This document shows positions 1 through 45,220 of a DNA stretch of 45,220 bases, one piece after another; positions within the stretch are counted from its first letter, which is position 1, and each line of letters begins with the position of its first letter. Location of the stretch: the IMG/VR virus record IMGVR_UViG_3300010354_000006. One strand, given 5' to 3'. The translations under genes were made by a program, and so were the position numbers. The notes under the pieces were generated by a model. It made no database searches. It was not told the origin of the DNA and saw only the letters and a program-made list of their open reading frames with translations. This DNA is from a virus.

Positions 1-123
1 AATTAAAAACAGTGCAATTAATTATTAATTTTGTCGTAGTAATAGCTATCCTAGCTGTAGCCGTAACAGTTGGGAGGTACTTGGGATGAGAGAATTAGAC
101 CGCCAAAAATGGCTTCCAGTGGA
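1..123. repeat. Terminal direct repeat; identical copy at 45098-45220, so unit genome is about 45,097 bp
   Basis: First 123 nt of the window are identical to the last 123 nt (read directly). Confidence 0.9.
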
Positions 124-283
124 ATCTAAGCAGGCTATAGAGCTTGTTCAGCTTGAACTACAAAAACAGGGAGTCCAATTTAAAAAACAAATAGGGCTTT
201 TAACAGTTATGTTGTTTGACTTAAGTAAGCCTTATTCGGATGGCTCTAAGTCTTACGATAGGATAATTTTTAGGAAAATTTAA
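86..283 (+). CDS. Hypothetical protein (65 aa); ATG overlaps stop of an upstream 34-aa membrane peptide ORF (ATGA)
   Basis: ORF track; start lies inside the terminal repeat. Confidence 0.4.
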   Translation: MRELDRQKWLPVESKQAIELVQLELQKQGVQFKKQIGLLTVMLFDLSKPYSDGSKSYDRIIFRKI

Positions 284-295
284 CGGGAAGGAAAA

Positions 296-625
296 ATGAA
301 AAAAACAATACTACTATCACTTTTACTTTTAGGTCAAGCTGCACTAGCAGACGTACCTAATCTGCAAATCGCCAGAGATGCTTTGAATATCCACAGAGAG
401 AATCAAAGATACGCAGAAGCTGAGTATCGCAGAGCTAAGAGAAACTACCTAGAGTCTAATAGGCTTTTATCTCAGTCTCAAAGGACTGTAGAGCTAATGG
501 AGAAACTAGAGGAACAGTCTAGATTAACAGCTCTTTCAAGCTCAGAATCGCATACTAGAATAGGGGCTACTTATTACCATGAGCCTAGACTTGCTGAGAC
601 TGGAATCAGGAGGATTGGGAGATGA
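296..625 (+). CDS. Secreted protein of unknown function with N-terminal signal peptide
   Basis: N-terminus MKKTILLSLLLLGQAALA is a typical signal peptide; GGAAGG-like RBS upstream. Confidence 0.5.
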   Translation: MKKTILLSLLLLGQAALADVPNLQIARDALNIHRENQRYAEAEYRRAKRNYLESNRLLSQSQRTVELMEKLEEQSRLTALSSSESHTRIGATYYHEPRLAETGIRRIGR

Positions 626-1098
626 TTGAACTAAATTGCAGTTACGAGGAATCTAAAAAAATTTTTGAACTGGGCTATGATTTTAGTAAAGTTTGCTGGA
701 AAAGCTTGTATGAGTATAGAGATCAATACAACTTAAACCAGACGTTTATTAGAATACACCTCCACGGAACAGGATTATCTTTAACATCTATCGAAGATGA
801 GATAAGTTACCGAATGAGCAAGTATAGGGTTGTTGGTTTAGTTATTCCAATCATCCCAAAAGCAGCTTTGGAGGCGTGCTTGCCCTTAAAGCTAGATGAT
901 TGCTACTGTATATCATTGCAAGAGCCTAAAATAATAAAAAAGTGCTTTTTTAGAAGTATGTATGAGGTTTATGTAAAATCTAAATATTATGACGATCAGT
1001 TATATTTAGATTTCAATAATGCCTATGAATTGTTCCTATGGCTACACGAAAACTACCCAGAAGAGCTTAAAAAAAGATTTGATGAGGTGATGGCATGA
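622..1098 (+). CDS. Hypothetical protein (158 aa)
   Basis: ORF track; start overlaps upstream stop. Confidence 0.5.
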   Translation: MIELNCSYEESKKIFELGYDFSKVCWKSLYEYRDQYNLNQTFIRIHLHGTGLSLTSIEDEISYRMSKYRVVGLVIPIIPKAALEACLPLKLDDCYCISLQEPKIIKKCFFRSMYEVYVKSKYYDDQLYLDFNNAYELFLWLHENYPEELKKRFDEVMA

Positions 1099-1541
1099 TT
1101 AACCAATCATTACTACTATTCATAATCAGCTTGGAAGGCTTCTCCTCTTGTGCTTATTGGGATGTGTCTCAGTGGTCTAATGGCTTTGGTACTAAGGCTA
1201 CCAATAAATGGGAATGTGTAAGCAAAACCGAGGCTAAAAGCCGCATGGTTAAACATTTAGAGCTTGATAGCAAGCATGTACTATCACTATTCCCAAGTGC
1301 CAAGCAGAATGAGCATGACGCACTTGTAAGTTATTGCTACAACGCAGGCAGACATGGCTGCACTAAAGCCGTTAAGCTTGCTGCTAATGGAAATAAGGAC
1401 GGTGCTAGCTGGGTAATGAGACAGAAAGTAAACAAAGGTCTAGCTTCTGAATCAGGACTTAAAAAAAGAAGACTTGCAGAAGTCGCTCTTTTAAATAAAG
1501 AAGATGAAAAGAAAAAATATATTTATCAGGAATATTCTTAA
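1095..1541 (+). CDS. GH24-family lysozyme (P22 gp19 / lambda-type endolysin-like)
   Basis: EGF...AYWD...G.G N-terminal catalytic region, NEHDALVSYCYNAG and C-terminal GLKKRRLAEVALL resemble GH24 lysozyme blocks. Confidence 0.65.
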   Translation: MINQSLLLFIISLEGFSSCAYWDVSQWSNGFGTKATNKWECVSKTEAKSRMVKHLELDSKHVLSLFPSAKQNEHDALVSYCYNAGRHGCTKAVKLAANGNKDGASWVMRQKVNKGLASESGLKKRRLAEVALLNKEDEKKKYIYQEYS

Positions 1542-1543
1542 CA

Positions 1544-1573
1544 TTGACATAACAGCATATGTTATAATATAAT
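1544..1573 (+). promoter_or_regulatory. Sigma70-like promoter: -35 TTGACA (1544-1549), 18-bp spacer, -10 TATAAT (1568-1573), just upstream of the Gam-ERF-SSB operon
   Basis: Consensus hexamers read directly; ATG at 1588 leaves a very short leader. Confidence 0.5.
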
Positions 1574-1587
1574 AAGGAAAGGAAATT

Positions 1588-2034
1588 ATGGAACAGGAAA
1601 AAGAAGCTTTTAAAATAGACGATATAAAAAGCCTTGAATGGTATTTAAGGAAAGTTAGGGAATACAATAGCCGCATTGAAACTATCAAGTCTCAATCAGA
1701 GGCAATGCTTAAGGAAACAGAAGCAAAGCTAGAAAATTTAAATAACAGATTTTCGGCAGAAGCAGAAGCCTTTGCCAGAAGTCAAATAGACTTTAGTAAG
1801 TCTAAGAACCTTAAGACTTTTCAGGGTACTGTTCAGTTTAAATCTTTAGCTCCAAGCATTAAGGTCTATGATAAGGCTTTAATACCTAAAGAGTTTTTTA
1901 AAGAGAAAATTAGCTTAGAGTTAGATAACTCTAAACTAAAAGAAGCCATACTCAAAGATGGTGAAAATATAGAAGGCGTGGAAGCAGTGCCAGCTTGTGA
2001 AAAAATGTACCTTCAATTTGGAGGAAAAGAATAA
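1588..2034 (+). CDS. Mu Gam-like host-nuclease inhibitor protein
   Basis: Resemblance to Mu Gam pattern (F.G.V.FK...P.I.V and C-terminal KEAIL block); sits directly upstream of ERF. Confidence 0.55.
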   Translation: MEQEKEAFKIDDIKSLEWYLRKVREYNSRIETIKSQSEAMLKETEAKLENLNNRFSAEAEAFARSQIDFSKSKNLKTFQGTVQFKSLAPSIKVYDKALIPKEFFKEKISLELDNSKLKEAILKDGENIEGVEAVPACEKMYLQFGGKE

Positions 2035-2036
2035 AC

Positions 2037-2480
2037 ATGCCTAGCATAACCGAAAGCCTGCATAAAATCCAAATGGAGTTAAGATCTCCAAGAAATTTAA
2101 AAAACAACTTTGCTAACTACTTGTATCGTAACGCAGAAAGTATTTTAGCCGCAGTTAAGCCACTTTTAAAGCAAGAGCAGTGCATTTTAACACTGCAAGA
2201 TGAAATGATTTTACTTGGTGATCGCTTTTATCTAAAATCAACGGCAACACTCTCAACTTTGGAAGGTCAAGAGATATCCAAATCAGCTTACGCTCGTGAG
2301 CCATTAAGCAAAAAAGGCTCAGATGAAGCACAGATCACTGGAGCTTGCTCTAGTTACGCCCGCAAGTATGCTTTGTGTGGACTCTTTGCTATTGATGATG
2401 GAGATAGCGACCCAGATTCACAAGAGCCAACGGCAGAAGCAAAGCCATCGGCAAAAATAAAACCAGTTGTAAATTTCTAA
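2037..2480 (+). CDS. erf: ERF-family single-strand annealing protein
   Basis: Blocks AVKPLLK, ILLGDRFYLKSTATL and EAQITGACSSYARKYALCGLFAIDD closely match the conserved N-terminal domain of P22 Erf as recalled. Confidence 0.8.
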   Translation: MPSITESLHKIQMELRSPRNLKNNFANYLYRNAESILAAVKPLLKQEQCILTLQDEMILLGDRFYLKSTATLSTLEGQEISKSAYAREPLSKKGSDEAQITGACSSYARKYALCGLFAIDDGDSDPDSQEPTAEAKPSAKIKPVVNF

Positions 2481-2498
2481 AAAGGAGAAAAACAAAAC

Positions 2499-3215
2499 AT
2501 GAAAGCAGCAGACATAGAAATAGTAATCACAAAACAAGCAGGTTCAGGTGACCTTTATGAAGGTTATCTTTTTTACAAAAAAATAGCCTTGCAGTCAGTT
2601 AAAGGCGAAAAAATAACTTTTGAAGATAAGCAGTCTAAAAAGCCTTCAACTTTTATTAATTTATTCATGGAAGGTAAACCCGTAGAAATAGAGGATTATA
2701 CTAACAGTAAAGGCGAAAAAGGGCAGCGACCTAAGCCAGATATTCAGCTTTGGGCTACAGTTTTTCAAAGTGGTTCAGTGCAGGTTAGAGGTGATTTTAT
2801 TTCTGATTTTGGTTTATTCTACCAAGTGGAAGGATACTTTTCACCTGAAAGAGAAAGTTTTACCGTAAGAGAAAGAATTTATGATAAAAAAAATGAGTAC
2901 GACAATAAAGCTCAATTCAATTTCATTGAAAAATATGCGGAGATAATAACAGATATTCCAGAAGTTGAATATTCTGAGGAAGATTTAGCTTTGTCTGTTG
3001 AGCTTTTCCCTGATGCAGCAGATTTTTACGAAAAATATGCAAGCATTAAGAAAGTTGCTGTCAAAGATTTAGTTAATGCTAATGCTCCTAGATTAATGCC
3101 TGGTGCAGCTAAAAAGAAAGCTCCTGTTACTCAAGGGCAGATTGATTTAGCTAAAGATAATTTAACTAAAGTTAAGGCTAAAAGAGTAGTAGAGACAGAG
3201 GAGATACCATTTTAA
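2499..3215 (+). CDS. Putative single-stranded DNA-binding protein (divergent)
   Basis: C-terminal acidic tail ending EEIPF is the SSB tail motif; position directly after ERF; OB fold not verifiable by eye. Confidence 0.4.
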   Translation: MKAADIEIVITKQAGSGDLYEGYLFYKKIALQSVKGEKITFEDKQSKKPSTFINLFMEGKPVEIEDYTNSKGEKGQRPKPDIQLWATVFQSGSVQVRGDFISDFGLFYQVEGYFSPERESFTVRERIYDKKNEYDNKAQFNFIEKYAEIITDIPEVEYSEEDLALSVELFPDAADFYEKYASIKKVAVKDLVNANAPRLMPGAAKKKAPVTQGQIDLAKDNLTKVKAKRVVETEEIPF

Positions 3216-3505
3216 TGAAATTAAATAATGATATACGCTGTTTAATTGAGACTTTAGTAAATAGAGTCATGGATTTCAACGAAAACTCAAAAGTCGAAAA
3301 AGCAGTAATTCACATTACCGAAAAAGGGATATACCTATTTTTTGATTTTGACCATTGGGTGGATAATTCAGGAATTTGGGGAACTACAGAGAAACAACTA
3401 GCCGAGATGATTTCTTGGCTAGAGGACAAAATAGCTTTATCCCAGAAGGACGAAGTAGACCCTAAAGCCGAGGCTCAAAGAGAGCTAGATAAGGAGCAGA
3501 TATGA
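3215..3505 (+). CDS. Hypothetical protein (96 aa), acidic C-terminus
   Basis: ORF track; ATGA overlap with upstream gene. Confidence 0.45.
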   Translation: MKLNNDIRCLIETLVNRVMDFNENSKVEKAVIHITEKGIYLFFDFDHWVDNSGIWGTTEKQLAEMISWLEDKIALSQKDEVDPKAEAQRELDKEQI

Positions 3506-3795
3506 AAAAAGTAAGAAAAGTTAATCTAGAAATCGGCTCAATAGAAAAGTATCAAAAAAACAATAAGCTACCTGATAATTTTTTGACGATTTTAATTGCT
3601 AGGTACAAAGCAGGAGAAATTAAACCTGTATACAAAAAAATTGAAAAACAAAACAGGAAGACTCACGGACTAACAGCTACTAACGATGAATGGTGTTTTC
3701 TAAAAATGGAAGCTCTTAGAAAAGGGGTTAAAATTGGGGGAGAGGGAGCTGCTGGAATCATTAGGGCTTTAATTAATGGGGATGCAATCGAATGA
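3502..3795 (+). CDS. Hypothetical protein (97 aa)
   Basis: ORF track; overlapping start/stop. Confidence 0.45.
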   Translation: MKKVRKVNLEIGSIEKYQKNNKLPDNFLTILIARYKAGEIKPVYKKIEKQNRKTHGLTATNDEWCFLKMEALRKGVKIGGEGAAGIIRALINGDAIE

Positions 3796-4004
3796 TAAAC
3801 AACGAAAAACAAGACATCATAGAATCGCTTAAATTGGTTCAAGCTATTAGCCTGAAAGCCGCATTAGATGGCGATTATAGAATAGTAGCGGGGATGGAAG
3901 TAATTAAAAATTGCTTGTATGAGTTGGGGTGCATTTTTGAAATTGAGGAAGTTGTAAACCGAAAATTAGCAATCGACAAGCTGGAGAGATGTTTTAAATT
4001 ATGA
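3792..4004 (+). CDS. Hypothetical protein (70 aa)
   Basis: ORF track; overlapping start/stop. Confidence 0.4.
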   Translation: MINNEKQDIIESLKLVQAISLKAALDGDYRIVAGMEVIKNCLYELGCIFEIEEVVNRKLAIDKLERCFKL

Positions 4005-4861
4005 AAAAAATAACAATACTAACTAGCTTACTTGCAGTAGGGCTTAATCAAGCTCAAGCTGCCGTATATCATTGGGACAATGGAAAGAATGCTTACTGGG
4101 CAGGCACTAAGCCAGTGCAGCTAGTGATTGATACTGAATACCCGCAAGAAGTCATCGACAGAGTTTTTGAAATTTTAGAGCCTTATCCGATTGTTTTAAA
4201 AGAAAGGAAAAATATTGATTTAGCTTACGTTCCTGCTGTCAATGAAATAGCCGTAGCTTACGCCAGTATTTACAACAACACAGGAGCTTCTTTTGTAAAC
4301 CCTGCTTACAGATTACCAGATGGAGGGCTTAATCGTGGCTTATGTGCCACTGGTACTGCTTCTAGCGTAGAGCGTTTAGCGTGGATCATTACTCACGAGA
4401 TATTTCACTCTATCGGGATAGATCACATTCAACCTTTTAGGGTAGGTGAAGGTTTAGCAAAACCAAGAGGCTTAATGACAAGTTTTAAACCAAACTTAGG
4501 CTTTCAGCATGACGATTTAAGGGCTTTATCTGAGACTTTAAAAGAAGAGTTTTTAGACGATACTGTAACCGTAAGTGGTACTATCACTCCATTAAAAGGC
4601 ATGGTACTAAACTTTGTTAATGTAGATAGTCCAAAAGACTCAGCTCAAATCGTACCTAGCTATTTTTTTGAAAACAAAACAGAGTATGAGATCAAGAGGC
4701 TAAAGAAAGGCAGGTACTACATAAATGTTACGCCCGTTAAAGGCAGAGCTGGGATTTTAAACTCATTTTCTAAGCCATCTACATACTCTAAGATTAGATA
4801 TTTTAGGGGAAAGAGAATAATAAACATTGATAAAGATAGGGTTTTAAACTTAGAGTTTTAA
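4001..4861 (+). CDS. Secreted metzincin-like zinc metalloprotease
   Basis: Signal peptide MKKITILTSLLAVGLNQAQA and exact HEXXHXXGXXH motif (HEIFHSIGIDH), with a possible Met-turn (GLMTSF) downstream. Confidence 0.6.
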   Translation: MKKITILTSLLAVGLNQAQAAVYHWDNGKNAYWAGTKPVQLVIDTEYPQEVIDRVFEILEPYPIVLKERKNIDLAYVPAVNEIAVAYASIYNNTGASFVNPAYRLPDGGLNRGLCATGTASSVERLAWIITHEIFHSIGIDHIQPFRVGEGLAKPRGLMTSFKPNLGFQHDDLRALSETLKEEFLDDTVTVSGTITPLKGMVLNFVNVDSPKDSAQIVPSYFFENKTEYEIKRLKKGRYYINVTPVKGRAGILNSFSKPSTYSKIRYFRGKRIINIDKDRVLNLEF

Positions 4862-4873
4862 TCAGAGGATTGA

Positions 4874-5053
4874 ATGAAATATAGAGTAGAGATAGACGGA
4901 TACACCAAAACAACTCAATATGCAATTGTCGAAGCAAAATCAAAAGAAGAAGCTATAACTATTTTCAATAAGGGCAAGTTAAATTATGAGTATGATTTTG
5001 AAGATTTTGAGATAGCACAACAAGCTGAACCAATCGCTAGCGAGGAAGAATAA
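4874..5053 (+). CDS. Small hypothetical protein (59 aa), below the ORF-track cutoff
   Basis: ATG at 4874 preceded by GAGGA RBS; stop overlaps next ATG. Confidence 0.3.
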   Translation: MKYRVEIDGYTKTTQYAIVEAKSKEEAITIFNKGKLNYEYDFEDFEIAQQAEPIASEEE

Positions 5054-5280
5054 TGACAGAAGATTTAATTGTGGGTAACTTCTACACATTTAAAAAACAG
5101 CAATTAGTTTACGCAGGCTACCAGAAAGACCCTTATTTTAACAACGATTGGTATAAATTCACAATCGCTAAGCCTATTGAGCTACCAGAACCTTTAGGCA
5201 GTTTAACCGAGATTATTTTGTGGAACAACGAGATAGAAGAATTAAGAAAACCAAATGAAAAAACCAAAGCCACCGATTAG
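5053..5280 (+). CDS. Hypothetical protein (75 aa)
   Basis: ORF track. Confidence 0.4.
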   Translation: MTEDLIVGNFYTFKKQQLVYAGYQKDPYFNNDWYKFTIAKPIELPEPLGSLTEIILWNNEIEELRKPNEKTKATD

Positions 5281-5449
5281 AACTTTAGTTCTTCAAACAG
5301 AAGAAGAATTAAACAAGATCAAGAAAATGTATCCTGAATCTGATTTTGTTAGGTGCATTAAATGGATAGAATTAAGGCTACCAGAGAAGGCTTCTTTAAT
5401 AATTAATGGTAAAAATTATCACCGCTTTAGATTGGAGAGCAAAAAATGA
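5255..5449 (+). CDS. Hypothetical protein (64 aa)
   Basis: ORF track; start uncertain. Confidence 0.35.
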   Translation: MKKPKPPIRTLVLQTEEELNKIKKMYPESDFVRCIKWIELRLPEKASLIINGKNYHRFRLESKK

Positions 5450-5799
5450 AAATTACATACCCAGATTACATCCCAAATTGGAGCGGCTCAAGAGGCAGAG
5501 CATACCCCTCACCAGAAGACATCGCAAGAACGAATCCGCAAGCTAAAGGCTTAAGTGATAAGCAAAGAAAACTTTTACAAAGGCATCATATTGATTTAGA
5601 CCGCATGAACGCAGACCCTAAAAACATACACCTGCTTGACCCTGCGACTCACGAAGCAGTACACCGCCAAGAAAGAGCTTTATCTTCTGCTTTAATTAAA
5701 GCTGGAATTGTCAAGTACGATAAGCAAAATCCACATTATTACATCGCACATCCTCAAGTGAGAAAAATTTTAGAAAAAATGTTTGTGGGGGGTAAATGA
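5446..5799 (+). CDS. Hypothetical protein with HNH-like His/Asn motif (possible nuclease)
   Basis: RHHIDLDRMNADPKNIHLLDPATHEAVH has HH...N...H...H spacing; no Cys zinc ligands, weak call. Confidence 0.35.
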   Translation: MKITYPDYIPNWSGSRGRAYPSPEDIARTNPQAKGLSDKQRKLLQRHHIDLDRMNADPKNIHLLDPATHEAVHRQERALSSALIKAGIVKYDKQNPHYYIAHPQVRKILEKMFVGGK

Positions 5800-6365
5800 T
5801 AATTGTAGGAATCGACCCAGGGATAAAAGGTGGAATAGCTATTATAAATAGCGAATCCCCGAACACGCCAGCAGTTTACCCTATGCCTATTAGGCAAGAA
5901 GAAACTAAAACAAAAAAGAAAGTTAAAGCCTTAACAAAAAAAGAAAAGCTCGCTAAAAAACAAGGTAAAACCATTTATAAAACTAAAAATATCATAGACT
6001 CTAAAGCTTTTTTTGACATCTTGTATGAAGTCATCATGACAACTAGAGATATTGATTTAGTTTTAATCGAGAAACCTTTTTATCTTGGCATAGAATCTAG
6101 GACTTCTACTGCTACTACTGCTGAAAATTACGGACGATTAAGGGGAATCATGGAGTCATGCAAGTTAGATGTTAAAACAGTTAGGCCGCAAGAATGGAAA
6201 AATTACTTCGATTTGCCTGCTGATAAAGGGGAAGCAATAGCTAAGGCTAAAGAGCTATTCCCCTTAGTGAATTTAAAAGCTTCTAATAGGTCAAGAACAG
6301 ACTCAGACGGCATGGCAGAAGCTTTGCTAATAGCAGAATATGGGAGAATTAAAAATGCTAATTGA
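5796..6365 (+). CDS. RuvC-like Holliday junction resolvase
   Basis: N-terminal IIVGIDPGIKGGIAII (RuvC GIDPG block), IEKPF acidic residue, C-terminal DSDGMAEALLIAEYG resembling the RuvC DAADALAIA catalytic block. Confidence 0.7.
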   Translation: MIIVGIDPGIKGGIAIINSESPNTPAVYPMPIRQEETKTKKKVKALTKKEKLAKKQGKTIYKTKNIIDSKAFFDILYEVIMTTRDIDLVLIEKPFYLGIESRTSTATTAENYGRLRGIMESCKLDVKTVRPQEWKNYFDLPADKGEAIAKAKELFPLVNLKASNRSRTDSDGMAEALLIAEYGRIKNAN

Positions 6366-6588
6366 AAAACTTAAAGAAAAACTAAAAGAAATCACAGAGC
6401 CAAGCCTAAAGCTTAATGCTATTAAGGCTTACCTAAGTAGCCACCTAGAAAGCTTTGTAGAAGCCATGATAACCACAGGCTCTAGCGACCACATGAAAAA
6501 GATTGATGAGACTTATAAATATAACTCTAATGGCTATCAGTTTGAGATTAGCATTAAGTTTGAAAAGGATATAGGGTTTAAGAAATGA
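6340..6588 (+). CDS. Hypothetical protein; more likely start at ATG 6355 (GGGAG RBS)
   Basis: ORF track; coiled-coil-like N-terminus. Confidence 0.4.
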   Translation: MGELKMLIEKLKEKLKEITEPSLKLNAIKAYLSSHLESFVEAMITTGSSDHMKKIDETYKYNSNGYQFEISIKFEKDIGFKK

Positions 6589-6624
6589 GATTTTTAATTA
6601 ACTTTTTAAAAGCACTTGGAGTTT
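6584..6624. repeat. 41-bp direct repeat, copy 1 (encodes a truncated 13-aa MRFLINFLKALGV peptide)
   Basis: Matches 6889-6929 with 2 mismatches. Confidence 0.8.
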
Positions 6625-6629
6625 AAAGA

Positions 6630-6893
6630 ATGAGTACAATAGCGAATCTAGAAATATATTTTAGAAATTACAAAGATTGCATTTCCCCATATTTTTGCGA
6701 TAAGGATGAAATTTTATTTATTTGCAAAAAAGAAATTAAAAAAAGAAAGAGGGGTAGCGATGAACCTTTTAAAACTATTTTTATCGGTGGTACAGTGGGA
6801 GAAACTAAAGCTTTCATCGATGGCGTACTTAAGGCTCATTGGTACATAGACAAGTTACTTCAAAGCAAATTAGGCGAGGTCAGGGGAGAATGA
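6630..6893 (+). CDS. Hypothetical protein (87 aa) flanked by the 41-bp repeats
   Basis: ORF track; flanking duplicated junction. Confidence 0.4.
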   Translation: MSTIANLEIYFRNYKDCISPYFCDKDEILFICKKEIKKRKRGSDEPFKTIFIGGTVGETKAFIDGVLKAHWYIDKLLQSKLGEVRGE

Positions 6894-6929
6894 GATTTTT
6901 AATTAACTTCTTAAAAGCACTTGGGGTTT
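6889..6929. repeat. 41-bp direct repeat, copy 2 (start of the intact membrane protein gene)
   Basis: Matches 6584-6624 with 2 mismatches. Confidence 0.8.
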
Positions 6930-7090
6930 TTCTTGGCTATGGATTAGGCAGTTATTTAGTTTTTGAGCTTTTAAAGACTTACGCCGCTTCATTTATACCT
7001 TATTTAATTTGGGTATTTTTCTGGCTTTTGGTTGTTTCTATTTGTGCTTTATGTGCTTCTTGGGCTTGCCACATGGAGAGGACGAAATGA
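6890..7090 (+). CDS. Small membrane protein, holin-like candidate (66 aa)
   Basis: Start moved to in-frame ATG 6890 (track ORF began 6839); two hydrophobic segments. Confidence 0.4.
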   Translation: MRFLINFLKALGVFLGYGLGSYLVFELLKTYAASFIPYLIWVFFWLLVVSICALCASWACHMERTK

Positions 7091-7239
7091 GTAAAGAACT
7101 TGTACTGCAAACTATAGCTATGTTTTTATTGTCATGGCTTTACTGCTATGCTCTTTCAAAAGAAACTTGGCTTAGTGTGATTACTGCCGCTCTGATGGCG
7201 ATTCTTTCTGTTATCAGCTATTACTTTAAAAAAAAGTAG
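7087..7239 (+). CDS. Small membrane protein (50 aa)
   Basis: ATG 7087 after GGAGAGGA RBS (track ORF began 7009); hydrophobic helix. Confidence 0.35.
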   Translation: MSKELVLQTIAMFLLSWLYCYALSKETWLSVITAALMAILSVISYYFKKK

Positions 7240-7422
7240 TATATAATTTTTGTATGAAAGTTAGATCAAAACCAGCACCTAAAAAAACTATGCCAGCTCC
7301 AAAGACTGGTAAAAAATGTAAATAATGGCTTTTTTTGCTAGGAGAAAATGTCAGCAGTGAACTTTTTAAATCGACTATGGGCTTTTATTGAATCTCTTTT
7401 AGAAGCCTTAGAGGAACTTTAA

Positions 7423-7824
7423 ATGCTAGAATTTAGTGAATTTGATTTTAAAAAAGACTTAGAGCCTAATTTTTCGCAAGTCAAATTAACAATGCGTGTA
7501 ACAAAACCGTATCACGTTAAAGTAATTAAACCAAAACATAAGCTTGATGGGGTAACTGCCACAGTACCCGAAGGTTATCTGACTGATGGAATGAGCATAC
7601 CTAAATGGTTACAGCCTGCTATCGGTGAACCCTTTGAAGGCAATACTTTAAGAGCTGCTTTATTTCACGATGCCTTATGCTGCTATCAAATTAAAAGCCA
7701 AAAAATTACACATGGCTTATTTGAATTGATTTTAAAAGAAGATGGCTTCCCTTTTTGGAAACGTAAAGCTGCTTACCTTGCAGTTGTTAGCTGGAACAGG
7801 TTAAAAAATCCCAAATGGAAATAA
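7423..7824 (+). CDS. DUF1353-like protein
   Basis: VPEGYLTDGMSIP ... AALFHDALC resembles the DUF1353 signature (GF.TDG.SIP ... HD). Confidence 0.45.
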   Translation: MLEFSEFDFKKDLEPNFSQVKLTMRVTKPYHVKVIKPKHKLDGVTATVPEGYLTDGMSIPKWLQPAIGEPFEGNTLRAALFHDALCCYQIKSQKITHGLFELILKEDGFPFWKRKAAYLAVVSWNRLKNPKWK

Positions 7825-7926
7825 TGTCATCGCCCTGCATGGTCTCTAAAAACCATATTCTTGACACCAGTAATATGGTTAAAACTTAATCAGCGATTGG
7901 GTTATGTTGTCGGTATGTCGTTGGAA

Positions 7927-7956
7927 TGTCCAGTTTTTAACGTGATAAACTGGACA
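7927..7956 (+). other. Perfect 10-bp stem hairpin (TGTCCAGTTT / AAACTGGACA, 10-nt loop) in a 236-bp ORF-free region
   Basis: Inverted repeat read directly; no T-run after it. Confidence 0.5.
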
Positions 7957-8060
7957 TAATCAAATAACAGTCAAATAAGCAAACGTTCTTCCCAAAACGG
8001 GGATTCCCGTTTCGGGAATAACTAACCCCTACCAAATCAAATAAGAGGTAAAATGTAAGC

Positions 8061-8477
8061 ATGACGATTTTAAACCGCCAATTAACACCTAACATAAGCC
8101 TCTATGAGCTTCTTTACACCCCAACTGTAAACAAAGCTGAAATAGCCCCGCTCATTGAGCAGGCTTGGAGTATTGAGGTAGATAGAAACTTAACTAAACT
8201 TGCTACTGCTTTGCAGATCATTAGAGATTATTTTGGTAAACCTTTAATCATCACGAGTGGCTTTAGACCTGTAACTTGGGAATTAAAAAGAAATAGAAGC
8301 GGTAAATCCCAACATACTAGCGGACTAGCTGCTGATTTTAGGGTCTCAGGCGTGCCACTTTCAGAAGTCTATGCTTTTGTTAATGCGACTTTTAAAAAAG
8401 GTGGTAGAGCTATAAACCCTGTAGCAAATTTTATTCACTTAGATTTAAGACCAGAATATGCCACTTGGACTTATTAA
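8061..8477 (+). CDS. Peptidase M15 family (LAS-type zinc peptidase), endolysin-like
   Basis: SGFRP, SQHTSGLAADF and FIHLD blocks give the H..D...H zinc-ligand pattern of M15 peptidases. Confidence 0.6.
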   Translation: MTILNRQLTPNISLYELLYTPTVNKAEIAPLIEQAWSIEVDRNLTKLATALQIIRDYFGKPLIITSGFRPVTWELKRNRSGKSQHTSGLAADFRVSGVPLSEVYAFVNATFKKGGRAINPVANFIHLDLRPEYATWTY

Positions 8478-8524
8478 CCAAACTTTAAACTCAATAAGGT
8501 AAAAGAAAAGAGTACAACTTAATC

Positions 8525-8560
8525 AGCCCTGCTTGCCCCCAGCTTTGCAGGGCTTTTATT
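8525..8560 (+). terminator. Rho-independent terminator closing the plus-strand block
   Basis: 8-bp stem AGCCCTGC/GCAGGGCT followed by TTTTATTT. Confidence 0.55.
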
Positions 8561-8702
8561 TATAAAGAGCGGTATAATTAAAATAACAGTAGCCGCCTAG
8601 CCTCTGTCTGTTTACAGGTATGCTCAAATAGAGCGGCTCTTTTATTTTTGTGCTATATTAATTCTTGAACCTCTTAAACAAGGTTTTTTCCTTCCTTCAC
8701 AA

Positions 8703-8745
8703 AAGCACTAGGTTTTTTCAATTTTTCCCCTAGTGCTTTTTTTTA
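8703..8745. terminator. Bidirectional terminator between convergent blocks
   Basis: 10-bp stem AAGCACTAGG/CCTAGTGCTT followed by 8 T on plus strand and TTTT on minus strand. Confidence 0.55.
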
Positions 8746-9273
8746 TACCAAAGCATAATAATTGATTTTCTTTTTACCAGTGATACCCTTTTGACTTTTG
8801 CCTTCACCAACTTTCTTAACAATTCCGTGCTTTTTTAAAACTAAAAGCTGCGAATGAATCGTGCTATCTATATTATCTAAATTAGTGAGAACAGATTTAA
8901 TCGCTTCCTTCGCATCTGATCTTGTAAACCATGCCCCATTAGCACCTAGCCTGATAATGCAGTCTTTAACTGCTTGGCTTTCAGGTTTTAAAATAGGAGC
9001 TCTTCTGCCCGTCCAAATTGGTAGAATTTTTGGTTCTTTTTTTGGAAGATTTGCTATGTTTGTTTCTTTTCTTTTCTGAGCTTTAGCTTCCTCTGTAAAG
9101 CTTTTAAATCCTACCGCCCTACATAATTCAAGAAATAAACTTTCATCATGTTTAAAAGGATTGCCAATGGATTTTTCTTTCCAGCTTATAATCAAACCAT
9201 AATATTTATGTTCTGATTCAGTGTAATTATCTAAACCCGATACTCTATTCCCGCTTCCTAGCTTCATGCTCAA
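8743..9273 (-). CDS. Hypothetical protein (176 aa), possible winged-helix C-terminal region
   Basis: ORF track; last gene of minus-strand block. Confidence 0.45.
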   Translation of the reverse strand: MSMKLGSGNRVSGLDNYTESEHKYYGLIISWKEKSIGNPFKHDESLFLELCRAVGFKSFTEEAKAQKRKETNIANLPKKEPKILPIWTGRRAPILKPESQAVKDCIIRLGANGAWFTRSDAKEAIKSVLTNLDNIDSTIHSQLLVLKKHGIVKKVGEGKSQKGITGKKKINYYALV

Positions 9274-9310
9274 ATAGGATAGCTTTCTTTTTAATAAAAA
9301 TCAAGGCTTG

Positions 9311-9616
9311 TTACCTTTCTCTCTGTCTTTCTTCTTTTAAAAACTCTTTAAAATTATCCTTAAGCTCATTTAAAGCAGCAATAACCATGCGAAAATTCTC
9401 TTCAATTTTAATTGTTGATTTTTCTAAGCCTTTAATATCTTTGCCCTGTTCATCAGTCCTAACTTCTAAAGCTAAAATCTTTTTATCTAAAACTTTTAAT
9501 TGTGGCTCTATGACTAAGTTGTAAAAAATAATAAGTACAGTTAATTCACCACCAATGATTGAACCAACAAGCATTAACAATTCATAGGATTTAAAGATGT
9601 ACTCTGTTTCCGTCAT
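9311..9616 (-). CDS. Membrane-anchored coiled-coil protein (101 aa)
   Basis: N-terminal hydrophobic helix then charged helical region. Confidence 0.45.
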   Translation of the reverse strand: MTETEYIFKSYELLMLVGSIIGGELTVLIIFYNLVIEPQLKVLDKKILALEVRTDEQGKDIKGLEKSTIKIEENFRMVIAALNELKDNFKEFLKEERQRER

Positions 9617-10449
9617 TTTAATACTACAGTAACACCGATTTGCTCTTCTGCTTTACCCGATAAGAAAACTTTTAATAAACCGCCTTCAACTTTAACTAAA
9701 TAATTTAAATTCTCAGGATTAACAGGTAATGAAGCACCATTCGTGTTAGACTTTATTCTGTTTTCGCCTAAAAGATTTTGTATTAAGACTCTCAGCTCAG
9801 CATCAAAAAAAGTACCTTGAGACCCCATAGCTGTAATTTGAATTAAAGCTTTGTAGTTAGACTGCTTTAATTCAAATGCTGCTACTTGGGTAAGCTCGCT
9901 GCTAATTAAAATTGTTTCTTTTGTCGGATATTCAGCACCATCTTTACCCTTTTCGCCTTGCTCGCCCTTCTCCCCTTTCTCGCCCTTTAAATCCCCTAAA
10001 TTATTTTTCCATTCTTCAAATAAAGAAGCTAATTCTTTTTTCGCAAAATCATAATCAAATTCTGCATTTAAGCCATCTTTACCATTAATGCCATCTTTAC
10101 CATCTTTACCATTAATGCCATCTTTACCATTTTTGCCATTAACACCATTCTTGCCATCAAGACCATTCAAGCCATCTTTGCCATCAAGTCCGTTTAAACC
10201 ATCCTTGCCATCAAGTCCGTTTAAACCATCTTTGCCATCAGCTCCATTTAAGCCAGCTTCCCCTTGCTCGCCCTTGTCGCCTTTTTGACCCTTGAGCTTA
10301 TCTACTTTTTTCGCTAAAAGCTTTTCAACTTCTTGATTGAAAACGTCTAAAACCCTTTCTTTTAAAGGCTCTTTAAATTCTTCGCTAAATAGTTCACCTA
10401 TTTGAACTAGTCTGTTTTCTATTTTTGCTGCACCCGCTCCGCCTAACAT
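9613..10449 (-). CDS. Collagen-like repeat protein (Gly-X-Y), probable tail fibre
   Basis: Long run of G-X-Y triplets (GKDGLNGLDGKDGLNGLDGK...) encoded by tandem DNA repeats at about 10080-10260. Confidence 0.65.
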   Translation of the reverse strand: MLGGAGAAKIENRLVQIGELFSEEFKEPLKERVLDVFNQEVEKLLAKKVDKLKGQKGDKGEQGEAGLNGADGKDGLNGLDGKDGLNGLDGKDGLNGLDGKNGVNGKNGKDGINGKDGKDGINGKDGLNAEFDYDFAKKELASLFEEWKNNLGDLKGEKGEKGEQGEKGKDGAEYPTKETILISSELTQVAAFELKQSNYKALIQITAMGSQGTFFDAELRVLIQNLLGENRIKSNTNGASLPVNPENLNYLVKVEGGLLKVFLSGKAEEQIGVTVVLK

Positions 10450-10453
10450 GCTA

Positions 10454-10615
10454 ATTTAATCCTTTTAATTGATTTAGTATTGCCTCTGTCTCTTCTATTT
10501 CAGAATTTAATTTGAGAATAGCGTCAATAGCACCCTCTGTTTCTAGAATAACTAACTTCCTGTTTAATGTTTGAAGCTTGTTTTCTGTTAATTTAATTAA
10601 ATCTAAAATCGTCAT
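10454..10615 (-). CDS. Small coiled-coil protein (53 aa), missed by the ORF track
   Basis: ATG overlaps the TGA of the upstream 546-aa gene (ATGA coupling). Confidence 0.3.
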
Positions 10616-12252
10616 ACTAAAACTATAAGCTCCTGCATTTTTGTACTCAAATGTGATTTCAACAAAACCACATCGTATAAGTCAGTGCCATCTATAGCTA
10701 CATAAGCCGCCATTCTATTTCCTACTGCTGCCGTACCAGCTTGAATATCATCTGTCGGTGTGTAGGGAGATAAAACTCTGTTCTTTGCATCGAACCTAAA
10801 AATTTGATTAATTGCAGAAGCTACATAAGCATTAATGTACGTGAACCTACCTTCTCCATTAAATGGGGAATAAGCGGCACTTGCACCCGTTCCCATCGTA
10901 ATTACGTTGCCGTCATAAACTACTGCACCAGTCCATAAACCAGTCGTACCGCCTGCTATGTCAAGCAAGTCTAGTGTTACTGCACTTCCTCTGAAAAAGA
11001 ATAAATGCGAATGTCTAGCGTTTTTTTGTGTGTCTGGTTGGATTCCATACGCAGGACACCAAATGTTCCCAGCAGCATTAGCCGCAGGAGCAGTACCAAA
11101 AAGAGTTGTACTCCAAGTGTTCGCAGCTAAGTTAGTTGTTCCGTTGTTGTAAGCGGCATCGTTATAATTGTACGTATAAGTAGTTGTGTTTGCAGCAGTT
11201 CTTAAAACTAACAAGTTAGGATACTCTATGACATATTTAGCCGTGCTTGAAGGTTGAACAGTCCAGTTTGCACCTAATGTGTAGACAGGACTTGCACCTG
11301 CAGTATGCGAAGCAATATACGCTCTTTGATTGATTGCTGTTGGATTCGTTGTATCTTGAACTATTCTGATCTGAAAATTTCTATACTCATTCGCTAAAAC
11401 TCCAGAATCCCCACCACTAGCTTGACCAGTAATCGTGTTTGCGGTAGTTGCTGTTGCTGTTAGAGCTTTTCTTGACACTAAATTATTATCATACTCAAAA
11501 GTACCTTTGATGAATCCTTCACCTGGATTATGGTTATAAGGAGTGTATTGCTCGTCTAAAGCCACTATAGCCGAATCAGTCGCAGGAGTAGGAAGCCCAG
11601 CAGTTCCACCATTCGCTAGAGTGTTTGCAGCAACTTCGAAACTTCTAAAAGAAGTAGCCACTATAGCACCAGCACTTAGCATAAAAACTCTGCCAGCTAA
11701 AATCTCATACAAGTCTCCATTAGCTGGAGTGAATGTAAGTGCATTATCAAGTATAAAAGTTGGGGTTGTTCCTGCTGTGTTCGCTACAATAAATCTTTCT
11801 TCTACTTTTCCAGCAGCTCTGCCAATAATTCTAATTTTAAAACCATAGTCTCCAGAACCACCACGATTAGCAAGCATGTTAGCTCCTACCGCAGTAATTA
11901 CAGTTGATGTAGGAATACTTGTAGTAGTAGCTCCTGTTGTGATTGTTCCTTTAAGTCCTTGAGATGGAGCAAACACTGTTGCAGCACCAATACCAAAAGT
12001 TCCACCGAGTCCAGGGTTTATCGCTAGTGCTGAACTCTTTGTGATAATGTTAAACCTGTTGAGTGTGGCAGTGGACAGTAAATCATAAACAAAGGGATTT
12101 CTTGAAATGTCTGAGCGTAAATCTGAACATAAGCAAGCACCTGCTGCATGTGCATTTGGAGCTGGAGCTACAGGAATCCACATAGGTCTATCTATTACTT
12201 TTTTAAAATTGTTTGCCATTAACTTATTCTTCCTCTCACTATTTGAGACCAA
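10612..12252 (-). CDS. Putative virion structural protein, Gly/Thr/Ala/Asn-rich (fibre or receptor-binding-like)
   Basis: Composition and position among fibre genes; probable true start at internal MANNFKK. Confidence 0.45.
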   Translation of the reverse strand: MVSNSERKNKLMANNFKKVIDRPMWIPVAPAPNAHAAGACLCSDLRSDISRNPFVYDLLSTATLNRFNIITKSSALAINPGLGGTFGIGAATVFAPSQGLKGTITTGATTTSIPTSTVITAVGANMLANRGGSGDYGFKIRIIGRAAGKVEERFIVANTAGTTPTFILDNALTFTPANGDLYEILAGRVFMLSAGAIVATSFRSFEVAANTLANGGTAGLPTPATDSAIVALDEQYTPYNHNPGEGFIKGTFEYDNNLVSRKALTATATTANTITGQASGGDSGVLANEYRNFQIRIVQDTTNPTAINQRAYIASHTAGASPVYTLGANWTVQPSSTAKYVIEYPNLLVLRTAANTTTYTYNYNDAAYNNGTTNLAANTWSTTLFGTAPAANAAGNIWCPAYGIQPDTQKNARHSHLFFFRGSAVTLDLLDIAGGTTGLWTGAVVYDGNVITMGTGASAAYSPFNGEGRFTYINAYVASAINQIFRFDAKNRVLSPYTPTDDIQAGTAAVGNRMAAYVAIDGTDLYDVVLLKSHLSTKMQELIVLV

Positions 12253-12632
12253 GCAGTTCTTGACCCTGCATAGTTTTGAACGTCTGCGGTATAACCACCT
12301 ATGTTCGTTTGGTTTGTTAAAGTTGTTACAGTGGTTACAGTACCGATAGTATTAATCACTGCCACTCTAATCGCATTAATAGTTCTGTCTAAATAGTTAG
12401 GATATTGAAGAAACTGGGCTATGGTTTTAAGCCATGTTTCTACCCCGTTTACGATAACCTCTAAAGGTGAAGTATTGGTAATGTTTACGGGTATTGGGTT
12501 AGCAGTAGAAATATCATTAGCTACACCATCTTCACCAATAGATATTTTTACACGTTGATATTTAACTCCTGCGACTTCATCAGCCGCTATCTGTGTTCCT
12601 GAACCCTCGGTAATCGTTACGTTATCTGCCAT
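12219..12632 (-). CDS. Hypothetical structural protein (137 aa)
   Basis: ORF track. Confidence 0.4.
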   Translation of the reverse strand: MADNVTITEGSGTQIAADEVAGVKYQRVKISIGEDGVANDISTANPIPVNITNTSPLEVIVNGVETWLKTIAQFLQYPNYLDRTINAIRVAVINTIGTVTTVTTLTNQTNIGGYTADVQNYAGSRTAWSQIVRGRIS

Positions 12633-12772
12633 GTTAATTTGTGTAAGTTAAAGCCAATAAAAGCCCCATTGATTGCCCTGCTAAAGATGGAGTTTCCCCT
12701 GTTACGGCTTGCTCAATCATTAAATCCAATTCTAGGTCTAAACTATTCCCCATTACTTTAAGTTTACTCTAT

Positions 12773-13555
12773 ATGTCTTATAATAAGAACATGAGTTTAT
12801 CTAACCTGTTAGACAAGATAAAAAAAATCCCAGTTCTTAAGAAAAACGAAGAAGAAGAGTTGGCTTCTTGGTTTAATTCCAATGAATTAGCAAGACCAAT
12901 TTATGAAAAGATTTTAATTTATCATAACTTAAGATTGGCTAGGCATATTGCAAATAGATTTATAGACAGGGGTTATGAGCTAGAAGATTTAATTTCAGAA
13001 GCTGTTACAGGTTTAAAGCGTGCTGCTGAAAAGTTTAATCCAAAACTAGGCTATAGATTTAGCACTTACGCTGGGCAATGGATTAACCAACGAATCCAAA
13101 AGTTTATTCAAACTTCTTCAACGATTAAAATTCCCGTATTGAAATATTACGCAATTCAAGAGCTGCATAGCCTACTTAATGTTGAACCACTAGAGACTAT
13201 TAGAGAAAAATTAAAGCTTTCAAAAAATCAATTTAATAAATTATACCAAGCCTACTCAAGCCAATTAGTTGAGTCTATAGATGTACCTTTGAATGACCAT
13301 GAATTAATTAAAGAAAGTATCCCTTTTGCCTCAAAAGAATATGATGATCTTTCGGAAAATTTAGAATACTTCTTATCTCAAATCCCCAAAGATGAATACC
13401 CTATAGTCCTAAGTTATCTAAATCAAGAGTTTACTAAAAATAAACTATGCGAAATTTATAACTTAACCTTTATTGAATTAAATCAAATACTGAACCGCAA
13501 TGTAACCTTCTTAAAAGAATCTTTGCGAGGGGATTACGAAGCCTTAAGACTTTGA
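12773..13555 (+). CDS. Sigma-70 family RNA polymerase sigma factor
   Basis: Region 2 signature ...AAEKFNPKLGYRFSTYAGQWINQRIQKFI... (FSTYA.WWI.Q consensus) and a C-terminal helix-turn-helix-like segment. Confidence 0.75.
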   Translation: MSYNKNMSLSNLLDKIKKIPVLKKNEEEELASWFNSNELARPIYEKILIYHNLRLARHIANRFIDRGYELEDLISEAVTGLKRAAEKFNPKLGYRFSTYAGQWINQRIQKFIQTSSTIKIPVLKYYAIQELHSLLNVEPLETIREKLKLSKNQFNKLYQAYSSQLVESIDVPLNDHELIKESIPFASKEYDDLSENLEYFLSQIPKDEYPIVLSYLNQEFTKNKLCEIYNLTFIELNQILNRNVTFLKESLRGDYEALRL

Positions 13556-13864
13556 TTCAAAGAATCTTAATGTACCATCAGTAGTAGCCCTGATAACTGC
13601 TATATGCGTAATGTTTGAGTCAATACCAAAACTATATACTGCCCCTGCTGCTAGGTACGTGCTTGATGTAGTGGCTACTACCGTACTATCACCAGCTTCA
13701 ATGTAGCAGTTTTGGTCTGCTACCATTGCTGCTAAAATTCTTGTTTTTGAGTTAAATGGTGTCGCATTTCTTGCACTTGTCGCAGTAAAAGAGATTGCGT
13801 GCGTTGCTCCACCTAAAATAGCTACTGGTGTTGCTGATGTTCCTCTTGGTCCTAGTCCGCTCAT
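13544..13864 (-). CDS. Hypothetical protein (106 aa), Ala/Thr/Ser-rich
   Basis: ORF track; 3' end overlaps sigma gene 3' end. Confidence 0.4.
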   Translation of the reverse strand: MSGLGPRGTSATPVAILGGATHAISFTATSARNATPFNSKTRILAAMVADQNCYIEAGDSTVVATTSSTYLAAGAVYSFGIDSNITHIAVIRATTDGTLRFFESKS

Positions 13865-13902
13865 GTTTTAAGTTTATCTCTTTTTACCGCTCTTTTTCAT
13901 AA

Positions 13903-14172
13903 TTAACACTTCCATCTCTTTCTAGCCTTGCAAATCCTTTTTTCAGGGGTTTTAGAACAATCAATATTAAAGTCGTTCATTTGCCCTTTGCTTCTAGCAC
14001 AGTATGATTTCTTCCTAGCTCCGCCTTGTGGTTGAGGTGCTTGCAAGTTAGAACCTGTAGCTGCATTATAAGCTTTACGCCCTTTTTCTGTCAAACCGCC
14101 TTTATTAGATTTATGCTCTTTCTTGAAATTAAAGTTTTCTTTAGCTACTGCTTTGCCTTTATTTGGTTTCAT
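13903..14172 (-). CDS. Small strongly basic Lys/Arg-rich protein (89 aa)
   Basis: Composition read directly. Confidence 0.45.
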   Translation of the reverse strand: MKPNKGKAVAKENFNFKKEHKSNKGGLTEKGRKAYNAATGSNLQAPQPQGGARKKSYCARSKGQMNDFNIDCSKTPEKRICKARKRWKC

Positions 14173-14420
14173 TTCAACCCTTCTAACGCTGCTACCAAAG
14201 CGTTTTTTAAAGTCTCAGGGATTTTACCTGTTTGAAGATCTAACTCAACCTGAGCTTTAATCAGAGACAGATCTTCTTCCGTCAAACCTTCATCATCCAA
14301 GATATAAAGCTCTAAAGCTTTAGACTCTAAAAAATATTTATTCGCTATGTCGAAAAGTGGCGTACCGATTAAAGTCCTTACCAAATTTTTCATTCTAATT
14401 CTATATAACCCTTCTGTCAT
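14169..14420 (-). CDS. Hypothetical protein (83 aa)
   Basis: ORF track. Confidence 0.4.
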   Translation of the reverse strand: MTEGLYRIRMKNLVRTLIGTPLFDIANKYFLESKALELYILDDEGLTEEDLSLIKAQVELDLQTGKIPETLKNALVAALEGLK

Positions 14421-16105
14421 AATAAACCTAAAGCTCCGTTATCATTTAAACTCAACAATGTACTTGATAAAGCCATTCCTACGTACTCCCTTTGAGAGCC
14501 AGATAAACCTAAACCGCCATTAGGGCTTACGTGGTAAGCTTGTCCTGGGATTAGTCCAGAAGCTACCTGAGTACTATAACCCGAGTACATTGAGGATAGA
14601 TTAACTTTTTTTGTCTGCCCCGTAGTTCCAGATTCTGCTGCTATACCTACAGGTAAAGGGTTTGGCAGTACCCTGTTCCCGTAAACATATAATACGGAGA
14701 ACTGAACTGTAGAGCCAAATGTATTATTAATTACGACAAGTATAGGTGTATTAACCGCTCCGTTTTTAACTATGTAGTTTTTACTGTATGATTGGTAAGA
14801 ACCAAATCCGAAAGAGGATACATTGGAATAATAGTTTTGCGAAAAACTTTTTAGTTGTCTCTGCCCTATTCTTGTTACATCTAACAGTAGAGAATTTCTA
14901 TAAATTAAATCCCCGTTTATATTAAGCCTCCAGCCAGCATTAGCCAGAACAGTAGCATCAGGAAATCCGAAACTGTTCTGTCCATCTACTTCTGTAATAG
15001 TAGTTGAATTTACTGTAACTAAACGGGATTGAACACCTCCAGACTGCCCTAGAAATAAATATAGTCCTGAACTTATAGGTTCTACACTAAAACGTCCGTT
15101 AGCATCAGTTCCATAATATAAGTATTCTGCACCAGACCCTGAAAAAGCGGTGCCTGTAATGCCTCGACATAGTATAGCGGTGTCAGTGGATCCGCCTTTG
15201 CGATAACCAAAAAAGCAATTGTTGTTAGTTACATCGTGATAAAACCCTGTATCTTCAGTCGTAGCGGTCTGCCCGTTGTCTGTACCTACTCCAAGTACAG
15301 ACCCAAAAGTCATAGTAGTACCTGATACAGTACCTAAACATGCCTCGTAAGAAGAAGATCCAGCACTGTCTGTCGAATAATAAATAATGTGTTGCCCAGA
15401 TATAGTATCTACAGATAAACCTCTAATCCTACCTCTATCGTTAGTGCTTCCAGAGGCTACTATGTTGTTAGCTGAACCTACTGATATAGAAGTACCTGTT
15501 AAAGTTAAAACTCTTGTCTGTAAAGATGGGCTATCTGATCTAGCATAAACCGCTACTGCAACAGTCCCTGAATGTTTATTTATGCCGAAAGAAGTATTTC
15601 CTGAAGCTGTATTAGATACGTTAGTTGCTACCGATACCGCTGAGCCTACTGTAGGGTTAGCCCCAGATACGTCTATAGCTAAAGCACTTAGTGTATTTGT
15701 TGCTGATCTATACAGCAAAACTGCTGTAGAAGCACCTACTTCAATAAGCTTAGAGCCTAAAGGGGCTGTACCCCACGCTATACCTGTAGCTAATTCTGTA
15801 CTCCAAGTAATATCGCCTGTATTGGGATTTACAGCACCAGTTTTGATAAAGATATTCGTCCCGTTAGTATAAGCGTAAACAAGCTTATTGGTTGTTTCAT
15901 GGAAGCATATAGCACCTTTACCAGTGAATGACGGGAATAGTCGTAAATCTGCAAGTAGATCACCGTTGAGCGGTCTGCCTACTGGAGTTTTAAAAACTTG
16001 TCCATTAGCAGATAAAATTAAAGAATCCCCAGTGTTTACGTTTTCCCCTAGTACGAAATTATGCGAAGTTTTTCCGCTGCTGAATAAATCACTTGCACTT
16101 GCCAT
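14417..16105 (-). CDS. Putative tail fibre / tail spike-like protein (562 aa), Ser/Thr/Gly-rich
   Basis: Composition and position. Confidence 0.45.
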   Translation of the reverse strand: MASASDLFSSGKTSHNFVLGENVNTGDSLILSANGQVFKTPVGRPLNGDLLADLRLFPSFTGKGAICFHETTNKLVYAYTNGTNIFIKTGAVNPNTGDITWSTELATGIAWGTAPLGSKLIEVGASTAVLLYRSATNTLSALAIDVSGANPTVGSAVSVATNVSNTASGNTSFGINKHSGTVAVAVYARSDSPSLQTRVLTLTGTSISVGSANNIVASGSTNDRGRIRGLSVDTISGQHIIYYSTDSAGSSSYEACLGTVSGTTMTFGSVLGVGTDNGQTATTEDTGFYHDVTNNNCFFGYRKGGSTDTAILCRGITGTAFSGSGAEYLYYGTDANGRFSVEPISSGLYLFLGQSGGVQSRLVTVNSTTITEVDGQNSFGFPDATVLANAGWRLNINGDLIYRNSLLLDVTRIGQRQLKSFSQNYYSNVSSFGFGSYQSYSKNYIVKNGAVNTPILVVINNTFGSTVQFSVLYVYGNRVLPNPLPVGIAAESGTTGQTKKVNLSSMYSGYSTQVASGLIPGQAYHVSPNGGLGLSGSQREYVGMALSSTLLSLNDNGALGLL

Positions 16106-16107
16106 AA

Positions 16108-16830
16108 TTAAACTCTCCCTATAGGCGTTATCGCCACATCCCAGTTAGTACCATTACTTGTAATTTCATAAATAGCGTTTATATCCATCGTGAAATTAGC
16201 TGCATCTCCTGCTATTTGCTCTGAGCCTGCTCTTACTAAGGTTGATGGAGTAGCTGTAAAATCTTGCCCTATTGCTGGTTTCACCCTAAAATTAATTGTT
16301 GCAGTTGGCGAAGGTAACTGAACATTTAATCCAGTATTAATAGAATATTGCCCTTTATCAGTAGCGTTAAAGTTAATAGCTTTAGTTTCCCATGGCGTAA
16401 ATGTTCTTGGGTCAGTCCAAGTACCGTTACCCTCTAGCCATGTCGCAGCAGTACCACCAGCAGGAACATTACCAGCAGTAAAAGCCACACTTTGAACATA
16501 GCCTTTAGAAGCTACTTCGGTATCACTAGAGCCATCTGCATAACGTACCTTCCCCGAGCCATTGCAGTCTAAAACTATATCGCCATTTAAAGTAGCTTCA
16601 TTAATCACATTAACTGCAATCGTTGTAAAAGTTTGCAAAGCAGTATAAACACTAGCCACGCCAAGTTGTGGCATTTGATCTGCTATTACATTATTTAAAG
16701 TTATTAATTGACCAAGTAAATAAGAAAAGTTACCATTTGCATCAACTGCATCAATAAAATTACCAGCACCATTAGTAAACGTAGTTAATGAGCTGGATGA
16801 TGGAGTTGTTAAATCGCCTTTAGTTGCCAC
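16108..16830 (-). CDS. Putative fibre-associated structural protein (240 aa); GTG start
   Basis: ORF track; start codon is GTG at 16828-16830. Confidence 0.4.
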   Translation of the reverse strand: MATKGDLTTPSSSSLTTFTNGAGNFIDAVDANGNFSYLLGQLITLNNVIADQMPQLGVASVYTALQTFTTIAVNVINEATLNGDIVLDCNGSGKVRYADGSSDTEVASKGYVQSVAFTAGNVPAGGTAATWLEGNGTWTDPRTFTPWETKAINFNATDKGQYSINTGLNVQLPSPTATINFRVKPAIGQDFTATPSTLVRAGSEQIAGDAANFTMDINAIYEITSNGTNWDVAITPIGRV

Positions 16831-16852
16831 TCTATCTTAAGTTTACTCTAAT

Positions 16853-19800
16853 TTAATAGCCTCTCAACTCTGCAAGTTGTTTTTCTCTCAATTTTTTCTC
16901 TTTAGCTGCTCTGTCTTTTTGCTTTGCTTCAATCGCATTTTCATATTGCTTTCTACCAGCAGGACTCCACGCATATAATGTTTTACCAGCGATAGGAATA
17001 TTATTCACTAAAATCCTAGACAAGAAAGGATTATATTCTTCGCCTGTATCTACTGCCTTCCTGTATTCTTTTACATCGGCATCTAACGCATCAAGCCATG
17101 GAGCTGCAGGCATAATAAAGCTTCCAAACCCTGCCGCTAAACCTTGCTTATCTAACTTGTAAAACATATAAGGATTTACTATTGGTATAAATGTTTGAAA
17201 AGCTGCCTCAACCGCTCTCTCTTCTAAAGATTGATATTCTTCGCTTGTTTTTCCTTTGATTATATCTTTAAAATAATTAATTCCATAGTTTGAACCACCA
17301 ACTAAAACACTAAGAGCAATAGCGTTTCTTAGGGATTCGCCTAATTGTTTAGTGTTTTGTTTGTTTAATCCTTTAGTTGCAATAGATTTAATCCCATTTG
17401 CCATACCACTGTAGACTTCATCTTTAGTGAATTGAAGCATTTTTAAACTAAAGCTTTTTAACGCATAAAAGAATCTTAGGTCTGGAGCTTGTAAGTATCC
17501 AGCAGGCATATCGCTTAAAGATAAAACTTGCGTTCCTGAAAGGCGTTCAAATAAAGCAAGCCCAATGCTATCATCGTCATACGCTTCTTTTAAATCTTTA
17601 GTACGAAAAGCTTGTACCATTCTATCGGCTTCATCTACCCCGAACATGCTTTTTAAATAAGAATATTCTTTATCGAACTTCGCACCTTTTTCTTTTGTAA
17701 AAACATTTTTAAAATAATTAAATCCTGCATTTAACTGTGTTTCTTGCATTAATTTATTCGCTGCCCTAAAACCGTTTATCTTCAAAGCAAAATCAACAAC
17801 TTTACGAACCACGGAAGGATTATCAGCATAATCCGCACCGATACGGGCAATGCCTAAGTCTAAGGTTTTTACAGTCTCAGGGTCAAATGATTGCCCTAAA
17901 CCTTTAATAGTATTCAAAATACCATTCCTATAAGCACTAGTGCCAAGCTCCGTAGCCTGTGTTATTGTACTTTGAATATCATTCAGAGCAGTAAGCAATG
18001 CTCCGTCTTTAGCTAAACGAGCAAAATTAGCTGGCTTTTTAGGACCATTAACAAAACGTGCTGTAAGTAAATCCTTAACCTTAACAACTTGTTCACTTGA
18101 GATTTCATTGTTTTGTCTTAGACTATCTGTAAAAGCACCGACACTTGTAGTTAAATCTGCACCATCCGCTCTACCAAAGAATTTACGACTCTCTATGTCA
18201 AAAGTAGAGCGATTAATATAATTCTCTAATACTGTAGCTGGGTCTTCGTATAAGTCAGAAAGAAAACGCTCGTTCCCTTTAGCATCCTTAAAAATAATCC
18301 CTTCCATCTGTTGAGCCAATCCCGATCTAGGTTTTCTGTTAGAAAGTGTTGGGGTGCTGCCTACTCCACCGTAACCTCTTAAAAACTTATTAGTAAACTC
18401 AATTCGCTCTAGCTCCTCAAGTTCACGCCCAAGTTTTTTTCTTTCTTTAGCTAAAGCTGTATCGTATTCTGTCCTTGTTGCTGGATCAGCTTTTAAATCA
18501 TCTGTGATTTTATCTAAATCAAAAAGTGAACGCCAAGTCTCAACGCTATCTTTTTTAACACTTGTTGGGAAATAATTTTCAATAAAACCTACTTCAAGCC
18601 CCGCTTCGGTTTGTTGTGCATAAAGATCATCAAGGACAGGTCTAACCCCTGTTTCGTATAGTTCCGTTAAAGGTTTATTTATTAATTTCTCAAAATCTCT
18701 TGCGGTGTCTTCCGCCTCTAAAAATTTTAAAGGTACTTTAAATATTGGTGGCAGTTCCTTAAACTGTCGCCCTTCTTTATCAATCTTAGATAAGAAAGCC
18801 ATGATTGCATCATGGTCGCCTTTAATTAAATAAGAGTTAAAAATTTTCTTTTCATTTTTGCTTAATAATTTCCCTAACTTGCTGAATAAAGGCATTGCTT
18901 GAGATAAATGTTTATTTGCAATTTTTGAACTTGCAAATTCAAACTTGCGAAGCTGCCCTGCTAAAGATGGGTTAATGTCTCTTAAAGCTGATATTATTGG
19001 TTGTACTAAAGTATTCCATAAGTTCCCCGCATTTTCAGCAGTTTGAATAATTTTGTTTTTAGGTTTTTTAGTTGCAGTTGGCATTTCCACAGAAGCATCA
19101 CTAATGAAAGCTCCAGTATTTTCAACTTCCGCTTTCCCTACTTCACTTTTCATTTTTGCTATTAACGCTGGATGGCGGTACATCGCTTTATACATATCGT
19201 TTAAAGCTTCTTTTTCTAATTCAGCTCTTGAGATTGTTTTTTCTTCGGTCTCTATAATCGGGTTGCGTTCTGCCTTAAGCTTTGCTAACTGAGAATCAAT
19301 TTGATCTAATTCCTCTTTAGCAATCATTCGATCAATTTCGATATCATCAGCATTACGCAAAACAGGAGTCTCTATTCCCATCTTCTCTCTGTATTCTCTT
19401 AAAGCATCTTTCTTAAATTGACGATTTAAAGCTACTTCTTTTTGTTTCTTTAATGCCTCTCTACGCCTATTTAAATAATCTATCTTATCTTTAACTTCCT
19501 GCTCAAGCTTTTGCTGTTGCTCTAATAAAGCTTGTTTCTTGGCTTGAAAGTCAGATACAGCTTGATTTCTATTTGCATTAGTTACACTAAGCCTAGTATC
19601 TACATCTGATCTAGCTGCATTGTATTCGTCATCTAATGCTTTAAGTCTCTGTTCTTTAAGTTGTTGCTTTTGTAATTCTATGTCTTGCAAACGCTTTGTT
19701 TCTACATCTGCTTTTAATTGATTTATTTCAGCTTGCTTTGCTTCTAATGCTTGTTGTTGTTTTGTCTTTACAGTCTCTATTTGCTTTGCTACTGTTTCTT

Positions 19801-22468
19801 GTAGTTTTTTTAATTTCTCTGGGTAAGTTTTATTTTTAAATTTATTTAATTGCTCTTGTATTTTATTTCGTTGTTCCTCTGCTTTTTTTAAAGATGGGTT
19901 ATCTAAAATAGGTTTTAATGATTCTTTTTGCTGTAAAAGAGATTCAAGGTTTGCTTTTTCTTCTTTTAGCCCCGATTCAAGTTTTCCAATCTTTTCTTTT
20001 GCAAAAGATTTAATATTCGCTATCTTTTTTTGAGTTGCTTCTTTTACTTGATATTTATATTTACCAAGTGCAATGTTCGCCGTTTTAATACTTGGGATTG
20101 CATTTAGCTCTTCTTGCGTTAAAGACTCCCCTGATTTACTACGCTTATCTCGTCTTTTTTGTTTTAAAGCATTAACTTTATCTTCTTGTGCTTTTAATTG
20201 TTGCTCTGCTTTAGTTTTTACTACTTCAATTTGACGATTAGCCGTTTCGTTTATTTCTTTTAATTTTTGTGCATAAAGTTTTTTAGAAGCATCTAGTCTT
20301 TTTTTTGTTGCAGTTATTATTTTCTCTGTTTCATCAAATTTCTCTAACGCCCCTTCTTGCAGGAAATCACGTTTAATTTTATTGTAAGCAATATCAGCTT
20401 CCTCAGAAGCCTCTTCTAATTTTTGCAATTCAAGCTTTAAGGCATCAATTTTTTTTGTTATAAAAACTTTAATATTTTCAACCTTAGTTTTAACTTCGGA
20501 ACTTAAATCTTTTTGAAATTTGTTAAATGAAATTTTATAAGTAGGATCAAGTTTATTTAATTGCTGTTCTGCTAATTCTGTTTGCTTTGCCTTTAAACTT
20601 TTTTCAAAATCAGCTTGAGATGCCGTTAGTTTACTAGCGACCTGCTCTTCAGTTTGCTTAACTGCTTGAGAATATTGACCTTCTAGTTTTTGATTGTTTC
20701 TTTCTAAGCTTTGTAATCTATTTTCAAAATATTGCTTAACTCGTTTTGCTTTTTTTTCTTTACTTACCGAGTCTGGTAAGTTATTAATTTCATCAAGCGA
20801 TTTAGAATACTCTGCTTTAGTTTGTTCAATTTCACGTGCGTAAGATTCTTGCTTCTGTTTAAATTTAATATCAAGTTCTGCAATTTTTGTTTGCCTAGAT
20901 TCTTCTAGCTGAGTTTTTAAACTTTCGTATTTAGTATTTGTTTCTTTTTGAAAAAGATTAAATTCTTCTTCGTAATTTCTTTGTGGTGCCGTTGCTGTTT
21001 CTTGGGAAACAGTTTCGGGAGTTTCAGTGATTTCTACAGGCTCCGTCTCAGCTTGTTTTTTAGCACGTTGATAAGAGTCATTAACTTGCTTCTGTTGTTT
21101 AGCTAAATTCTTTTCTTCTAAATCAAATGGCTTAGTTAATGTACGCTCTTGCTTGTCTATATCAGCTTTCTGTTTAAGCAGGTTTTTTGTTTTCTGTTCA
21201 CTTTCTCTTTGGATTTCAGATACTAATTTATCTTGCTCTGTGTCTATCTGCTTGAAAGCTGTTTGCTTTTCAGCTTCGTACATCTCATTTAAAGTAGATA
21301 CATTCTGCCTAGTCTCTTCTTTAAGCCCTAAACGTGTTTGCTCTTCTGCTAATTGCCCTTGCCTTTGTTCTGTCAAAGACCTAGCTTGCATTAAATCAGA
21401 TTCAATCTTTTCGTATTTTAATGCTGCTGCTGCTTTTGCTTCTTCTGCTGCCCTTGCTTCGTTAGCACCTTTAGCCTTGTATGCTTCTACATTACGTCTA
21501 TTAAATGCTCTTTTTGTTTCAGCTATACCCTTTAAAGATTCTTTACTATTGCCCCTAAAGATAAAGCCTTCTTGCCCTTGAGCCATTCTGCCCGCTTCTC
21601 TTAAAGCTTGCTTGCCGTAATTTTTGGTTAGTGCTGCTCCAATACCTTCTATCGCTCCACCAAACGTAGTATCTATAGCTAAATTTAGAGCTAAGTCTTT
21701 AAGGTTAATGTTCCCCTCTTCGTCCATTGAAGCCGAGAGAGACAATGGAGAACCTGCTATTGTGTTAGCTGCTGCACCTGCTATAAATCTTTTAGTTCCT
21801 GCTTGTGCTATAACTTTTTTAGTTGCTTCTCGTGCTGCTGTGCCTGCAATCCCTTTAGCTGTTAAATCTTTAAATATGTTTGCCGCTAAAGCACCTTCGC
21901 TAGCTGCTCCAAAAGCTTTAGCATAAATTGACCCACCTCCGAGTAACCCAACTACTGTACCAAGTCCAGTAGGTAAATCTTGGAATCCTTGCCCTTCTTG
22001 TATCCCTGTAACATCACTTGCTAAATCTTGTATGAATTGACCAGTTTGAGCTAGACCTTGAGATACAGGGTCTAACTCTCTCTTAACCCTCTCCCTGCCT
22101 GCAAAAGTATCCATCATTAATTCTGCTGGAGATGGAATAGCTTTAGATGCTCCGTATAAAGCTTTAGGAGCTTCTAACATTAAAGCTGGAATCTCTGCTG
22201 CTGATTTAAGCCCTGCTGCTATTGTCTTGCCAGCTATAGGAATGCTTTGTATTGCATCTGCTATGGCTTTTTTTGCATAAGCTCCTGAATTGATACGGTC
22301 AGGGGTTAATTTGCTTGCTGCAAATTGTAATTCATCTGGAGTTAATTCACGTCCAATATCGTCTTGATAACGAGTTAAAGCTGCCTCTGTGTATTTAACA
22401 GCCTGATCTTTTAAAAGTGGATTTATACTTTTAGCTTTTAAATCTTCAATAAAATTTTCAATTCCCAT
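16853..22468 (-). CDS. Very large virion protein (1871 aa) with long central coiled coil; internal/ejection protein or tape-measure-like
   Basis: Uninterrupted 5.6-kb ORF; central Lys/Glu/Gln-rich heptad region. Confidence 0.55.
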   Translation of the reverse strand: MGIENFIEDLKAKSINPLLKDQAVKYTEAALTRYQDDIGRELTPDELQFAASKLTPDRINSGAYAKKAIADAIQSIPIAGKTIAAGLKSAAEIPALMLEAPKALYGASKAIPSPAELMMDTFAGRERVKRELDPVSQGLAQTGQFIQDLASDVTGIQEGQGFQDLPTGLGTVVGLLGGGSIYAKAFGAASEGALAANIFKDLTAKGIAGTAAREATKKVIAQAGTKRFIAGAAANTIAGSPLSLSASMDEEGNINLKDLALNLAIDTTFGGAIEGIGAALTKNYGKQALREAGRMAQGQEGFIFRGNSKESLKGIAETKRAFNRRNVEAYKAKGANEARAAEEAKAAAALKYEKIESDLMQARSLTEQRQGQLAEEQTRLGLKEETRQNVSTLNEMYEAEKQTAFKQIDTEQDKLVSEIQRESEQKTKNLLKQKADIDKQERTLTKPFDLEEKNLAKQQKQVNDSYQRAKKQAETEPVEITETPETVSQETATAPQRNYEEEFNLFQKETNTKYESLKTQLEESRQTKIAELDIKFKQKQESYAREIEQTKAEYSKSLDEINNLPDSVSKEKKAKRVKQYFENRLQSLERNNQKLEGQYSQAVKQTEEQVASKLTASQADFEKSLKAKQTELAEQQLNKLDPTYKISFNKFQKDLSSEVKTKVENIKVFITKKIDALKLELQKLEEASEEADIAYNKIKRDFLQEGALEKFDETEKIITATKKRLDASKKLYAQKLKEINETANRQIEVVKTKAEQQLKAQEDKVNALKQKRRDKRSKSGESLTQEELNAIPSIKTANIALGKYKYQVKEATQKKIANIKSFAKEKIGKLESGLKEEKANLESLLQQKESLKPILDNPSLKKAEEQRNKIQEQLNKFKNKTYPEKLKKLQETVAKQIETVKTKQQQALEAKQAEINQLKADVETKRLQDIELQKQQLKEQRLKALDDEYNAARSDVDTRLSVTNANRNQAVSDFQAKKQALLEQQQKLEQEVKDKIDYLNRRREALKKQKEVALNRQFKKDALREYREKMGIETPVLRNADDIEIDRMIAKEELDQIDSQLAKLKAERNPIIETEEKTISRAELEKEALNDMYKAMYRHPALIAKMKSEVGKAEVENTGAFISDASVEMPTATKKPKNKIIQTAENAGNLWNTLVQPIISALRDINPSLAGQLRKFEFASSKIANKHLSQAMPLFSKLGKLLSKNEKKIFNSYLIKGDHDAIMAFLSKIDKEGRQFKELPPIFKVPLKFLEAEDTARDFEKLINKPLTELYETGVRPVLDDLYAQQTEAGLEVGFIENYFPTSVKKDSVETWRSLFDLDKITDDLKADPATRTEYDTALAKERKKLGRELEELERIEFTNKFLRGYGGVGSTPTLSNRKPRSGLAQQMEGIIFKDAKGNERFLSDLYEDPATVLENYINRSTFDIESRKFFGRADGADLTTSVGAFTDSLRQNNEISSEQVVKVKDLLTARFVNGPKKPANFARLAKDGALLTALNDIQSTITQATELGTSAYRNGILNTIKGLGQSFDPETVKTLDLGIARIGADYADNPSVVRKVVDFALKINGFRAANKLMQETQLNAGFNYFKNVFTKEKGAKFDKEYSYLKSMFGVDEADRMVQAFRTKDLKEAYDDDSIGLALFERLSGTQVLSLSDMPAGYLQAPDLRFFYALKSFSLKMLQFTKDEVYSGMANGIKSIATKGLNKQNTKQLGESLRNAIALSVLVGGSNYGINYFKDIIKGKTSEEYQSLEERAVEAAFQTFIPIVNPYMFYKLDKQGLAAGFGSFIMPAAPWLDALDADVKEYRKAVDTGEEYNPFLSRILVNNIPIAGKTLYAWSPAGRKQYENAIEAKQKDRAAKEKKLREKQLAELRGY

Positions 22469-23316
22469 TATTGTGGTAAAAGTCGATCTAGGTTAGTTAC
22501 TGGCTTAAGTGATGATCTTCTTGAAGCTTGTGTAGTATTTACTGGAGCTGCACTTTGTTGATTTTTCTTAATTTCCTCTTTCGGTCTTGCTACTCCCATT
22601 CCACCGAGTGGAAAGCCATAGGTTTGTCTAAAAGCAAGAGCCTCAGGGGTTAATGCTTTTACTGGAGTACGGAATAATCCTGTACCTAAAAATCCAGTGT
22701 CTCCCTTCTTGTAAGTTGTAACAGTTTGTTTTGGAATAGAAACGCCACGTCCCACTAAAGCCGCAATATCTTCTCTTGGTAAGTCAGAGTCTATTCCTTT
22801 GTCCAAGATATAAGCCTTCCAATTTTTTTCTTTGGTTAATAAACCTTCCGCCTGCTTTTGATTCAATTTAACGGAAGTAGGCAACTCTGGTTTGCCACCC
22901 CTTCCACCACTGCGACCCGTTTCAGGGGATAATCTTTTCATTCTTTCTTTGCGATCATATTCTAATTCAAGTATTTCTTTATCTGCTCCAAGATCAAGTC
23001 CGTGCTTGTAGTTTTCTAAATCCATTCGATTCCCTTGCTTAACACCTTCAAGCCCCATTAACGCTGCATATTTTGCCGCCATCTCTTGTTGGTCTAAATC
23101 GCTTTTTAAAAGAGTAGTACCAAGCTCATTTAACTCGCCAGTAGTAGGGTCTACTAATTGGCTATACTTGTCATAACCTAAGCCGCCTAAAGCTTCTTTT
23201 AAAGCTTCTGCTCTTTGTTTCTTAATCTCTTTTTCAGCGTATTCATCGTAAGCATTGCTAGCTCCACCGATTGCCCCTGCTAAAATTCCCCAGCCTCTAC
23301 CGCCTAATTTCTGCAT
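22468..23316 (-). CDS. Putative internal virion protein (282 aa)
   Basis: ORF track; Gly-rich N-terminus. Confidence 0.45.
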   Translation of the reverse strand: MQKLGGRGWGILAGAIGGASNAYDEYAEKEIKKQRAEALKEALGGLGYDKYSQLVDPTTGELNELGTTLLKSDLDQQEMAAKYAALMGLEGVKQGNRMDLENYKHGLDLGADKEILELEYDRKERMKRLSPETGRSGGRGGKPELPTSVKLNQKQAEGLLTKEKNWKAYILDKGIDSDLPREDIAALVGRGVSIPKQTVTTYKKGDTGFLGTGLFRTPVKALTPEALAFRQTYGFPLGGMGVARPKEEIKKNQQSAAPVNTTQASRRSSLKPVTNLDRLLPQ

Positions 23317-23318
23317 AA

Positions 23319-24500
23319 TTAAAACCCTCCTGTTTGAATCATCCTTGGAGTTGTTTGTATTTTAGCCAAGTTGGTACCACGTGTATCTTGCCTGCCAGCT
23401 TGATCTTTTAAGCCACCATAAATAAATTCAGCAGCAGCAGGATCAGTGAAACCACCATAAGCTGTTGGGGAAACAATACCAGAAGTTAAACTACTAAATC
23501 CACCTGAACCTAATTGAGCTCCAGCACCAAGTAAATTTCTAAATGATTGCCCTCTACGTGCAGCACGAGCATTTAATATATCTTGCCTCATCCCTGCTTG
23601 GCTTGCTTCTAAATCTACTATATTTCTACTTAATGGGTCAAATGCCCCACGCTGTAAAGCTTGATTCGATAAACTAGAAGAACTAAATCCACGCTGCGTT
23701 AAATCGCCCATTGTTCTTTGGAGATCATCTCTTAAAGTTTCTTGAACTCTCCTTCTTCCTAGTGTGTATTGAGAATCTAAATCTGCTTGATCTTGAGCCG
23801 TTAAACCTTCTTGATCCATTGATCCAGTAAGGTTAGAAAAATAATCTCTTAAATTTTGTTTATACTCTAATGCACCTTTAACATCTTCACCGATTAAAGA
23901 TGTTAAATCTCCCATCTCACTGAAAATATCACCAGTGTTTTCTATCCCTTGCCCTCTTAATTCATCAGATGGAGTTGTTAAAAAAGGCTCTTCTTCTGCT
24001 ACTACATATTTCCCAGTAGCAGGATCATATTTATAACCGCCACCAGTCAAGGCTTCCTTGACTAAACCCCTACCCTTTTTGCCAAGCTCACCTTGTCTAA
24101 ATCTTTCAATAAAAGCTTTTTGTTGGGCAGGAGTTTTTGATTGGAAATCTGCCGACTCAGCAATAGCTCTAATCTTGTCATCTTGTCTTTGCTTTCTTGT
24201 TTGTGGGGTTAAACTTCCAATCCCAACCCCTGAACCAGAAGCCACGCCACCTCTAAGGATGTCGCTTCCTCTTTTGAAACCTTGGTTAATATCACTACGC
24301 CCTTTGTTGATATCTGCTTCTGTAATTCCTGATGTGAACTTTGGAGCAGCTCCACCGATAGCACCCTCAGCCGCACCGCCAAGAACACCAGCAACAATCC
24401 CACCAGCTGGACCGGCTACCGCAGTACCAATACCAGTAGCAATAGCTGAACCAACGCCCTTAGTCTTAATATTTGCCGAAGAATTAGCAATTTTAGCCAT
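23319..24500 (-). CDS. Putative internal virion protein (393 aa), Gly/Ala-rich hydrophobic N-terminus
   Basis: ORF track; composition. Confidence 0.45.
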   Translation of the reverse strand: MAKIANSSANIKTKGVGSAIATGIGTAVAGPAGGIVAGVLGGAAEGAIGGAAPKFTSGITEADINKGRSDINQGFKRGSDILRGGVASGSGVGIGSLTPQTRKQRQDDKIRAIAESADFQSKTPAQQKAFIERFRQGELGKKGRGLVKEALTGGGYKYDPATGKYVVAEEEPFLTTPSDELRGQGIENTGDIFSEMGDLTSLIGEDVKGALEYKQNLRDYFSNLTGSMDQEGLTAQDQADLDSQYTLGRRRVQETLRDDLQRTMGDLTQRGFSSSSLSNQALQRGAFDPLSRNIVDLEASQAGMRQDILNARAARRGQSFRNLLGAGAQLGSGGFSSLTSGIVSPTAYGGFTDPAAAEFIYGGLKDQAGRQDTRGTNLAKIQTTPRMIQTGGF

Positions 24501-24517
24501 ATATATTAAGTATAATC

Positions 24518-26167
24518 CTACTCTTTGCCTATGGTTTGAAAATCTATAACAATAGAATCTATAATTACATCTTCGCTATCAGAAGTATGCTCAATAAATA
24601 ACTTTAAATACTTGCCCGTTGGGTTTGCTGGAGTAAATTTTTTAGATATGATTGGCAGTCCTGCACTAGATAGCCATATATCAACACCCCACTCAGCTTC
24701 ACCCCAAAAGCTATTTGGTAATGCAGGGATTTGAACATCCTCTGAGCCAGAAGCACCATTCTCCCAAGTATGTTTTATTTTTACTGTTGTACCGCTAGTA
24801 GAACGTGCATTAACCGTAATATTCGTAATTTGTTTAGTATTGTTTGGTTGCCCAAAATCCAATGTCGCTAACTGATATATAGACTTGATTGCATTTCCGT
24901 TAAAATTAAAACCTTTGTTTGTTTGCAAAAATGCTTTATCTGTTACTATAACCAACTCATTGGTAACTCTATCTAAATAAAATGATCTTAACTTTAATAT
25001 GTTTTCGTCTTCGTCAAACTCTTTAATTAAACTCCACGTTTCGCTAGCAGGTTGATCTCCATAACTTAATACTAAAGCTTGGTCAGGGTATCGTTTTGTT
25101 GTTTTACTTGGAAACCAAAACTGTAATTCACCTTTTAAAGGAAAATTAATTAACCGTCCTCTCTTAAAAACTTCATTATCATATTGCTGCAAAAGAGGAA
25201 ATATCTTATGCGTTAGACCAAAAGGTTTAGCATCTTGGAAATTATCGGTACTTGATAGCTGGAAAATTCGCCCTTGATTGCTTACAAAATAATGGTCATT
25301 GTCGCCTTTAGCTTGAACTAAATATTTACTTAAACACCCTAACTCACTGTTTAAAACTTCAAAAGAAAAATGAGGTTGAGGATAAGCCGTACCAGGGGGA
25401 TTAATTCCCTGCACTACTACGATTTGATTATCACAGTAAACAATTAAATTTTTGTTTGATAAAACTTTTAAAGCTACACTAGGTCTAACTACGGGCATAT
25501 CAACAAAGAAAGCAATATCAAAATCTAACGGGTCATTGGAAGAAAAATTTGATATGTCCCCGATTTTAGAAACATACAGCCTGCGTGGGTTAAAAGCATC
25601 TCCACCTAGCCATATTCTGTTAGCGTGAAATGCTGCGATTGAGGGAAACCCTACCGTACTAGCGACTGGATTCGCTGCTGTGGCGTAAGGGCTTTCATCT
25701 AAATTCCCAGAAGCATTATTATCATTAGTATAAACAGGCGGCCATGTAACTGTAGTTACTGTTTTTTTATAAATATATCTTGGTGCATTTGCTCCATCAA
25801 CTAAAAAATATCCACCGTTAGCTTCTACTCCAATCGGCTCACCAATACTATGCAGTCCAGTCCCGATTATTTCATAAGCTCCAGATACAGGATTAATTAA
25901 ATAAATATTCGGATAACTAACACCGATGATTGAATAATTTAAATCATCATCAGTATATACGTCTACATAATCCCAGCTAATATGACTAGGGAAAGAAAAC
26001 TCAAAAAGATTTTCAAAACCATTAACCTTTTGTAGCCCTGTCTGTGTAACAATTTCAAAGTTATAAGCTCTTGGGGTTTCGTTTAAAGGTAAAGCAATTT
26101 CAGCATCGCGGAGATTTAAACCACCGCTAAAATCATTTATTAGTAGGGTTTGTGTGGCTTCTACCAA
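24518..26167 (-). CDS. Putative tail tube / nozzle structural protein (549 aa)
   Basis: Size and position downstream of capsid genes. Confidence 0.4.
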   Translation of the reverse strand: MVEATQTLLINDFSGGLNLRDAEIALPLNETPRAYNFEIVTQTGLQKVNGFENLFEFSFPSHISWDYVDVYTDDDLNYSIIGVSYPNIYLINPVSGAYEIIGTGLHSIGEPIGVEANGGYFLVDGANAPRYIYKKTVTTVTWPPVYTNDNNASGNLDESPYATAANPVASTVGFPSIAAFHANRIWLGGDAFNPRRLYVSKIGDISNFSSNDPLDFDIAFFVDMPVVRPSVALKVLSNKNLIVYCDNQIVVVQGINPPGTAYPQPHFSFEVLNSELGCLSKYLVQAKGDNDHYFVSNQGRIFQLSSTDNFQDAKPFGLTHKIFPLLQQYDNEVFKRGRLINFPLKGELQFWFPSKTTKRYPDQALVLSYGDQPASETWSLIKEFDEDENILKLRSFYLDRVTNELVIVTDKAFLQTNKGFNFNGNAIKSIYQLATLDFGQPNNTKQITNITVNARSTSGTTVKIKHTWENGASGSEDVQIPALPNSFWGEAEWGVDIWLSSAGLPIISKKFTPANPTGKYLKLFIEHTSDSEDVIIDSIVIDFQTIGKE

Positions 26168-26530
26168 TTACTTACCCCTTCTAAATTTATTATAAAATCG
26201 TGGATCTACGCCTTGCGGTGTTGGGGTTTCATCTTTTAAGATTTGCCCCGTTCCCATATCCATAAAATAATTTCCTACCCAATCCCTGTTTGGCATTCCT
26301 TCTTTCCAATACTTAGACTGCCTAGAGAAAGTTTCATGGTTGGGTAATTTATATTCATCAGTAAAGTGCATTTGATTGTCATAGGCACTAACGTCTTGAT
26401 TTGATTTACCTTTTAAAATTTCATTTTCAAAATAACCTTGCATATCGTAATCGTCAGAAAGAGGAACACCAAAAGCCTTAGCCCATGTATCAAAAAGGTA
26501 TTTTTTTATTTCATCCCTTTTGTTTACCAA
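26168..26530 (-). CDS. Hypothetical structural protein (120 aa)
   Basis: ORF track. Confidence 0.4.
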   Translation of the reverse strand: MVNKRDEIKKYLFDTWAKAFGVPLSDDYDMQGYFENEILKGKSNQDVSAYDNQMHFTDEYKLPNHETFSRQSKYWKEGMPNRDWVGNYFMDMGTGQILKDETPTPQGVDPRFYNKFRRGK

Positions 26531-27234
26531 TTCCTATCCCTTGATCTAACTCTAAATTTCCTACGACCTTTAATCTTTAAATTAAACTTGTTTTTAATAA
26601 TTGCTTTATTTAATGCCTCTTTTGCATCCATATCTAAAAGCTGTCTCCATTCAGGATCGCCTTTAGTTTTTCTTAACCATGCGTGAGTTGCCAAAACTAA
26701 AGCCCTTTGAAAGCTAGTAGGGAAAATAATATTATTTGCTATATTGCTCGCTGTAATTCTAAGCATTTCATAATTGTAAAAAGCTTGAATAGTATAAGCC
26801 GCATCAGGAACAGGAGCTAAATTAACTACTCCCTCGTCAATATAATAATAAAGCGGTCTGCCTTGGTTAGTGTTAATAAACTCTAATTCTTTGCCTTCTG
26901 TCTTAGAACGAGGTAAAATCTCAGAATAGTTTTCTCCTGCTTCAACTAAAACTAATTTAGTTATTAACTGAGGATCCCAGCCGCCTACTGGAGCTGTTAA
27001 AACACTATTGCCTAGTGTAGCTGTTAGATTTTCTACAGGATTATAAAAATCATAATCAGAAGAAGATTCTAAAACCCACTGTACCGCTTGGTTTACGGCT
27101 TGAATACCTTTTAAAGCATTGCCGCTTGTCGCAGATGTTGCTTCAATTAAAGGGATTGGAGAATCAGCCTCCAATCCCCTAGCATCGTTTAATAAATTAA
27201 GATACGTTATTGGCAGTTTTTTGCTCCTCTTCAA
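26524..27234 (-). CDS. Putative head-tail adaptor / tail protein (236 aa)
   Basis: Position only. Confidence 0.35.
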   Translation of the reverse strand: MKRSKKLPITYLNLLNDARGLEADSPIPLIEATSATSGNALKGIQAVNQAVQWVLESSSDYDFYNPVENLTATLGNSVLTAPVGGWDPQLITKLVLVEAGENYSEILPRSKTEGKELEFINTNQGRPLYYYIDEGVVNLAPVPDAAYTIQAFYNYEMLRITASNIANNIIFPTSFQRALVLATHAWLRKTKGDPEWRQLLDMDAKEALNKAIIKNKFNLKIKGRRKFRVRSRDRNW

Positions 27235-28003
27235 ATTGCTCTGAAATCATTTGCTGCAATTCTCCACGATCCTTATTTTGTTTTTTTGCTTTTTGAGTAG
27301 CAGGCATTGCATCCCTAACCGTTTGAGCTTTTTTACCATCGTAATAACTCTTAAGTAATACTTTTAAACCTAGAGATTCAGTTTCTTCTAATGTCTCAGC
27401 TTCAATCGCTTCTCTCTCTTTGATAGCTCCCATTAATTGTTCATACTCTTGTTGAGTTAAAACATACTCACCGCCATCAGAAGATAATTTTCTGCGTCTT
27501 AAAGCATTTTCAAATTCACCCATCTTCATTAATTCTTTGATTAACCATAATGGGAAATGCCAGTTTTTCTGAGAACCCCAATTCTGAATCATAATGTCGG
27601 CAATATCAGGCTCATACCATATCACCTGATCTGATTGAGTTAAGTTTAATTTGTAAAACTCTAATAGCCTCTTAAATGCTTGGTGCATTGGCATATAATC
27701 TACTTCATCCCCACTTCTTTCGATAAGGTTAAAGTAGCGATTTGATGGAACTCTCCATACTGGATTAACCATCCAATTTTTATCTTTTAAATTTGGAACG
27801 CCCCTGTAAACAATTTCTCTAAATTCAGGAGAACTTGCAATAAAATTACATTCATCCCCAAAACCTAAGCGTAATGGAGTTTTATACTCTCCATCTTGAA
27901 CTAAAACTTTTTCCAATAAACCTGTTGCGGGATGCGGTTTATTGTAAAAACGCTTCATATCCCCATCATACTCTAAAGCTCCACCTAATACTAAAAATGG
28001 CAT
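27197..28003 (-). CDS. Hypothetical structural protein (268 aa)
   Basis: ORF track. Confidence 0.4.
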   Translation of the reverse strand: MPFLVLGGALEYDGDMKRFYNKPHPATGLLEKVLVQDGEYKTPLRLGFGDECNFIASSPEFREIVYRGVPNLKDKNWMVNPVWRVPSNRYFNLIERSGDEVDYMPMHQAFKRLLEFYKLNLTQSDQVIWYEPDIADIMIQNWGSQKNWHFPLWLIKELMKMGEFENALRRRKLSSDGGEYVLTQQEYEQLMGAIKEREAIEAETLEETESLGLKVLLKSYYDGKKAQTVRDAMPATQKAKKQNKDRGELQQMISEQFEEEQKTANNVS

Positions 28004-28053
28004 ATCTTCTCCTTACTTGTCTTTAATGCTATTGTTATATTGTTAAGCAAGAA

Positions 28054-28086
28054 AAGAGAGAGGGTTTCCCCTCTCTTTTTTTTCTA
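28054..28086 (-). terminator. Rho-independent terminator immediately after the capsid gene stop
   Basis: Stem GAGAGGGG/CCCTCTCTC with T-rich tract on the minus strand. Confidence 0.5.
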
Positions 28087-29322
28087 TTAGATAGCCACTA
28101 GGTTATTTCTGTAACCTAAAGTCCATGGAGCTTTTACGCATTCTGTAAATGTAGTACCATATTTTTGTTTGATTCCATCACCATCTTCAAATGGAGTACC
28201 AACTTTCTCAAACATTCTCATAACATTGATGATTACGTTATCGTTCATTTGAGGAATGTAAATTACTTCATTGTCTCCAATACCATCAGAAACAAGAGCA
28301 TTTAATTTACAGCCATTAACAAGCATGTGGTAAGCTTGCGATGAACCTAAACCGCCATCAGCGTTTTGTGCGTTTTCTCTTTGGAAACGAACTTGAGATT
28401 GTAAAGCAGATAAGCCATTCTCTGATACATACATATCAATTTCAGTTAGATCCGTTGGTCTAGTAAATACTTTAGGGCCTTGTAATGCTCCACGATCTCT
28501 GAGAGCGATTACGTCAGCTTCTACAGTAGCCTCAGTTAAGCTCGCACTACCACCAGTAACCGTGTATCCACCACCGTTTTCAATGTAGAATTTCACGCCA
28601 CCTGCTTGAGCGCCAGTACCAGAAGTTCTAGTAAAACCATCTGCGGTTAATGGGTTTGAACCCTCTAAGCGAATATCCTTAAGTGCTTTTCTTTCAAGCA
28701 TACGGATTATAGTAGGAAGTAAATTTTCTTCTTGGTTGCTAAAATCCAACTCATTGATACCAGCGTAATTGAATTTACCATTTGCTACTGGACCAGCGAT
28801 TTGAATGTCGTGGAAGAAATTAGAGTAGAAATTGTAATCAGAACCTGCTAATGCTACGTCATTATTTGCCCCGAAACCATCACCAATCTCGCCTGATCTA
28901 TCTGTGAATAGTTGCGTTCCAGAAGCCAAGCTTGTTGGGTCAGAGTAGCCACTTAAAAGCTGAACAGTTAAACTTGTAAATGTTCCATTCACTCCAGTGA
29001 TTAACCACTTTGCACTACCAGATTGATTAACTAATCTTGTTACCCCTGGCTTAATTTCAGTATCAAAAGGGTTAGCTCTTGTCGGTGCGTTTACTGTTAT
29101 AGTTGTAGCACCTGCTGAATAACTACCAGATAAAGTTAATACACCCCTTGAAATTGCTTGTTGAAACCATTGAACTTTAGAACCCATTTTGCTCACAGTT
29201 CTCATGTGTTTCATCAAGAAAGGCGCTCTAACTCCAGAGGTTTTAATGATGTCCGATTGGACATCTTCCATATACGTTCTTGCATCGTTAATTGAAAGAA
29301 CACTATTAATTGGGTTTACCAT
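28087..29322 (-). CDS. Putative major capsid protein (411 aa)
   Basis: Position after scaffold-like gene, size, AAGGAG RBS, followed by terminator; fold not verifiable by eye. Confidence 0.5.
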   Translation of the reverse strand: MVNPINSVLSINDARTYMEDVQSDIIKTSGVRAPFLMKHMRTVSKMGSKVQWFQQAISRGVLTLSGSYSAGATTITVNAPTRANPFDTEIKPGVTRLVNQSGSAKWLITGVNGTFTSLTVQLLSGYSDPTSLASGTQLFTDRSGEIGDGFGANNDVALAGSDYNFYSNFFHDIQIAGPVANGKFNYAGINELDFSNQEENLLPTIIRMLERKALKDIRLEGSNPLTADGFTRTSGTGAQAGGVKFYIENGGGYTVTGGSASLTEATVEADVIALRDRGALQGPKVFTRPTDLTEIDMYVSENGLSALQSQVRFQRENAQNADGGLGSSQAYHMLVNGCKLNALVSDGIGDNEVIYIPQMNDNVIINVMRMFEKVGTPFEDGDGIKQKYGTTFTECVKAPWTLGYRNNLVAI

Positions 29323-29385
29323 TTGTGAAATATCTCCTTAGACTTGCCCCTTTCTTAAGGGGTACATCTAAAGTATATTTCTGTT

Positions 29386-30141
29386 TTATTTATTCAAATT
29401 TAAACCCATCTCTCTAGCTTTAACTGCCATTTGATAAGTTAATTTCCCTTCTTGTCTTGCCCTTGCATATTCTTTTTGAAAATTTATTCTTTCTGTTGCG
29501 TTAAGGCTTGAAGGTTTAACTGCCGTACCGATTGCTCCAGCTTTGGTTTCCTGTGGAGTACCGCCTTTCTCAAATTTCTTAAATACAGATACAAACTTTT
29601 TAGCGTGCCATTTCGTTATGCGTTTTATGTCTTCTGGCGTTAAGATTTTACCTGCTGCTTCTGCTTGTATTCGAGTTTTTATAATTGCAAGCTCTAAAGA
29701 TTCTTGCGCAGAATTAACTAAAAAATCTTTGTTTGGGTTATCCTCTCCGCAAACTTTGTTAATGGAAACATCTACTCCGTCTAAATAAGAATCAATCACT
29801 GCCGCACAAGCATTATAATTTGCTTCTAGCATTTTTTCTTGTTTAGCCATTTGATCTCTTTGATCTAAAAGTTTCTGCATTTCCGCTAAAGTCGCTGCTT
29901 TTTCTGCGGGTTTCTCTTCCTCTTGTTGTGCAGGTTTTTGTTTTTCTGCTTTTAATGCTTCTATTTCTGCGTATAAATCCTTTACTACATTTGGCAATAC
30001 ATTGTCTTCTTGCTTTGTTTCTGGCTCATCTTCTGTTAGCCAGCTTTCAATTCCTTGAGGTTCTTCTGTTGCGGTTTCTTCTGTTGTTGCCTCTGTTCCG
30101 TCAAGGATTTGGTCTTCTGTTACATTTAATTCATCAGTCAT
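29386..30141 (-). CDS. Putative scaffolding protein (251 aa)
   Basis: Acidic N-terminus, coiled-coil, between portal and capsid candidates. Confidence 0.45.
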   Translation of the reverse strand: MTDELNVTEDQILDGTEATTEETATEEPQGIESWLTEDEPETKQEDNVLPNVVKDLYAEIEALKAEKQKPAQQEEEKPAEKAATLAEMQKLLDQRDQMAKQEKMLEANYNACAAVIDSYLDGVDVSINKVCGEDNPNKDFLVNSAQESLELAIIKTRIQAEAAGKILTPEDIKRITKWHAKKFVSVFKKFEKGGTPQETKAGAIGTAVKPSSLNATERINFQKEYARARQEGKLTYQMAVKAREMGLNLNK

Positions 30142-30157
30142 CTTGTCTTACTCCTAT

Positions 30158-30409
30158 CTACTCTTCTTTTGAATTTGTCAATCTATAAACTATTTTTGAC
30201 ACTTTCCCTATCCCGTAAGCTTCTTTTGCCGCCTCTTCGATTGTCAGGTTTAACACTTTAGGCGTAATTGTTGCTTGAGAATCAATATAATCTAAAATAA
30301 ACTGCCATTCACTTGGGTATGTTGTTTTAACTTTTTCGATGGCTCTGTCTAATGAAGCATCAAATTGATTGCTTCCACTTTTAATAAACTTTTGTACTTT
30401 ACCTTGCAT
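30158..30409 (-). CDS. Hypothetical protein (83 aa)
   Basis: ORF track. Confidence 0.4.
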   Translation of the reverse strand: MQGKVQKFIKSGSNQFDASLDRAIEKVKTTYPSEWQFILDYIDSQATITPKVLNLTIEEAAKEAYGIGKVSKIVYRLTNSKEE

Positions 30410-30412
30410 AAC

Positions 30413-32683
30413 TTATCTAAACTTTGGTGGTTGCGCTCCAGGATTTTGAGCATATTTTAATTGCAATTCTTGCTCAAATTCTGCCTGCTGCTGCCTAGCC
30501 GCTTCATCTCTTCTTTTCTCTGCTTCGTCTTTTTTAAGTTTATTTAATGGAATTGATAGAGTTCTAGCAAAATATTCTACCACTGAACTCATATCATACT
30601 CTGCTAATACCTCTGGTGCTGCCTGTAAGAAACCAACAAATTCTTTTAAATTTTGCCTTGCATATTCCTTACTTAAAGTTGTTTTTGAGCCAGTAATTTG
30701 AACATCTGATTCTTTAATTGGGTAAACTAACAAATCGTAATATAAACCTAATGATGGCTCTGGGATTTCTTGAACATTTCTATTAATTTCTTTTTGCTTG
30801 CGTTCAATTTCTTTTTGTTTTAATTTAACATCATTTAAGGCTTGGTCTCGTTGAGCCTTTTCGTTTTGCTCATGCTGCATTTTAAGCTGTTCAATCTCTG
30901 CTGCATTTGGAGTTTGCTCTAAAGTTTCAGGGTTTATCGTAACGTCTGGTGGTACAAAATCTTTAGGTGGAGAAGCTGCAAATTGTTGAAGCTGCTCAAT
31001 CTCTCCGAATAAGCCTTCTATTGTATCTATAATTTCAGAGTTTTTATCAAGTTCGTTTTGATTCTCTTCATAAAACTGCTCATACATTTCTTCTATGCCT
31101 GAATAGTTTAATAAACGCTCAAATAAAGGATTTTCAAGCAATATCGCTTCACGCATTGCAGGATCTTCGATCTCTTCTATTTGTTGTCTTAAAAATTGTT
31201 GAGTTAAAATAATTCGGTTACTAACAGAAGGTTGTAAAACTTCTTCGTCAAATTGGTTAGAAGCATCAACTATATTTAATTGCCCGCTTGATACGACTTC
31301 TTTAATCTCGCTTGCAGAAGTCCGAGAAGAAGTAACCCCCGACATTTGAGCTTTACTTAAGCCTGAACTTTGCTCAACAATATTAGTTACTACCTGCGTT
31401 AAAGCACCATATTGAGAAACCACTTGGTTATATTCAGGTGGAACTAAAGCCTTAACATCAAAGCCTTCATACATTGCCCCTGGCTCAAATGCTGGGATTT
31501 CAGTCCTGTTCTCATAATCATAATCTTGATTGCGAAGGAGATTTAATGGTGGATCGCATAACAAACCAACAACCCTAGAAGTTCCCGAAATTAATTGATT
31601 TAATAATAATTGATGAGACAAGAAAGGTCTAATAAAGCCTTGATGATAAAACACTCCAGGTAAAGTTGTTCCTGCTGCTGCTAAACATATCCCGTGGTCG
31701 TGTGGGCTTACATCTTGATACGCTGCTAAAATAACTAAATTATCTTTAAAGCCAAAAGCTTCTAGGTCTGTTCCCTCTACTGTTTCTGGTGCTTGTATTG
31801 CAGTAACATAAACACCTTTAGCAGTAATTGGGTTTTTGCGATCTTGCCTATCTTCTAAATAAACACTTGGTAAAAATATGTCATAGCAGCGAACTTGTCC
31901 ATAAGGTGCTTGAGTTGCTACATCAGTTAAACGATTAGTTGAGCCAATAAATTCATTATCGCCTAAATCATTGTAGTTTAACACGGGCTTAATTGCTTCT
32001 ATTAATTCAGGGTTTAAATCTTCCCTATTTAATAAATCGCTGTAATTAATATCGTATTCAAGAATTAAATTCGACTCTCTCCAATTATCCGTCATTGGAT
32101 AAATGCTAAATCTTCCGATACCTGGAGTTTTTATATTAACAATATTCTCTGAGGGGTCGTAATAATGAACAATGCCAGTATTGCCATAGGCTACTAGCTC
32201 GGCTATTGCTGCTGAATATTTCTTTTTAAAATTAAATCTTTGATTTTCAGTTTTAATAATATTTATCCAAGCTTGATTAACTTCGGGTAAAAACTTTTTT
32301 AATCCCATCTTGTAAAATTGAGAGCTAAAATTTCTGTTAATATCTACATAATCTCCGCTTGTTGGGAAGCACGCATTTTTAATATTGTTTACCCAAGTCC
32401 TATAAATGCGATAAAGGATAGGGTCTTTTAATGTTGAAAATTCATCAATATCTTCTTCTTCAACAACACGTTCAATTAAATTATCATTGTTAAGTCTTTG
32501 ATAAATTACGCTATTACGATCAGATAAATCAACATCTTCATCTTGCAAGATAACCTTATCTATAATTTCTCTTGCATTGTAAAAATCGTTATTGTTTTTT
32601 ACTGAATTAATTAGGGTATTAATATGACTAGAGAAGGCTTCTAGTTGGCTATCGGGTATTTCGTTTATATCAAGCTTATTCAC
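30413..32683 (-). CDS. Putative portal protein (756 aa) with charged coiled-coil C-terminal extension
   Basis: Size and position between terminase and scaffold/capsid. Confidence 0.45.
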   Translation of the reverse strand: MNKLDINEIPDSQLEAFSSHINTLINSVKNNNDFYNAREIIDKVILQDEDVDLSDRNSVIYQRLNNDNLIERVVEEEDIDEFSTLKDPILYRIYRTWVNNIKNACFPTSGDYVDINRNFSSQFYKMGLKKFLPEVNQAWINIIKTENQRFNFKKKYSAAIAELVAYGNTGIVHYYDPSENIVNIKTPGIGRFSIYPMTDNWRESNLILEYDINYSDLLNREDLNPELIEAIKPVLNYNDLGDNEFIGSTNRLTDVATQAPYGQVRCYDIFLPSVYLEDRQDRKNPITAKGVYVTAIQAPETVEGTDLEAFGFKDNLVILAAYQDVSPHDHGICLAAAGTTLPGVFYHQGFIRPFLSHQLLLNQLISGTSRVVGLLCDPPLNLLRNQDYDYENRTEIPAFEPGAMYEGFDVKALVPPEYNQVVSQYGALTQVVTNIVEQSSGLSKAQMSGVTSSRTSASEIKEVVSSGQLNIVDASNQFDEEVLQPSVSNRIILTQQFLRQQIEEIEDPAMREAILLENPLFERLLNYSGIEEMYEQFYEENQNELDKNSEIIDTIEGLFGEIEQLQQFAASPPKDFVPPDVTINPETLEQTPNAAEIEQLKMQHEQNEKAQRDQALNDVKLKQKEIERKQKEINRNVQEIPEPSLGLYYDLLVYPIKESDVQITGSKTTLSKEYARQNLKEFVGFLQAAPEVLAEYDMSSVVEYFARTLSIPLNKLKKDEAEKRRDEAARQQQAEFEQELQLKYAQNPGAQPPKFR

Positions 32684-33108
32684 ACTTTCTGATTAGCTGC
32701 CATAATTACATTAATATTAGTAAAATGCGTTGCTGTTCCTGCTACTACATATTTTACACGAATAAATTTATTCAGGTTGTTATCCTTTGAATTTAATTTT
32801 TGTTGAAGCGTTGCATCTGGGGAACTTGTCCCTGCTACTACTTGAGTGAATGCTGTTACTACGCTGTTCGCTGGAGTTGTTAATGATACAGTTCTAACTC
32901 TTTCTGCATTAGCTGGATCACCATTTGCATCTATAGTGTCAAATTCTTCTATAGATATATCTAAGGTGCTAACTGTGCCAGTTGTTGATGGCATTAAAAG
33001 AAAAAACGAAATATCTCGCAGGTCTCTTGTTGAGAACCCACGAGAATAAAACGTCCCTGTCGTACTAGGGCTTACGCCATTTAATAGAGCAGTAGTTATA
33101 TCAGCCAT
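32680..33108 (-). CDS. Hypothetical virion protein (142 aa), Thr/Ser/Ala-rich
   Basis: ORF track. Confidence 0.4.
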   Translation of the reverse strand: MADITTALLNGVSPSTTGTFYSRGFSTRDLRDISFFLLMPSTTGTVSTLDISIEEFDTIDANGDPANAERVRTVSLTTPANSVVTAFTQVVAGTSSPDATLQQKLNSKDNNLNKFIRVKYVVAGTATHFTNINVIMAANQKV

Positions 33109-33110
33109 TT

Positions 33111-33710
33111 TTAGTTAGTTGCAGCAGTTGAAGTATCTAGTGCAGATACAACATAATCAACGTGAAGTACAAAAGCACCAGCCGTGAAAGCACCAGATGC
33201 TATTGTCGCGATAAAGTTTCTGTTTGTTGCTGCTTTTGTTACAAACGAAGCTGGAGTTTGTGGAGCAATTACTGCTACATAGCCAGTTGCGTTTAGTGCT
33301 GGAGCAGAAGTCGCTACGACTGCTGTTCTTAGTGCTGTTGCTGCATCAGTTAAACCGATTGCGAATGTTGAAGTTGTTATTGGTAAAAATGCAGTTGTTA
33401 CTTCGACCCAAGCATTAGTGATAACTGCGTTTGCTGGTAGTACGCCGCCTCTAAGTTGAATAGTACCAATAGCTCCGCCATCCGTAGCAAAATTATAGTG
33501 TATTGCTAAACTTTGCTTTAATGTTGCAGTTACACCATTGTAAGATGTAATCGGAGTACCATTTGCAGCGTTAGCACCAACTGCTACGATGTCCGTTCTA
33601 CCTGATGTGATTGGAGCAATAGTATCTTTTGTATCGACTCCAGTAACATCAACTAAATCTGTTGCGTTTGATGCTCTAACGCCAACAATGTTTAAATTTG
33701 TCCTTGCCAT
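33111..33710 (-). CDS. Hypothetical virion protein (199 aa), Ala/Thr-rich
   Basis: ORF track; AAGGAG RBS. Confidence 0.4.
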   Translation of the reverse strand: MARTNLNIVGVRASNATDLVDVTGVDTKDTIAPITSGRTDIVAVGANAANGTPITSYNGVTATLKQSLAIHYNFATDGGAIGTIQLRGGVLPANAVITNAWVEVTTAFLPITTSTFAIGLTDAATALRTAVVATSAPALNATGYVAVIAPQTPASFVTKAATNRNFIATIASGAFTAGAFVLHVDYVVSALDTSTAATN

Positions 33711-33759
33711 GTTTAAAAATCTCCTTAAGGGTAAGTTACACTTTAAGTATATTACTATT

Positions 33760-35349
33760 TTAATAATGCAAAAATTTGCGTTTAGGCTTTGAACTTCGAG
33801 TAATAGTATTATTTTTTAACAAAGGAAATACATTGATAAAAGCATATCCGAGAGCATCCATTAAGTGTTCATAAAACCCATCTTTCTTTGGCTCTTCTTT
33901 AATATGATAAGCCCCCTCTTTTGGCATATCATAAACCCAGCCTGTTTCAAAAGTTTCAACGAATAACCCGTTTCGCTCATCTCCATTTTTAGAAATAAAC
34001 ATTCCCCCCGCAGGATTAACGATGACTCCCATAGCATCACCAATTCTACGAGACATTTTATTTCGTATTGCTATAGCTCTATCTGATGGAGCAGATTTTA
34101 TCCCATGAACTTTACGTTTAAAAAACTTTTCTAATATCTTAAATGCAGGCGGTGCAGTACCTTGACTGTTAGCTGATTTTCCTGCTGGGTCTGCATGTAA
34201 AATATATTCGGCATTGGGGAAATGTTTAGCAATATATTCAGCAATTAAAGCCATGAAATTTTCTAACTCCATATCTTCTGCTAAAATCCCATCATGCAAA
34301 ATGCAGCGATTTAAAGAATCCTTCTGCAAAAATACAACTGCTGGATAATGTGAACCAAAGTCAATTCCGATATGTAAAGGTAAATCTTCATCAAATGGAC
34401 AATCTTTATACGGCTCGCAATGAATTTCTCTAGAAAATTCGGGGATTACAGGTTTGCCAACTGGAACGGTAAACTTAAGTTCGTATTCTTGATCCCAAGT
34501 ATATGTATCTACTCCTGATGCTCCAGGAATTGGCTCACCGTTAGGATAAGCTCCATATCGTTCAGCGTGATACCATTCATCGCTACGTTTAAACGGATTA
34601 GCGGTATAATGAAGCTGTAATACAGTTTGGTTATATTCATTGCGATATTTAGCTAAACCAGTCATTAACTTTTCAATTTGTGAATTTTTAGCAATTTTAG
34701 TTACCAACTCTTGGAATTTAGTACCAAAACGTGGAGTTGATACTAAAGCTGCTCTTCCTCCCCCCTCTAAAGCAGGCTTTAAAGCCTTTAAGTTTTGATC
34801 TACGTTTTGTTGAAAAGCTAACTCATCATAAAAAGCATTAGTAATTGTTAGACCTCTGCATTTATCTGAACCTGATGGCAATGCTGTAATTGTTGAACCG
34901 ATTACAGGATTTCGCATTTCGGAGACTCTAATCTCTTTCCCTTCGGTTAATTTAGGATAAGGGAAGCGAAAATCTAACTTATCATATACCGCTTTACATC
35001 TTGTAGCGATAACCTTTTTAGCTCGATCTTCATTTATTGAAACAATGACATTTTCAGAATAAGGAACAAATAAAAGCTGATGTACCATTAATGTACTAAA
35101 AATATGCGTTGCCATCATACGCCTTGTTTTATTAACAACAATAACTTTATTTTTAAAATATTCATCAATTAAATGCTTAATATAAGCATAAGGCGGAAAG
35201 CGTTTTAATGGACTGCCTCTATCCGATTCATCAATCGTAAAGACCTGTTCGACCATCCAAAGAAAAGGGTCATTTGCCCATTGAGTCATTTTTAAAGTAA
35301 TAAACTCTGGGGTAAAATCTTCATTAGTGTATAGTCTATCTAAAATCAT
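33760..35349 (-). CDS. terL: Terminase large subunit
   Basis: Deviant Walker A-like VVNKTRRMMAT, Walker B-like NAFYDELAF, nuclease-domain-like HIGIDFG / ILHADPAG; size 529 aa. Confidence 0.7.
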   Translation of the reverse strand: MILDRLYTNEDFTPEFITLKMTQWANDPFLWMVEQVFTIDESDRGSPLKRFPPYAYIKHLIDEYFKNKVIVVNKTRRMMATHIFSTLMVHQLLFVPYSENVIVSINEDRAKKVIATRCKAVYDKLDFRFPYPKLTEGKEIRVSEMRNPVIGSTITALPSGSDKCRGLTITNAFYDELAFQQNVDQNLKALKPALEGGGRAALVSTPRFGTKFQELVTKIAKNSQIEKLMTGLAKYRNEYNQTVLQLHYTANPFKRSDEWYHAERYGAYPNGEPIPGASGVDTYTWDQEYELKFTVPVGKPVIPEFSREIHCEPYKDCPFDEDLPLHIGIDFGSHYPAVVFLQKDSLNRCILHDGILAEDMELENFMALIAEYIAKHFPNAEYILHADPAGKSANSQGTAPPAFKILEKFFKRKVHGIKSAPSDRAIAIRNKMSRRIGDAMGVIVNPAGGMFISKNGDERNGLFVETFETGWVYDMPKEGAYHIKEEPKKDGFYEHLMDALGYAFINVFPLLKNNTITRSSKPKRKFLHY

Positions 35350-36233
35350 TCCAGTAATTTTGGCGGTTGATATTTCGCCTCAAGCAATTTTTCTGCTTCT
35401 GCACTTGGTAATTGGTTTTTTTGAGACATTTCTATAATAATTTTATATGCTTCGTCTTGCCCACCCTTAATTTCTTTTTTAGGGGTTAATTGCTCTGTTG
35501 CCTCCCCATACATCTTCATTATTTTTAAACTTTCTTTAAAAACAGTCTCGTGTGAAATCCCGTAAGCTTCTGGGTCATCAATATATTTGCTTATTTTATC
35601 TTGCAACTCTTCTACTGTTTGGGCAAGCTTGGGTATTAATTGCGTATACTTTTCTTTAACTTCTTTATTTTCTGCCATAAGTTCCTCGAATATTTCAGAT
35701 TCAGTTTTGCGTAAAGATTTATCCCTTAAATCCTTAATTAATTCTTGTACTGGTTTAGAACAAGAAATACTTTTTACAGTGCTTTCAGGAATGTTTAATC
35801 TTGTAGCTACCGTCTTATACCCATAACCTTGAGCTAATGCCTTAACTGCTTTTTCGTAAACTTCCTTCCCTAATTCATCGTGCATTTGGGCTTCGGTTTT
35901 TAAAGATTCTTCTTTCTGCTTATTTGCTTCCCTAAACTTACGGAGATAGGCTTTTTCTCCAATCTTAAAACGCTCAGAAAACCCATAGCGGTGCATTATG
36001 TTTAATAAAACAGCTCTAGTTTTTAGTCGATGCCCTTTCTCTCCTAACTTTTCCCCGTAAACTCGCATCGCAATATCCCCAGTTGGTCTAATCTTAGGGC
36101 TTCGGTTTGGGTCTTGGCGGAAAGCAATAAATATTTGCCAAAAATCCTGAATTAATTGATGGTTTAAATGCTCCGTATCAAATATTGGTAATGTTTCGGG
36201 TAATGGCTCAATTCGTTTTACCATGTGTGCCAC
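35346..36233 (-). CDS. Putative terminase small subunit / DNA-binding protein (295 aa)
   Basis: Directly upstream of and overlapping the large terminase gene; helix-turn-helix-like GYKTVATRLNIPESTVKSI. Confidence 0.35.
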   Translation of the reverse strand: MAHMVKRIEPLPETLPIFDTEHLNHQLIQDFWQIFIAFRQDPNRSPKIRPTGDIAMRVYGEKLGEKGHRLKTRAVLLNIMHRYGFSERFKIGEKAYLRKFREANKQKEESLKTEAQMHDELGKEVYEKAVKALAQGYGYKTVATRLNIPESTVKSISCSKPVQELIKDLRDKSLRKTESEIFEELMAENKEVKEKYTQLIPKLAQTVEELQDKISKYIDDPEAYGISHETVFKESLKIMKMYGEATEQLTPKKEIKGGQDEAYKIIIEMSQKNQLPSAEAEKLLEAKYQPPKLLE

Positions 36234-36586
36234 TCCGTTGGGGTTGCAATTAAGTTAATAGTCGCATGACTTCCACTAAGAACATAAGTCGCAGAACCAT
36301 TTACCGTTTGAGAGCTAAAAGGGTCTAAAGTAATACTATGCCCTGAACCATCTTTCATAATAATATAAGTTTGTCCTACTGGAACTGTCGCAAGATCAGG
36401 CAAATTTAAAGTCCTATTTCCCGTAAGATTGTGAAATTCAATAAAATGATCTTGGTTTACTACTATAGTGTAATTAGTATTATCAATTCTACGGTAAATA
36501 TAACGCCCAAGCCTGTGTTCCGTGTTCTTTTCAGAAGCTTTATTAAGATCACCTTTATCTAAATCGTAAAAATTATTAAAAGACAC
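36218..36586 (-). CDS. Hypothetical protein (122 aa)
   Basis: ORF track. Confidence 0.4.
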   Translation of the reverse strand: MSFNNFYDLDKGDLNKASEKNTEHRLGRYIYRRIDNTNYTIVVNQDHFIEFHNLTGNRTLNLPDLATVPVGQTYIIMKDGSGHSITLDPFSSQTVNGSATYVLSGSHATINLIATPTEWHTW

Positions 36587-36598
36587 TGTATCTCCATC

Positions 36599-36817
36599 TT
36601 ACTTTGTTTTATCTTTTTCGTGCAAATGCCTAAGTGCTGTCATTAAAACATAATTTTGCATTTGCATTTCTATTGAAAGTTTATAAACAACTTCTTGTAT
36701 TGTTAATTCTGCTAGATTCGGATTAAATGGAGTATACTCTTCTAACTTCTTGTTTAATTTCTGCAATTCATTAATACAAAAAGGGATTACCCAAGCTTCT
36801 TCATCTTCTTTTCTCAT
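36599..36817 (-). CDS. Hypothetical protein (72 aa)
   Basis: ORF track. Confidence 0.35.
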   Translation of the reverse strand: MRKEDEEAWVIPFCINELQKLNKKLEEYTPFNPNLAELTIQEVVYKLSIEMQMQNYVLMTALRHLHEKDKTK

Positions 36818-37020
36818 TCTTTCTCCTCCAATTCCTCTACCTTCTCCAATAACCTCTTAAGCAAATACTCCCAAGTAACACCCTTAGTCTTGCCAAGCTT
36901 CGTTATCAGCTCTTCTGAAAATTCCCTGCTTATAGAAATTAAATACTTTTCTTGCTTAGGTTTCACTTTTAATCCCCTCTTGTTCATAAATACTAAAAGA
37001 GTAAGACTCACCAGACTCAA
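36814..37020 (-). CDS. Small hypothetical protein; likely start at internal Met (MNKRGLKV...)
   Basis: ORF track; overlaps next ORF. Confidence 0.3.
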   Translation of the reverse strand: MSLVSLTLLVFMNKRGLKVKPKQEKYLISISREFSEELITKLGKTKGVTWEYLLKRLLEKVEELEEKE

Positions 37021-37291
37021 AGCTAGAAGCTTTTAAAAACATTGGCTCATTGTAATACGGTGAACTAGGACGGATACGCTGGTCTATAAAAGTGGGGTTG
37101 CCGTCTTCTACACCAATAAACTTTAAATCCTCATACTCCATATACAACCCTTTACTAATAGGGTTATCAATTCGCACTATATACAATGCACCAATTTTAA
37201 GGTCATCTAGCTTCTTGATTCTTGCTAGATCAAATTCATTCACCATCTTCCACTGCCTTTTTGAAATTACGACCAAATACTCTGGCAACAT
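36956..37291 (-). CDS. Hypothetical protein (111 aa or shorter)
   Basis: ORF track; region has several overlapping frames. Confidence 0.3.
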   Translation of the reverse strand: MLPEYLVVISKRQWKMVNEFDLARIKKLDDLKIGALYIVRIDNPISKGLYMEYEDLKFIGVEDGNPTFIDQRIRPSSPYYNEPMFLKASSFESGESYSFSIYEQEGIKSET

Positions 37292-37466
37292 TATTTAAAT
37301 TGATTAATTCCTCAAATGCCCCAAGGTCTTCTCTAACTACAACCCAAGAAGGTGGGATTATGCCTACTACTTCCGTCCAATCAGTAGCGAAACTGGAATC
37401 AAACTGAAACCTATAACTACTACCAACAGTAAAAGTATCTGTTAAATTTCTTTCCATAATCAACAA
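37236..37466 (-). CDS. Hypothetical protein; track start is TTG, likelier ATG at 37455-37457
   Basis: ORF track; first gene of minus-strand block. Confidence 0.3.
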   Translation of the reverse strand: MLIMERNLTDTFTVGSSYRFQFDSSFATDWTEVVGIIPPSWVVVREDLGAFEELINLNNVARVFGRNFKKAVEDGE

Positions 37467-38195
37467 TATACCACGATATATAAAAATATACCACTGTTAA
37501 TTTAAATATATCTCAGCGGGACTTTATCCTTCTAGCTCTCACTAGCCTGCATTGAAAACTCTAGTCTTTCGGTTTAATCACATAGATTTTTATGTGGTTA
37601 GTTATTGCTTGTTTAAATCGGTTTAAATCAATTTCTTTTTATTCTTGGGATGATTATGGCTTTAATAAGGTTTTCTTTTAACCTGTGGCAGAATAAAGGG
37701 GTTTTGTGAAGTTTTCTAGTTGGTTGTTAGGTTGGTTTATTACATTGCTGAAATTTGAAATTTTTTATGTGTAGCGAGAGGGGATGCAGTGATAATTTAA
37801 AGGGGTGGCATGGGGTAAAGGATGTTACCCGTAAATACTTTTCTGCTTTTATTACTCTAGAATTACCCTTATACAGTGCCATATTCAAGATAACATTATA
37901 TTATCTTAAGTAAGAACGTGATTGTAGAGCCATTTCAGTATGTTGTTAAAGATAATATACAGAAATTAAGGGGTAGCTACCGAGTATTGGGGGGTATCTT
38001 ATAGTGATTAATGATTGATGACTGATGATCTCTCTCTTATATATTCTTTATCGCTTGCATGTGTTACCCTGCTCGACACATTAACATCATTTCTCATTCT
38101 AAACAAAAACGAGAAACGAATAAAACTCATTCTCAGAAAGCAACTATTCAATTTTACCTACCTACTAGTAGGTAAAAGTTATACCTAACAATTAA

Positions 38196-38288
38196 GCCTA
38201 AAGTGGACTATAGGGTTTAATTAATATAAAGTCTAAAGTGGACTATAGGGTTACAGTAGTAATAAAGCCTATAGTGGACTATAGGGTT
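38196..38288. repeat. Three direct copies of a 22-bp motif GYCTAWAGTGGACTATAGGGTT (38196-38217, 38231-38252, 38267-38288)
   Basis: Read directly; 35-36 bp periodicity; adjacent 12-bp palindrome CCTACTAGTAGG at 38161-38172. Confidence 0.85.
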
Positions 38289-38516
38289 ATAAAGGCTTTC
38301 TAATCAACATTCCTTACTTATCGGCGTAACGATTAAAAACAAGCGAGGCTAGTATTAGTATCTTTTTGTTGTTTTACTTATGACATAAGACAATAGAACA
38401 TTAAATATATTTAATATATCACACCATAACTATATAATCCCTTGAAACCTAGTCCAGTAGTGCATTTCAAGGATTTATAAGTTATTTGATTGATAAAAAA
38501 ATATTTAATAAAAGTG

Positions 38517-38544
38517 TTGCTTTCTTATGACATTATGGTATAAT
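38517..38544 (+). promoter_or_regulatory. Sigma70-like early promoter: -35 TTGCTT (38517-38522), 16-bp spacer, extended -10 TGGTATAAT (38536-38544)
   Basis: Hexamers read directly; ATG at 38551 is 6 nt after -10, implying a leaderless transcript. Confidence 0.5.
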
Positions 38545-38550
38545 AGAAGT

Positions 38551-38739
38551 ATGGAAAGAAAACAAATTGTTAGTCAAGAGTTTAGTCTAAGATTCATAGG
38601 CTTTAAAAACATAGTAGAAGCTAACTTAGCTATGTTTACTCAGTATCCAGATACTGATACTGGATACAATTTGTTGCACTCGTGCAACAAAAAAAACAAT
38701 ATAGAGCCATGTGAAGATGGCTTTATTTTTTATTGTTAA
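38551..38739 (+). CDS. Small early protein (62 aa), possibly leaderless
   Basis: In-frame ATG inside track ORF 38527..38739, positioned at predicted transcription start. Confidence 0.35.
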   Translation: MERKQIVSQEFSLRFIGFKNIVEANLAMFTQYPDTDTGYNLLHSCNKKNNIEPCEDGFIFYC

Positions 38740-38748
38740 TTAGACCAA

Positions 38749-38778
38749 GACCTAAGCAAGTCTTTAAACTGCTTAAGG
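38749..38778 (+). promoter_or_regulatory. Intercistronic element A copy 1 (imperfect palindrome overlapping RBS)
   Basis: GACCTAAGCAAGTCTTTAAACTGCTTAAGG; TAAGCA / TGCTTA inverted repeat. Confidence 0.6.
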
Positions 38779-38786
38779 AAAAAGAA

Positions 38787-38942
38787 ATGAAAAACAATCA
38801 ACTAATAGAAAAATACAATATCACAGCTAAGGATATAGCAGTAATCGAGGATCATCTTCATTATGGTTATGGTTACGAGTATTTAGAAGCTAGGTTCAGT
38901 TTCTCTGAGTTAGAGGTAATTCTAGACACTTGGAGCATTTAA
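38787..38942 (+). CDS. Small early protein (51 aa)
   Basis: ATG at 38787 after AAGGAAAAAG RBS; track ORF began at TTG 38733. Confidence 0.35.
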   Translation: MKNNQLIEKYNITAKDIAVIEDHLHYGYGYEYLEARFSFSELEVILDTWSI

Positions 38943-38952
38943 TTATTAGGAT

Positions 38953-38982
38953 GACCTGAGCAAGTCTTTAAACTGCTTAAGG
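38953..38982 (+). promoter_or_regulatory. Intercistronic element A copy 2
   Basis: GACCTGAGCAAGTCTTTAAACTGCTTAAGG. Confidence 0.6.
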
Positions 38983-38991
38983 AGTAAAGAA

Positions 38992-39225
38992 ATGAAAAAA
39001 TTTGACCACTTAAAAAACATTAAAAGCCTGCTAAACCAGCAGTTGAAAAAGCATGGGTTAAAACTACCTGTGCATGCTGAGCTGAAAGACATGGCTATTT
39101 TGTCTGATATCTTAGCAGGTAGGATTACAGAAATAGACTTAGCTTTTGCGATAGCAAAGATAGAGTCAAGAGCTGATAAGGCTTGTATAGCAGCTAGCAA
39201 AGTAACAGAAAGGGAGAGTAAGTAA
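38992..39225 (+). CDS. Hypothetical early protein (77 aa)
   Basis: ORF track. Confidence 0.4.
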   Translation: MKKFDHLKNIKSLLNQQLKKHGLKLPVHAELKDMAILSDILAGRITEIDLAFAIAKIESRADKACIAASKVTERESK

Positions 39226-39477
39226 ATGACGATATATTACGCAATAAGCCGAGACATTAAAGAAGCTCAAACAGGGCTTAATAGAATAAGTCACTTAGAT
39301 GATTATTCAGGAACTCCAGAAGAGAAATTAAACGATTTAATCGATGACCACTTAAACTACGTGAATGTATGGAGTGGCAGTTTAGATTTTGCTTACAGCA
39401 GTACAAGTAAGTTTCCTGAATCGGAAAGGTATATTTTAATAACTGAGACTGACACTGGCTTAAAAAGAATTCAATAA
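39226..39477 (+). CDS. Hypothetical early protein (83 aa)
   Basis: ORF track; ATG follows upstream stop. Confidence 0.4.
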   Translation: MTIYYAISRDIKEAQTGLNRISHLDDYSGTPEEKLNDLIDDHLNYVNVWSGSLDFAYSSTSKFPESERYILITETDTGLKRIQ

Positions 39478-39483
39478 ACCAAA

Positions 39484-39512
39484 GACCTAGCAAGTCTTAA
39501 AACTGCTTCAGG
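39484..39512 (+). promoter_or_regulatory. Intercistronic element A copy 3
   Basis: GACCTAGCAAGTCTTAAAACTGCTTCAGG. Confidence 0.55.
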
Positions 39513-39522
39513 AGATAAAAAA

Positions 39523-39936
39523 ATGACAATTAAAATACAAATCGATAAAAAAATATTAGAAGCTGATAGCTTGGCGGTATTAGCTTATAGTGTCGAGAAG
39601 GAAATTAACAAAATACTAGAAATTAAAGAAAGTAGTTACCTTGCAACTCTCTCAATTAAAAGCATGTTACAGGGCTTGCAAGTCTATTCTAATTATCATA
39701 AAAATCTTTCAGCTGATGATTATGAACATTATTGTAGCAATGGTACTTTTAAATTAAACCTACACGAGGAATTAGATGACCCAAAATTAGATTTTCCTCT
39801 GGTGGTCTCACGTTCCATAGATTTATGGCTACAAGGTACTAATGAACCTAAGTTAATAGTCTCTTTCAGAAATGACAATAACCAGCTAGTCATAGATGAT
39901 GAGAACTTGAATAAACTAGATTCATACTTTGCTTAA
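39523..39936 (+). CDS. Hypothetical early protein (137 aa)
   Basis: ORF track. Confidence 0.45.
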   Translation: MTIKIQIDKKILEADSLAVLAYSVEKEINKILEIKESSYLATLSIKSMLQGLQVYSNYHKNLSADDYEHYCSNGTFKLNLHEELDDPKLDFPLVVSRSIDLWLQGTNEPKLIVSFRNDNNQLVIDDENLNKLDSYFA

Positions 39937-40003
39937 AACTATCAGCTAACCGATTCTACACCATCTCAACGGCATGGTGTAGAACTGGTAAGCACCAGTT
40001 AAA
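39937..40003 (+). ncRNA. Intercistronic element B copy 1: conserved leader, 11-bp stem hairpin (39954-39964 / 39974-39984), second short hairpin, then RBS
   Basis: TTCTACACCAT / ATGGTGTAGAA perfect stem; ACTGGT-AAGC-ACCAGT second hairpin. Confidence 0.55.
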
Positions 40004-40023
40004 GAAAAAAGGAAAATAAAAAA

Positions 40024-40707
40024 ATGAATAACTACATAGGTGTCTTAATAAAAAGAAAAAATGGCATATTGACTAATGCTACTTGCTTAGGAATAAGAGA
40101 GTTAATTAAGAACAATAGCCATAACTCGGTATGGTTACAAGCAAATGGTAAATGTTCTTACGGACACTATGCTAAAAAGCATACTGATGGTTATCTATAT
40201 AGCCATGAAGAGTATACGGATAATTGGGATGGTGCAGTATATTCAACAACATTAAAATATTATCCTACCAGTAAACCAGTTCAAATGACAAAATGGCAAC
40301 TAGAAAGAGATCAGATTGAAAAGAAAGAAGATTTACTAGAATCAGCTAAGATATTTTTACGTAACTTGAGCAAAGAATTAATAGAAATAGAAAAATTCAA
40401 TCAGCTAGTATCTGAAGGAATTAAGCAAGATAAAAAAATAACGGGTAGTGAATTAGTATTTTTAGCTGATTACTACAAGGTAGATATTCCCATTAGAACT
40501 CGTGGTTATTATTTAAATAAATTACACAGGGTAACAGCTACTGAGATTAAAGATAAAGAAGTTTCAAGGATTAGTTACCTTGCTGAAGGTAAATTAAATA
40601 GAGATATTCTTTATAGAACATTAGATTTGATCATAAATGAAATGTATCCAGAAGAGGTTACAGTAAAAGAGCAAGAAACTTTCAATCGATTATTTAAAGT
40701 TGCATAG
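40024..40707 (+). CDS. Hypothetical early protein (227 aa)
   Basis: ORF track. Confidence 0.5.
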   Translation: MNNYIGVLIKRKNGILTNATCLGIRELIKNNSHNSVWLQANGKCSYGHYAKKHTDGYLYSHEEYTDNWDGAVYSTTLKYYPTSKPVQMTKWQLERDQIEKKEDLLESAKIFLRNLSKELIEIEKFNQLVSEGIKQDKKITGSELVFLADYYKVDIPIRTRGYYLNKLHRVTATEIKDKEVSRISYLAEGKLNRDILYRTLDLIINEMYPEEVTVKEQETFNRLFKVA

Positions 40708-40776
40708 AACTATCATCAAGCTAACCGCTTCTAGCATATCTAATAGCATATGCTGGAACTGGTTATCACCAGATAA
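40708..40776 (+). ncRNA. Intercistronic element B copy 2: same architecture, stem 40729-40739 / 40748-40758 with compensatory changes
   Basis: TTCTAGCATAT / ATATGCTGGAA (one G-U wobble); CTGGT-TATC-ACCAG. Confidence 0.55.
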
Positions 40777-40791
40777 AGGAAAAAGGAAAAA

Positions 40792-41199
40792 ATGAAAATG
40801 ATTAAAATTAATTATGAAATAGATATAGATTTAATAGTTTCTTTTTTAAAAAGAGCTACACACAGTAGGAATAAGTCTAAAAAAAATAATTCTATAGAAT
40901 TAACTATAGAAGACTGCCATGAAATAAGTGAGCTACTTCACGATTTTACTCCAAAGAGAATCTTCTCTCAAACCAATAGCGAATGTGAATTAATAGATAC
41001 TATGTTCGCTAAAGAAGTCTTAAGAAAACTTCCATTTTTAGCTAAGTGTGAAGGATTTGAGATGGAAAACGGGCTTTTAAGTTCTCTTTCCTATAATTTA
41101 TTTCAGTTTTTAGCTGGAAATTTTGTTTTAGGTGAAACATCTCGTTTAGAATCTGTCAAAACAAAAGCCAATAATAGTTTTTTAGAATTTATTAAATAA
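40792..41199 (+). CDS. Hypothetical early protein (135 aa)
   Basis: ORF track. Confidence 0.45.
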   Translation: MKMIKINYEIDIDLIVSFLKRATHSRNKSKKNNSIELTIEDCHEISELLHDFTPKRIFSQTNSECELIDTMFAKEVLRKLPFLAKCEGFEMENGLLSSLSYNLFQFLAGNFVLGETSRLESVKTKANNSFLEFIK

Positions 41200-41215
41200 A
41201 AGGAAAAATAAACAA

Positions 41216-41536
41216 ATGACAACAATGGAACACACAATAAAAACAACAATAGAAACTATCGAAGGCGTAAGCGATTACAGCTTATTCGCAGTGGACGAAG
41301 CAATTGACTCGCTGGAATTCCAAAAAAGATTAAGTTATGGCTATGCCAAAAATAAACTTAATTTTGAAATAGATTTAATTAATTACTTTAAAAGTCATCC
41401 AAATTTCAACAATATGTGGAACTGTTATAGCTTTGATGAGGAGGACAGCGAAGAGCCAATTAACGTAGAATTTGAATTTGAATTTGAGCTGGAAGATTTA
41501 CCGCAACACTTGCAAGATGGTTACGAAAGTTTTTAG
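41216..41536 (+). CDS. Small highly acidic protein (106 aa) with EFEFEFELED tract
   Basis: Composition read directly. Confidence 0.45.
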   Translation: MTTMEHTIKTTIETIEGVSDYSLFAVDEAIDSLEFQKRLSYGYAKNKLNFEIDLINYFKSHPNFNNMWNCYSFDEEDSEEPINVEFEFEFELEDLPQHLQDGYESF

Positions 41537-41605
41537 AACTATCATCAAGCTAACCGATTCTAGCACTTACTAATCCAAGTGCTGGAACTGGTTATCACCA
41601 GATAT
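41537..41605 (+). ncRNA. Intercistronic element B copy 3: stem 41558-41568 / 41577-41587 with compensatory changes
   Basis: TTCTAGCACTT / AAGTGCTGGAA (one G-U wobble); CTGGT-TATC-ACCAG. Confidence 0.55.
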
Positions 41606-41618
41606 AGGAAAAAAACAA

Positions 41619-41756
41619 ATGACAATATTCAAAACACAACACGATTTAATGAATGATGAGTATTACTTAGAGATACTGGGAATTAGAGTATCCAATGCGA
41701 TAGCTAATTTCTTGGTTAGATTAGGAGTTATTCAAGAGAACGAAAATATTTAGAGC
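41619..41756 (+). CDS. Small hypothetical protein (45 aa), below the ORF-track cutoff
   Basis: ATG directly after element B copy 3. Confidence 0.25.
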
Positions 41757-41790
41757 GAGGATTCAGGAAAAGAAAAAAGGAAATTTAATT

Positions 41791-42054
41791 ATGGTATACA
41801 AAATAGACGAAAAAGAAAACTGTAAAGTTAGAGAAGTTTCTGAATATTTAAGTCGTAAGGGTTACGACAAGGGAATTAACCCTAAATTTAAAGTAGGGGA
41901 TGTTATCCAGTTCCTAACTGGTTATGATTATAACATTCTCGCTGAAGCCAAGATTAAGGGTATAAACGGAAATGATTTATATGTTTACAATGATGCTTAT
42001 TGGTTCGCGATTCAGGACAATGAGCAAAGGAAAATAAAAATCATTCAAGCTTAA
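41791..42054 (+). CDS. Hypothetical early protein (87 aa)
   Basis: ORF track; AAAGGAAA RBS. Confidence 0.4.
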   Translation: MVYKIDEKENCKVREVSEYLSRKGYDKGINPKFKVGDVIQFLTGYDYNILAEAKIKGINGNDLYVYNDAYWFAIQDNEQRKIKIIQA

Positions 42055-42057
42055 ACC

Positions 42058-42147
42058 CAGCCAAAATTTTTAATTTCAGTTGCCTGTATTATAAAGGCAA
42101 CTGGTTCTGATGGTAAAACAAATGACAACAGCCAAAATTTTTAATTT
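42058..42147. repeat. 19-bp perfect direct repeat CAGCCAAAATTTTTAATTT (42058-42076 and 42129-42147) with an 8-bp stem hairpin between (42077-42084 / 42096-42103)
   Basis: Read directly. Confidence 0.8.
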
Positions 42148-42293
42148 TGGAATAAAGTTTTAATTCCCTCGAATAAGGGGGAATTAAAAGCAGTCAAGTA
42201 ATCCTTGACAGCTCAACTATTCGAGATTATCGAATACTTGGATAATCAAGCCTAGAGCTACTATCATTAGGTTGAGTAATCTAGAGTAAATAG

Positions 42294-42577
42294 TTTTCCG
42301 TCTTTTCCGTCATATCTTTTTACTTTCCGTCAAAATGACGAAAGCTATAATACAAGCCTAGTCCGCCTATCCAGTCTTTTCCGTCTTTTCCGTCATTTCC
42401 GTAATGAATAAGTGAAGTTATAAATAATAATATATATATACATATTGATTAATTATTTCATTTATTTATTTTTCTAGACGAAAATGACGAAATGACGGAA
42501 AAACTCTCGATAAGTATACCTAGTCTATATTATAGAGTCCGTCAAACTATGACGGAAAACACTCAAATGACGGAAAA
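42294..42577. promoter_or_regulatory. Putative origin of replication: TTTTCCGTC iterons (42294-42302, 42303-42311, 42323-42331, 42377-42385, 42386-42394), AT-rich core (42411-42476), inverted GACGGAAAA iterons (42494-42502, 42551-42559, 42569-42577)
   Basis: Read directly; lies in an 800-bp ORF-free region upstream of the helicase gene. Confidence 0.6.
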
Positions 42578-42727
42578 CTAGAAACAGATGAGCAAGCTAG
42601 TCAAATATCCTGCAAGCTCGACAGAGCAGCTCGTAAGAGCGGGGGTATTTAAGTTGCGGCTCAACATAAAAACAAATTAAACTAATTACTAAGTTACTTG
42701 TTAGATAAATCTGATATATATATAAGT

Positions 42728-42853
42728 ATGAAGAAATCGGGATTAAATATCCACCTGGAAACAATAGAAAAGCTGAAAGAGTTTAAACCAAGTGGTGTAA
42801 CTTGGGATTATTTTTTATTGGAGTTGCTGAAAGCTTGGGTAGCTAAAGGTTAA
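42728..42853 (+). CDS. Small ORF (41 aa), possible ribbon-helix-helix-like regulator between origin and helicase
   Basis: ATG to TAA read directly; no clear RBS. Confidence 0.25.
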   Translation: MKKSGLNIHLETIEKLKEFKPSGVTWDYFLLELLKAWVAKG

Positions 42854-42857
42854 TCGA

Positions 42858-44600
42858 ATGAAAAATGAACAAGCTTTATTGGGTGCTATTCTTCAGCACG
42901 CAGAATGTAAGTATTTAATCTATGAATTAAAAGCTGATTATTTTTCAAATGACGATAATCGCAAAGTCTTTTTAGCTATGCTGGCATTGCATAATGCTAA
43001 TGAACCTATAGAAATATTCACAGTTAAAAGCAAGGTAGAAGAACTAAATTATTCTGATCTGCTTGGATACATTGAACTATTAAGAGACGTAGCAGATATT
43101 CCATCTAATGTTAGATTCACTCTTAAAAGAATTTTCAAGGCATATAAAGCTAAAGAAGAAAAAAGAATTAAAAGCGAAATAAAATTTCACCAAGATGATT
43201 TACCCAAAGTTCAATCCTTAATTCAAGAGTTTAATGAGCTTAACAAATTAATCGCATTAGACGAAATTAAATTACTCGGTAAAAACAAGGAATCCCAAGC
43301 TCAATTTTGTTTGCAGGATATACTGCCATCACCATTATATGCCTATCTATATGGCATTTCCTCAGTTCCATACAAAGACTTCCCAGTAGAAGCAGCATTC
43401 AGTTTATTTCTTTCCATAGTGGGCAGTCTAGCGGGTACTAAATTCACTATTTCACACCGAAGACACAAAGAACATGCTTTTTGGTGGTCTATGGTGGGTT
43501 TACCCGTAGGATCAGGCAAAACACCTATCTTAAATAACCTAATGAAGCCCTTAACAGTCTTGCAGTACGAAGCTTTAGAAGTTTATAAACAGCAGCTTAA
43601 AGAATTTCAAGAAGTTAAAAAGAAAAAGAAAAAAGATACTTCTCTTGAGGAATTTCAAGAGGAATTACCAGAACCTAAAAGAAAAAGATTTTATTTATCT
43701 GATTCAACAATGGAGACTACATTGAAAGCTCACTCAGATAACCCTAATGGGCTTTTATGGGTCAAGGATGAGCTTAAAGGTCTCTTTAATTCTCTTGGTG
43801 CTTATAAGGGTGGACGGGGAGAAGATAAAGAAACATTACTGTCACTAGGTGCAGGTACTTTTATTTCAGTAGCTAGAAAAGAAACAGATATTGAACTCGT
43901 CAAATCGGCTATTAGCCTCACTGGTGGGATTCAACCTCAAGTATTAAAAGATTTATATTCCAAAGATGGAGATAAAGATAACGGCTTATGGCAGAGATTC
44001 GCCTATATTATCCACGAAACAGTATCAAGAGAAAAAAACCCAGACGATGTAGTCTTAAATGATTCGATATTAACTAAGCTCTATTCCCATATTATTAGCT
44101 CAGAGGGTGCTAGCTTAGTCTTTGCTGATTATGATTATGTCGAATGGGTATCAGATTATTTTAATGAAGAGATAGATAAAGCTCCAACACCAGCAATGCA
44201 AGCATATTACACTAAATGCTTTGGGTTTTTCTTAAGGCTTTCTATTTTGTTGCATATTCTTGATTCGCACTTCTCTTATCTGTCTTACGATAGACCAGTT
44301 AGCAGAACTACCAGCGAAAATGCTTTTTCCTTAATTGTGGCTTACATTTCCCATGCTGAAAAACTATTTTATGTTAAAACCATCAAAAGCAAAGATCAAC
44401 AATTTATCAATAAAATTCTTGATAAGCCTTTAGCTAAAAGAACAATTAATGAAATCGCTAAAACTATTACTCAACGTGTTGATAAACCTTCTGATTATGC
44501 CCGCTATCTATTTGAGCTTATGCAAGAAGCAGGCTTAGGTACTATCAACAAAACCAACGGCAAAAACTGGCAATTCGCTTTAAAGGGAGAAACAATATGA
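42858..44600 (+). CDS. Replicative helicase / replication initiator with DnaB-like N-terminal domain and Walker A P-loop
   Basis: N-terminus NEQALLGAILQHAE...FSNDDNRKVFLAML...EPIEIFTV matches DnaB N-terminal pattern; P-loop VGLPVGSGKTPIL. Confidence 0.55.
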   Translation: MKNEQALLGAILQHAECKYLIYELKADYFSNDDNRKVFLAMLALHNANEPIEIFTVKSKVEELNYSDLLGYIELLRDVADIPSNVRFTLKRIFKAYKAKEEKRIKSEIKFHQDDLPKVQSLIQEFNELNKLIALDEIKLLGKNKESQAQFCLQDILPSPLYAYLYGISSVPYKDFPVEAAFSLFLSIVGSLAGTKFTISHRRHKEHAFWWSMVGLPVGSGKTPILNNLMKPLTVLQYEALEVYKQQLKEFQEVKKKKKKDTSLEEFQEELPEPKRKRFYLSDSTMETTLKAHSDNPNGLLWVKDELKGLFNSLGAYKGGRGEDKETLLSLGAGTFISVARKETDIELVKSAISLTGGIQPQVLKDLYSKDGDKDNGLWQRFAYIIHETVSREKNPDDVVLNDSILTKLYSHIISSEGASLVFADYDYVEWVSDYFNEEIDKAPTPAMQAYYTKCFGFFLRLSILLHILDSHFSYLSYDRPVSRTTSENAFSLIVAYISHAEKLFYVKTIKSKDQQFINKILDKPLAKRTINEIAKTITQRVDKPSDYARYLFELMQEAGLGTINKTNGKNWQFALKGETI

Positions 44601-44998
44601 ACGACCTAGCAGAAATCCAAGCAGAACTAAAAGAACTCCATCAAGAGTTTTTAGATTACGCTGAAAAAATTAAAGATGTTAGCCGTAGACTAGGCTTACT
44701 GGTCAAAGATTCCGATAACGCTATCCTGAAATGGCAAGTACACCATTACTGGCTAAACAATGTTGATCGCAAATTTAAAATCCTAGACGAAGAGCTAGAT
44801 AATGAGATCGCAGCTCCATTTAGTGCTTTACCACCAGTTACAGCAAACCCTATCTACAAGGACTTAACCCTTAAGATCGAGGCTTTCAGGCTCTTGAATC
44901 CTGACATAGATGAGCTAGAAGCACAAAAGAGAATTTCTAAGATCGTTAAAGAGCATGTCCAAAGCAGAAGGCACAAGCAGGGAGAGGAAAAACAATGA
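44597..44998 (+). CDS. Hypothetical protein (133 aa)
   Basis: ORF track; ATGA overlap with helicase stop. Confidence 0.45.
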   Translation: MNDLAEIQAELKELHQEFLDYAEKIKDVSRRLGLLVKDSDNAILKWQVHHYWLNNVDRKFKILDEELDNEIAAPFSALPPVTANPIYKDLTLKIEAFRLLNPDIDELEAQKRISKIVKEHVQSRRHKQGEEKQ

Positions 44999-45027
44999 AA
45001 AAAGAAATAAAAAATCAGCTAAAGAGT

Positions 45028-45036
45028 TGATATAAT
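45028..45036 (+). promoter_or_regulatory. Extended -10 promoter element TGATATAAT
   Basis: TGnTATAAT read directly, about 45 nt upstream of the ATG at 45082. Confidence 0.4.
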
Positions 45037-45081
45037 ATCATAAGACGTGGAATAATAACTAAAGAAGGAAAAGAAAACAAA

Positions 45082-45186
45082 ATGAACGAACTAGAAGAAT
45101 TAAAAACAGTGCAATTAATTATTAATTTTGTCGTAGTAATAGCTATCCTAGCTGTAGCCGTAACAGTTGGGAGGTACTTGGGATGA
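45082..45186 (+). CDS. Small membrane peptide (34 aa, single predicted TM helix); stop overlaps ATG of the 65-aa ORF (equivalent to 86..283)
   Basis: AAGGAAAAG RBS; hydrophobic core IINFVVVIAILAVAVTV. Confidence 0.3.
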   Translation: MNELEELKTVQLIINFVVVIAILAVAVTVGRYLG

Positions 45187-45220
45187 GAGAATTAGACCGC
45201 CAAAAATGGCTTCCAGTGGA
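45098..45220. repeat. Second copy of the 123-bp terminal direct repeat
   Basis: Exact match to 1-123. Confidence 0.9.

Follow-up and report, generated by a model that had tools for sequence, protein, structure and literature searches.

Extended -10 promoters abutting the start codons of both divergent arms of a phage genome, and the probable leaderless expression of its first genes

The first genes of both divergent arms of this phage are probably leaderless, being transcribed from extended -10 promoters that abut their start codons. Each arm would open at a -35-independent extended -10 element, TGn followed by TATAAT on the plus strand and by TATATT on the minus strand, and RNA polymerase would start on the A of the ATG that opens the first gene, or one base before it. 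The resulting mRNA would have neither a 5' leader nor a Shine-Dalgarno (SD) site, and the ribosome with initiator tRNA would bind the 5'-terminal AUG; later genes in each arm would depend on ordinary SD sites or on translational coupling. In relatives, the promoter and the start codon, sometimes with the first few codons, would form a fixed slot behind which small genes are exchanged. Leaderless first genes on both arms had been proposed in a sequence-only reading of this DNA, and all the sequence-level tests that were run agree with the proposal. Comparison among relatives indicates that both first ORFs are real, conserved protein genes, and that their conserved start is the ATG adjoining the -10 box; we infer the transcription starts, the sigma factor used, leaderless translation and timing.

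Results

The window, that is, the whole stretch of 45,220 nucleotides that was analysed, holds a complete phage genome of ~45.1 kb with a 123-bp terminal overlap. A non-coding region of 1.1 kb (37458-38550) is the origin of two divergent arms. The plus-strand arm carries genes for replication, recombination and lysis (helicase/primase, ERF, Gam-like, lysozyme and M15 peptidase), and the minus-strand arm carries the structural genes (terminase, an adaptor-like protein that is a possible portal, and further virion-module genes). The labels early and late, under which the two transcripts had been described, fit the gene content of both arms; however, both are headed by the same promoter class, so that the sequence leaves the difference between early and late unexplained. 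A DNA similarity search against isolated phages gave no match, and the protein matches of TerL are at most 30% identical. A query with an early-gene protein returned the same phage only, the early modules varying too much. The host is possibly a Melainabacterium, on the basis of a prophage-like relative in one MAG. No tRNA was found in the whole 45-kb window, no integrase turned up among the scanned proteins (a subset of the ORFs), and no Q-like gene was identified. A small-RNA candidate at 8585-8650 gave no fold signal (z = -0.83).

Direct reading confirmed the plus-strand element TGGTATAAT at 38536-38544, ending 6 nt before the ATG at 38551. Its hexamer, TATAAT (38539-38544), matches the consensus at 6/6 positions, and the 6 nt between box and ATG (38551-38553) read AGAAGT, with no room for an SD site; the transcript is predicted to start at the A of this ATG. 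An A/T tract lies upstream (38495-38514, about -56 to -37 of the promoter), in which AAAAAAATATTT (38495-38506) is the sole invariant block 5' of the box where the other flanks differ, and for this tract we infer an UP-element role. The weak -35-like hexamer TTGCTT (38517-38522), at a 16-nt spacer, is not conserved.

The minus-strand element was likewise read where it had been placed: TGGTATATT, the reverse complement of 37465-37473, stands 7 nt (GTTGATT) before the ATG at 37457-37455, and is repeated without change at 37485-37493, the two copies starting 20 bp apart. Both copies extend to the 10-mer GTGGTATATT (37465-37474 and 37485-37494), and their hexamer, TATATT, matches the consensus at 5/6 positions. 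Both TGGTATAAT and TGGTATATT thereby have the form of an extended -10 (TGn) sigma-70 element, with a TG one base 5' of a hexamer that agrees with TATAAT at 5/6 positions or more. The best -35 candidate on the minus strand, TGGTAT, is not conserved. As judged from the sequence, the distal copy may be either a second promoter or a regulator site; a leader starting from it would be 20 nt long and without an SD site. It is conserved as well as the proximal copy and occurs in most relatives, being absent from L039 and L043. The block directly 5' of the late promoter (37495-37580) is 91-94% conserved, compared with ~75% for the adjacent gene, and L039 and L043 have lost part of it, so that in them the -10 box alone is left.

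The number of such elements exceeds that expected by chance. TGGTATAWT occurs four times in 45 kb against an expectation of 0.94, a count reached by 4 of 100 shuffles, and three of the four sites fall within the single non-coding region 37458-38550. At two of the 11 TGNTATAWT sites in the genome, an ATG with 60 or more open codons stands 6-7 nt downstream; such an ATG has a probability of 0.0041 per position, which gives a binomial P of 9e-4. Generic -10-like matches show no enrichment in the control region, which is rich in AT (49 found, 56 expected). The claim that the genome otherwise uses clear SD sites is broadly right, given that 35 of 47 ATG-start genes have an SD core, defined as a 4-mer or longer at -20 to -4, and several of the 12 genes that lack such a core adjoin or run into the gene before them (for example those at 5796, 6340, 13544, 32680, 33760 and 36956). 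No SD core of at least 4 nt is found in the 20 nt upstream of the first gene of either arm.

Comparison with relatives carries the main weight of the argument. On the plus side, L041-L046 read TGGTA(C/T)(A/T)AT, and in all of them 6 nt separate the box from the ATG; over four sequence variants the TG and hexamer positions T1, A2 and T6 are kept, and positions 3 and 4 alone vary. In L037 and L039 the same slot is occupied by GTGGTATAAT plus 7 nt and by TGTGGAATAAT plus 6 nt, respectively, each before an unrelated ORF (59 and 70 aa, one of them an obvious two-helix membrane protein), and three unrelated genes are counted behind the plus-side box. On the minus side, GTGGTATATT is nearly invariant in six relatives (alignment A1), and the box is followed at 6-8 nt by an ATG or a GTG across at least six unrelated ORFs. 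The first ORF behind it, of 73 aa in the window, is one of 78 aa (L002, L005 and L041), 49 aa (L003 and L007), 110 aa (L008) or 181 aa (L010) in relatives, and L043 has another ORF. The start regions of the two arms in the window have in common an exact 12-mer, TATGGAAAGAAA (37447-37458, minus, and 38550-38561, plus), and in L041 this start, as ATGGAAAGAAAT, is joined to a different gene.

Some relatives depart from the pattern. The minus-side box of L043 reads AGGGTATATT, without the TG extension, which is invariant in relatives with an orthologous promoter. On the plus side, L005 has TTGACA-17-TACAAT, a leader of ~45 nt and an SD site; on the minus side, L039 has a short leader with AGGAG, and in L037 a non-coding tRNA-like fragment, negative in ARAGORN, stands behind the -10 box. 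A scan of viral contigs with the exact pattern "TGGTATAWT N5-8 ATGGAAAGAAA" returned 18 loci, one of which (L029) is the contig of the phage itself; the 17 others (L017-L028 and L030-L034) did not align with the control region and were treated as chance matches.

In a different arrangement, both arms would be transcribed from promoters further upstream, with starts at ~37914 (minus) and ~38445 (plus), the boxes next to the ATGs being secondary or inactive and the first ORFs being translated from mRNAs with long leaders that have no SD site, an unstructured, A-rich start region being one possible means. Promoter-like sites that score 10/12 are indeed present, namely TTAACA-17-TACAAT at 37949-37921 on the minus strand, within a non-coding block that is strongly conserved (37760-37975), and, upstream of the plus promoter, TTAATA-16-TATAAT (38411-38438, plus). 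The minus-strand site and the hairpin downstream of it (37889-37909) are conserved in nine close relatives, and the module of GCTCTACAAT and hairpin recurs in the distant relative L040. Moreover, in three of the four plus-side variants the reading frame holds another ATG eight codons further 5' (38527 in the window), so that an N-terminal extension is possible for them. However, the GGTATATT box is the sole element common to all relatives before the first minus-arm gene, the intervening block is missing there in L039 and L043, and L043 carries the upstream module in an orientation inverted with respect to the late arm. If the mRNA had a leader, there would be no need for the 6-8 nt spacing that is held across the unrelated minus-side ORFs. 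The limited variation of the plus box includes a non-synonymous change if it is read as codons, and no start codon, in-frame ATG included, lies upstream in L041 and L042, which makes ATG 38551 the common start. We consider leadered expression of the first genes unlikely, and leaderless expression from the adjoining boxes is preferred; leadered read-through transcripts may come from the site at 37949-37921.

The block 37760-37975 was also considered as a small ORF and as a structured RNA. The former was rejected on frame-breaking indels in L014, L037 and L039 and the loss of the ATG in L039, and the latter on an almost complete lack of covariation and fold z-scores of -1.2 (plus) and -0.7 (minus).

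Both first ORFs behave as protein genes. The 73-aa gene of the late arm (37236-37457, minus) has orthologues in L002, L005, L008 and L010 with 67-71% amino acid identity, aligned from M1 to the last residue with an in-frame 3-codon indel. The 62-aa gene of the early arm (38551-38739) has homologues (P0001-P0003) that are 84-90% identical; across four sequence variants its pN/pS is 0.07-0.24, its variable columns number 9/9/22 by codon position, and it has one in-frame 3-nt indel. Neither protein has a Pfam or PHROG match.

The 62-aa gene contains, at its 3' end, a terminator-like hairpin of 10 bp with a loop of 6 and a T tract (38701-38736), and the stop codon (38737-38739) is downstream of the T tract. 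The hairpin is present in relatives too, with the T tract partly interrupted in L043-L046. The plus product might on these grounds be a non-coding RNA of ~185 nt, running from promoter to terminator, and the 62-codon ORF, which has no Pfam or PHROG match, might be fortuitous; the 190-nt stretch folds strongly (z = -4.95, with 0/200 shuffles as good). Against this stand the pN/pS values, the codon-position counts and the in-frame indel given above, as well as the unrelated ORFs of similar length in the plus slot of L037 and L039. Rfam gave no match to it even at E <= 5. Over 37300-38900, the covariance models of Rfam 15 yielded nothing at gathering score and, at E <= 5, two chance-level snoRNA matches and nothing else. 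A purely non-coding product is therefore extremely improbable, and this reading of 38551-38739 was rejected on pN/pS and codon-position statistics; an added RNA-level role for the hairpins is possible.

At lambda PR'-tR', a strong promoter gives the short, terminated 6S RNA, with antitermination by Q. The early arm is similar in having a terminator-like hairpin within ~185 nt of a strong promoter, before a long operon, and differs in that the transcript is protein-coding with the hairpin inside the ORF, and in that L037 and L039 have no T-tract terminator at the corresponding site. A terminated leader RNA of the 6S type was rejected: the terminator-like site is present, but the transcript is under purifying selection at the protein level.

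A -10 box adjoining an ATG precedes further genes. The phage encodes a sigma factor (12791-13555, plus; 12779-13555 with the box), whose gene is preceded by TATAAT (12779-12784) and 6 nt before the ATG at 12791, with no TG extension; neither the box nor its spacing varies in L047, L048 and L050, and the upstream ATG at 12773 is closed off by stop codons in L048 and L050. Accessory cassettes in relatives combine a -10 box with an ATG as GTGGTATAGT plus 6-8 nt (L002, L003 and L008), TGTTATAGT plus 7 nt (L043) and GGTGGTATATT plus 10 nt (L041); nearly all related cassettes have 6-8 nt.

Region 2 of the phage sigma factor is most like RpoS/RpoD, which makes a TATAAT-like -10 box plausible for it. 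The tandem GTGGTATATT copies could be mainly sites for a phage regulator, or be read by the phage sigma factor and not by the host primary sigma; the late arm would then depend on a phage factor, and its mRNA could still be leaderless. The identical 10-mers lie exactly 20 bp apart, approximately two helical turns, both are nearly invariant, and delaying the structural arm needs some device. Nevertheless, L039 and L043 do with a single copy, and the early arm and the accessory cassettes are fronted by the same type of box. In an alignment with regions 2-3 of E. coli sigma-70, the phage sigma factor also has L and Y at the positions of the TG-contacting residues H455 and E458, which gives a weak hint that it is the sigma factor of the host that reads the TG extension. 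A late promoter devoted mainly to phage factors seems to us very unlikely, in preference to which the tandem boxes are read as extended -10 elements.

The control region further contains three 35-bp direct repeats (38191-38296), each with the near-palindrome CCTAWAGTGGACTATAGG, at which the cumulative GC skew has its minimum. From their sequence, they are likely to be protein-binding iterons or operators. In L002, L007, L037 and L039 they are replaced by 4-7 repeats of TTGCTTATCGGC type. The palindromic repeats (with GGACTATAGGG) may be likened to T7/SP6-type promoters, and the GCCGATAAG repeats of the relatives to sigma-28 -10 boxes; however, the scanned subset of proteins included no recognisable single-subunit RNA polymerase, and the copy numbers suit iterons better.

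Discussion

Our results point to a known mode of expression in a new phage group, kept in spite of swaps of the first gene. Bacterial leaderless genes are preceded by TANNNT, with its first T ~12 bp upstream of the start and a gap of 6-7 bp, and in low-GC genomes they show a strong TG peak (PMC3160421, PMC12340547). Such -10-adjacent leaderless genes occur in Deinococcus-Thermus, Actinobacteria and some Firmicutes (PMC12340547, PMC3160421). The phage is alike in that the first T of the hexamer lies 12 bp (plus) or 13 bp (minus) before the ATG, in its TG extension and the apparent lack of a useful -35 (both as described for low-GC genomes), in having no SD site at these genes, and in the presence of SD-led genes in the same genome. 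It differs in being a phage genome, with leaderless starts predicted from sequence, and in confining the layout to the first gene of transcription units, whereas in the bacteria it concerns a third of all genes.

Two phage systems provide closer comparisons. Shean and Gottesman (1992, cited in PMC12340547) reportedly described that the cI mRNA made from lambda PRM is leaderless, beginning at the AUG. As in lambda, a phage gene's mRNA would begin at AUG and its promoter lies in a divergent control region; in contrast to lambda, both divergent promoters abut start codons, not one, the first genes are small and have no HTH or repressor signature, and the palindromic repeats, which overlap neither promoter, are at a distance of 240-350 bp. 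A lambda-type PRM/PR immunity switch was rejected, given that neither first-gene protein has a Pfam or PHROG match and that the repeats at 38191-38296 overlap neither -10 box. The Thermus phages phiYS40 and P23-45 are said, in work of Sevostyanova et al. from 2007, to have extended -10 middle and late promoters and many leaderless transcripts. Promoters with a TG-extended -10 and apparently no -35, and leaderless phage mRNAs (both predicted here), would be common to both. No Thermus phage is among the TerL matches and there is no sequence relationship; in addition, the early arm here uses the same promoter class, and the phage encodes its own sigma factor.

A broader proposal, which we put forward tentatively and hold to be possible but doubtful, is that every primary transcription unit of the phage begins leaderless, "GTGGTATAWT + 6-8 nt + AUG (often AUGGAAAGAAA)" being a portable expression slot. 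Both arms, early and late, would fall under it, as would the sigma-factor gene and several accessory cassettes, with unrelated small genes being swapped by recombination precisely at the start codon. If this were true, the host (possibly a Melainabacterium) or the infected cell would favour 5'-AUG initiation, and the phage would exploit it for its first-made proteins.

There is ample documentation of leaderless expression from a few bacterial phyla and for isolated phage genes, and it has seldom been documented as the rule that organises a whole phage genome. For the annotation of this lineage, the layout of box and ATG places the start of the sigma-factor gene at 12791, not 12773, and that of the 62-aa gene at 38551, not 38527. 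It also offers a compact promoter that may be tested in poorly studied hosts. Finally, this phage group represents a natural experiment, in which the box and its distance to the AUG have stayed constant and the gene behind them has been replaced many times; this constancy across gene swaps is strong comparative evidence for function, and indicates that the joint between promoter and start codon is a recombination boundary.

Results

On the + strand of the control region (37458-38550), the extended −10 box TGGTATAAT (38536-38544) is followed by AGAAGT (6 nt) and the ATG at 38551, and on the − strand TGGTATATT (reverse complement of 37465-37473, the proximal box) is followed by GTTGATT (7 nt) and the ATG at 37457-37455. 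An identical distal copy lies at 37485-37493, 20 bp from the proximal one start to start, and the full form of both − strand copies is GTGGTATATT. The sequence-only reading had placed these elements with gaps of 6 and 7 nt and a second − strand copy about 20 bp upstream, and all its coordinates were borne out when the window sequence was read. It also held that Shine-Dalgarno (SD) sites are otherwise the rule in this genome, and an SD core does precede 35 of the 47 genes with an ATG start. The window has four occurrences of TGGTATAWT where 0.94 would be expected, three of them within the control region. Two of the 11 genomic TGNTATAWT sites have an ATG at 6-7 nt that opens at least 60 codons (P = 9e-4, background 0.0041 per position), and an exact 12-mer, TATGGAAAGAAA, is common to both start regions. 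Box abundance, box-ATG spacing and the common 12-mer are thus all beyond chance.

The fourth TGGTATAAT of the genome, at 13240-13248 (−), lies antisense within the sigma-factor gene, and might either serve the downstream − genes (12632 down to 8743) as an internal promoter or give rise to an antisense RNA. More extended −10 promoters are seen in the early arm at 45027-45056 and 1560-1568 (+), namely TTGATA-18-(TGG)AATAAT and TGTTATAAT. Both precede short leaders with SD sites, so the extended −10 class is not confined to leaderless genes.

The first ORF of the − arm (73 aa, 37236-37457) has full-length orthologues, with 67-71% aa identity, in L002, L005, L008 and L010 (L-numbers denote loci of related phages and contigs); they differ by an in-frame three-codon indel and have the N-terminus MERNLTD in common. 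For the first ORF of the + arm (62 aa, 38551-38739), a protein search gave three homologues, 84-90% identical, whose contigs were retrieved. The four sequence variants give a pN/pS of 0.07-0.24 and have their variable columns distributed 9/9/22 over the codon positions; their sole indel is of 3 nt. Together these results show the ORF to be a protein gene. A fold z of −4.95 over the 190 nt of this region and a terminator-like hairpin with T tract (38701-38736), located within the ORF before its stop codon, had prompted the idea of a fortuitous ORF or a non-coding RNA, which was dropped on the same three grounds; speculatively, the hairpin could be a terminator suppressed by translation. Further along, a small hairpin fused to an SD site, GACCTAAGCAAGTCTTTAAACTGCTTAAGGAG, stands directly before three successive early genes (38751-38780, 38955-38984 and about 39478-39513) and is also found in L005, L039 and L041-L046, relatives whose genes differ. 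It may mark a recombination boundary or serve as a site of RNA processing.

In L041-L046 the flank upstream of the + box differs from that of the window. These loci retain TGGTA(C/T)(A/T)AT and, 6 nt after it, the ATG. TG, T1, A2 and T6 are invariant and changes occur only at hexamer positions 3 and 4, as would be expected if this is a −10 box; were the box read as codons, one of these changes would be non-synonymous (AAT to TAT). An in-frame ATG eight codons upstream is present in the window, L043-L045 and L046 and absent from L041 and L042, so the common start is ATG 38551. Upstream of the box, invariance is otherwise limited to an A/T tract between about −56 and −45. Where the early module is unrelated to that of the window, GTGGTATAAT with a 7-nt gap precedes the ATG of a 59-aa ORF (L037), and TGTGGAATAAT with a 6-nt gap that of a 70-aa two-helix membrane protein (L039). 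The exception is L005, where TTGACA-17-TACAAT comes with an SD site and a leader some 45 nt long.

On the − side, six relatives retrieved through TerL, and hence independently of the promoter, were aligned. The tandem boxes are nearly invariant in them and the adjoining gene is only about 75% identical. The ORF that starts 6-8 nt past the proximal box varies: it is the 73-aa ORF in the window, an unrelated 78-aa gene in L002, L005 and L041 (in L002 and L005 the 73-aa gene comes second, behind it), a 49-aa homologue of window 36814-37020 in L003, a member of that 49-aa family starting with GTG in L007, a 110-aa ORF in L008, a 181-aa ORF in L010 and another ORF in L043. In L003, two genes were lost by a deletion reaching exactly to the start codon. 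Two exceptions were found: L039 has a short AGGAG-containing leader, and L037 has a tRNA-like fragment (about 2790-2850; acceptor stem GGCGAAG/CTTCGCC, T-arm GGTTCGATTCC) directly past the late-arm −10 box, for which ARAGORN made no tRNA call.

Upstream promoter-like sites could instead yield leadered transcripts, given a + strand TTAATA-16-TATAAT at 38411-38438 and a − strand TTAACA-17-TACAAT at 37949-37921, the latter within a block conserved in nine relatives and with its core recurring in the distant relative L040. Against this, the 6-8 nt spacing is fixed across unrelated ORFs, the upstream module is inverted in L043, and L039 and L043 have lost most of the conserved upstream block and retain the GGTATATT box alone, all of which fits ORF-adjacent boxes that are themselves the functional element. 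The tandem − strand repeats could also be regulator sites, but relatives with a single copy argue that one box is enough.

In two non-coding stretches conservation exceeds that of the genes next to them: 37760-37975, in nine relatives, and 37495-37580, at 91-94% identity. A conserved reading frame, a fold signal on either strand and an Rfam match are absent from these blocks, and covariation is almost nil. The former includes several runs of GGGG as well as a module of promoter plus hairpin, GCTCTACAAT…AAGATAA…TTATCTT, found again in L040 and in inverted orientation in L043.

The control regions of relatives hold extra cassettes of the same design: aaaatcaagaaaGTGGTATAGT with 6-8 nt to the ATG of two different ORFs, TGTTATAGT with 7 nt in L043, and a third GGTGGTATATT with 10 nt in L041, flanked by duplicated joint sequence. 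The first four codons of the L041 78-aa family gene are those of the 73-aa gene, so that box and first codons can move together. A sigma-70-family gene (12779-13555, +) lies within the late arm in opposite orientation, and late-arm transcription must cross it antisense. Its listed start, ATG 12773, is in a frame closed by stop codons in L048 and L050; the conserved start is ATG 12791, preceded in the window, L047, L048 and L050 by an invariant TATAAT (12779-12784), lacking the TG extension, and 6 nt. This gene is a candidate third leaderless case in the window.

The window ends overlap exactly by 123 bp (1-123 = 45098-45220), so the genome is complete at 45,097 bp and either assembled as a circle or terminally redundant. 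Against isolated phages there was no match at the DNA level, and TerL gave only distant protein matches. Genes on the + strand, from 38551 across the window end to 8477, encode a DnaB-N/DUF3987 helicase-primase, ERF, a Gam-like protein, lysozyme and an M15 peptidase; those on the − strand, from 37457 down to 8743, encode an HTH TerS-like protein, TerL and proteins of 756 aa (a possible portal, with an adaptor-like C-terminus), 411 aa (without annotation) and 1871 aa. By this content, 37458-38550 is the single divergence point between an early/lysis and a structural arm, in agreement with the early and late labels proposed previously. Cumulative GC skew reaches its minimum inside it, at three 35-bp direct repeats (38191-38296), each with the near-palindrome CCTAWAGTGGACTATAGG, which may be origin iterons or operators. 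L002, L007, L037 and L039 have 4-7 copies of another repeat (TTGCTTATCGGC) instead, of which type the window keeps one (38318-38329); the repeat type switches along with the early-gene module. The arms converge at 8478-8742, amid several terminator-like hairpins. There, the stretch of about 65 nt after GCGGTATAAT (8569-8578), which closes with a hairpin and T run, is a possible small RNA but lacks a fold signal (z = −0.83).

The sole clue to the host is L040 (JABSOS010000004.1), a syntenic, prophage-like locus with a 64% identical TerL on a 358-kb contig of a Candidatus Caenarcanales MAG (Melainabacteria), and the phage lineage may infect Melainabacteria. L040 carries five tRNA genes (8245-8668) upstream of the TerS-like gene, and TAAAAT with 6 nt ahead of the first late-arm gene (ATG 5053).

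Discussion

Leaderless genes of bacteria have a published signature: a TANNNT box whose first T lies about 12 bp ahead of the start codon, with a gap of 6-7 bp, to which low-GC genomes add a TG peak and a missing −35 (PMC3160421; PMC12340547). The layout seen here matches it. RNA polymerase holoenzyme would use the extended −10 box without a −35 hexamer, transcription would begin at the A of the ATG, and the 5'-AUG mRNA would be translated without an SD site, downstream genes being translated via theirs.

The phage sigma factor resembles RpoD/RpoS in its region 2. In an alignment with E. coli sigma-70 it has L and Y where the latter has the TG-contacting H455 and E458, which weakly favours reading of the TG-extended boxes by the host sigma factor. 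Since both promoters are of one class, the sequence offers no reason for one arm to be late.

The two first genes carry the sequence-level marks of the leaderless class, and would work like the leaderless genes with an ORF-adjacent −10 of Deinococcus-Thermus, Actinobacteria and some Firmicutes. Among phages, lambda PRM-cI is a similar case, and Thermus phage phiYS40 offers another. A lambda-type immunity switch is ruled out, as the first genes are not repressor-like and the repeats lie clear of the promoters; nor is this a 6S-type leader RNA. Leaderless expression here would belong to a class already described. What the comparison of relatives adds, for a phage lineage so far uncharacterised and possibly infecting Melainabacteria, is the picture of a promoter/start-codon slot that is conserved while the genes behind it can be exchanged.

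Follow-up and report, generated by a model that had tools for sequence, protein, structure and literature searches.

What do three nearly identical 22-bp repeats do in the non-coding gap of about 1 kb from which the late and early genes of an uncultured podovirus diverge? The window, by which we mean the whole stretch of 45,220 nucleotides that was analyzed, has the same 123 bases at its beginning and at its end, and this overlap indicates that it represents a single phage genome, assembled as a circle of about 45.1 kb. A minus-strand block at about 8743-37466 carries small genes and genes for a 295-aa protein, the large terminase, a portal/adaptor-like protein and other structural proteins. 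The gene for the 295-aa protein adjoins that of the large terminase, and its product, which contains an HTH-like segment, is the putative small terminase. An SU10-type adaptor domain is found in a 216-230-aa protein of the leftward packaging/structural block of a relative. The plus-strand early block extends from 38551 through the window junction to 8477 and contains unassignable small ORFs and a DnaB_N/DUF3987 helicase gene, together with genes for a Gp157/Gam-like protein, an ERF protein, a lysozyme and an M15 peptidase. A sigma-70-family gene is located at 12773-13555; among the 25 of 41 NCBIfam matches listed for this phage sigma factor, the best-scoring models are of the RpoS/RpoD type, all below their cut-offs. 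Neither an integrase nor a repressor nor a tRNA is seen in the genome, and the tRNA/tmRNA scan is empty. The phage appears to be lytic.

Among 50,697 deposited phage genomes there is no homologue of the capsid protein, and the terminase gives only distant matches to deposited phages. A near-identity DNA search with the control region returned nothing from deposited phages, and a literature search with the motif strings returned nothing relevant. The relatives used for comparison, designated by L numbers, are fifteen viral contigs with a 58-100% identical terminase and further contigs obtained through DNA patterns and exact-protein look-ups. A metagenome scan with the core pattern gave four loci, two of which are new. 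Because the relatives are few and closely related, conservation statistics are weak.

The divergent control region and its predicted edge promoters

The original prediction described 37467-38526 as a 1-kb non-coding divergent control region. Consistently, the longest ORF in this interval has 57 aa, none reaches 60 aa, no conserved ORF is present, and the interval is placed between the leftward packaging/structural operon and the rightward early operon. The stretch 37452-38011 shows 75-94% identity in eight relatives, and the small genes on either side are mosaic. Indels of 1-2 nt among the relatives argue that the conserved part is not coding. A small ORF at 37767-37913 (48 codons) was considered as a gene and rejected because it is frameshifted in L023 and L020 and has lost its start codon in L023. 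The right boundary of the gap is probably 38550 rather than 38526, because the predicted early promoter includes the ATG at 38527, and the next candidate start, ATG 38551, begins 6 nt past the -10 box. Many contigs end within 38300-38550; physical genome termini and assembly breaks at the strain-variable early region are equally good explanations of these ends.

Predicted promoter elements are located at both edges of the gap and, as a partial copy, inside it:

37465-37473, minus strand: proximal extended -10 element TGGTATATT of the leftward promoter, the reverse complement of the first ATATACCAC copy
37485-37493, minus strand: distal duplicate of the extended -10 element, identical with the second ATATACCAC copy, from repeat and promoter scans
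38366-38398, plus strand: partial duplicate of the early promoter, TTGTTT..TTATGACAT..GACAAT, belonging to repeat family D6 and kept in L002, L003 and L007
38517-38553, plus strand: early promoter, with the -35 element TTGCTT (38517-38522), N16 and the extended -10 element TGGTATAAT (38536-38544)

The two ATATACCAC copies reported at the left end of the gap are present at 37466-37474 and 37486-37494, one base to the left of the start given previously. The proximal leftward -10 element is conserved in all aligned relatives. Its distal duplicate is degenerate or absent in L143, L020 and L164 and hence is probably dispensable. The ATG of the first leftward ORF (37457-37455) stands 7 nt past the proximal TGGTATATT, and this gene is apparently leaderless, as is the first early gene with its ATG at 38551, 6 nt beyond the early -10 element. 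Both ORFs open with ATGGAAAGAAA (inverted repeat I7). Relatives whose early genes differ have equivalent TGnTAnnAT boxes at the corresponding position. The form in which a -10 box is followed by 6-7 nt and an ATG is seen again in a 233-bp insertion by which L002, L003 and L008 gain a 70-aa membrane-like ORF, in the early promoters of relatives and in two late promoters of a second podovirus lineage. To judge from their sequences, the edge elements would be sigma-70-type promoters that give leaderless first genes. The partial duplicate at 38366-38398 is a possible weak rightward promoter, and an extended -10 box, TGATATATT, is present on the minus strand at 38421-38413.

Between these promoters, the left and central parts of the gap contain the following elements:

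37462-37580, unstranded: left block upstream of the leftward promoter, with GGCGGGACTTTAT and CTAGC-N5-CTAGC, near-invariant in 7 relatives
37598-38011, unstranded: conserved non-coding core, 75-90% identical in 8 relatives, with 1-2-nt indels
37611-37630, unstranded: GGTTTAAATC x2, giving two TTTAAA hexamers 10 bp apart
38152-38177, unstranded: inverted repeat TTTTACCTAC-N6-GTAGGTAAAA with 10-nt arms and the palindrome CCTACTAGTAGG as its centre

The left block also occurs in the structurally unrelated second lineage (L164). The tandem GGTTTAAATC pair is present as originally described, and it is retained as GTTTAAAT-N2-TTTAAAT in relatives and in L164. The core includes a conserved minus-strand sigma-70-like promoter, TTAACA-17-TACAAT (37949-37921), which adjoins a hairpin, AAGATAA-N7-TTATCTT; this promoter-plus-hairpin piece is inverted in L164. 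Consensus folding of the core (37740-38010, repeats excluded) is weak on both strands, with a covariation term near zero, and of the few changes compatible with G-U pairing, those in one hairpin point to the plus strand and those in another to the minus strand. A search of 36900-39100 against Rfam 15 at E<=1 gave one chance-level match, which is located outside the gap (38565-38661, E 0.57).

The perfect 12-bp palindrome CCTACTAGTAGG, which had been singled out before, does exist at 38161-38172, but its frequency is that of chance: the window contains 15 perfect 12-bp palindromes compared with 17.1 +/- 4.0 in shuffles. Single substitutions break it in L002 and L003. Inverted repeats like the one at 38152-38177 are rarer, with three in the window compared with 0.9 expected. 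In other relatives, two to three direct TATAAGTAA repeats occupy its position.

Palindromic sites and exchangeable arrays

The three 22-mers are confirmed at 38196-38217, 38231-38252 and 38267-38288, with spacings of 35 and 36 bp. Their 14-nt core, AGTGGACTATAGGG, has exactly three occurrences in the 45-kb window, all at the control-region locus, and the observed count was reached by no shuffle when up to 3 mismatches were allowed. Each 22-mer is part of a 24-bp palindrome, AAsyCTAwAG-N4-CTATAGGGTT, and this A-type site is accompanied by a single B-type site, whose motif builds the 4-6-copy arrays of relatives. Both the symmetry and the B-type site had been missed in the original prediction.

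38194-38217, unstranded: A site 1, AAGCCTAAAG-TGGA-CTATAGGGTT
38229-38252, unstranded: A site 2, AAGTCTAAAG-TGGA-CTATAGGGTT
38265-38288, unstranded: A site 3, AAGCCTATAG-TGGA-CTATAGGGTT, the sole copy with perfect symmetry
38314-38326, plus strand: single B-type site, TTACTTATCGGCG

The three A copies are followed by a stretch of 28% GC. The strong early promoter is about 230-350 bp downstream of them, and the leftward promoter is more than 700 bp away. Folding of copies 1, 2 and 3 as single-stranded DNA gives -2.8, -1.9 and -5.9 kcal/mol, respectively, and only copy 3 differs from shuffles. Since copy 3 alone makes a stable hairpin, the three copies share sequence, not structure. Two earlier suggestions about the repeats are not supported. 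For a non-coding RNA formed by the repeats, there is no Rfam match, and two of the three copies fold poorly as hairpins. Regular helical-phase spacing does not hold either, because 35-36 bp corresponds to 3.33-3.43 turns, so that neighbouring A sites face different sides.

The position of the array is constant among the relatives, to the right of the junction ACAAATAAGCCTAA and to the left of the AT-rich stretch and the early promoter, and its motif varies:

Window and L003, its closest relative: three A-type palindromes and one B-type site
L002: three B-type copies (TTGCTTATCGGC) where the window has its three A sites, with four B in total
L007: four B
L020 and L023: six B
L143, L144, L177 and L179: two TGACAAA-N9-TTTGTCA dyads (C-type) and one or two A-like sites
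L169 and L175: two to eight ATCAGrGTAAT units (D-type)
L178: another array type
L005: no array

In L002 the flanks of the swap are the same as in the window, with ACAAATAAGCCTAA on the left and the B site and GATTAAAA on the right. Array spacings in the relatives range from 26 to 95 bp. Absence of the repeats from relatives, named in the original prediction as evidence against it, is not simply what is seen: the position is conserved in every relative except L005, but the motif is not. The A-type consensus, written as AAsyCTAwAG-N4-CTATAGrsTT, applies to the window, to L003, L014 and L177/L179, and to the second lineage. The symmetric consensus is present in at least ten independent copies in relatives, and the central 4 nt vary among TGGA, TCCA, CTGA, TTCA and CTAA. 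Constant half-sites around a variable centre are the pattern expected when a dimer reads two half-sites. The control region is a mosaic of exchangeable cassettes, in which the other motifs are presumably matched to other regulators.

Every B copy, when reverse-complemented, reads as the -10 consensus of sigma-28, GCCGATAA. A sigma-28 (FliA) promoter at the B motif (38314-38326) was nevertheless rejected, because the -35 sequence TAAA is found 15 nt upstream in a minority of copies only. No FliA model is included among the 25 of 41 NCBIfam matches listed for the phage sigma factor, and the likeness of the B motif to GCCGATAA is recorded as an unexplained coincidence. A loose scan of viral contigs for B sites (CTTATCGGC-N15-45-CTTATCGGC) was discarded, its approximately 120 unrelated loci all being coding tandem repeats.

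The array might have no function and might simply have arisen when a 35-nt unit was recently duplicated in tandem within a rapidly evolving gap. The head-to-tail arrangement of the 35-36-nt unit fits this explanation, and so do the high mosaicism of the region and the relative L005, whose lack of an array implies that the array is not essential. However, the copies of the 22-mer agree at 20-21/22 positions, in contrast to their diverged spacers. Furthermore, the palindrome recurs in other genomic contexts and lineages, and the other relatives all have arrays at this position. A functionless array is unlikely on these grounds.

The repeats might instead act as RNA, as weak minus-strand tandem terminators or hairpins that insulate the structural operon from transcription starting near 38421. 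A lenient scan flags copy 3 on the minus strand, with CCTATAGTCCACTATAGG and then CTTTATTACT, and the extended -10 box TGATATATT on that strand (38421-38413) is consistent with such transcription. A comparison with bacterial genomes points in the same direction. A scan of 185,579 species genomes did not find the tandem A pattern, and the single palindrome has 27 scattered matches in unrelated taxa, a number close to a rough chance estimate of about 17. Most of these 27 matches are ordinary A-run/T-run terminator hairpins. One of them, on a phage contig that had been binned into an Oscillospiraceae MAG, is not trusted as a host call. In the present phage, however, copies 1 and 2 have a stem mismatch, and their folding is no more stable than that of shuffled sequence. 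The stems, which are AT-rich, contain only 3 G-C pairs, and the U tracts are poor. In addition, the B-, C- and D-type arrays that replace the A sites are not terminator hairpins. A role as terminators is therefore improbable.

The same palindrome in a second podovirus lineage

A pattern scan revealed the A-type palindrome in thirteen viral contigs of a second podovirus lineage. The terminase, portal, scaffold, capsid and tail-tube proteins of this lineage have no similarity to those of the present phage, and one small protein is shared. Two A palindromes are placed after the terminator of the capsid gene and ahead of the tail-tube gene. The proximal one ends 10 nt before a TATAAT box, so that its centre is near -30.5 and it covers the -35 position, and the ATG of the tail-tube gene is 6 nt beyond the -10 box. 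A third palindrome in the same arrangement precedes the tail-fibre gene, with the ATG 6-7 nt after the -10 box. The symmetric 24-mer of this lineage, flanks included, is AAsyCTATAG-N4-CTATAGrsTT. Its divergent control region shares with the window and its relatives the left block, part of the core, the TTATCGGCT repeats and one A palindrome, and its early promoter is of the same type as that of L143.

Placement behind a capsid-gene terminator and ahead of a tail-fibre gene is also typical of T7 promoters, and the A repeats could be promoters of a phage RNA polymerase, either T7-type or of the N4 hairpin type served by a virion-borne polymerase, upstream of the early genes. T7 phiOL and the three N4 early promoters provide models of such a placement. 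The T7-group promoters (T7, T3, SP6 and K11) resemble (T/C/G)(C/G)ACTATAG(G/A) from -8 to +2. The core ACTATAGGG resembles CACTATAGGG, and all three copies point towards the early genes. However, no single-subunit polymerase was detected by Pfam, PHROG, PDB and A/B/C motif searches of the 1871-aa protein and elsewhere, and the phage has a sigma-70-family factor instead. The A motif is symmetric including its flanks, unlike the asymmetric T7-type promoters of about 23 bp, and it is found at a single locus rather than ahead of many genes. The N4 type is opposed by the instability of two of the three hairpins. In the second lineage, TATAAT with an ATG at +7, at a fixed distance, fits the host polymerase. 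Promoters for a phage polymerase thus have a low probability.

A packaging signal, which the original prediction also raised, would make the A repeats a pac or cosB-like site bound by the small terminase. In lambda, cosB contains three repeated binding sites. The region is upstream of the packaging genes, and the 295-aa protein with its HTH-like segment could supply the binding partner. However, this putative small terminase is 86-99% identical in relatives with different or absent arrays, and the second lineage, which has unrelated packaging genes, uses the same palindrome at its tail-gene promoters. The 123-nt end overlap is outside the control region and resembles the product of circular assembly. 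These observations speak against the packaging signal and make it very improbable.

The A repeats could also be iterons of a replication origin, bound by a phage initiator next to an AT-rich stretch. The lactococcal phage c2 is an example of an origin in a divergent early/late gap. In the window, three direct copies of about 22 bp adjoin the 28%-GC stretch, and relatives with different replication genes also have different array motifs. However, the region at 42290-42580 is far more origin-like. There, 9-bp iterons (TTTTCCGTC), seven of them direct and four to five inverted, surround an AT-rich palindrome, and immediately downstream are a small ribbon-helix-helix-like ORF and the gene for the DnaB_N/DUF3987 helicase. 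In a relative whose helicase is 56% identical, this arrangement recurs with TTTTCCGCC as the iteron, so that linkage to and co-variation with the helicase are found at 42290-42580 and not at the A array. Moreover, L172 and L173 share an array despite different ribbon-helix-helix N-termini, and the presence of the A palindrome on late-gene promoters of another lineage is not expected of iterons. An origin at the A array is decidedly unlikely.

Probable tandem operators and their relation to known control systems

The idea that the 22-mers are binding sites of a regulator, put forward in the original prediction, is supported by comparative data. The half-sites are symmetric around a free centre, the sites are unique to this locus in the genome, the 22-mer is kept over its diverging spacers and is kept in L003, the whole array is swapped as a cassette in relatives, and the same palindrome stands on promoters of the second lineage. 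From these patterns, with a little more than even confidence, we infer that the 22-mers are tandem operators for a sequence-specific, probably dimeric regulator, in a mosaic region between two promoters. The A sites would be bound by a dimeric protein, and its binding may modulate early and/or late transcription by cooperative occupancy, by looping or by blocking transcription that crosses the region. No -10 element is present at the second-lineage distance on either side of any A copy of this phage. This leads to the conjecture that the array acts from 230-350 bp upstream or on crossing transcription.

The search for a phage-encoded regulator that would bind these operators was negative for the proteins covered. 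The early proteins have no Pfam/PHROG assignment, and searches of them revealed neither an HTH nor any other DNA-binding domain. In an association test with 14 loci, for which sampling of the early region is incomplete, no early-protein family tracks the A sites. Individual candidates were rejected: L175 has the 137-aa early protein (39523-39936), the one candidate that is widespread, without A sites, the 87-aa and 44-aa proteins are common to L143/L144 only, and the 111-aa protein occurs in L164 but not in L003, although L003 carries A sites. It is possible that the A-site binder is a host factor. It is also conceivable, but unlikely, that the A sites, which lack promoters here, form a high-affinity bank for a regulator that drives the tail promoters of the co-circulating second lineage. 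The phage would then share this diffusible regulator or, as a DNA decoy in competition between phages, titrate it, and the array position would be a plug-in slot at which operator cassettes are exchanged independently of the genes.

The proposed operators may be compared with control elements of several phages. In the central control region of phi29, p4 sites are placed between the divergent early A2b/A2c promoters and the late A3 promoter. By analogy, the present gap may be compared with this region, because both are non-coding early/late divergent gaps with several inverted-repeat sites, and in phi29 p4 sets the early/late balance. Furthermore, the second-lineage site overlaps the -35 position of a promoter without a -35 box, and p4 acts where the -35 element is poor. 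However, the phi29 region is about 220 bp long and its sites are next to promoters, whereas the gap described here is 1.06 kb long and its sites are 230-350 bp off. In addition, no p4-like or other regulator gene is found here, and the site sequence is unrelated.

The lambdoid operators OR1-3 and OL1-3 also consist of three adjacent palindromic sites, and they too are exchanged, between immunity types, as cassettes within constant flanks, as are the three A sites for three B sites in L002. However, the lambda operators are 17 bp long, are spaced by 23-24 bp, overlap promoters and have repressor genes adjacent to them; the present sites are spaced by 35-36 bp and do not overlap promoters, and no integrase or repressor is detected. 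The palindrome of the second lineage near -30.5, combined with TATAAT and no -35 box, resembles the T4 MotA box, which is centred at -30, and the Mor/C dyads of Mu. This likeness to activator sites that replace the -35 element of middle/late promoters is limited to the second lineage and excludes the three copies of this phage. The MotA box is a 9-bp asymmetric sequence read by a monomer, and no MotA/AsiA or Mor/C homologue is found here. Iteron origins such as lambda ori and P4 ori/crr likewise have several units of about 20 bp beside an AT-rich stretch, with a specificity that varies between relatives. However, a better candidate for an iteron origin exists here at 42290-42580, and the A sites are also on promoters in another lineage.

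The element is familiar in kind. Two features are unusual: operator cassettes are exchanged at a fixed slot, and one palindrome and much of the control region are common to two structurally unrelated phage lineages. Non-coding control modules and binding-site cassettes move between phages independently of the structural genes. For an uncultured group of podoviruses that encode a sigma factor, the analysis would provide a first regulatory map, and the 24-bp palindrome is a defined bait for a regulator common to two phage lineages. The TATAAT-N6/7-ATG form suggests that leaderless first genes are routine in this virus-host system. Current concepts are unchanged by these findings, and the locus represents a well-delimited case of modular phage regulation.

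Window ends and assembly breaks at the control region

Positions 1-123 of the window are identical to 45098-45220, which is consistent with the overlap of a circular assembly. The matching IMG/VR contig is 42,747 bp long and is without window 3559-5908. Many independent assemblies end inside or at the edge of the control region, the non-coding gap between the leftward packaging/structural and the rightward early operons (window-equivalent 37500-38550; contigs L002, L003, L007, L008, L014, L149-L153, L174 and L177-L181). Such breaks could arise from strain-level variation of the repeat arrays and the early genes, or they could be physical genome ends. The relatives L002 (927-1160), L003 and L008 carry a 233-bp insertion at a site between window 37580 and 37598, which resembles a small moron cassette: it supplies a separate TGGTATAGT box together with an ORF of 70 aa that contains a hydrophobic segment. 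Near this junction, the window has a GGTTTAAATC tandem.

B-type repeats and genes of the structural block

The second repeat motif of the control region, the B-type, is present at window 38314-38326 and as arrays in L002, L007, L020, L023 and L164, the last from a structurally unrelated lineage. Read on the opposite strand, each B-type repeat gives GCCGATAA, which is the sigma-28 (FliA) consensus for the -10 promoter element. Within the 25-26-bp TTATCGGCT arrays, TAAA from one copy and AAAA from another fall some 15 nt upstream of the copy that follows; in the other cases the -35 is inconsistent. The structural gene block contains the following genes:

9613-10449, minus strand, collagen triple-helix repeat protein of 278 aa (Pfam E 1e-14)
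12773-13555, plus strand, sigma-70-family factor gene, 260 aa

The sigma-factor gene is oriented opposite to the block, and its best-scoring models are of the RpoS/RpoD type, not of the FliA type. Within this gene, at 13248, the antisense strand has an extended -10 box, TGGTATAAT. The collagen-repeat protein, encoded at the distal end of the block, is probably a fibre.

Candidate replication origin and early region

Window 42290-42580 is a candidate replication origin, located directly upstream of a ribbon-helix-helix-like ORF and a helicase:

42294-42408, seven TTTTCCGTC direct repeats
42332-42578, four to five GACGGAAAA inverted repeats
42403-42470, AT-rich palindrome flanked by TTTTCCGTC/GACGGAAAA repeats
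42728-42853, plus strand, ribbon-helix-helix-like ORF, about 41 aa
42858-44600, DnaB_N/DUF3987 helicase ORF

The layout in contig L169 matches that of the window but with TTTTCCGCC. The small ORF shares the motif ..GVTW(D/E)Y(F/L)L..LL.. with another at 36814-37020 (minus strand); the motif is ribbon-helix-helix-like, with weak Pfam support, and forms the N-terminus of 194-282-aa proteins at the helicase position in the relatives L023, L143, L168, L172 and L173.

Two elements recur among the early genes:

38745-38775, 38950-38985 and 39483-39515, GACCTAAGCAAGTCTTTAAACTGCTTAAGGAG
39937-40023, 40708-40791 and 41537-41618, intergenic element of about 85 nt

The GACCTAAGCAAGTCTTTAAACTGCTTAAGGAG copies, also carried by L005 and L023, are directly 5' of early start codons and include the ribosome-binding site. 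The longer element runs from AACTATCA..GCTAACCG.TTCTA through a hairpin to GGAACTGGTTATCACCAG; the pairing of its first hairpin is kept across copies despite differing sequence, and the element may serve in RNA processing or stability.

The 13.9-kb contig L200 (CAYRVM010000017.1) belongs to the bin of an uncultured Oscillospiraceae MAG and shares 90-97% identity with early regions of this phage community (L172, L175). Mis-binning of a phage contig is a likelier explanation than a link to the host.

Promoter form and possible leaderless starts

An (extended) -10 box followed after 6-7 nt by ATG is a recurrent form:

Window 37455-37473 and 38536-38553
L002 940-960
L154 2331-2362 and 13746-13778

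Several ORFs having this form begin with ATGGAAA(G/A)GAAA. Its recurrence suggests that, in this virus-host system, operons have their first genes translated from leaderless mRNAs.

Follow-up and report, generated by a model that had tools for sequence, protein, structure and literature searches.

PeSL (promoter-early stem-loop) elements of T4-type phages join a consensus sigma-70 promoter to a G/C-rich stem-loop terminator, are specific to the lineage of T4-like myoviruses, and recombine with one another in a manner that shuffles ORFan cassettes (Arbiol et al. 2010, PMC2839356; Comeau et al. 2014, PMC4122927). Two repeat families described here, A and B, are similar in that they are repeated intergenic motifs with a stem-loop, are concentrated in a hyperplastic region, span the interval from an ORFan stop codon to the next SD and start codon, and shuffle ORFan cassettes among closely related phages by recombination between motifs. 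They differ from PeSLs in that they have no promoter hexamers, fold as a 17-bp hairpin (B) and a 27-nt pseudoknot (A), and belong to an unrelated 45-kb phage. In addition, motif A is shared at the nucleotide level across phyla.

Other known systems resemble one family or the other. The early transcript of phage T7, made by the host RNAP, begins with genes for host-interaction functions (0.3/Ocr, 0.7) and carries sequence-related irregular hairpins between its cistrons, which are the RNase III sites R0.3 to R1.3. Element B is placed likewise and its helix is also interrupted, whereas the T7 sites have longer helices and larger internal loops than the 17 bp and 1x1 mismatch of B, for which cleavage is hypothetical. 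Minimal H-type pseudoknots include the preQ1-I aptamer (about 34 nt), the luteovirus frameshift pseudoknots and the T4/T2 gene 32 leader. Like these, motif A has a length within about 27-34 nt, two short stems, a one-nucleotide L1 and junction, and an A-rich L3 that might occupy the minor groove of S1, and in some contexts it adjoins a ribosome-binding site. Unlike these, it has no Rfam match, no coding-frame slippery site and no single associated gene family. Finally, short conserved gene-boundary sequences of lambdoid phages have been proposed to channel homologous recombination, and morons are accessory genes inserted as units with their own promoter and terminator. Both short boundary sequences and unit-wise accessory genes recur at the locus described here. 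However, A and B are structured RNAs and A is shared across phyla, whereas we know of no evidence that lambdoid boundary sequences are structured RNAs or common across phyla, and it is morons that bring their own promoter and terminator.

The window analysed here, a stretch of 45,220 nucleotides, is a complete phage genome of approximately 45.1 kb with a 123-bp terminal overlap. The early and replication genes (a DUF3987/DnaB-N helicase, Gam-like, Erf, HNH and RuvC) lie on the plus strand and the structural genes on the minus strand, and the phage encodes a sigma-70-family factor. An earlier note on this DNA had set an array of small genes between an early promoter and a replication origin, and both landmarks are conserved in relatives. 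The layout of P_E, a predicted sigma-70-type early promoter (A/T-rich UP-like tract, -35, TGn and -10), is kept in eight relatives, and the iteron field of TTTTCCGTC repeats is likewise conserved in relatives. The mRNA of o1 is probably leaderless because its start codon lies so close to the -10 box (Table 1). The same arrangement, TATAAT-N6-ATGGAAA, is present in the related contig L137, there in front of an unrelated, hydrophobic ORF of 63 amino acids. A terminator-like hairpin with a T-run lies between o1 and the first copy of motif A, which counts against a single operon unless there is read-through, antitermination or an unrecognised downstream promoter. This composite of a terminator followed by motif A is also found in L009, L039, L129, L153 and others.

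Table 1. Features of the early array and its flanks, with positions in the window.
Feature	Position	Strand	Evidence or remark
P_E, putative early promoter	38517..38544	+	TTGCTT -35, 16-nt spacer, TGg-TATAAT extended -10; read from sequence
o1, 62 aa	38551..38739	+	ATG 7 nt past -10 box; no homologue found
Intrinsic-terminator-like hairpin and T-run, end of o1	38701..38735	+	attenuator candidate; sequence
Motif A copy 1	38749..38774	+	canonical pseudoknot GACCUAAGCAAGUCUUUAAACUGCUU, 3' end adjoins o2 SD; 49.4 bits
o2, 51 aa, cassette gene	38787..38942	+	80% identical homologue in L138, dN/dS 0.05
Motif A copy 2	38953..38978	+	A6 to G gives G.U pair with U26; 44.5 bits
o3, 77 aa, basic, pI 9.6	38992..39225	+	ORF and RBS; no homologue at related loci
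o4, 83 aa, start adjoins o3 stop	39226..39477	+	ORF and RBS; no homologue at related loci
Motif A copy 3	39484..39508	+	one A deleted in S2 5' strand; 31.7 bits
o5, 137 aa, cassette gene	39523..39936	+	80% identical homologue in L138, dN/dS 0.11
Element B copy 1	39937..40023	+	long hairpin 39947-39991; RNAfold -25.8 kcal/mol, z -5.9; covariation
o6, 227 aa	40024..40707	+	dN/dS 0.11-0.21
Element B copy 2	40708..40791	+	long hairpin 40722-40765; -20.7 kcal/mol, z -3.6; covariation
o7, 135 aa, cassette gene	40792..41199	+	one homologue, 86% identity
o8, 106 aa, acidic, EFEFEFELED tract	41216..41536	+	86%-identical homologue
Element B copy 3	41537..41618	+	long hairpin 41551-41594; -24.2 kcal/mol, z -5.7; covariation
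o9, 44 aa	41619..41753	+	dN/dS 0.08; 71-84% identity in L005/L006 and L007/L008
o10, 87 aa	41791..42054	+	ORF; weak PHROG match, E 0.015, unknown-function family
Iteron field, TTTTCCGTC in both orientations around AT-rich core	42294..42580	.	candidate replication origin bounding the array; sequence, conserved in relatives

All ten small plus-strand ORFs (44-227 aa) were confirmed, and in nine an AGGA/GGAG-type ribosome-binding site precedes the start codon by 6-10 nt. They had been described as lacking recognisable motifs, and indeed none matches a Pfam, PHROGs, PADLOC or NCBIfam family at E<=0.01 or shows similarity to PDB chains or to protein families known from defence or anti-defence. The dN/dS values of 0.05-0.21 against their homologues indicate that o2, o5, o6 and o9 are real genes. 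No homologues of o1, o3, o4 and o10 are present in the related contigs examined, so the evidence that these are coding is the ORF together with its RBS. The predicted structure of o6 has an N-terminal beta domain and a long helix, with a poorly modelled C-terminus. Only o9 is kept in distant relatives.

Between close relatives, no other part of the genome varies as much as the array. Contigs with related helicases (96, 93, 89, 83 and 62% identical) carry 2-7 other small ORFs at this locus and have only o9 and o11 in common with the window, and phages whose helicases are 83-96% identical share with it either none of the ten ORFs or o9 alone. L138 carries o2, o5 and o6 arranged differently, o6 is found without the others in L136 and L137, and L203 has the order o6-B-X-B-Y-Z-o8 where the window has o6-B-o7-o8, with three other small ORFs replacing o7. 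Phages that are otherwise nearly identical differ in cassette content, and the blocks of homology begin and stop inside A or B elements. Because the breakpoints fall within the repeats, the cassette-like punctuation that had been proposed is real, and the locus is a hyperplastic cassette array. Recombination at motif A is also evident in other phages, where each of two upstream contexts is found joined to each of two downstream ones (L013, L094, L057 and L106).

The repeats, which the earlier note took for punctuation, are the best-supported and most novel feature of the region. The two families that the note had pointed to are genuine, with three copies each, exclusively on the plus strand and exclusively in this region (3 for A against a shuffling expectation of 0.03; 3-4 for B against 0.09). 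Both A and B are base-paired structures under selection.

Family A (GACCUAAGCAAGUCnnnAAACUGCUU) is an H-type pseudoknot of about 27 nt that exhibits covariation in both stems, and its copies in the window sit directly before the ribosome-binding sites of o2, o3 and o5. In S1, G1A2C3 pairs with G12U13C14, with C4 as L1, and in S2, U5-A10 pairs with U22-A27. L2 is a single obligatory nucleotide (N11) at which any base is tolerated, and a query with N11 deleted returns no matches. L3 comprises three variable nucleotides followed by AAAC. Mutations of U13 are compensated at position 2 in 93 of 96 contexts (U-A 87, C-G 5, G-C 1), while position 20 remains A. Those of G8 are compensated at position 24 in 28 of 29 hits (A-U 16, U-A 12). 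The only change seen at C9 is to U (94 of 94), and the partner is G in 87 of these, which yields a G.U pair. In the pooled count S1 is 99.1% paired and S2 87.8% paired, which none of 500 shuffles matched.

Motif A recurs, nearly letter for letter, in more than 440 distinct contexts, and the phages that carry it belong to at least eight bacterial phyla, among them Bacillota, Bacteroidota, Cyanobacteriota, Patescibacteria, Pseudomonadota and Campylobacterota. The pseudoknot is apparently undescribed so far: Rfam families give neither a sequence nor a covariance-model match, no description was found in the searchable literature, and no copy is present in 5,426 E. coli genomes. Flanking ORFs are co-oriented with the motif (79:2 upstream, 84:4 downstream), showing that A acts on the transcribed strand, and a same-strand stop codon lies within 40 nt upstream in 385 of 444 contexts. 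In the phage family of the window A is confined to early arrays. Elsewhere it is also located between tRNA genes and inside late operons, so it cannot be called an early element in general.

One possibility is that motif A functions like a riboswitch that would bind either a small molecule of universal occurrence or a conserved host factor, and would gate a terminator or ribosome-binding site at its 3' edge. Its unpaired nucleotides C4, A18-A20 and C21 are conserved across at least eight phyla alongside covarying stems, and its size and H-type topology are near those of the smallest known aptamers. Two 3' contexts resemble expression platforms, namely a T-run (31% of contexts, 5% in the control window) and an SD plus start codon within 60 nt (31%). 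In the window, the SD begins immediately past S2, and a C3C4:GG pairing predicted by RNAfold would compete with S1. However, the genes 3' of A are a mixture of ORFans, tRNA genes, and scaffold and capsid genes, whereas classical riboswitches are tied to one pathway. Moreover, none of the Rfam riboswitch models matches, S1 is just 3 bp long, and the data name no ligand candidate, which leads us to regard this function as unlikely.

A PeSL-type function, in which each A or B would carry its own promoter for a host or phage sigma factor and a stem-loop attenuator so that cassettes are transcribed independently, seems improbable. The elements lie directly 5' of ORFans and recombine there, as PeSLs do (PMC2839356, PMC4122927). 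A terminator often precedes A (18%, against 8% in the control window), where the promoter of a moron would sit. The phage has its sigma-70-family factor, and GenBank annotators of Staphylococcus phage B166 placed a BPROM-predicted promoter over the motif. Nevertheless, a consensus scan found no -35/-10 pair in A or B, and the conserved nucleotides of A are two covarying stems rather than hexamers. Substitutions restricted to G.U and an obligatory junction base of unspecified identity are signatures of RNA structure, and the motif is shared by phages from phyla whose promoter types differ widely, and also lies between tRNA genes.

Perhaps A and B are instead selfish or neutral repeats, REP/MITE-like miniature mobile or gene-converted sequences that would have spread through phage genomes with no function for the phage. 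Arrays of A can be multi-copy (at least 8 copies in L248 and 3 in L301), distinct sub-lineages exist (GUCC...GAC in 87 contexts, GCCC...GGC in 5), and the repeats are found at recombination junctions. Strict co-orientation with transcription, a position fixed after stop codons and the conservation of single-stranded positions argue against this, and we consider it very doubtful. Neither terminal inverted repeats nor target-site duplications were observed, nor was a transposase associated with the repeats, and no protein family is common to the flanks of all contexts. Furthermore, Staphylococcus and Apilactobacillus phages keep A at the same minor-head/scaffold gene junction although the flanking DNA has diverged.

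Element B consists of a conserved 5' box (AACUAUCAYCAAGCUAACCG) that begins directly behind the stop codon and leads into an irregular intercistronic hairpin, whose 17-bp helix is interrupted by a 1x1 internal loop. The ribosome-binding site of the following gene comes after it. Among 11 copies, pairing is kept in 93.8% of cells, and compensatory changes are seen at 9 of the 17 pairs. This pairing is reached by none of 500 shuffles, and slid controls are 17-44% paired. The helix is at the short end of the RNase III substrate range, which counts against a processing role.

The earlier note proposed the region as a candidate counter-defence or host-takeover island and likened the composition of the o8 product to that of DNA mimics such as Ocr. 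The promoter-proximal, ORFan and hypervariable character of the region is confirmed, but nothing indicates that any of the products has such an activity. The o8 protein is acidic as claimed (24 D+E against 6 K+R, pI 4.1), although its net charge of -18 is moderate over 106 aa. It shares with Ocr and ArdA anti-restriction proteins the features of a small, acidic, early-expressed phage protein, but has a lower charge density and neither sequence nor fold similarity to them. It has only two relatives among 1.8e9 representatives and no sequence similarity to PDB chains. One of five AF2 models is confident, with a beta-hairpin plus helices in that model only, and the fold search gave no match at E<1. 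An Ocr-like mimic thus failed every sequence and fold test applied.

An island in which function resides in anti-defence or takeover proteins, with o8 as an Ocr-like DNA mimic, and the repeats are incidental remains a real but less probable reading. The ORFans near a promoter, their extreme turnover in close relatives alongside purifying selection on single genes, and the charge of o8 are consistent with it. The absence of any ORF resembling a known anti-defence or defence family or PDB chain and the poor modelling of o8 count against it. Because A and B are under strong structural selection, the repeats are not incidental. This reading is compatible with our preferred explanation as regards the proteins and is silent on the repeats.

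On balance, we favour a hyperplastic early operon of exchangeable ORFan cassettes, separated by structured-RNA spacers that would serve as expression boundaries and recombination linkers. We infer that P_E would drive one polycistronic transcript carrying the accessory cassettes, with structured RNA elements rather than filler between them. At the RNA level, A and B may set expression boundaries within the operon, B as a hairpin that, like those of the T7 early region, would undergo RNase III-type processing or confer stability, and A as a compact pseudoknot that could be nuclease-resistant, terminating or factor-binding. At the DNA level, the 25-85 nt of shared element sequence might provide enough homology for the phage Erf, Gam and RuvC proteins to swap cassettes during co-infection. 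A passive linker role, for its part, leaves the conservation of A nucleotides across phyla unexplained. A is most likely an RNA-level expression boundary that doubles as a recombination linker. The ten ORFs are most likely cassettes of the early operon whose products serve host interaction (anti-defence, takeover or exclusion), and an anti-defence or takeover role is plausible for candidates among them. Promoter-proximal ORFans with high turnover are the pattern that accessory genes, host-interaction genes or counter-defence genes would be expected to leave in a genome.

There are ten plus-strand ORFs in the array (o1 to o10), with lengths of 44-227 amino acids, and nine of the ten carry a ribosome-binding site (RBS) of the AGGA/GGAG type. 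The earlier note placed this array of small ORFs between the control region and the replication origin, which agrees with what we find: a putative promoter lies upstream and iterons lie downstream. It also described the ORFs as lacking recognisable motifs, and searches of all ten against Pfam, PHROGs, PADLOC and NCBIfam indeed gave no usable match. There are 12 homologues of o6 (58-91% identity), a single homologue of o7 (86% identity) and two relatives of o8 among 1.8 billion representative proteins. A related contig (L138) also carries o2, o5 and o6, two others (L005 and L007) carry o9, and dN/dS values of 0.05-0.21 were obtained for o2, o5, o6 and o9. Comparative support was found for none of o1, o3, o4 and o10.

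The o8 protein is acidic, as had been proposed, with 24 acidic and 6 basic residues, a net charge of -18 and a pI of 4.1. The further suggestion of a likeness to DNA mimics such as Ocr found no sequence or fold support. One of five predicted structures was confident (pLDDT 78.8), Foldseek found no fold match in the PDB (best E 1.4), and phmmer against the PDB returned an unrelated protein at best (E 0.52). This protein is without sequence or fold similarity to known DNA-mimic proteins, and its analogy to Ocr or ArdA is solely one of composition. For o6, the structure search gave only a marginal PH/EVH1-like match, and a profile search against PDB sequences gave nothing. No function is assignable to any protein of the array. 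Judging only by position and turnover, the host is the probable target of the cassette proteins.

In related contigs, traced via helicase homologues, the stretch of 2-3 kb from the divergent control region to the helicase gene holds 2-7 small ORFs, compared with ten over 3.5 kb in the window. Even with phages whose helicases are 93-96% identical, the only shared ORFs are o9 and o11, the latter resembling ribbon-helix-helix (RHH) proteins. The gene order is o2-X-o5-o6 in L138, o6 has other neighbours in a further relative (L136), and another (L203) has o6-B-48aa-B-55aa-68aa-o8 where the window has o6-B-o7-o8. The repeats are kept across related phages and the intervening ORFs differ. Moreover, pairwise blocks of DNA homology begin and end within the repeat elements. 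For example, homology between nucleotides 39517-40725 and L138 starts just past the third copy of motif A and stops in the 5' box of an element B.

Cassettes therefore turn over in this region, with breakpoints in A and B, as the cassette-like punctuation recognised in the earlier note had implied. Its two repeat families are likewise real, occurring on the plus strand only and confined to the array region. Its interpretation is only partly supported: the cassette island stands, and the Ocr analogy lacks support. As a gene island, the region is an ordinary, if clean, hyperplastic early region of a phage, and ORFan cassettes bounded by promoter-early stem-loops (PeSLs) show the same behaviour in T4-type phages (PMC2839356, PMC4122927). 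What raises the array above the ordinary is its punctuation, which consists of a family-specific long hairpin and a cross-phylum pseudoknot.

Positions of the features discussed (window numbering unless a motif or another contig is named)
Feature	Position	Strand	Basis or remark
Small ORFs o1-o10	38551-42054	+	
o11	42698-42853	+	just upstream of helicase
Motif A, copies 1-3	38749-38774, 38953-38978, 39484-39508	+	
Element B, three copies	39937-40023, 40708-40791, 41537-41618	+	
Putative early promoter TTGCTT-16-TGgTATAAT	38517-38544	+	sequence reading
Terminator-like hairpin	38701-38735	+	between o1 and first motif A copy
Iteron field (TTTTCCGTC)	42294-42580		downstream of ORF array; conserved in relatives
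DnaB-N/DUF3987 helicase	42858-44600	+	annotation
Gam-like protein, Erf annealing protein, HNH nuclease, RuvC-like resolvase, two lysins		+	annotation
Structural genes	37466 down to 8743	-	annotation
Large terminase (TerL)	33760-35349	-	annotation
1871-aa protein		-	among minus-strand structural genes
Sigma-70-family gene	12773-13555	+	embedded among minus-strand late genes
Motif A, S1	motif positions 1-3 paired with 12-14		
Motif A, L1	motif position C4		
Motif A, S2	motif positions 5-10 paired with 22-27		
Motif A, L2	motif position N11		one obligatory junction nucleotide
Motif A, L3	motif positions 15-21		NNNAAAC
Motif A in L298 (Staphylococcus phage 37)	2501-2526		head module
Motif A in L135 (phage B166)	1501-1528		head module
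Motif A in L299 (Apilactobacillus plasmid)	2501-2530		head module

The first 123 bases of the window are identical to its last 123 (1-123 and 45098-45220), and thus it represents a complete phage genome of about 45.1 kb, whose assembly is circular or which carries a short terminal repeat. Another IMG/VR contig (3300010370_000070) is 99.99% identical to it. Among 50,697 GenBank phage records there is no DNA similarity to the window or to the region, and the isolate matches of helicase and TerL are remote only. The plus-strand genes form a run that starts near 38.5 kb, crosses the genome end and reaches about 8.5 kb. The sigma-70-family gene probably directs late transcription, no tRNA genes were found in the window, and sample names suggest a freshwater or estuarine source. 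Four relatives (L003, L005, L007 and L009) have helicase/replication modules that are 62-96% identical to those of the window and structural modules that are unrelated to its own; the capsid of L003 is of SU10 type, and L005 encodes Phage_capsid_2 along with a head-tail connector of T7 type. Whole modules thus take part in the mosaicism.

The layout of the early promoter (A/T tract, -35, TGn, -10) is found again in every relative examined. The start codon of o1 is located 7 nucleotides past the -10 box, and the string TATAAT-N6-ATGGAAA is kept in a relative (L137) at the start of an unrelated ORF; thus the first gene is likely leaderless. The terminator-like hairpin before the first copy of motif A points to attenuation or to an unseen promoter. 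The origin iterons are TTTTCCGTC where the helicase is at least 83% identical and TTTTCCGCA in L005 (9353-9836), whose helicase is 62% identical, which suggests that the iteron co-varies with the initiator or helicase. Two more hairpins, without T-runs, are located between o10 and the iterons (42077-42105 and 42156-42190), and the string flanking them, ACAGCCAAAATTTTTAATTT (42115-42161), shows 96% conservation in L138 and another contig (L139).

The divergent control region includes three tandem 35-bp repeats (ATAAAGYCTAWAGTGGACTATAGGGTT; 38191-38296), which probably serve as operators for a regulator, and similar units are present in L009 and L007. Two non-coding blocks (37512-37732 and 37768-37913) exhibit 75-95% identity in relatives whose flanks otherwise differ, and they adjoin a small Cys-rich plus-strand ORF (MCSERGCSDNLKGWHG...) that is also found in L009. 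Together these could form a late/minus-strand promoter-leader region plus a small regulator. In addition, o11 and a 68-amino-acid minus-strand ORF (36814-37020) are paralogues with the common motif ...GVTW(D/E)Y(F/L)L..LL. Both look like RHH DNA-binding proteins, and they flank the control and origin regions.

As judged from covariation in targeted position scans, motif A is an H-type RNA pseudoknot with the order S1a-S2a-S1b-S2b, in which both stems covary. The first model was a simple bulged hairpin, which would pair U13 with position 20. In a metagenome scan for copies with U13 mutated and positions 2 and 20 free, there were 87 contexts with U2-A13, five with C2-G13 and one with G2-C13; only three cases were uncompensated at position 2, and position 20 was still A, so the hairpin model was abandoned. 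A tally for the 2-13 pair of S1 is 70 AU, 25 UA, 9 CG and 1 GC, and two extra copies recovered by a covariance-model search (100 loci) have double changes at 1/14 and 2/13. Likewise for S2, double changes occur at pairs 6-26, 8-24 and 9-23, and of 29 matches with a mutated G8, 28 have a compensating change at position 24. The nucleotide N11, formerly read as a bulge, can be any base, and a scan for the motif with this junction nucleotide removed gave no matches. In a pooled count S1 is 99.1% paired and S2 87.8%, which none of 500 shuffles matched. This level of pairing identifies motif A as a selected structure.

Changes at C9 are to U in 94 of 94 cases, with G23 retained in 87 of them to leave a G.U pair. 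Since this pair is tolerated on one strand only, the motif acts on the gene-sense strand, and the substitution pattern indicates that it works as RNA, single-stranded DNA of the same strand being the remaining alternative. The samples were collected with patterns that fix other positions, and therefore conservation outside the tested positions is overstated. Two exceptions are the 5' GAC, which was left unspecified and yet is invariant in 122 of the 122 matches listed, and U26, which is T in 85% of contexts.

There are at least 120 matches to the core pattern in viral contigs, with unrelated flanks, and at least 440 distinct contexts of motif A in all (444 tallied). By our own arithmetic, about 0.07 matches to 22 specified bases would be expected by chance in 596 Gb. 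Isolated phages that carry the motif include Moraxella phages Mcat1, 2, 4 and 5, Acaryochloris A-HIS1, Microcystis Ma-LMM01 and the MaMV phages, Planktothrix PaV-LD, Staphylococcus phietaviruses and Lactobacillus Lj965. It is also found in Clostridium and Apilactobacillus phage-plasmids and in 34 stretches of bacterial genomes from Bacillota, Bacteroidota, Patescibacteria, Pseudomonadota, Campylobacterota, Actinomycetota and Cloacimonadota; prophages with the motif occur in at least seven phyla. Among 5,426 complete genomes of E. coli there is no near-perfect copy. Over 37000-43000 none of the Rfam covariance models, preQ1-I included, matched at E<=1, and over 38690-39010 there were only chance matches at E<=10; the searchable literature yielded only chance matches to the sequence in unrelated papers. 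Motif A appears to represent a phage RNA motif that is shared across phyla and was previously undescribed.

Representatives of motif A usually reside at gene boundaries. Flanking ORFs have the same orientation as the motif (79:2 upstream and 84:4 downstream), a same-strand stop codon lies within 40 nucleotides upstream in 385 of 444 contexts, and a Shine-Dalgarno (SD) sequence with a start codon lies within 60 nucleotides downstream in 31%. A T-run is located directly 3' of the motif in 31% of contexts, versus 5% in a control window, and some members therefore probably act as terminators. The three copies of the window have AAGGA or CAGGAG directly 3' and lack the U-tract of an intrinsic terminator. 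T-runs within 35 nucleotides upstream are found in 18% of contexts, versus 8% in the control window. The flanks of all contexts share no protein family, and the idea of a protein partner encoded beside the motif was set aside on this ground. Two upstream and two downstream contexts occur around the motif in every one of their four pairings, and therefore A is a recombination junction outside this phage too.

In Capnocytophaga-type phages the motif is found in small-ORF arrays downstream of divergent regulators. Two contigs from phages unrelated to the window have an architecture like its own, wherein each copy precedes the SD and start of a cassette of about 300 nucleotides: L301 (2438-3100) has three copies about 315 nucleotides apart, and L248 (IMGVR_UViG_3300007177_002990, 2007-9971) has at least eight. 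A Nautiliaceae MAG contig (L162, 5315-6139) carries tandemly duplicated units of about 800 nucleotides, in each of which the motif precedes an SD sequence and a very short Cys-rich ORF (MGRRRCICIFD). Copies also occur between the tRNA genes of large phages, and between the minor-head gene and the scaffold/capsid genes of Staphylococcus and Apilactobacillus phages, a boundary where expression must step up. In SPP1-like head modules the motif always separates the minor-head (gp7-like) gene from the genes for scaffold and major capsid proteins, and a second covarying hairpin often lies ahead of it. In phage B166, a BPROM promoter call made by the annotators overlies the motif.

Several other readings of motif A were weighed and dropped. 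A protein-coding role was considered because the variable triplet keeps the frame of o2, but an in-frame stop interrupts copy 2 and further copies lie between tRNAs. A sigma-70, sigma-54 or T7-type promoter is disfavoured because there are no fixed-spacing hexamers and the conserved bases are paired; two covarying stems already explain the conserved positions. The similarity to boxA/nut-like sites hinges on the variable triplet. There are only partial string resemblances to CRISPR repeats, tracrRNA mimics, CIRCE-like operators, dif/attP cores, integron attC sites and anticodon-stem-loop mimics, but in each case the spacing or the variable positions fail.

Element B is found only in this phage family, and its layout is, in order, a stop codon, AACUAUCAYCAAGCUAACCGCUnC, a variable stem, GGAACUGGUUAUCACCAG or, in a second subtype, ACAAUGGCUAGC, and an A-rich RBS. 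RNAfold predicts one long hairpin in which an 11-bp stem lies inside a UAACCG/UGGUUA stem (-21 to -26 kcal/mol, z -3.6 to -5.9). Six phages contributed 11 copies, in which 93.8% of cells are paired and 9 of 17 pairs have compensatory changes; none of 500 shuffles reached this pairing, and slid controls were 17-44% paired. By this covariation, B is a selected structure. Truncated copies also exist, in which AACUAUCAUCAAAC is followed by an SD, and ATGGCTAGCACGCCATTAA ('MASTPL*') is a remnant of a neighbouring gene's start inside B-type spacers (L137, 5266-5347; related contig L012, 1457-1530). Both look like recombination scars, the latter apparently left by an event that replaced the remainder of that gene.

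The early genes of T7 are separated by RNase III sites. Element B resembles these sites in its intercistronic placement on a presumed polycistronic transcript and in its interrupted helix, and by analogy it may be cleaved; its 17-bp helix (6 + 11) with a 1x1 interruption is shorter than classical RNase III substrates. Elements A and B are PeSL-like in that a stable structure, hairpin or pseudoknot, lies within the motif, and in that the hyperplastic region is upstream of ORFans with breakpoints at the motifs. However, each PeSL motif contains a sigma-70 consensus promoter (-35, -10), whereas a consensus scan found none in any copy of A or B. Integron arrays need attC cores (RYYYAAC/GTTRRRY) and IntI, but both cores are missing from A and B, and there is no integrase among the annotated genes, whose annotation is not exhaustive.

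In the favoured model, a single early promoter would drive the whole array. Element B would serve as a processing or stability hairpin, and motif A as an RNA boundary element that blocks nucleases, terminates transcription where a U-tract follows, or binds a conserved factor or ligand. Single-strand annealing proteins are established agents of short-homology recombination. The 25-85 nucleotides of identity at cassette borders would let the Erf/Gam/RuvC system of the phage swap cassettes.

Nucleotide-level conservation of a 27-nucleotide pseudoknot across hosts of several phyla implies a conserved partner. We tentatively entertain, at somewhat less than even chances, that A is an undescribed class of structured RNA, a pseudoknot of about 27 nucleotides at gene boundaries in phages of most bacterial phyla (small-ORF arrays, junctions of low- and high-copy head genes, and tRNA arrays), whose near-invariant sequence would reflect contact with a component that is conserved throughout bacteria. 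This partner might be RNA polymerase, a small-molecule ligand or a ribonuclease, in the last case for example an exonuclease of either polarity (5'-to-3' or 3'-to-5') to which A is a roadblock. If this is true, A would be a portable device of general use that sets the boundaries of mRNAs or senses the condition of the host. Its presence in the well-studied Staphylococcus phietaviruses makes a direct bench test possible, and identification of the partner could uncover a mechanism by which phages in general control their mRNA.

This seemingly unrecognised RNA structure is very small and has an unusually wide distribution. For hunts of anti-defence genes, the locus indicates where to search, and A and B are usable as anchors for harvesting cassettes from metagenomes. 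The locus is a worked example, outside the T4 group, of ORFan cassette traffic in phages, with swappable genes flanked by intercistronic elements that are short and conserved, in a genome that has its own Erf/Gam/RuvC kit.

What the first reader, a model, noticed from the sequence alone, without database searches (positions are those of the whole stretch)
38749..39512. Second repeated element (element A) overlapping the RBS of three consecutive small early genes
A 29-30 bp sequence GACCT(R)AGCAAGTCTT(T)AAAACTGCTT(M)AGG occurs at 38749-38778, 38953-38982 and 39484-39512, each ending in the AGGA of the Shine-Dalgarno of the next gene, 9-11 nt before its ATG. It contains an inverted repeat (CCTAAGCA ... 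TGCTTAAGG) with an 11-nt loop; copy 2 keeps pairing through a G-U wobble. As DNA it is a dyad operator-like site, as RNA a hairpin sequestering part of the SD. Either reading implies coordinated control of three early genes by one factor.
Basis: seen in the sequence. Interest (0 to 1): 0.6.

Follow-up and report, generated by a model that had tools for sequence, protein, structure and literature searches.

The report
Widespread phage pseudoknot after stop codons
The three repeats are copies of a 27-nucleotide RNA pseudoknot that hundreds of unrelated phages place just after stop codons; it closely resembles a plant-virus RNA that blocks RNA-degrading enzymes and ribosomes, and it is absent from Rfam and from the papers I could search.

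Summary
There are exactly three copies (38748-38774, 38952-38978, 39483-39507), where chance predicts none.

**Structure.** It is an H-type RNA pseudoknot:
- S1: N-G-A-C pairs with G-U-C-N
- L1: CU
- S2: five pairs, AAGCA with UGCUU
- L2: A
- L3: U-W-A-A-A-C

Scans of IMG/VR that left one arm free gave compensatory changes in both helices. Many pairs are G·U, which only the sense strand can form.

**Distribution.** The motif occurs in hundreds of unrelated phages. Cultured examples infect Staphylococcus, Lactobacillus, Bacillus, Arthrobacter, cyanobacteria, Roseobacter and Moraxella, and crAss-like phages carry it too. It has no Rfam family.

**Position.** It is tied to the upstream stop codon (5-10 nt, mode 7), not to the downstream RBS (13-650 nt). 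The overlap with the SD in this window looks like genome compaction.

**Closest known.** The plant-virus coremin xrRNA has the same stem and the same UUAAACU spacer, but its required second hairpin is absent here.

**Best reading (inferred, about 0.4).** It is a protein-independent mechanical roadblock or insulator in polycistronic mRNA.

The parts
38748..38774 (+). Pseudoknot copy 1: S1 38748-51 with 38760-63; L1 CU 38752-53; S2 38754-58 (AAGCA) with 38770-74 (UGCUU); L2 A 38759; L3 UUAAAC 38764-69
   Evidence: Sequence; CM hit of 46.4 bits; helices defined by family covariation. It starts 9 nt after the ORF0 stop (38737-39). SD AAGGA 38775-79, ATG 38787.
38952..38978 (+). Pseudoknot copy 2 (S2 GAGCA with UGCUU; G6·U26 wobble)
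   Evidence: CM hit of 42.9 bits. G1 lies 10 nt after the ORF1 stop (38940-42). SD AAGGAG 38979-84, ATG 38992.
39483..39507 (+). Pseudoknot copy 3, with a 1-nt deletion; S2 is only 4 bp (AGCA with UGCU)
   Evidence: CM hit of 31.2 bits with one gap. G1 lies 6 nt after the ORF3 stop (39475-77). SD CAGGAG 39509-14, ATG 39523.
38553..38739 (+). ORF0, the small first early ORF whose stop precedes copy 1 (alternative start at 38527)
   Evidence: ORF list. The ATG at 38553 lies about 8 nt after a TGnTATAAT extended -10 (38537-45), read directly from the sequence.
38701..38735 (+). Intrinsic-terminator-like hairpin plus T-run inside the 3' end of ORF0, 14 nt upstream of copy 1
   Evidence: Terminator scan; sequence.
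38787..38942 (+). ORF1 (51 aa, no known family), downstream of copy 1 and upstream of copy 2
38992..39477 (+). ORF2 (77 aa) and ORF3 (83 aa). The two are adjacent (stop TAA directly followed by the ATG) with no pseudoknot between them; copy 3 follows ORF3
39523..39936 (+). ORF4 (137 aa), downstream of copy 3

Best explanation
Element A is an RNA element, a compact H-type pseudoknot of about 27 nt. S1 is 4 bp (N0-G-A-C with G-U-C-N15). L1 is C-U. S2 is 5 bp (N6-N9-A10 with U22-N26). L2 is A. L3 is U-W-A-A-A-C. It belongs to a large, apparently undescribed family carried by unrelated tailed phages of many bacterial phyla.

The pseudoknot sits in the sense strand of polycistronic mRNA, just outside the footprint of a ribosome terminating at the upstream stop codon. 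It therefore stays folded while the upstream gene is translated.

Its core matches the plant-virus coremin exoribonuclease-resistant RNA almost position for position. From that, I infer it needs no protein and works as a mechanical roadblock or insulator. It would stop processive machines on the RNA: a 5'->3' exoribonuclease of the RNase J type, RNase E scanning, and possibly ribosomes arriving from the upstream cistron. Segments of the operon would then have separate fates, with the downstream cistron protected.

In this window three such insulators separate the first early cistrons. They are packed so tightly that the 3' arm abuts the SD.

Shown: the fold, the family, the strand, the positional rule and the resemblance to coremin. 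Inferred: the roadblock function and its direction.
For: **Fold.**
- With positions 12-13 free and positions 1-3 unspecified, the arms were GAC/GT 82, GTC/GA 6, GCC/GG 3, GAG/CT 2, and one mismatch.
- With positions 6-10 free and 22-26 unspecified, more than 25 different complementary S2 pairs appeared, for example GGACA/UGUCC, GGUGA/UCACC, UGUUA/UAACA.
- A fourth S1 pair is kept in 13 of the 17 cases where position 15 is not U.
- On 73 distinct cores, 89.3% of cells pair. There are 78 double-sided changes against 20.4 in shuffles (0 of 500 shuffles reach this). Slid controls pair at 25-46%.
- The many G·U pairs imply the sense strand.

**Family.**
- A structural regex gives 250 hits in the fetched loci against 6 in shuffles.
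- The motif-bearing loci share no proteins with the window phage except its twin contig.
- Cultured carriers: S. aureus Phietavirus, Anoxybacillus A403, Lactobacillus KC5a, Bacillus Page, Arthrobacter Amigo, Microcystis Ma-LMM01, Cylindrospermopsis CrV, Roseobacter SIO1 and CRP-6, Moraxella Mcat, and crAss cr7_1.

**Position.**
- Stop-to-pseudoknot distances are 6 nt in 28 contexts, 7 in 48, 8 in 17, 9 in 11 and 10 in 8, out of 197. A random-position control is flat.
- The downstream distance is 13-650 nt.

**Context fits segmental RNA fates.**
- It recurs between portal/minor-head genes and scaffold + major capsid genes; scaffold proteins are 9 of 89 non-redundant downstream proteins.
- It lies 1-12 nt upstream of tRNAs.
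- It follows each gene in runs of small genes (window; L126; CrV).

**Coremin.**
- Same 3-4 bp hp1 with a pyrimidine-purine closing pair.
- The loop starts with C and ends with A-A.
- The spacer U-(U/A)-A-A-A-C-U is identical, and the positions that coremin mutagenesis found essential are the invariant ones here.
- Coremin and its Watson-Crick variants stall Xrn1 and scanning ribosomes and drive -1 frameshifting, and the frameshifting screen for the variants was run in E. coli.
- A flaviviral xrRNA blocks bacterial RNase J1 in vitro.
Against: - No functional experiment exists for the phage motif.
- Coremin needs a second hairpin (hp2) directly downstream to stall Xrn1. No such hairpin is enriched after the phage pseudoknot (31 of 176 against 31.4 expected).
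- The 5'->3' protection model does not explain why the motif sits right before tRNAs, which RNase P would cut free. It also does not explain why the motif tracks the upstream stop rather than the downstream gene.
- A quarter of family members have a U-tract directly after the pseudoknot (44 of 176 against 9.1 expected), which hints at an additional or different role.
- Moraxella phages carry the motif, and I did not check whether their host has RNase J.
- The tight spacing to the stop may only reflect genome compaction plus the ribosome footprint.
Confidence: 0.4

Rival explanations
1. 3'-end cap of the upstream cistron. The pseudoknot belongs to the gene before it. After endonucleolytic cleavage, RNase P cleavage or termination a few nucleotides downstream, it blocks 3'->5' exonucleases (PNPase, RNase R, RNase II) without terminating transcription.
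For: - The motif is tied to the upstream stop codon, not to the downstream start.
- In at least 10 independent contexts a tRNA starts 1-12 nt after the pseudoknot. RNase P would then leave the pseudoknot at the very 3' end of the upstream mRNA.
- A U-tract follows the pseudoknot in 25% of cases.
- Tandem pseudoknots without ORFs occur in L189.
Against: - Its closest known relative, coremin, is a barrier against 5'->3' attack.
- Some copies are followed at once by an ordinary terminator hairpin, which would make such a cap redundant (L113; L138, L164, L200).
- No 3'-end data exist.
Confidence: 0.2
2. Ribosome-directed element. The pseudoknot sits at the mRNA entry channel of the terminating ribosome. 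It acts on translation by blocking read-through or post-termination 70S scanning, by uncoupling neighbouring cistrons, or by shielding a downstream RNA fold or RBS from upstream ribosomes.
For: - A spacing of 6-8 nt from the A-site stop codon equals the optimal spacer of frameshift-stimulating pseudoknots.
- Coremin-type pseudoknots stall scanning ribosomes, and the Watson-Crick type keeps its ribosome effect without hp2.
- Both flanks are G-poor and unstructured.
Against: - No frameshift or read-through product is possible: the shifted frames close after a median of 4-8 codons.
- Copies inside tRNA arrays and tandem copies have no upstream ORF.
- The sharp lower bound with a tail toward longer spacings is also what compaction alone would give.
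Confidence: 0.15
3. A hairpin sequesters part of the SD and serves as a translational operator for one repressor, giving coordinated control of the three early genes.
For: - In the window all three copies place AGG 1-2 nt after S2b, where it can pair with C3, C4 and U5.
- That extended hairpin is the predicted MFE fold for copies 1 and 3.
- It would compete with S1, so a two-state switch is conceivable.
Against: - The outer pairs are not conserved in the family (12, 5 and 32 of 73).
- The hairpins are no more stable than shuffled sequence.
- In other SD-using phages the SD lies 9-15 nt further downstream.
- Unrelated motif-bearing phages share no candidate repressor.
Confidence: 0.08
4. Intrinsic terminator or attenuator in which the pseudoknot replaces the hairpin.
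For: - U-tracts are enriched directly after S2b (44 of 176 against 9.1 expected).
- L126 has six small genes, each followed by the pseudoknot plus about eight U residues.
Against: - The three window copies have no U-tract; AAGGAG follows.
- 75% of the family lack one.
- U-tracts are commonest inside co-directional operons and directly before the next gene (31 of 95), not at operon ends (3 of 19).
- Termination before scaffold and capsid genes or before tRNAs would be counter-productive.
Confidence: 0.06
5. Aptamer. The invariant loop nucleotides bind a small ligand (a preQ1-I-like fold) or a conserved host protein, so that the element acts as a sensor or tag on phage mRNAs.
For: - Invariant loops with covarying stems are the pattern typical of riboswitches.
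- The topology and the A-rich L3 resemble preQ1-I (my own knowledge of that family).
Against: - No Rfam riboswitch model matches, even at E<=10.
- L2 is a single A, which leaves no ligand-pairing C.
- The distance to any expression platform is not fixed.
- The motif is almost confined to phages. A scan restricted to the AAGCA/UGCUU variant found only 7 hits in 185,579 species genomes, all between small co-directional ORFs.
- The neighbouring genes are functionally unrelated.
Confidence: 0.07
6. DNA-level element: a dyad operator, a phage promoter, or a recombination boundary for shuffling small genes (PeSL-like).
For: - Near-identical 26-mers flank unrelated small genes in unrelated phages, which could promote exchange.
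- One GenBank record carries a BPROM 'promoter' call over the site.
Against: - Two interleaved helices covary, and the G·U pairs are valid on one strand only.
- The motif is always co-oriented with the flanking genes.
- No sigma-70-like hexamers lie at a usable spacing.
- Stem variants differ within single loci.
- Recombination could be a side-effect but cannot explain the covariation.
Confidence: 0.03

Closest known systems
Coremin motif (xrRNA-C) and its Watson-Crick variants (xrRNA-WCC) of plant and fungal RNA viruses: GUCCGAAGACGUUAAACUAC
   Same: - A 3-4 bp first hairpin with a pyrimidine-purine closing pair.
- The loop begins with C and ends with A-A/D.
- The spacer U-(U/A)-A-A-A-C-U is identical. 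The AAA, C and U that coremin mutagenesis found essential are invariant in the phage family, and the position that tolerates U->A is the phage W17.
- S. aureus phage copies read GUCGUUAAACU against coremin GACGUUAAACU.
- Loop-to-3' pairing gives a small BWYV-like H-type pseudoknot.
- It is placed in intergenic regions or shortly after a stop codon, and tandem copies occur.
   Different: - The phage loop has 8 nt, and 5 of them form a full Watson-Crick S2; coremin has 0-3 such pairs.
- The second loop nucleotide is U, not G.
- The obligatory second hairpin (hp2) is not present.
- The hosts are dsDNA phages of bacteria, where the relevant nuclease would be RNase J or RNase E rather than Xrn1.
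- No resistance assay has been done.
Luteovirus -1 frameshifting pseudoknots (BWYV, PLRV)
   Same: - A compact 26-28 nt H-type pseudoknot with a short L1 and an A-rich ...AAAC loop facing S1.
- It lies 6-8 nt downstream of the A-site codon (own knowledge; comparison drawn in PMC10321173).
   Different: - It follows a stop codon, not a slippery heptamer.
- No overlapping -1 ORF exists.
- It also occurs with no upstream ORF.
preQ1-I riboswitch aptamer
   Same: The same size, the same H-type topology, an A-rich L3, and a 3' arm that can touch the SD (own knowledge).
   Different: - No match to the Rfam models.
- L2 is one A rather than a loop with the ligand-pairing C.
- It is not linked to queuosine genes.
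- It is tied to the upstream stop.
Intercistronic processing and stabiliser structures of phage early mRNAs (T7 RNase III sites; Bacillus phage SP82 5' stabiliser)
   Same: Structured elements repeated between early cistrons of one transcript, setting separate stabilities for the segments (own knowledge).
   Different: - Those are long hairpins cut by a host-specific enzyme and are conserved only among close relatives.
- This is a 27-nt pseudoknot, conserved in sequence across phyla and too short for RNase III.

Membership tests
Coremin-type xrRNA | hp1: a 3-4 bp stem with a 5'-pyrimidine / 3'-purine loop-closing pair | tested here: met
   S1 has 4 pairs. The closing pair C3-G12 is C-G in 69 of 73, U·G in 2 and G-C in 2. 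Requirement taken from PMC6546385.
Coremin-type xrRNA | Loop consensus YGAD / YGNNAD (longer loops tolerated) | tested here: inconclusive
   The phage loop is C-U-N-N-N-N-A-A. The first Y and the last A-D fit; the second position is U, not G.
Coremin-type xrRNA | Conserved spacer (G)UUAAACU(AC), with AAA, C and U essential | tested here: met
   U16 W17 A18 A19 A20 C21 U22. U22 is 98% in the pattern-selected set. In the first scan the AAAC was fixed by the search pattern. Variant copies found with mismatches allowed mostly keep TAAAC.
Coremin-type xrRNA | A second hairpin (hp2) directly after the spacer, required for Xrn1 resistance | tested here: not met
   A hairpin of at least 4 bp starting 0-4 nt after the pseudoknot occurs in 31 of 176 cases against 31.4 expected. 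The downstream 30 nt fold at -1.6 kcal/mol against -1.2 for shuffled sequence.
Coremin-type xrRNA | Stalls a 5'->3' exoribonuclease | not testable with these tools
   Needs RNase J1 or Xrn1 digestion of transcripts.
-1 PRF stimulatory pseudoknot | A slippery heptamer 5-9 nt upstream and an overlapping -1 ORF | tested here: not met
   The motif follows stop codons (113 TAA, 22 TAG, 13 TGA). The -1 and +1 frames close after a median of 4 and 8 codons.
   The outer pairs form in 12, 5 and 32 of 73 family members. The hairpins are not more stable than shuffles.
   Two interleaved helices and 34 G·U cells. No promoter-like site at the copies.
Intrinsic terminator | A G+C-rich structure followed at once by a U-tract | tested here: not met
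   The window copies are followed by AAGGAG or CAGGAG, and the terminator scan does not call them. A U-tract follows in only 25% of the family.
preQ1-I riboswitch / any Rfam family | Match to the curated covariance model | tested here: not met
   No related hit at E<=10 on the window copies. Only tRNAs reach gathering score in 13 pseudoknot-rich loci.

The most novel reading that the evidence does not exclude
This family would be the first natural exoribonuclease-resistant RNA (xrRNA) class of bacteriophages. It would be a minimal, hp2-less Watson-Crick relative of the plant-virus coremin motif. Phages across bacterial phyla would use it to halt RNase J-type 5'->3' decay (and ribosomes) at cistron boundaries, carving stable sub-operonic RNAs out of long transcripts. 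The same tiny fold would then have been adopted by viruses of bacteria and of eukaryotes.
Probability: 0.3. Interest if true: 0.9.

Novelty: new variant of a known kind. Interest (0 to 1): 0.78.

Why it matters
- If the family is truly undescribed, it adds one of the most widespread phage cis-RNAs to the catalogue. It is small enough for immediate structural and biochemical work.
- It can be tested genetically in S. aureus, Lactobacillus, Bacillus and cyanobacterial phages, where it sits before the scaffold and capsid genes or before tRNAs.
- A roadblock function would show that programmed nuclease or ribosome resistance, so far known only from eukaryotic RNA viruses, also shapes bacterial-virus operons.
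- It would give synthetic biology a 27-nt insulator for polycistronic constructs.
- For annotation, it marks true gene ends in phage 'dark matter'.

Tried and rejected
- **Close relatives.** blastn of the 1.6 kb region against INPHARED found nothing. A helicase-based search for related loci returned only the twin contig. The terminase is under 30% identical to that of any cultured phage. A test in 'related genomes with the same genes' was therefore impossible.
- **Neighbouring genes.** All eight small early proteins lack Pfam and PHROG families.
- **Rfam.** Nothing at E<=10 on the window copies, and only tRNAs at gathering score on 13 pseudoknot-rich loci.
- **Literature.** Searches for motif substrings returned only unrelated primers and siRNAs. 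Searches for a phage pseudoknot after a stop codon, and for coremin together with bacteriophage, found no description.
- **Recoding.** Read-through or frameshift fusion was rejected because the shifted frames close at once.
- **Alternative inner hairpin** (G12-U13 with A20-C21). Rejected because position 13 covaries with position 2, not with position 20.
- **Fifth S1 pair** (position -1 with 16). No support: 46.5% paired against 48.2% expected.
- **Other ideas considered from memory and dropped.** A CRISPR-repeat / RNA anti-CRISPR reading, a type III antitoxin (ToxI) mimic, HDV-like or pistol ribozymes, and phage-RNAP or N4-type hairpin promoters. The reasons were: only 27 nt are conserved, both helices covary, copies are dispersed after stop codons, and the carriers share no polymerase.
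- **E. coli.** No copy close to the GAGCA/UGCUC query in 5,426 complete genomes. A five-variant concatenated BLAST query was too insensitive to survey hosts, so the proposed link to RNase J-containing hosts stays untested.
Full report
**1. The observation**

The window is a circularly assembled phage genome: bases 1-123 equal 45098-45220, and GC is about 36%. Structural genes lie on the minus strand. An early/replication arm on the plus strand starts at about 38.5 kb.

The core GCAAGTCTT-N-AAACTGCTT occurs three times, against 0 in 100 shuffles. Copy 3 has a 1-nt deletion. A covariance model built later from the wider family finds exactly these three sites and nothing else in 45 kb (46.4, 42.9 and 31.2 bits; the next hit scores 10). 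Each copy ends against an SD.

Each copy also starts 6-10 nt after the stop codon of the preceding ORF.

**2. The element is not private to this phage**

The region has no blastn match in INPHARED. A scan of IMG/VR for the 19-nt core, however, returned 111 loci.

- Almost all of them also carry the unspecified 5' extension GACCT(A/G)A. Their 3' flanks differ completely: AT-rich leaders, SD sequences or tRNA genes.
- Apart from the twin contig IMGVR_UViG_3300010370_000070, these loci share no proteins with the window phage.
- One scan of 185,579 species genomes, restricted to the AAGCA/UGCUU variant, found seven hits: CPR bacteria, a Woesearchaeota MAG, Alistipes, Ruminococcus, Capnocytophaga and Cellulosilyticum. 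Each lies in an intergenic spot between small co-directional ORFs.
- BLAST with 35-mers found the motif in cultured phages of Staphylococcus (86 records), Bacillus, Anoxybacillus, Lactobacillus, Clostridium, Arthrobacter, Microcystis, Cylindrospermopsis, Planktothrix, Acaryochloris, Roseobacter, Lentibacter and Moraxella, and in crAss-like phages.
- No close copy turned up in 5,426 E. coli genomes. That search could only detect near-identical matches to one S2 variant.

**3. The conserved structure**

Variant copies inside the loci hinted at compensatory changes. I tested this with scans that left one arm free and did not specify the other.

| Test | Result |
|---|---|
| Positions 12-13 free, positions 1-3 unspecified | GAC/GT 82, GTC/GA 6, GCC/GG 3, GAG/CT 2, one mismatch |
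| Position 0 with position 15 | 13 of 17 cases where position 15 is not U still pair |

On 73 distinct cores (chance hits included) the pseudoknot model pairs 89.3% of cells. It has 78 double-sided changes against 20.4 in shuffles (0 of 500 shuffles reach this). Slid controls pair at 25-46%.

There are 34 G·U/U·G cells. These fix the structure to the sense strand, so it is RNA, or formally sense-strand ssDNA.

The fold is therefore:
- S1: N0-G-A-C with G-U-C-N15
- L1: C-U
- S2: N6-N9-A10 with U22-N26
- L2: A
- L3: U-W-A-A-A-C

Its outer pairs (C3, C4, U5 with the AGG of the SD) pair in only 12, 5 and 32 of 73 members, and they clash with S1. As plain hairpins the window copies are no more stable than shuffled sequence.

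**4. The positional rule**

Across 197 unique contexts, the distance from the stop of an upstream same-strand ORF to G1 has a sharp lower bound and a mode at 7 nt:

| Distance (nt) | 5 | 6 | 7 | 8 | 9 | 10 |
|---|---|---|---|---|---|---|
| Contexts | 3 | 28 | 48 | 17 | 11 | 8 |

Beyond 10 nt there is only a thin tail. A control using random positions is flat.

- TAA dominates the upstream stop codons.
- The distance to the next start ranges from 13 to about 650 nt.
- With the stop codon in the A site, the first paired base lies at about +13 from the P site. That is right at the mRNA entry channel and matches the optimal spacing of frameshift-stimulating pseudoknots (established ribosome knowledge; PMC10321173).
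- Recoding is excluded, because the shifted frames close after a median of 4-8 codons.
- Both flanks are G-poor and unstructured.
- The window copies use the minimum spacing on both sides. The 'overlap with the RBS' is therefore best read as maximal compaction.

**5. Contexts**

Flanking proteins are diverse and mostly small. There are 77 non-redundant upstream and 96 non-redundant downstream proteins, with a median length near 95 aa.

Recurrent situations:
- Between portal/minor-head genes and scaffold + major capsid genes, in S. aureus B166 and phage 37, Anoxybacillus A403, Lactobacillus KC5a and Bacillus Page. Scaffold families account for 9 of the 89 downstream proteins scanned.
- 1-12 nt upstream of tRNA genes, in Arthrobacter Amigo and at least 9 metagenomic contexts.
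- After ribonucleotide reductase, in SIO1 and CRP-6.
- After each gene in a run of small genes: the window; six copies in L126; three in Cylindrospermopsis phage CrV.
- As tandem copies with no ORFs between them, in L189.

Of 163 contexts with enough flanking sequence, 58% have a co-directional gene starting within 150 nt. A U-tract follows the pseudoknot in 25% of cases (44 of 176 against 9.1 expected). These U-tracts lie mostly inside operons rather than at their ends. The window copies have none.

**6. Comparison with what is known**

No Rfam 15 family matches. Full-text searches for motif substrings and for relevant concepts found no description.

The closest known element is the coremin motif of plant RNA viruses, GUCCGAAGACGUUAAACUAC.

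- It has a 3-4 bp hairpin with a pyrimidine-purine closing pair.
- Its loop follows YGAD or YGNNAD, and longer loops are tolerated.
- Its spacer has essential AAA, C and U positions, and one U-to-A change occurs naturally.
- It needs a second hairpin to stall Xrn1.
- Watson-Crick variants form a small BWYV-like pseudoknot.
- These RNAs stall Xrn1 and scanning ribosomes and give 22-30% -1 frameshifting; the screen that found the Watson-Crick variants was run in E. coli.

The phage motif maps onto coremin position by position. The correspondences are the C3-G12 closing pair, C4 as the first loop nucleotide, A10-A11 as the last two, and U16-W17-A18-A19-A20-C21-U22 as the spacer. W17 sits at the one coremin position that tolerates U-to-A. 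S. aureus phage copies read GUCGUUAAACU against coremin GACGUUAAACU.

There are three differences: an 8-nt loop with a full 5-bp S2, U instead of G at the second loop position, and no second hairpin. I therefore call it coremin-like and do not file it as a member.

A flaviviral xrRNA blocks bacterial RNase J1 in vitro. The authors of that study wrote that xrRNAs never naturally meet this enzyme (PMC5760640).

**7. Mechanism**

Shown: a sense-strand pseudoknot family, placed just beyond the footprint of the terminating ribosome, in co-directional operons of unrelated phages.

Inferred: because nearly every unpaired nucleotide is invariant across phyla and no protein is shared, the element probably works through its own compact fold, likely a triplex. 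It would act as a mechanical barrier or insulator between cistrons.

I rank the variants as follows:

| Reading | Confidence | Main point |
|---|---|---|
| 5'->3' barrier (RNase J type or RNase E scanning, possibly ribosomes) protecting the downstream segment | 0.4 including the generic roadblock idea | The coremin analogy; the scaffold/capsid context |
| 3' cap of the upstream cistron | 0.2 | Best explains the tie to the stop codon and the tRNA neighbours |
| Element that acts on the terminating ribosome | 0.15 | Spacing matches the frameshift-pseudoknot optimum |
| Aptamer (ligand or host protein) | 0.07 | Invariant loops, but no fixed expression platform |
| Terminator or attenuator | 0.06 | U-tract in 25% of the family, none in the window |
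| DNA-level element | 0.03 | Contradicted by strand-specific covariation |

None of these can be settled without experiments, which are listed under the next steps.

**8. Verdict**

The fold, the DNA reading, the RBS focus and the 'one factor' inference are not supported.
- The real finding is larger than the one reported: a pan-phage, coremin-like pseudoknot family that follows stop codons and that I could not find described in Rfam or in the papers searched.

Noticed in passing
window 39937-40023, 40708-40790, 41537-41620: Element B is a second repeated intercistronic element of about 85 nt. It starts right at the stop codon (TAR-AACTATCA..GCTAACCGNTTCTA). Two hairpins follow. The first covaries between copies (CACCAT/ATGGTG, GCATAT/ATATGC, GCACTT/AAGTGC). 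The second is CTGGT-NNNN-ACCAG. An A-rich SD region comes next. In IMG/VR it occurs only in the twin contig and in two other contigs (L230, L231), and both of those also carry an element-A pseudoknot upstream of it.
   Followed up: partly
window 38191-38296: Three tandem 35-nt repeats (ATWAAGYCTAWAGTGGACTATAGGGTT...) lie in the divergent intergenic region between the structural arm and the early arm. Each contains the palindrome-like CTATAGTCCACTATAG. They may be operator or iteron sites.
   Followed up: no
window 38517-38739: The early arm starts with an extended -10 promoter (TGGTATAAT, 38537-45). An ATG about 8 nt later (38553) suggests a near-leaderless 62-aa ORF. A strong intrinsic terminator (38701-38735) lies inside its 3' end, 14 nt before pseudoknot copy 1. 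The downstream early genes would then depend on read-through.
   Followed up: no
window 42294-42408: A 9-nt unit, TTTTCCGTC, is repeated in clusters about 450 nt upstream of the DnaB-N/DUF3987 helicase-primase gene (42858-44600). These look like iterons and may mark the replication origin.
   Followed up: no
window 1-123 and 45098-45220: An exact 123-bp terminal direct repeat indicates a circular assembly of a complete genome of about 45.1 kb. The near-identical IMG/VR contig is 42,747 bp.
   Followed up: partly
window 9613-10449 (- strand): Long 9-nt-periodic repeats encode a collagen-like Gly-X-Y tract in a 278-aa protein of the tail/fibre region.
   Followed up: no
L126 (IMGVR contig), - strand 8025-10417; L189, - strand 7467-7595: L126 has six consecutive small genes, each followed by the GUC/GAC stem variant of the pseudoknot plus about eight U residues. 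L189 has three pseudoknots in tandem, about 50 nt apart, with no ORFs between them. Both are useful extreme cases for testing function.
   Followed up: partly
L229 (Cylindrospermopsis virus RM-2018a, MH636380.1), 21590-22292 and the mirrored 43635-44337: Three small hypothetical genes (gp077-079) are each followed by the pseudoknot. The block is duplicated in an inverted repeat of the genome, and the record also annotates a CRISPR array in the phage.
   Followed up: partly

Follow-up and report, generated by a model that had tools for sequence, protein, structure and literature searches.

How the fast-changing early genes of lytic phages move and stay expressible is understood for very few phage groups, and the early region of the viral DNA examined here (IMG/VR record IMGVR_UViG_3300010354_000006; the whole stretch of 45,220 nt is referred to as the window) raises this question in the form of a structured element repeated between genes. 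We asked what this sequence, element B, does at the junctions where it lies.

Architecture of element B

Element B is present three times (positions 39937-40003, 40708-40776, and 41537-41605; 67-71 nt each), and a stop codon stands immediately 5' of each copy (TAA at 39934-36, TAG at 40705-07, and TAG at 41534-36, respectively), in agreement with the initial annotation, which had placed three copies at these positions, each starting from a stop codon. Common to all three, and located on the + strand throughout, are a leader, an 11-bp stem (stem 1), a 5-bp hairpin, and an A-rich ribosome-binding site. Copy 1 (B1, 68.7 bits with the covariance model) has a leader with a shortened box (39937-39953, AACTATCA-GCTAACCGA), a stem 1 in which 39954-39964 (TTCTACACCAT) pairs with 39974-39984 (ATGGTGTAGAA) around a loop at 39965-39973, and a small hairpin at 39985-39998 (CTGGT-AAGC-ACCAG), with the next ATG at 40024. 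For copy 2 (B2, 86.5 bits), the leader with its full box spans 40708-40728, the arms of stem 1 are 40729-40739 and 40748-40758 (TTCTAGCATAT and ATATGCTGGAA, one U-G pair), and the small hairpin (CTGGT-TATC-ACCAG) occupies 40759-40772, followed by an ATG at 40792. The corresponding parts of copy 3 (B3, 87.2 bits) are the leader at 41537-41557, stem 1 at 41558-41568 and 41577-41587 (TTCTAGCACTT and AAGTGCTGGAA, again with one U-G pair), and the small hairpin at 41588-41601, the next ATG being at 41619. The A-rich Shine-Dalgarno spacer after B1 leads into the start codon of a 227-aa ORFan (40004-40026, + strand), those after B2 and B3 lie at 40773-40794 and 41602-41621 (+ strand), and the ribosome-binding site was unpaired in all predicted folds. 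Exact matches to AGCTAACCGNTTCTA and to GAACTGGTNNNCACCAG numbered three each in the window, all of them within the element B copies, and a covariance model search of the window returned no further full copy. On the + strand, the folding z-scores relative to dinucleotide shuffles were -5.9, -3.6, and -5.7 for B1, B2, and B3. The order of parts is thus a box abutting the stop codon, a hairpin of 11-12 bp, a second one of 5 bp, and an A-rich ribosome-binding site free of structure, and the best explanation, at roughly even odds, is that these four parts form, 5' to 3', a modular spacer between the cistrons of the early operon.

Covariation and strand sense of the hairpins

The initial annotation had interpreted the hairpins as a fold maintained by selection and not as the product of drift, and had pointed to a covariance-model search of related phages as a check. 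Nineteen distinct copies of element B were recovered from eight related metagenomic phages, and structure and covariation were kept in them, upholding that interpretation. Changes on both sides were found at nine of the 11 pairs of stem 1, and 96.7% of the cells were paired across the 19 copies, although the shared ancestry of many copies means that covarying-cell counts overstate the number of independent events. This level of pairing was reached by none of 500 shuffles, and slid controls were only 19-48% paired. Within the window, B1 differs from B2 at four stem positions and B2 from B3 at two, and all six differences are compensated, on which ground a recent triplication with drift was rejected. 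The small hairpin was paired in 95 of 95 cells and has two arm versions, CTGGT/ACCAG and ATGGC/GCCAT. Among the cells of stem 1 were nine G-U versus two A-C combinations, with three G-U pairs in one relative (L245) alone; G-U pairs favor the sense strand and so point to RNA as the level of selection. Alignment of the copies demonstrates selection on the element B hairpins for sense-strand pairing, the sequence of the stem itself being free. The outer 5 bp, initially described as conserved, vary in the relatives (TTCCAG, TACTAG, and TCTTAG), and the outer stem has one U-G wobble in each of B2 and B3.

An alternative long fold

Two separate hairpins had been described for each element. This is not the minimum-energy fold, which is a single long interrupted hairpin in which the small hairpin gives up its 5' arm and loop to pairing with the leader. 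The leader sequence GCUAACCG is complementary to this arm and loop at seven of eight positions in 19 of 19 copies, the one mismatch shifting with the hairpin type, and the resulting interrupted hairpin has 17-19 bp: a lower stem of 6-7 bp, a single-base internal loop, and an upper stem of 11-12 bp. The long conformer is the minimum-energy fold in most copies and lies within 0-5 kcal/mol of the two-hairpin fold. A G-U pair of the lower stem, which also speaks for the sense strand, is kept in 18 of the 19 copies. The leader is without variation, which leaves the lower stem itself devoid of covariation. At two positions of the small hairpin, changes are compensated, and there they favor the small hairpin over the lower stem. 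The alternative pairing between leader and small hairpin is a new point, absent from the first description.

The box as a separate module

The box, with the consensus (TAR)AACTATCATCAAG followed by CTAACCGC, abuts the upstream stop codon. In relatives, the box ACTATCATCAAG was also found without hairpins or fused to the hairpin of another family. By its distribution among these phages, the box is an independent module, which the first description had missed. The second family, element A, has three copies on the + strand of the window (38736-38787, 38940-38991, and 39470-39521) and likewise occupies junctions, with a hairpin that overlaps the Shine-Dalgarno sequence by its 3' arm; fusions of the B leader to the A hairpin occur in L111 (4039-4103) and L236. 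After the 227-aa gene, some relatives have the box only, with the hairpin absent, indicating that the hairpins are dispensable at that junction. A degenerate box (ACTATCATTAGG) at 42260-42271 of the window (+ strand) is preceded by TAG, is non-coding, and adjoins iterons, and its position is conserved in L102.

The 12-nt box is identical between phages whose proteins are 60-85% identical and whose coding DNA is ~70% identical, and in the early regions of L105 and L111/L236 it recurs six to eight times per 4.5 kb, each time on the sense strand. Such strict identity is not obviously needed by a mere spacer or processing site, and the box possibly serves some further function that the main model leaves unexplained. 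Identity of this kind is as for a sequence-specific ligand, and together with the copy number and the constant strand it is consistent with the box, and perhaps the hairpin, being an operator on every early cistron for an unannotated early protein that binds RNA, such that a translational or stability regulator would repress or time the cistrons co-ordinately. Control of this type through operators is known from T4 RegA and from the coat-protein operators, and the early proteins are without Pfam or PHROG match, so that the regulator could be among them. We consider this explanation possible but rather unlikely: in full elements, the box precedes the start codon by 45-70 nt, a long distance for a translational operator, the free sequence of the stem means that the hairpin is not the specific determinant, and no RNA-binding domain was detected in the early proteins.

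Some of the same properties would suit a site acting in DNA, with the hairpins secondary, whether as an asymmetric operator in the style of the mycobacteriophage stoperators, as a site of nicking, or as a hot spot for recombination. The box is an asymmetric motif of 12-13 bp with a single orientation to transcription, it sits in short spacers at stop codons and also stands alone without a hairpin, and part of it, GACTAT, is similar to the half-site that three tandem palindromes at 38197-38285 contain. A DNA site nevertheless seems quite unlikely, since it accounts neither for the compensatory changes nor for the G-U bias seen in the hairpins, box copies inside coding sequence evolve as ordinary codons, several full elements carry deletions of 1-4 nt within the box, and no DNA-binding protein was identified.

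Gene exchange at the elements

Cassette boundaries had been among the roles first proposed, with a comparison of the gene content between elements as the corresponding check. In relatives, homology blocks have their limits in the elements, with 20 of the 24 ends located in these spacers, which make up 13% of the region. The ORFans flanking the elements are replaced or reordered between relatives. The 227-aa gene, for example, has upstream neighbors from four families and five different stems among the five phages with an element before it, and gene families F1 and F4 follow each other in opposite order in the window and in L101. These comparisons, in which exchange was seen and neighbors differed, substantiate the cassette-boundary idea. 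Identical stems were found with different small-hairpin loops, which places crossovers inside the element, and the crossover points are scattered over the leader, the joint between stem and small hairpin, and the ribosome-binding site. Comparison of the related phages shows that the modules recombine independently and that the elements are sites at which ORFans are exchanged, reordered, or lost.

The window encodes a single-strand annealing recombinase of the ERF family (2037-2480, + strand; PF04404, E 3.4e-32), whose presence points to homologous exchange through the conserved flanks; ERF is the candidate enzyme for exchange at these short flanks, a role in the shuffling that we infer. No tyrosine or serine recombinase, integrase, or transposase was found among the scanned ORFs (small ORFs were scanned in part). 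The cassette-like shuffling with elements at the boundaries, and the imperfect inverted repeat that extends across the whole element, could also be accounted for by site- or structure-specific recombination sites folded in single-stranded DNA, like attC, or by a selfish inverted repeat like a MITE. We regard this as highly improbable given the missing integrase and transposase, the absence of the attC core (GTTRRRY), the spread of crossovers with no fixed spot, the lack of a visible target-site duplication, and the lack of copies in bacterial genomes or other phages.

Transcription context

A probable early promoter of the operon that bears the elements, read from the sequence, lies at 38517-38544 (+ strand; TTGCTT, 16 nt, and TGgTATAAT with an extended -10); a simple scan overlooked it, the -35 matching at three of six bases. 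The promoter scan detected no sigma-70 promoter on the + strand inside any of the three element B copies. Promoter-like sites in the region were no more frequent than in shuffles, and neither promoters nor terminators were enriched inside the operon. The TATCAT of the box was rejected as a -10 sequence: it is without a -35 or TG, and its last T is lost in four of 19 copies (TATCAG, TATCAC, and TATAAC). Neither hairpin is followed by a U-tract on either strand, so that a reading of element B as an intrinsic terminator was rejected and the initial statement that these are not classical terminators was supported. The missing U-tract also weighs against control of transcription by terminators or attenuators that lack one, or by antitermination sites of the nut/put type with a linear box, spacer, and hairpin. 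The arrangement itself, a 12-nt box, an 8-nt spacer, a hairpin, and a directly adjacent second hairpin, loosely resembles boxA-boxB and the two-stem put RNAs, and a terminator-like hairpin with a U-tract is present early in the operon (38701-38735). All B copies, however, are downstream of this only convincing terminator and thus are not placed for its read-through, there is one element per gene, unlike in nut/put use, and the hairpins are missing from the same junction in relatives. Transcription control is accordingly an improbable explanation.

Proposed mechanism

The best reading of element B, with a probability of about 0.5, is an intercistronic module for RNA processing or stability, possibly a site of the RNase III type, whose conserved flanks serve as junctions for homologous recombination. 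We infer the RNA mechanism, the RNase III step purely so. In the polycistronic early mRNA, the element would first adopt the interrupted hairpin of 17-19 bp, in which the leader GCUAACCG pairs with UGGNNNNC underneath the covarying stem. An endonuclease specific for double strands, for example host RNase III, would cut near the lower stem, and the covarying stem would stay on the upstream message as a protective 3' hairpin. The freed CUGGU would then refold with ACCAG into a cap at the 5' end of the downstream message, just before the open ribosome-binding site. Every cassette would in this way carry a standard, context-independent signal for expression and stability. RNase III substrates have a helix of ~20-22 bp, in many cases with an internal loop where the cut falls, and internal loops direct single-strand cuts that leave stabilizing 3' hairpins (PMC3867540); the long conformer, at 17-19 bp with single-base internal loops, agrees in helix length with such substrates. 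The leader (~21 nt) and the GGAACTGGT...CACCAG segment are near-identical between copies and between phages, and would double as short homology tracts through which cassettes are moved by recombination, probably by the phage ERF.

A further reading makes the two near-isoenergetic folds and the invariant box the core of a bistable RNA device, which would be part of a distinct kind of phage cassette system. The box would lie one ribosome footprint past the stop codon, and a terminating ribosome or a box-binding phage factor would pick the outcome: in the long hairpin the junction would be cut or silenced, and in the two-hairpin state the downstream cistron would be protected and translated. Through the ERF recombinase, the same conserved modules would also cause ORFan cassettes to be excised and re-inserted. 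We consider this combination unlikely; if true, it would amount to integron-like gene shuffling without an integrase in a lytic phage.

Distribution and significance

An 18-nt probe compared with 185,579 bacterial species genomes produced five isolated chance matches and no copy of element B, and GenBank phages contained no relative of the region or of the element. Probes of 14-15 nt in IMG/VR recovered chance matches and the same phage only, and IMG/VR relatives found via the terminase mostly end before the early region. More distant phages bearing ERF lack the element family, except for one box-only junction. With element B, this uncultured lineage of freshwater phages has a clean family of junction modules defined by sequence, and its copies look like portable connectors for small genes of uncharacterized function. 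With strong hairpin covariation, a conserved box, and direct comparative evidence of cassette exchange at the junctions, the family supplies a natural intercistronic spacer that is both compact and standard, and a candidate two-state RNA that can be tested.

Comparison with known systems

A search of Rfam 15 with positions 37400-42900 gave chance-level matches only (E above 1), and no tRNA or tmRNA was found for element B. The AAGCUAACCG...GGUUAUCACC of the element resembles the AAGGUAACCG...GGUUGGAUCACC of the 16S rRNA 3' domain, but the SSU models were without match and mimicry was dropped as a chance resemblance. The UUCUAC...GUAGAA of copy 1 recalls the Cas12a repeat; the motif is not kept in the other copies, and a CRISPR repeat or RNA anti-CRISPR was rejected. 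The best duplex of the leader with a possible trans-acting antisense partner in the genome (-18 kcal/mol) was within the range of shuffled leaders, and this candidate was rejected as well. Lambda nut and HK022 put occur once per operon, after a promoter and ahead of the terminators that they override, and have a boxA consensus or two large put stems. Element B differs from them in its lack of an Rfam match, in occurring once per gene, and in lying wholly downstream of the sole terminator-like site.

Like integron attC sites, element B directly follows an ORF, has a conserved outer stem and a variable inner stem, and marks cassette boundaries. It is without the attC core motifs (RYYYAAC ... GTTRRRY, which in attC go with extrahelical bases in the folded bottom strand) and without an integron integrase among the scanned ORFs, its crossovers occur at no fixed point, its better-paired strand is the sense strand, and the sense-strand G-U bias and the link to the ribosome-binding site point to RNA. 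The attC analogy first offered is not supported as a mechanism, ERF being the one recombinase found among the scanned ORFs.

REP/BIME, ERIC, and the Neisseria Correia/NEMIS elements are dispersed, co-transcribed inverted repeats that fold at the RNA level and, in the cases known, influence how stable the flanking cistrons are or how they are processed; they are chromosomal, have tens to hundreds of copies, and in part carry transposon-like ends. Element B likewise consists of inverted repeats between genes but occurs in the early operon of a single phage group only. Phage T7 has sites for RNase III processing between its early genes. Features in common with these sites are a related family of intercistronic hairpins in one early polycistronic transcript (here predicted), a helix of about two turns with small internal loops, an apparent lack of terminator function, and a cleavage by which the upstream message would retain a 3' hairpin (for the general properties of RNase III substrates, PMC3867540). 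Element B has no sequence similarity to the T7 sites; it additionally possesses a conserved box that is single-stranded and a small hairpin that competes, and it is facultative at a given junction.

The PeSL (promoter-early stem-loop) sequences are mobile regulatory cassettes of T4-type phages (PMC2839356, Arbiol et al. 2010; PMC4122927, Comeau et al. 2014). PeSLs carry a strong early promoter of the sigma-70 type and a stem-loop that works as a transcription terminator or attenuator, and recombination between flanking copies yields excised mini-circles. Like PeSLs, element B is a repeated composite element that fills the space between the upstream stop codon and the next start codon, includes a stem-loop and a Shine-Dalgarno sequence, is concentrated among early-region ORFans, holds the ends of insertions, deletions, and replacements between relatives, and undergoes homologous recombination at several points within it. 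Membership in the PeSL family was not borne out, since the element contains no sigma-70 promoter (-35, -10, and AT-rich UP element). Its hairpin, moreover, is not rich in G/C tracts and lacks terminator features, it has a second hairpin, an alternative long pairing, and an invariant box, and its phage has a 45-kb podovirus-like genome and is not a T4-like myovirus. The PeSL idea of regulatory repeats as recombination linkers would thereby extend beyond T4-like phages, to an element that apparently acts on RNA and not as a promoter.

Element B is a family of covarying hairpins

The three copies of element B, an intercistronic module with a box-containing leader, an 11-bp main stem, a 5-bp small hairpin, and an A-rich ribosome-binding site (RBS), were located as annotated at 39937-40003, 40708-40776, and 41537-41605 (+ strand), each starting directly after a stop codon. 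Two conserved blocks of the element gave three exact matches each in the genome, only at these sites, and a covariance model search of the window returned no fourth full copy. Folding z-scores versus dinucleotide shuffles were -5.9, -3.6, and -5.7 for copies 1, 2, and 3, respectively. The compensatory stem changes proposed in the initial annotation were confirmed: each of the six stem differences between copies is compensated. Its exclusion of classical terminators was also correct; a U-tract is absent 3' of either hairpin, which speaks against an intrinsic terminator.

The same phage was present in IMG/VR (99.98% identity), and other relatives there stop short of the early region. Homologues (58-91% identity) of the 227-aa protein, encoded by an ORFan between copies 1 and 2, led to contigs containing the early region of related phages, and use of the leader as a metagenome-scan probe yielded four more. 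At least one related contig is labeled as freshwater metagenome. With nhmmer and the covariance model, 20 full elements (19 distinct) were identified in the window and eight related phages. No copies were found in bacterial genomes or GenBank phages, and more distant phages sharing the single-strand annealing recombinase ERF are without the family. Many of the IMG/VR and metagenome contigs L084-L096, L255, and L260 break off at the early region or shortly before it; the repeated junction elements likely break assemblies of related-phage contigs, and public viral catalogues would therefore under-represent this region.

In nine of the 11 main-stem pairs both partners change, and standard pairs make up 96.7% of cells; these figures come from a MAFFT alignment and from a model-based alignment. 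At least nine different main-stem sequences were found. None of 500 shuffles reached the observed value on four of five measures, and one did so on the remaining measure. Pairing fell to 19-48% when the partner was shifted by 1-3 columns. The small hairpin exists in two versions, CTGGT/ACCAG and ATGGC/GCCAT, separated by two double changes, with 95 of 95 cells paired; this count was obtained by hand parsing. Of the five copies with longer loops, four were misplaced by the model alignment. Main-stem cells include nine G-U pairs versus two A-C mismatches, and one copy, that of L245, has three G-U pairs. The sense strand thus pairs better, as expected for RNA, but this is only moderate evidence because several of these cells have common ancestry. 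The comparative evidence for element B is solid, the feature is real and well supported, and the aligned copies show that selection on sense-strand pairing maintains its hairpins.

Most copies have as their minimum-energy structure a single long interrupted hairpin, a fold that the initial annotation had not noted. Here the leader GCUAACCG pairs with the small hairpin, taking up UGG and the final base of its 5' arm together with its loop. Seven of the eight positions are complementary in all 19 copies, and the site of the lone mismatch is different for each of the three small-hairpin types. The leader is invariant, so this helix is without covariation; two compensated changes support the small hairpin. 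The long and two-hairpin folds are separated by 0-5 kcal/mol in nearly all copies. Both folds are plausible, and element B may be two-state.

Several known identities were considered. Rfam contained no matching family, and no antisense partner was found elsewhere in the genome. The promoter-early stem-loop (PeSL) cassettes of T4-type phages are defined by a sigma-70 promoter, which is absent from the elements; no promoter-like sites were found inside any of the three window copies, and a -10-like TATCAT is missing in four of the 19 copies. The suggested analogy to attC was not supported as a mechanism, with no attC core and no integrase found among the scanned ORFs.

Element B lies at the boundaries of exchanged genes

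When the window was compared with each relative by blastn, homology blocks began and ended in element spacers. Of 24 block ends that were not contig ends, 20 fell in spacers, sequence that accounts for 13% of the early region. A binomial value of 2e-14 exaggerates the significance because the events are not independent. Across the five phages with an element before it, the 227-aa gene follows four upstream gene families and five stems. This gene and the 135-aa family stand in opposite orders in the window and contig L101, the counterparts of window genes 38939-39532 lie downstream of the 227-aa gene in L111 rather than upstream, and the 135-aa gene is replaced in L234. Identical main stems were seen with different small-hairpin loops, and therefore crossovers have occurred inside the element. 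This shuffling of neighboring genes agrees with the cassette-boundary role offered earlier and identifies the elements, at the level of genome comparison, as joints where ORFan cassettes are exchanged.

In L105 and L111/L236, each 4.5 kb of early region contains six to eight copies of the box ACTATCATCAAG, all of them on the sense strand. The box heads full elements, and it also directly precedes an RBS with the hairpin absent; this is seen in L102, L105, and L111 3' of the 227-aa gene, the position of copy 2 in the window. It is further found fused to the element A hairpin (L111 4039-4103 and L236), in the non-coding region beside the probable replication iterons, and at a few sites within coding sequence, where its evolution is that of ordinary codons. 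The hairpins would have a modulatory role, since some junctions do without them. Coding copies (0-2 mismatches; window 44541-44552, L102 7811, L105 7847/8897/9589, and equivalents) are located in the helicase gene 3' end and in 166-aa, 186-aa, and 250-aa genes of relatives. They far exceed the chance number and differ at synonymous sites, as do the codons around them; genes may have absorbed former junctions, leaving these copies as relics.

Genome organization and other early-region features

The first 123 bases of the window recur exactly at its end (1-123 = 45098-45220), and the window is therefore a complete phage genome, ~45.1 kb long; the redundancy reflects either the overlap of a circular assembly or a short direct repeat at the termini. 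Structural and packaging genes occupy 8.7-37.5 kb on the - strand, including the large terminase (33760-35349), whose 24-30% identity to Pelagibacter, Methylophilales, and other podophage terminases denotes distant kinship. Early and replication genes extend on the + strand from ~38.5 kb across the end to ~8.5 kb and include a DnaB-like helicase (42858-44600) and a lysozyme, a Gp157/Gam-like protein, and the ERF recombinase (1095-2480). The early region had no match among GenBank phages, and the ten early proteins scanned (38551-42054 and 44597-44998) had no Pfam or PHROG match. In the tail region, a 278-aa ORF (9613-10449, - strand) carries a long 9-bp periodic repeat run of collagen-like Gly-X-Y triplets (9930-10290). 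A 1871-aa ORF of the structural module (16853-22468, - strand) lacks a PHROG match and shows a strong A/T composition skew around 19-22 kb; one may ask whether it is a tape-measure-like or internal virion protein. Near the end of the + strand block, the 41-nt motif AATGAGATTTTTAATTAACTTTTTAAAAGCACTTGGAGTTT is repeated at 6584-6624, 6889-6929, and 8677-8717, two copies being 95% identical.

A second junction family, element A (GACCTAAGCAAGTCTTTAAACTGCTTAAGGA; 38736-38787, 38940-38991, and 39470-39521), forms a bulged hairpin with a 3' arm that overlaps the following gene's Shine-Dalgarno sequence (AAGGA). This family likewise lies at homology breakpoints and is fused to the element B leader in relatives. 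The ~1-kb non-coding divergent region contains three tandem 35-36 bp repeats (38191-38296), located ~250 bp ahead of the probable early promoter. All three hold a near-palindrome, CCTA(A/T)AGTGGACTATAGG, with 8-bp arms and a 2-bp spacer, and resemble operators to which a dimeric DNA-binding protein would bind. The repeats are conserved in L085 and partly in L096, and GACTAT is common to their half-site and some box copies. A sigma-70-like promoter with an extended -10 (TTGCTT, 16 nt, TGgTATAAT; 38517-38544) precedes a first small ORF (ATG 38551) that may be leaderless. A convincing hairpin and U-tract terminator (38701-38735) sits right at the end of this ORF, before all junction elements, and together with the promoter may form a regulated entry to the early operon. 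A probable replication origin with iterons lies at 42290-42580, immediately before the helicase gene: a very AT-rich stretch is flanked by eight or more copies of the 9-mer TTTTCCGTC or its complement GACGGAAAA, which occur in both orientations. This arrangement is conserved in L102.

Discussion

We infer that the elements are processing and stability modules of the polycistronic early mRNA. After an RNase III-type cut, the small hairpin could fold at the 5' end so created, in front of the always-open RBS; such a course of events would explain why both pairings are conserved. The invariant box is left unexplained by such a model and may have an RNA-binding or DNA-binding ligand of its own. In RNase III substrates, single-strand cuts at internal loops yield stabilizing 3' hairpins (PMC3867540), and the predicted long conformer of element B matches the size and interrupted shape described for these substrates (PMC3867540). 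The near-identical leader and small-hairpin segments would have a second function as homology tracts used by the phage's ERF recombinase; PeSLs likewise act as homology tracts in T4-type phages (PMC2839356, PMC4122927).
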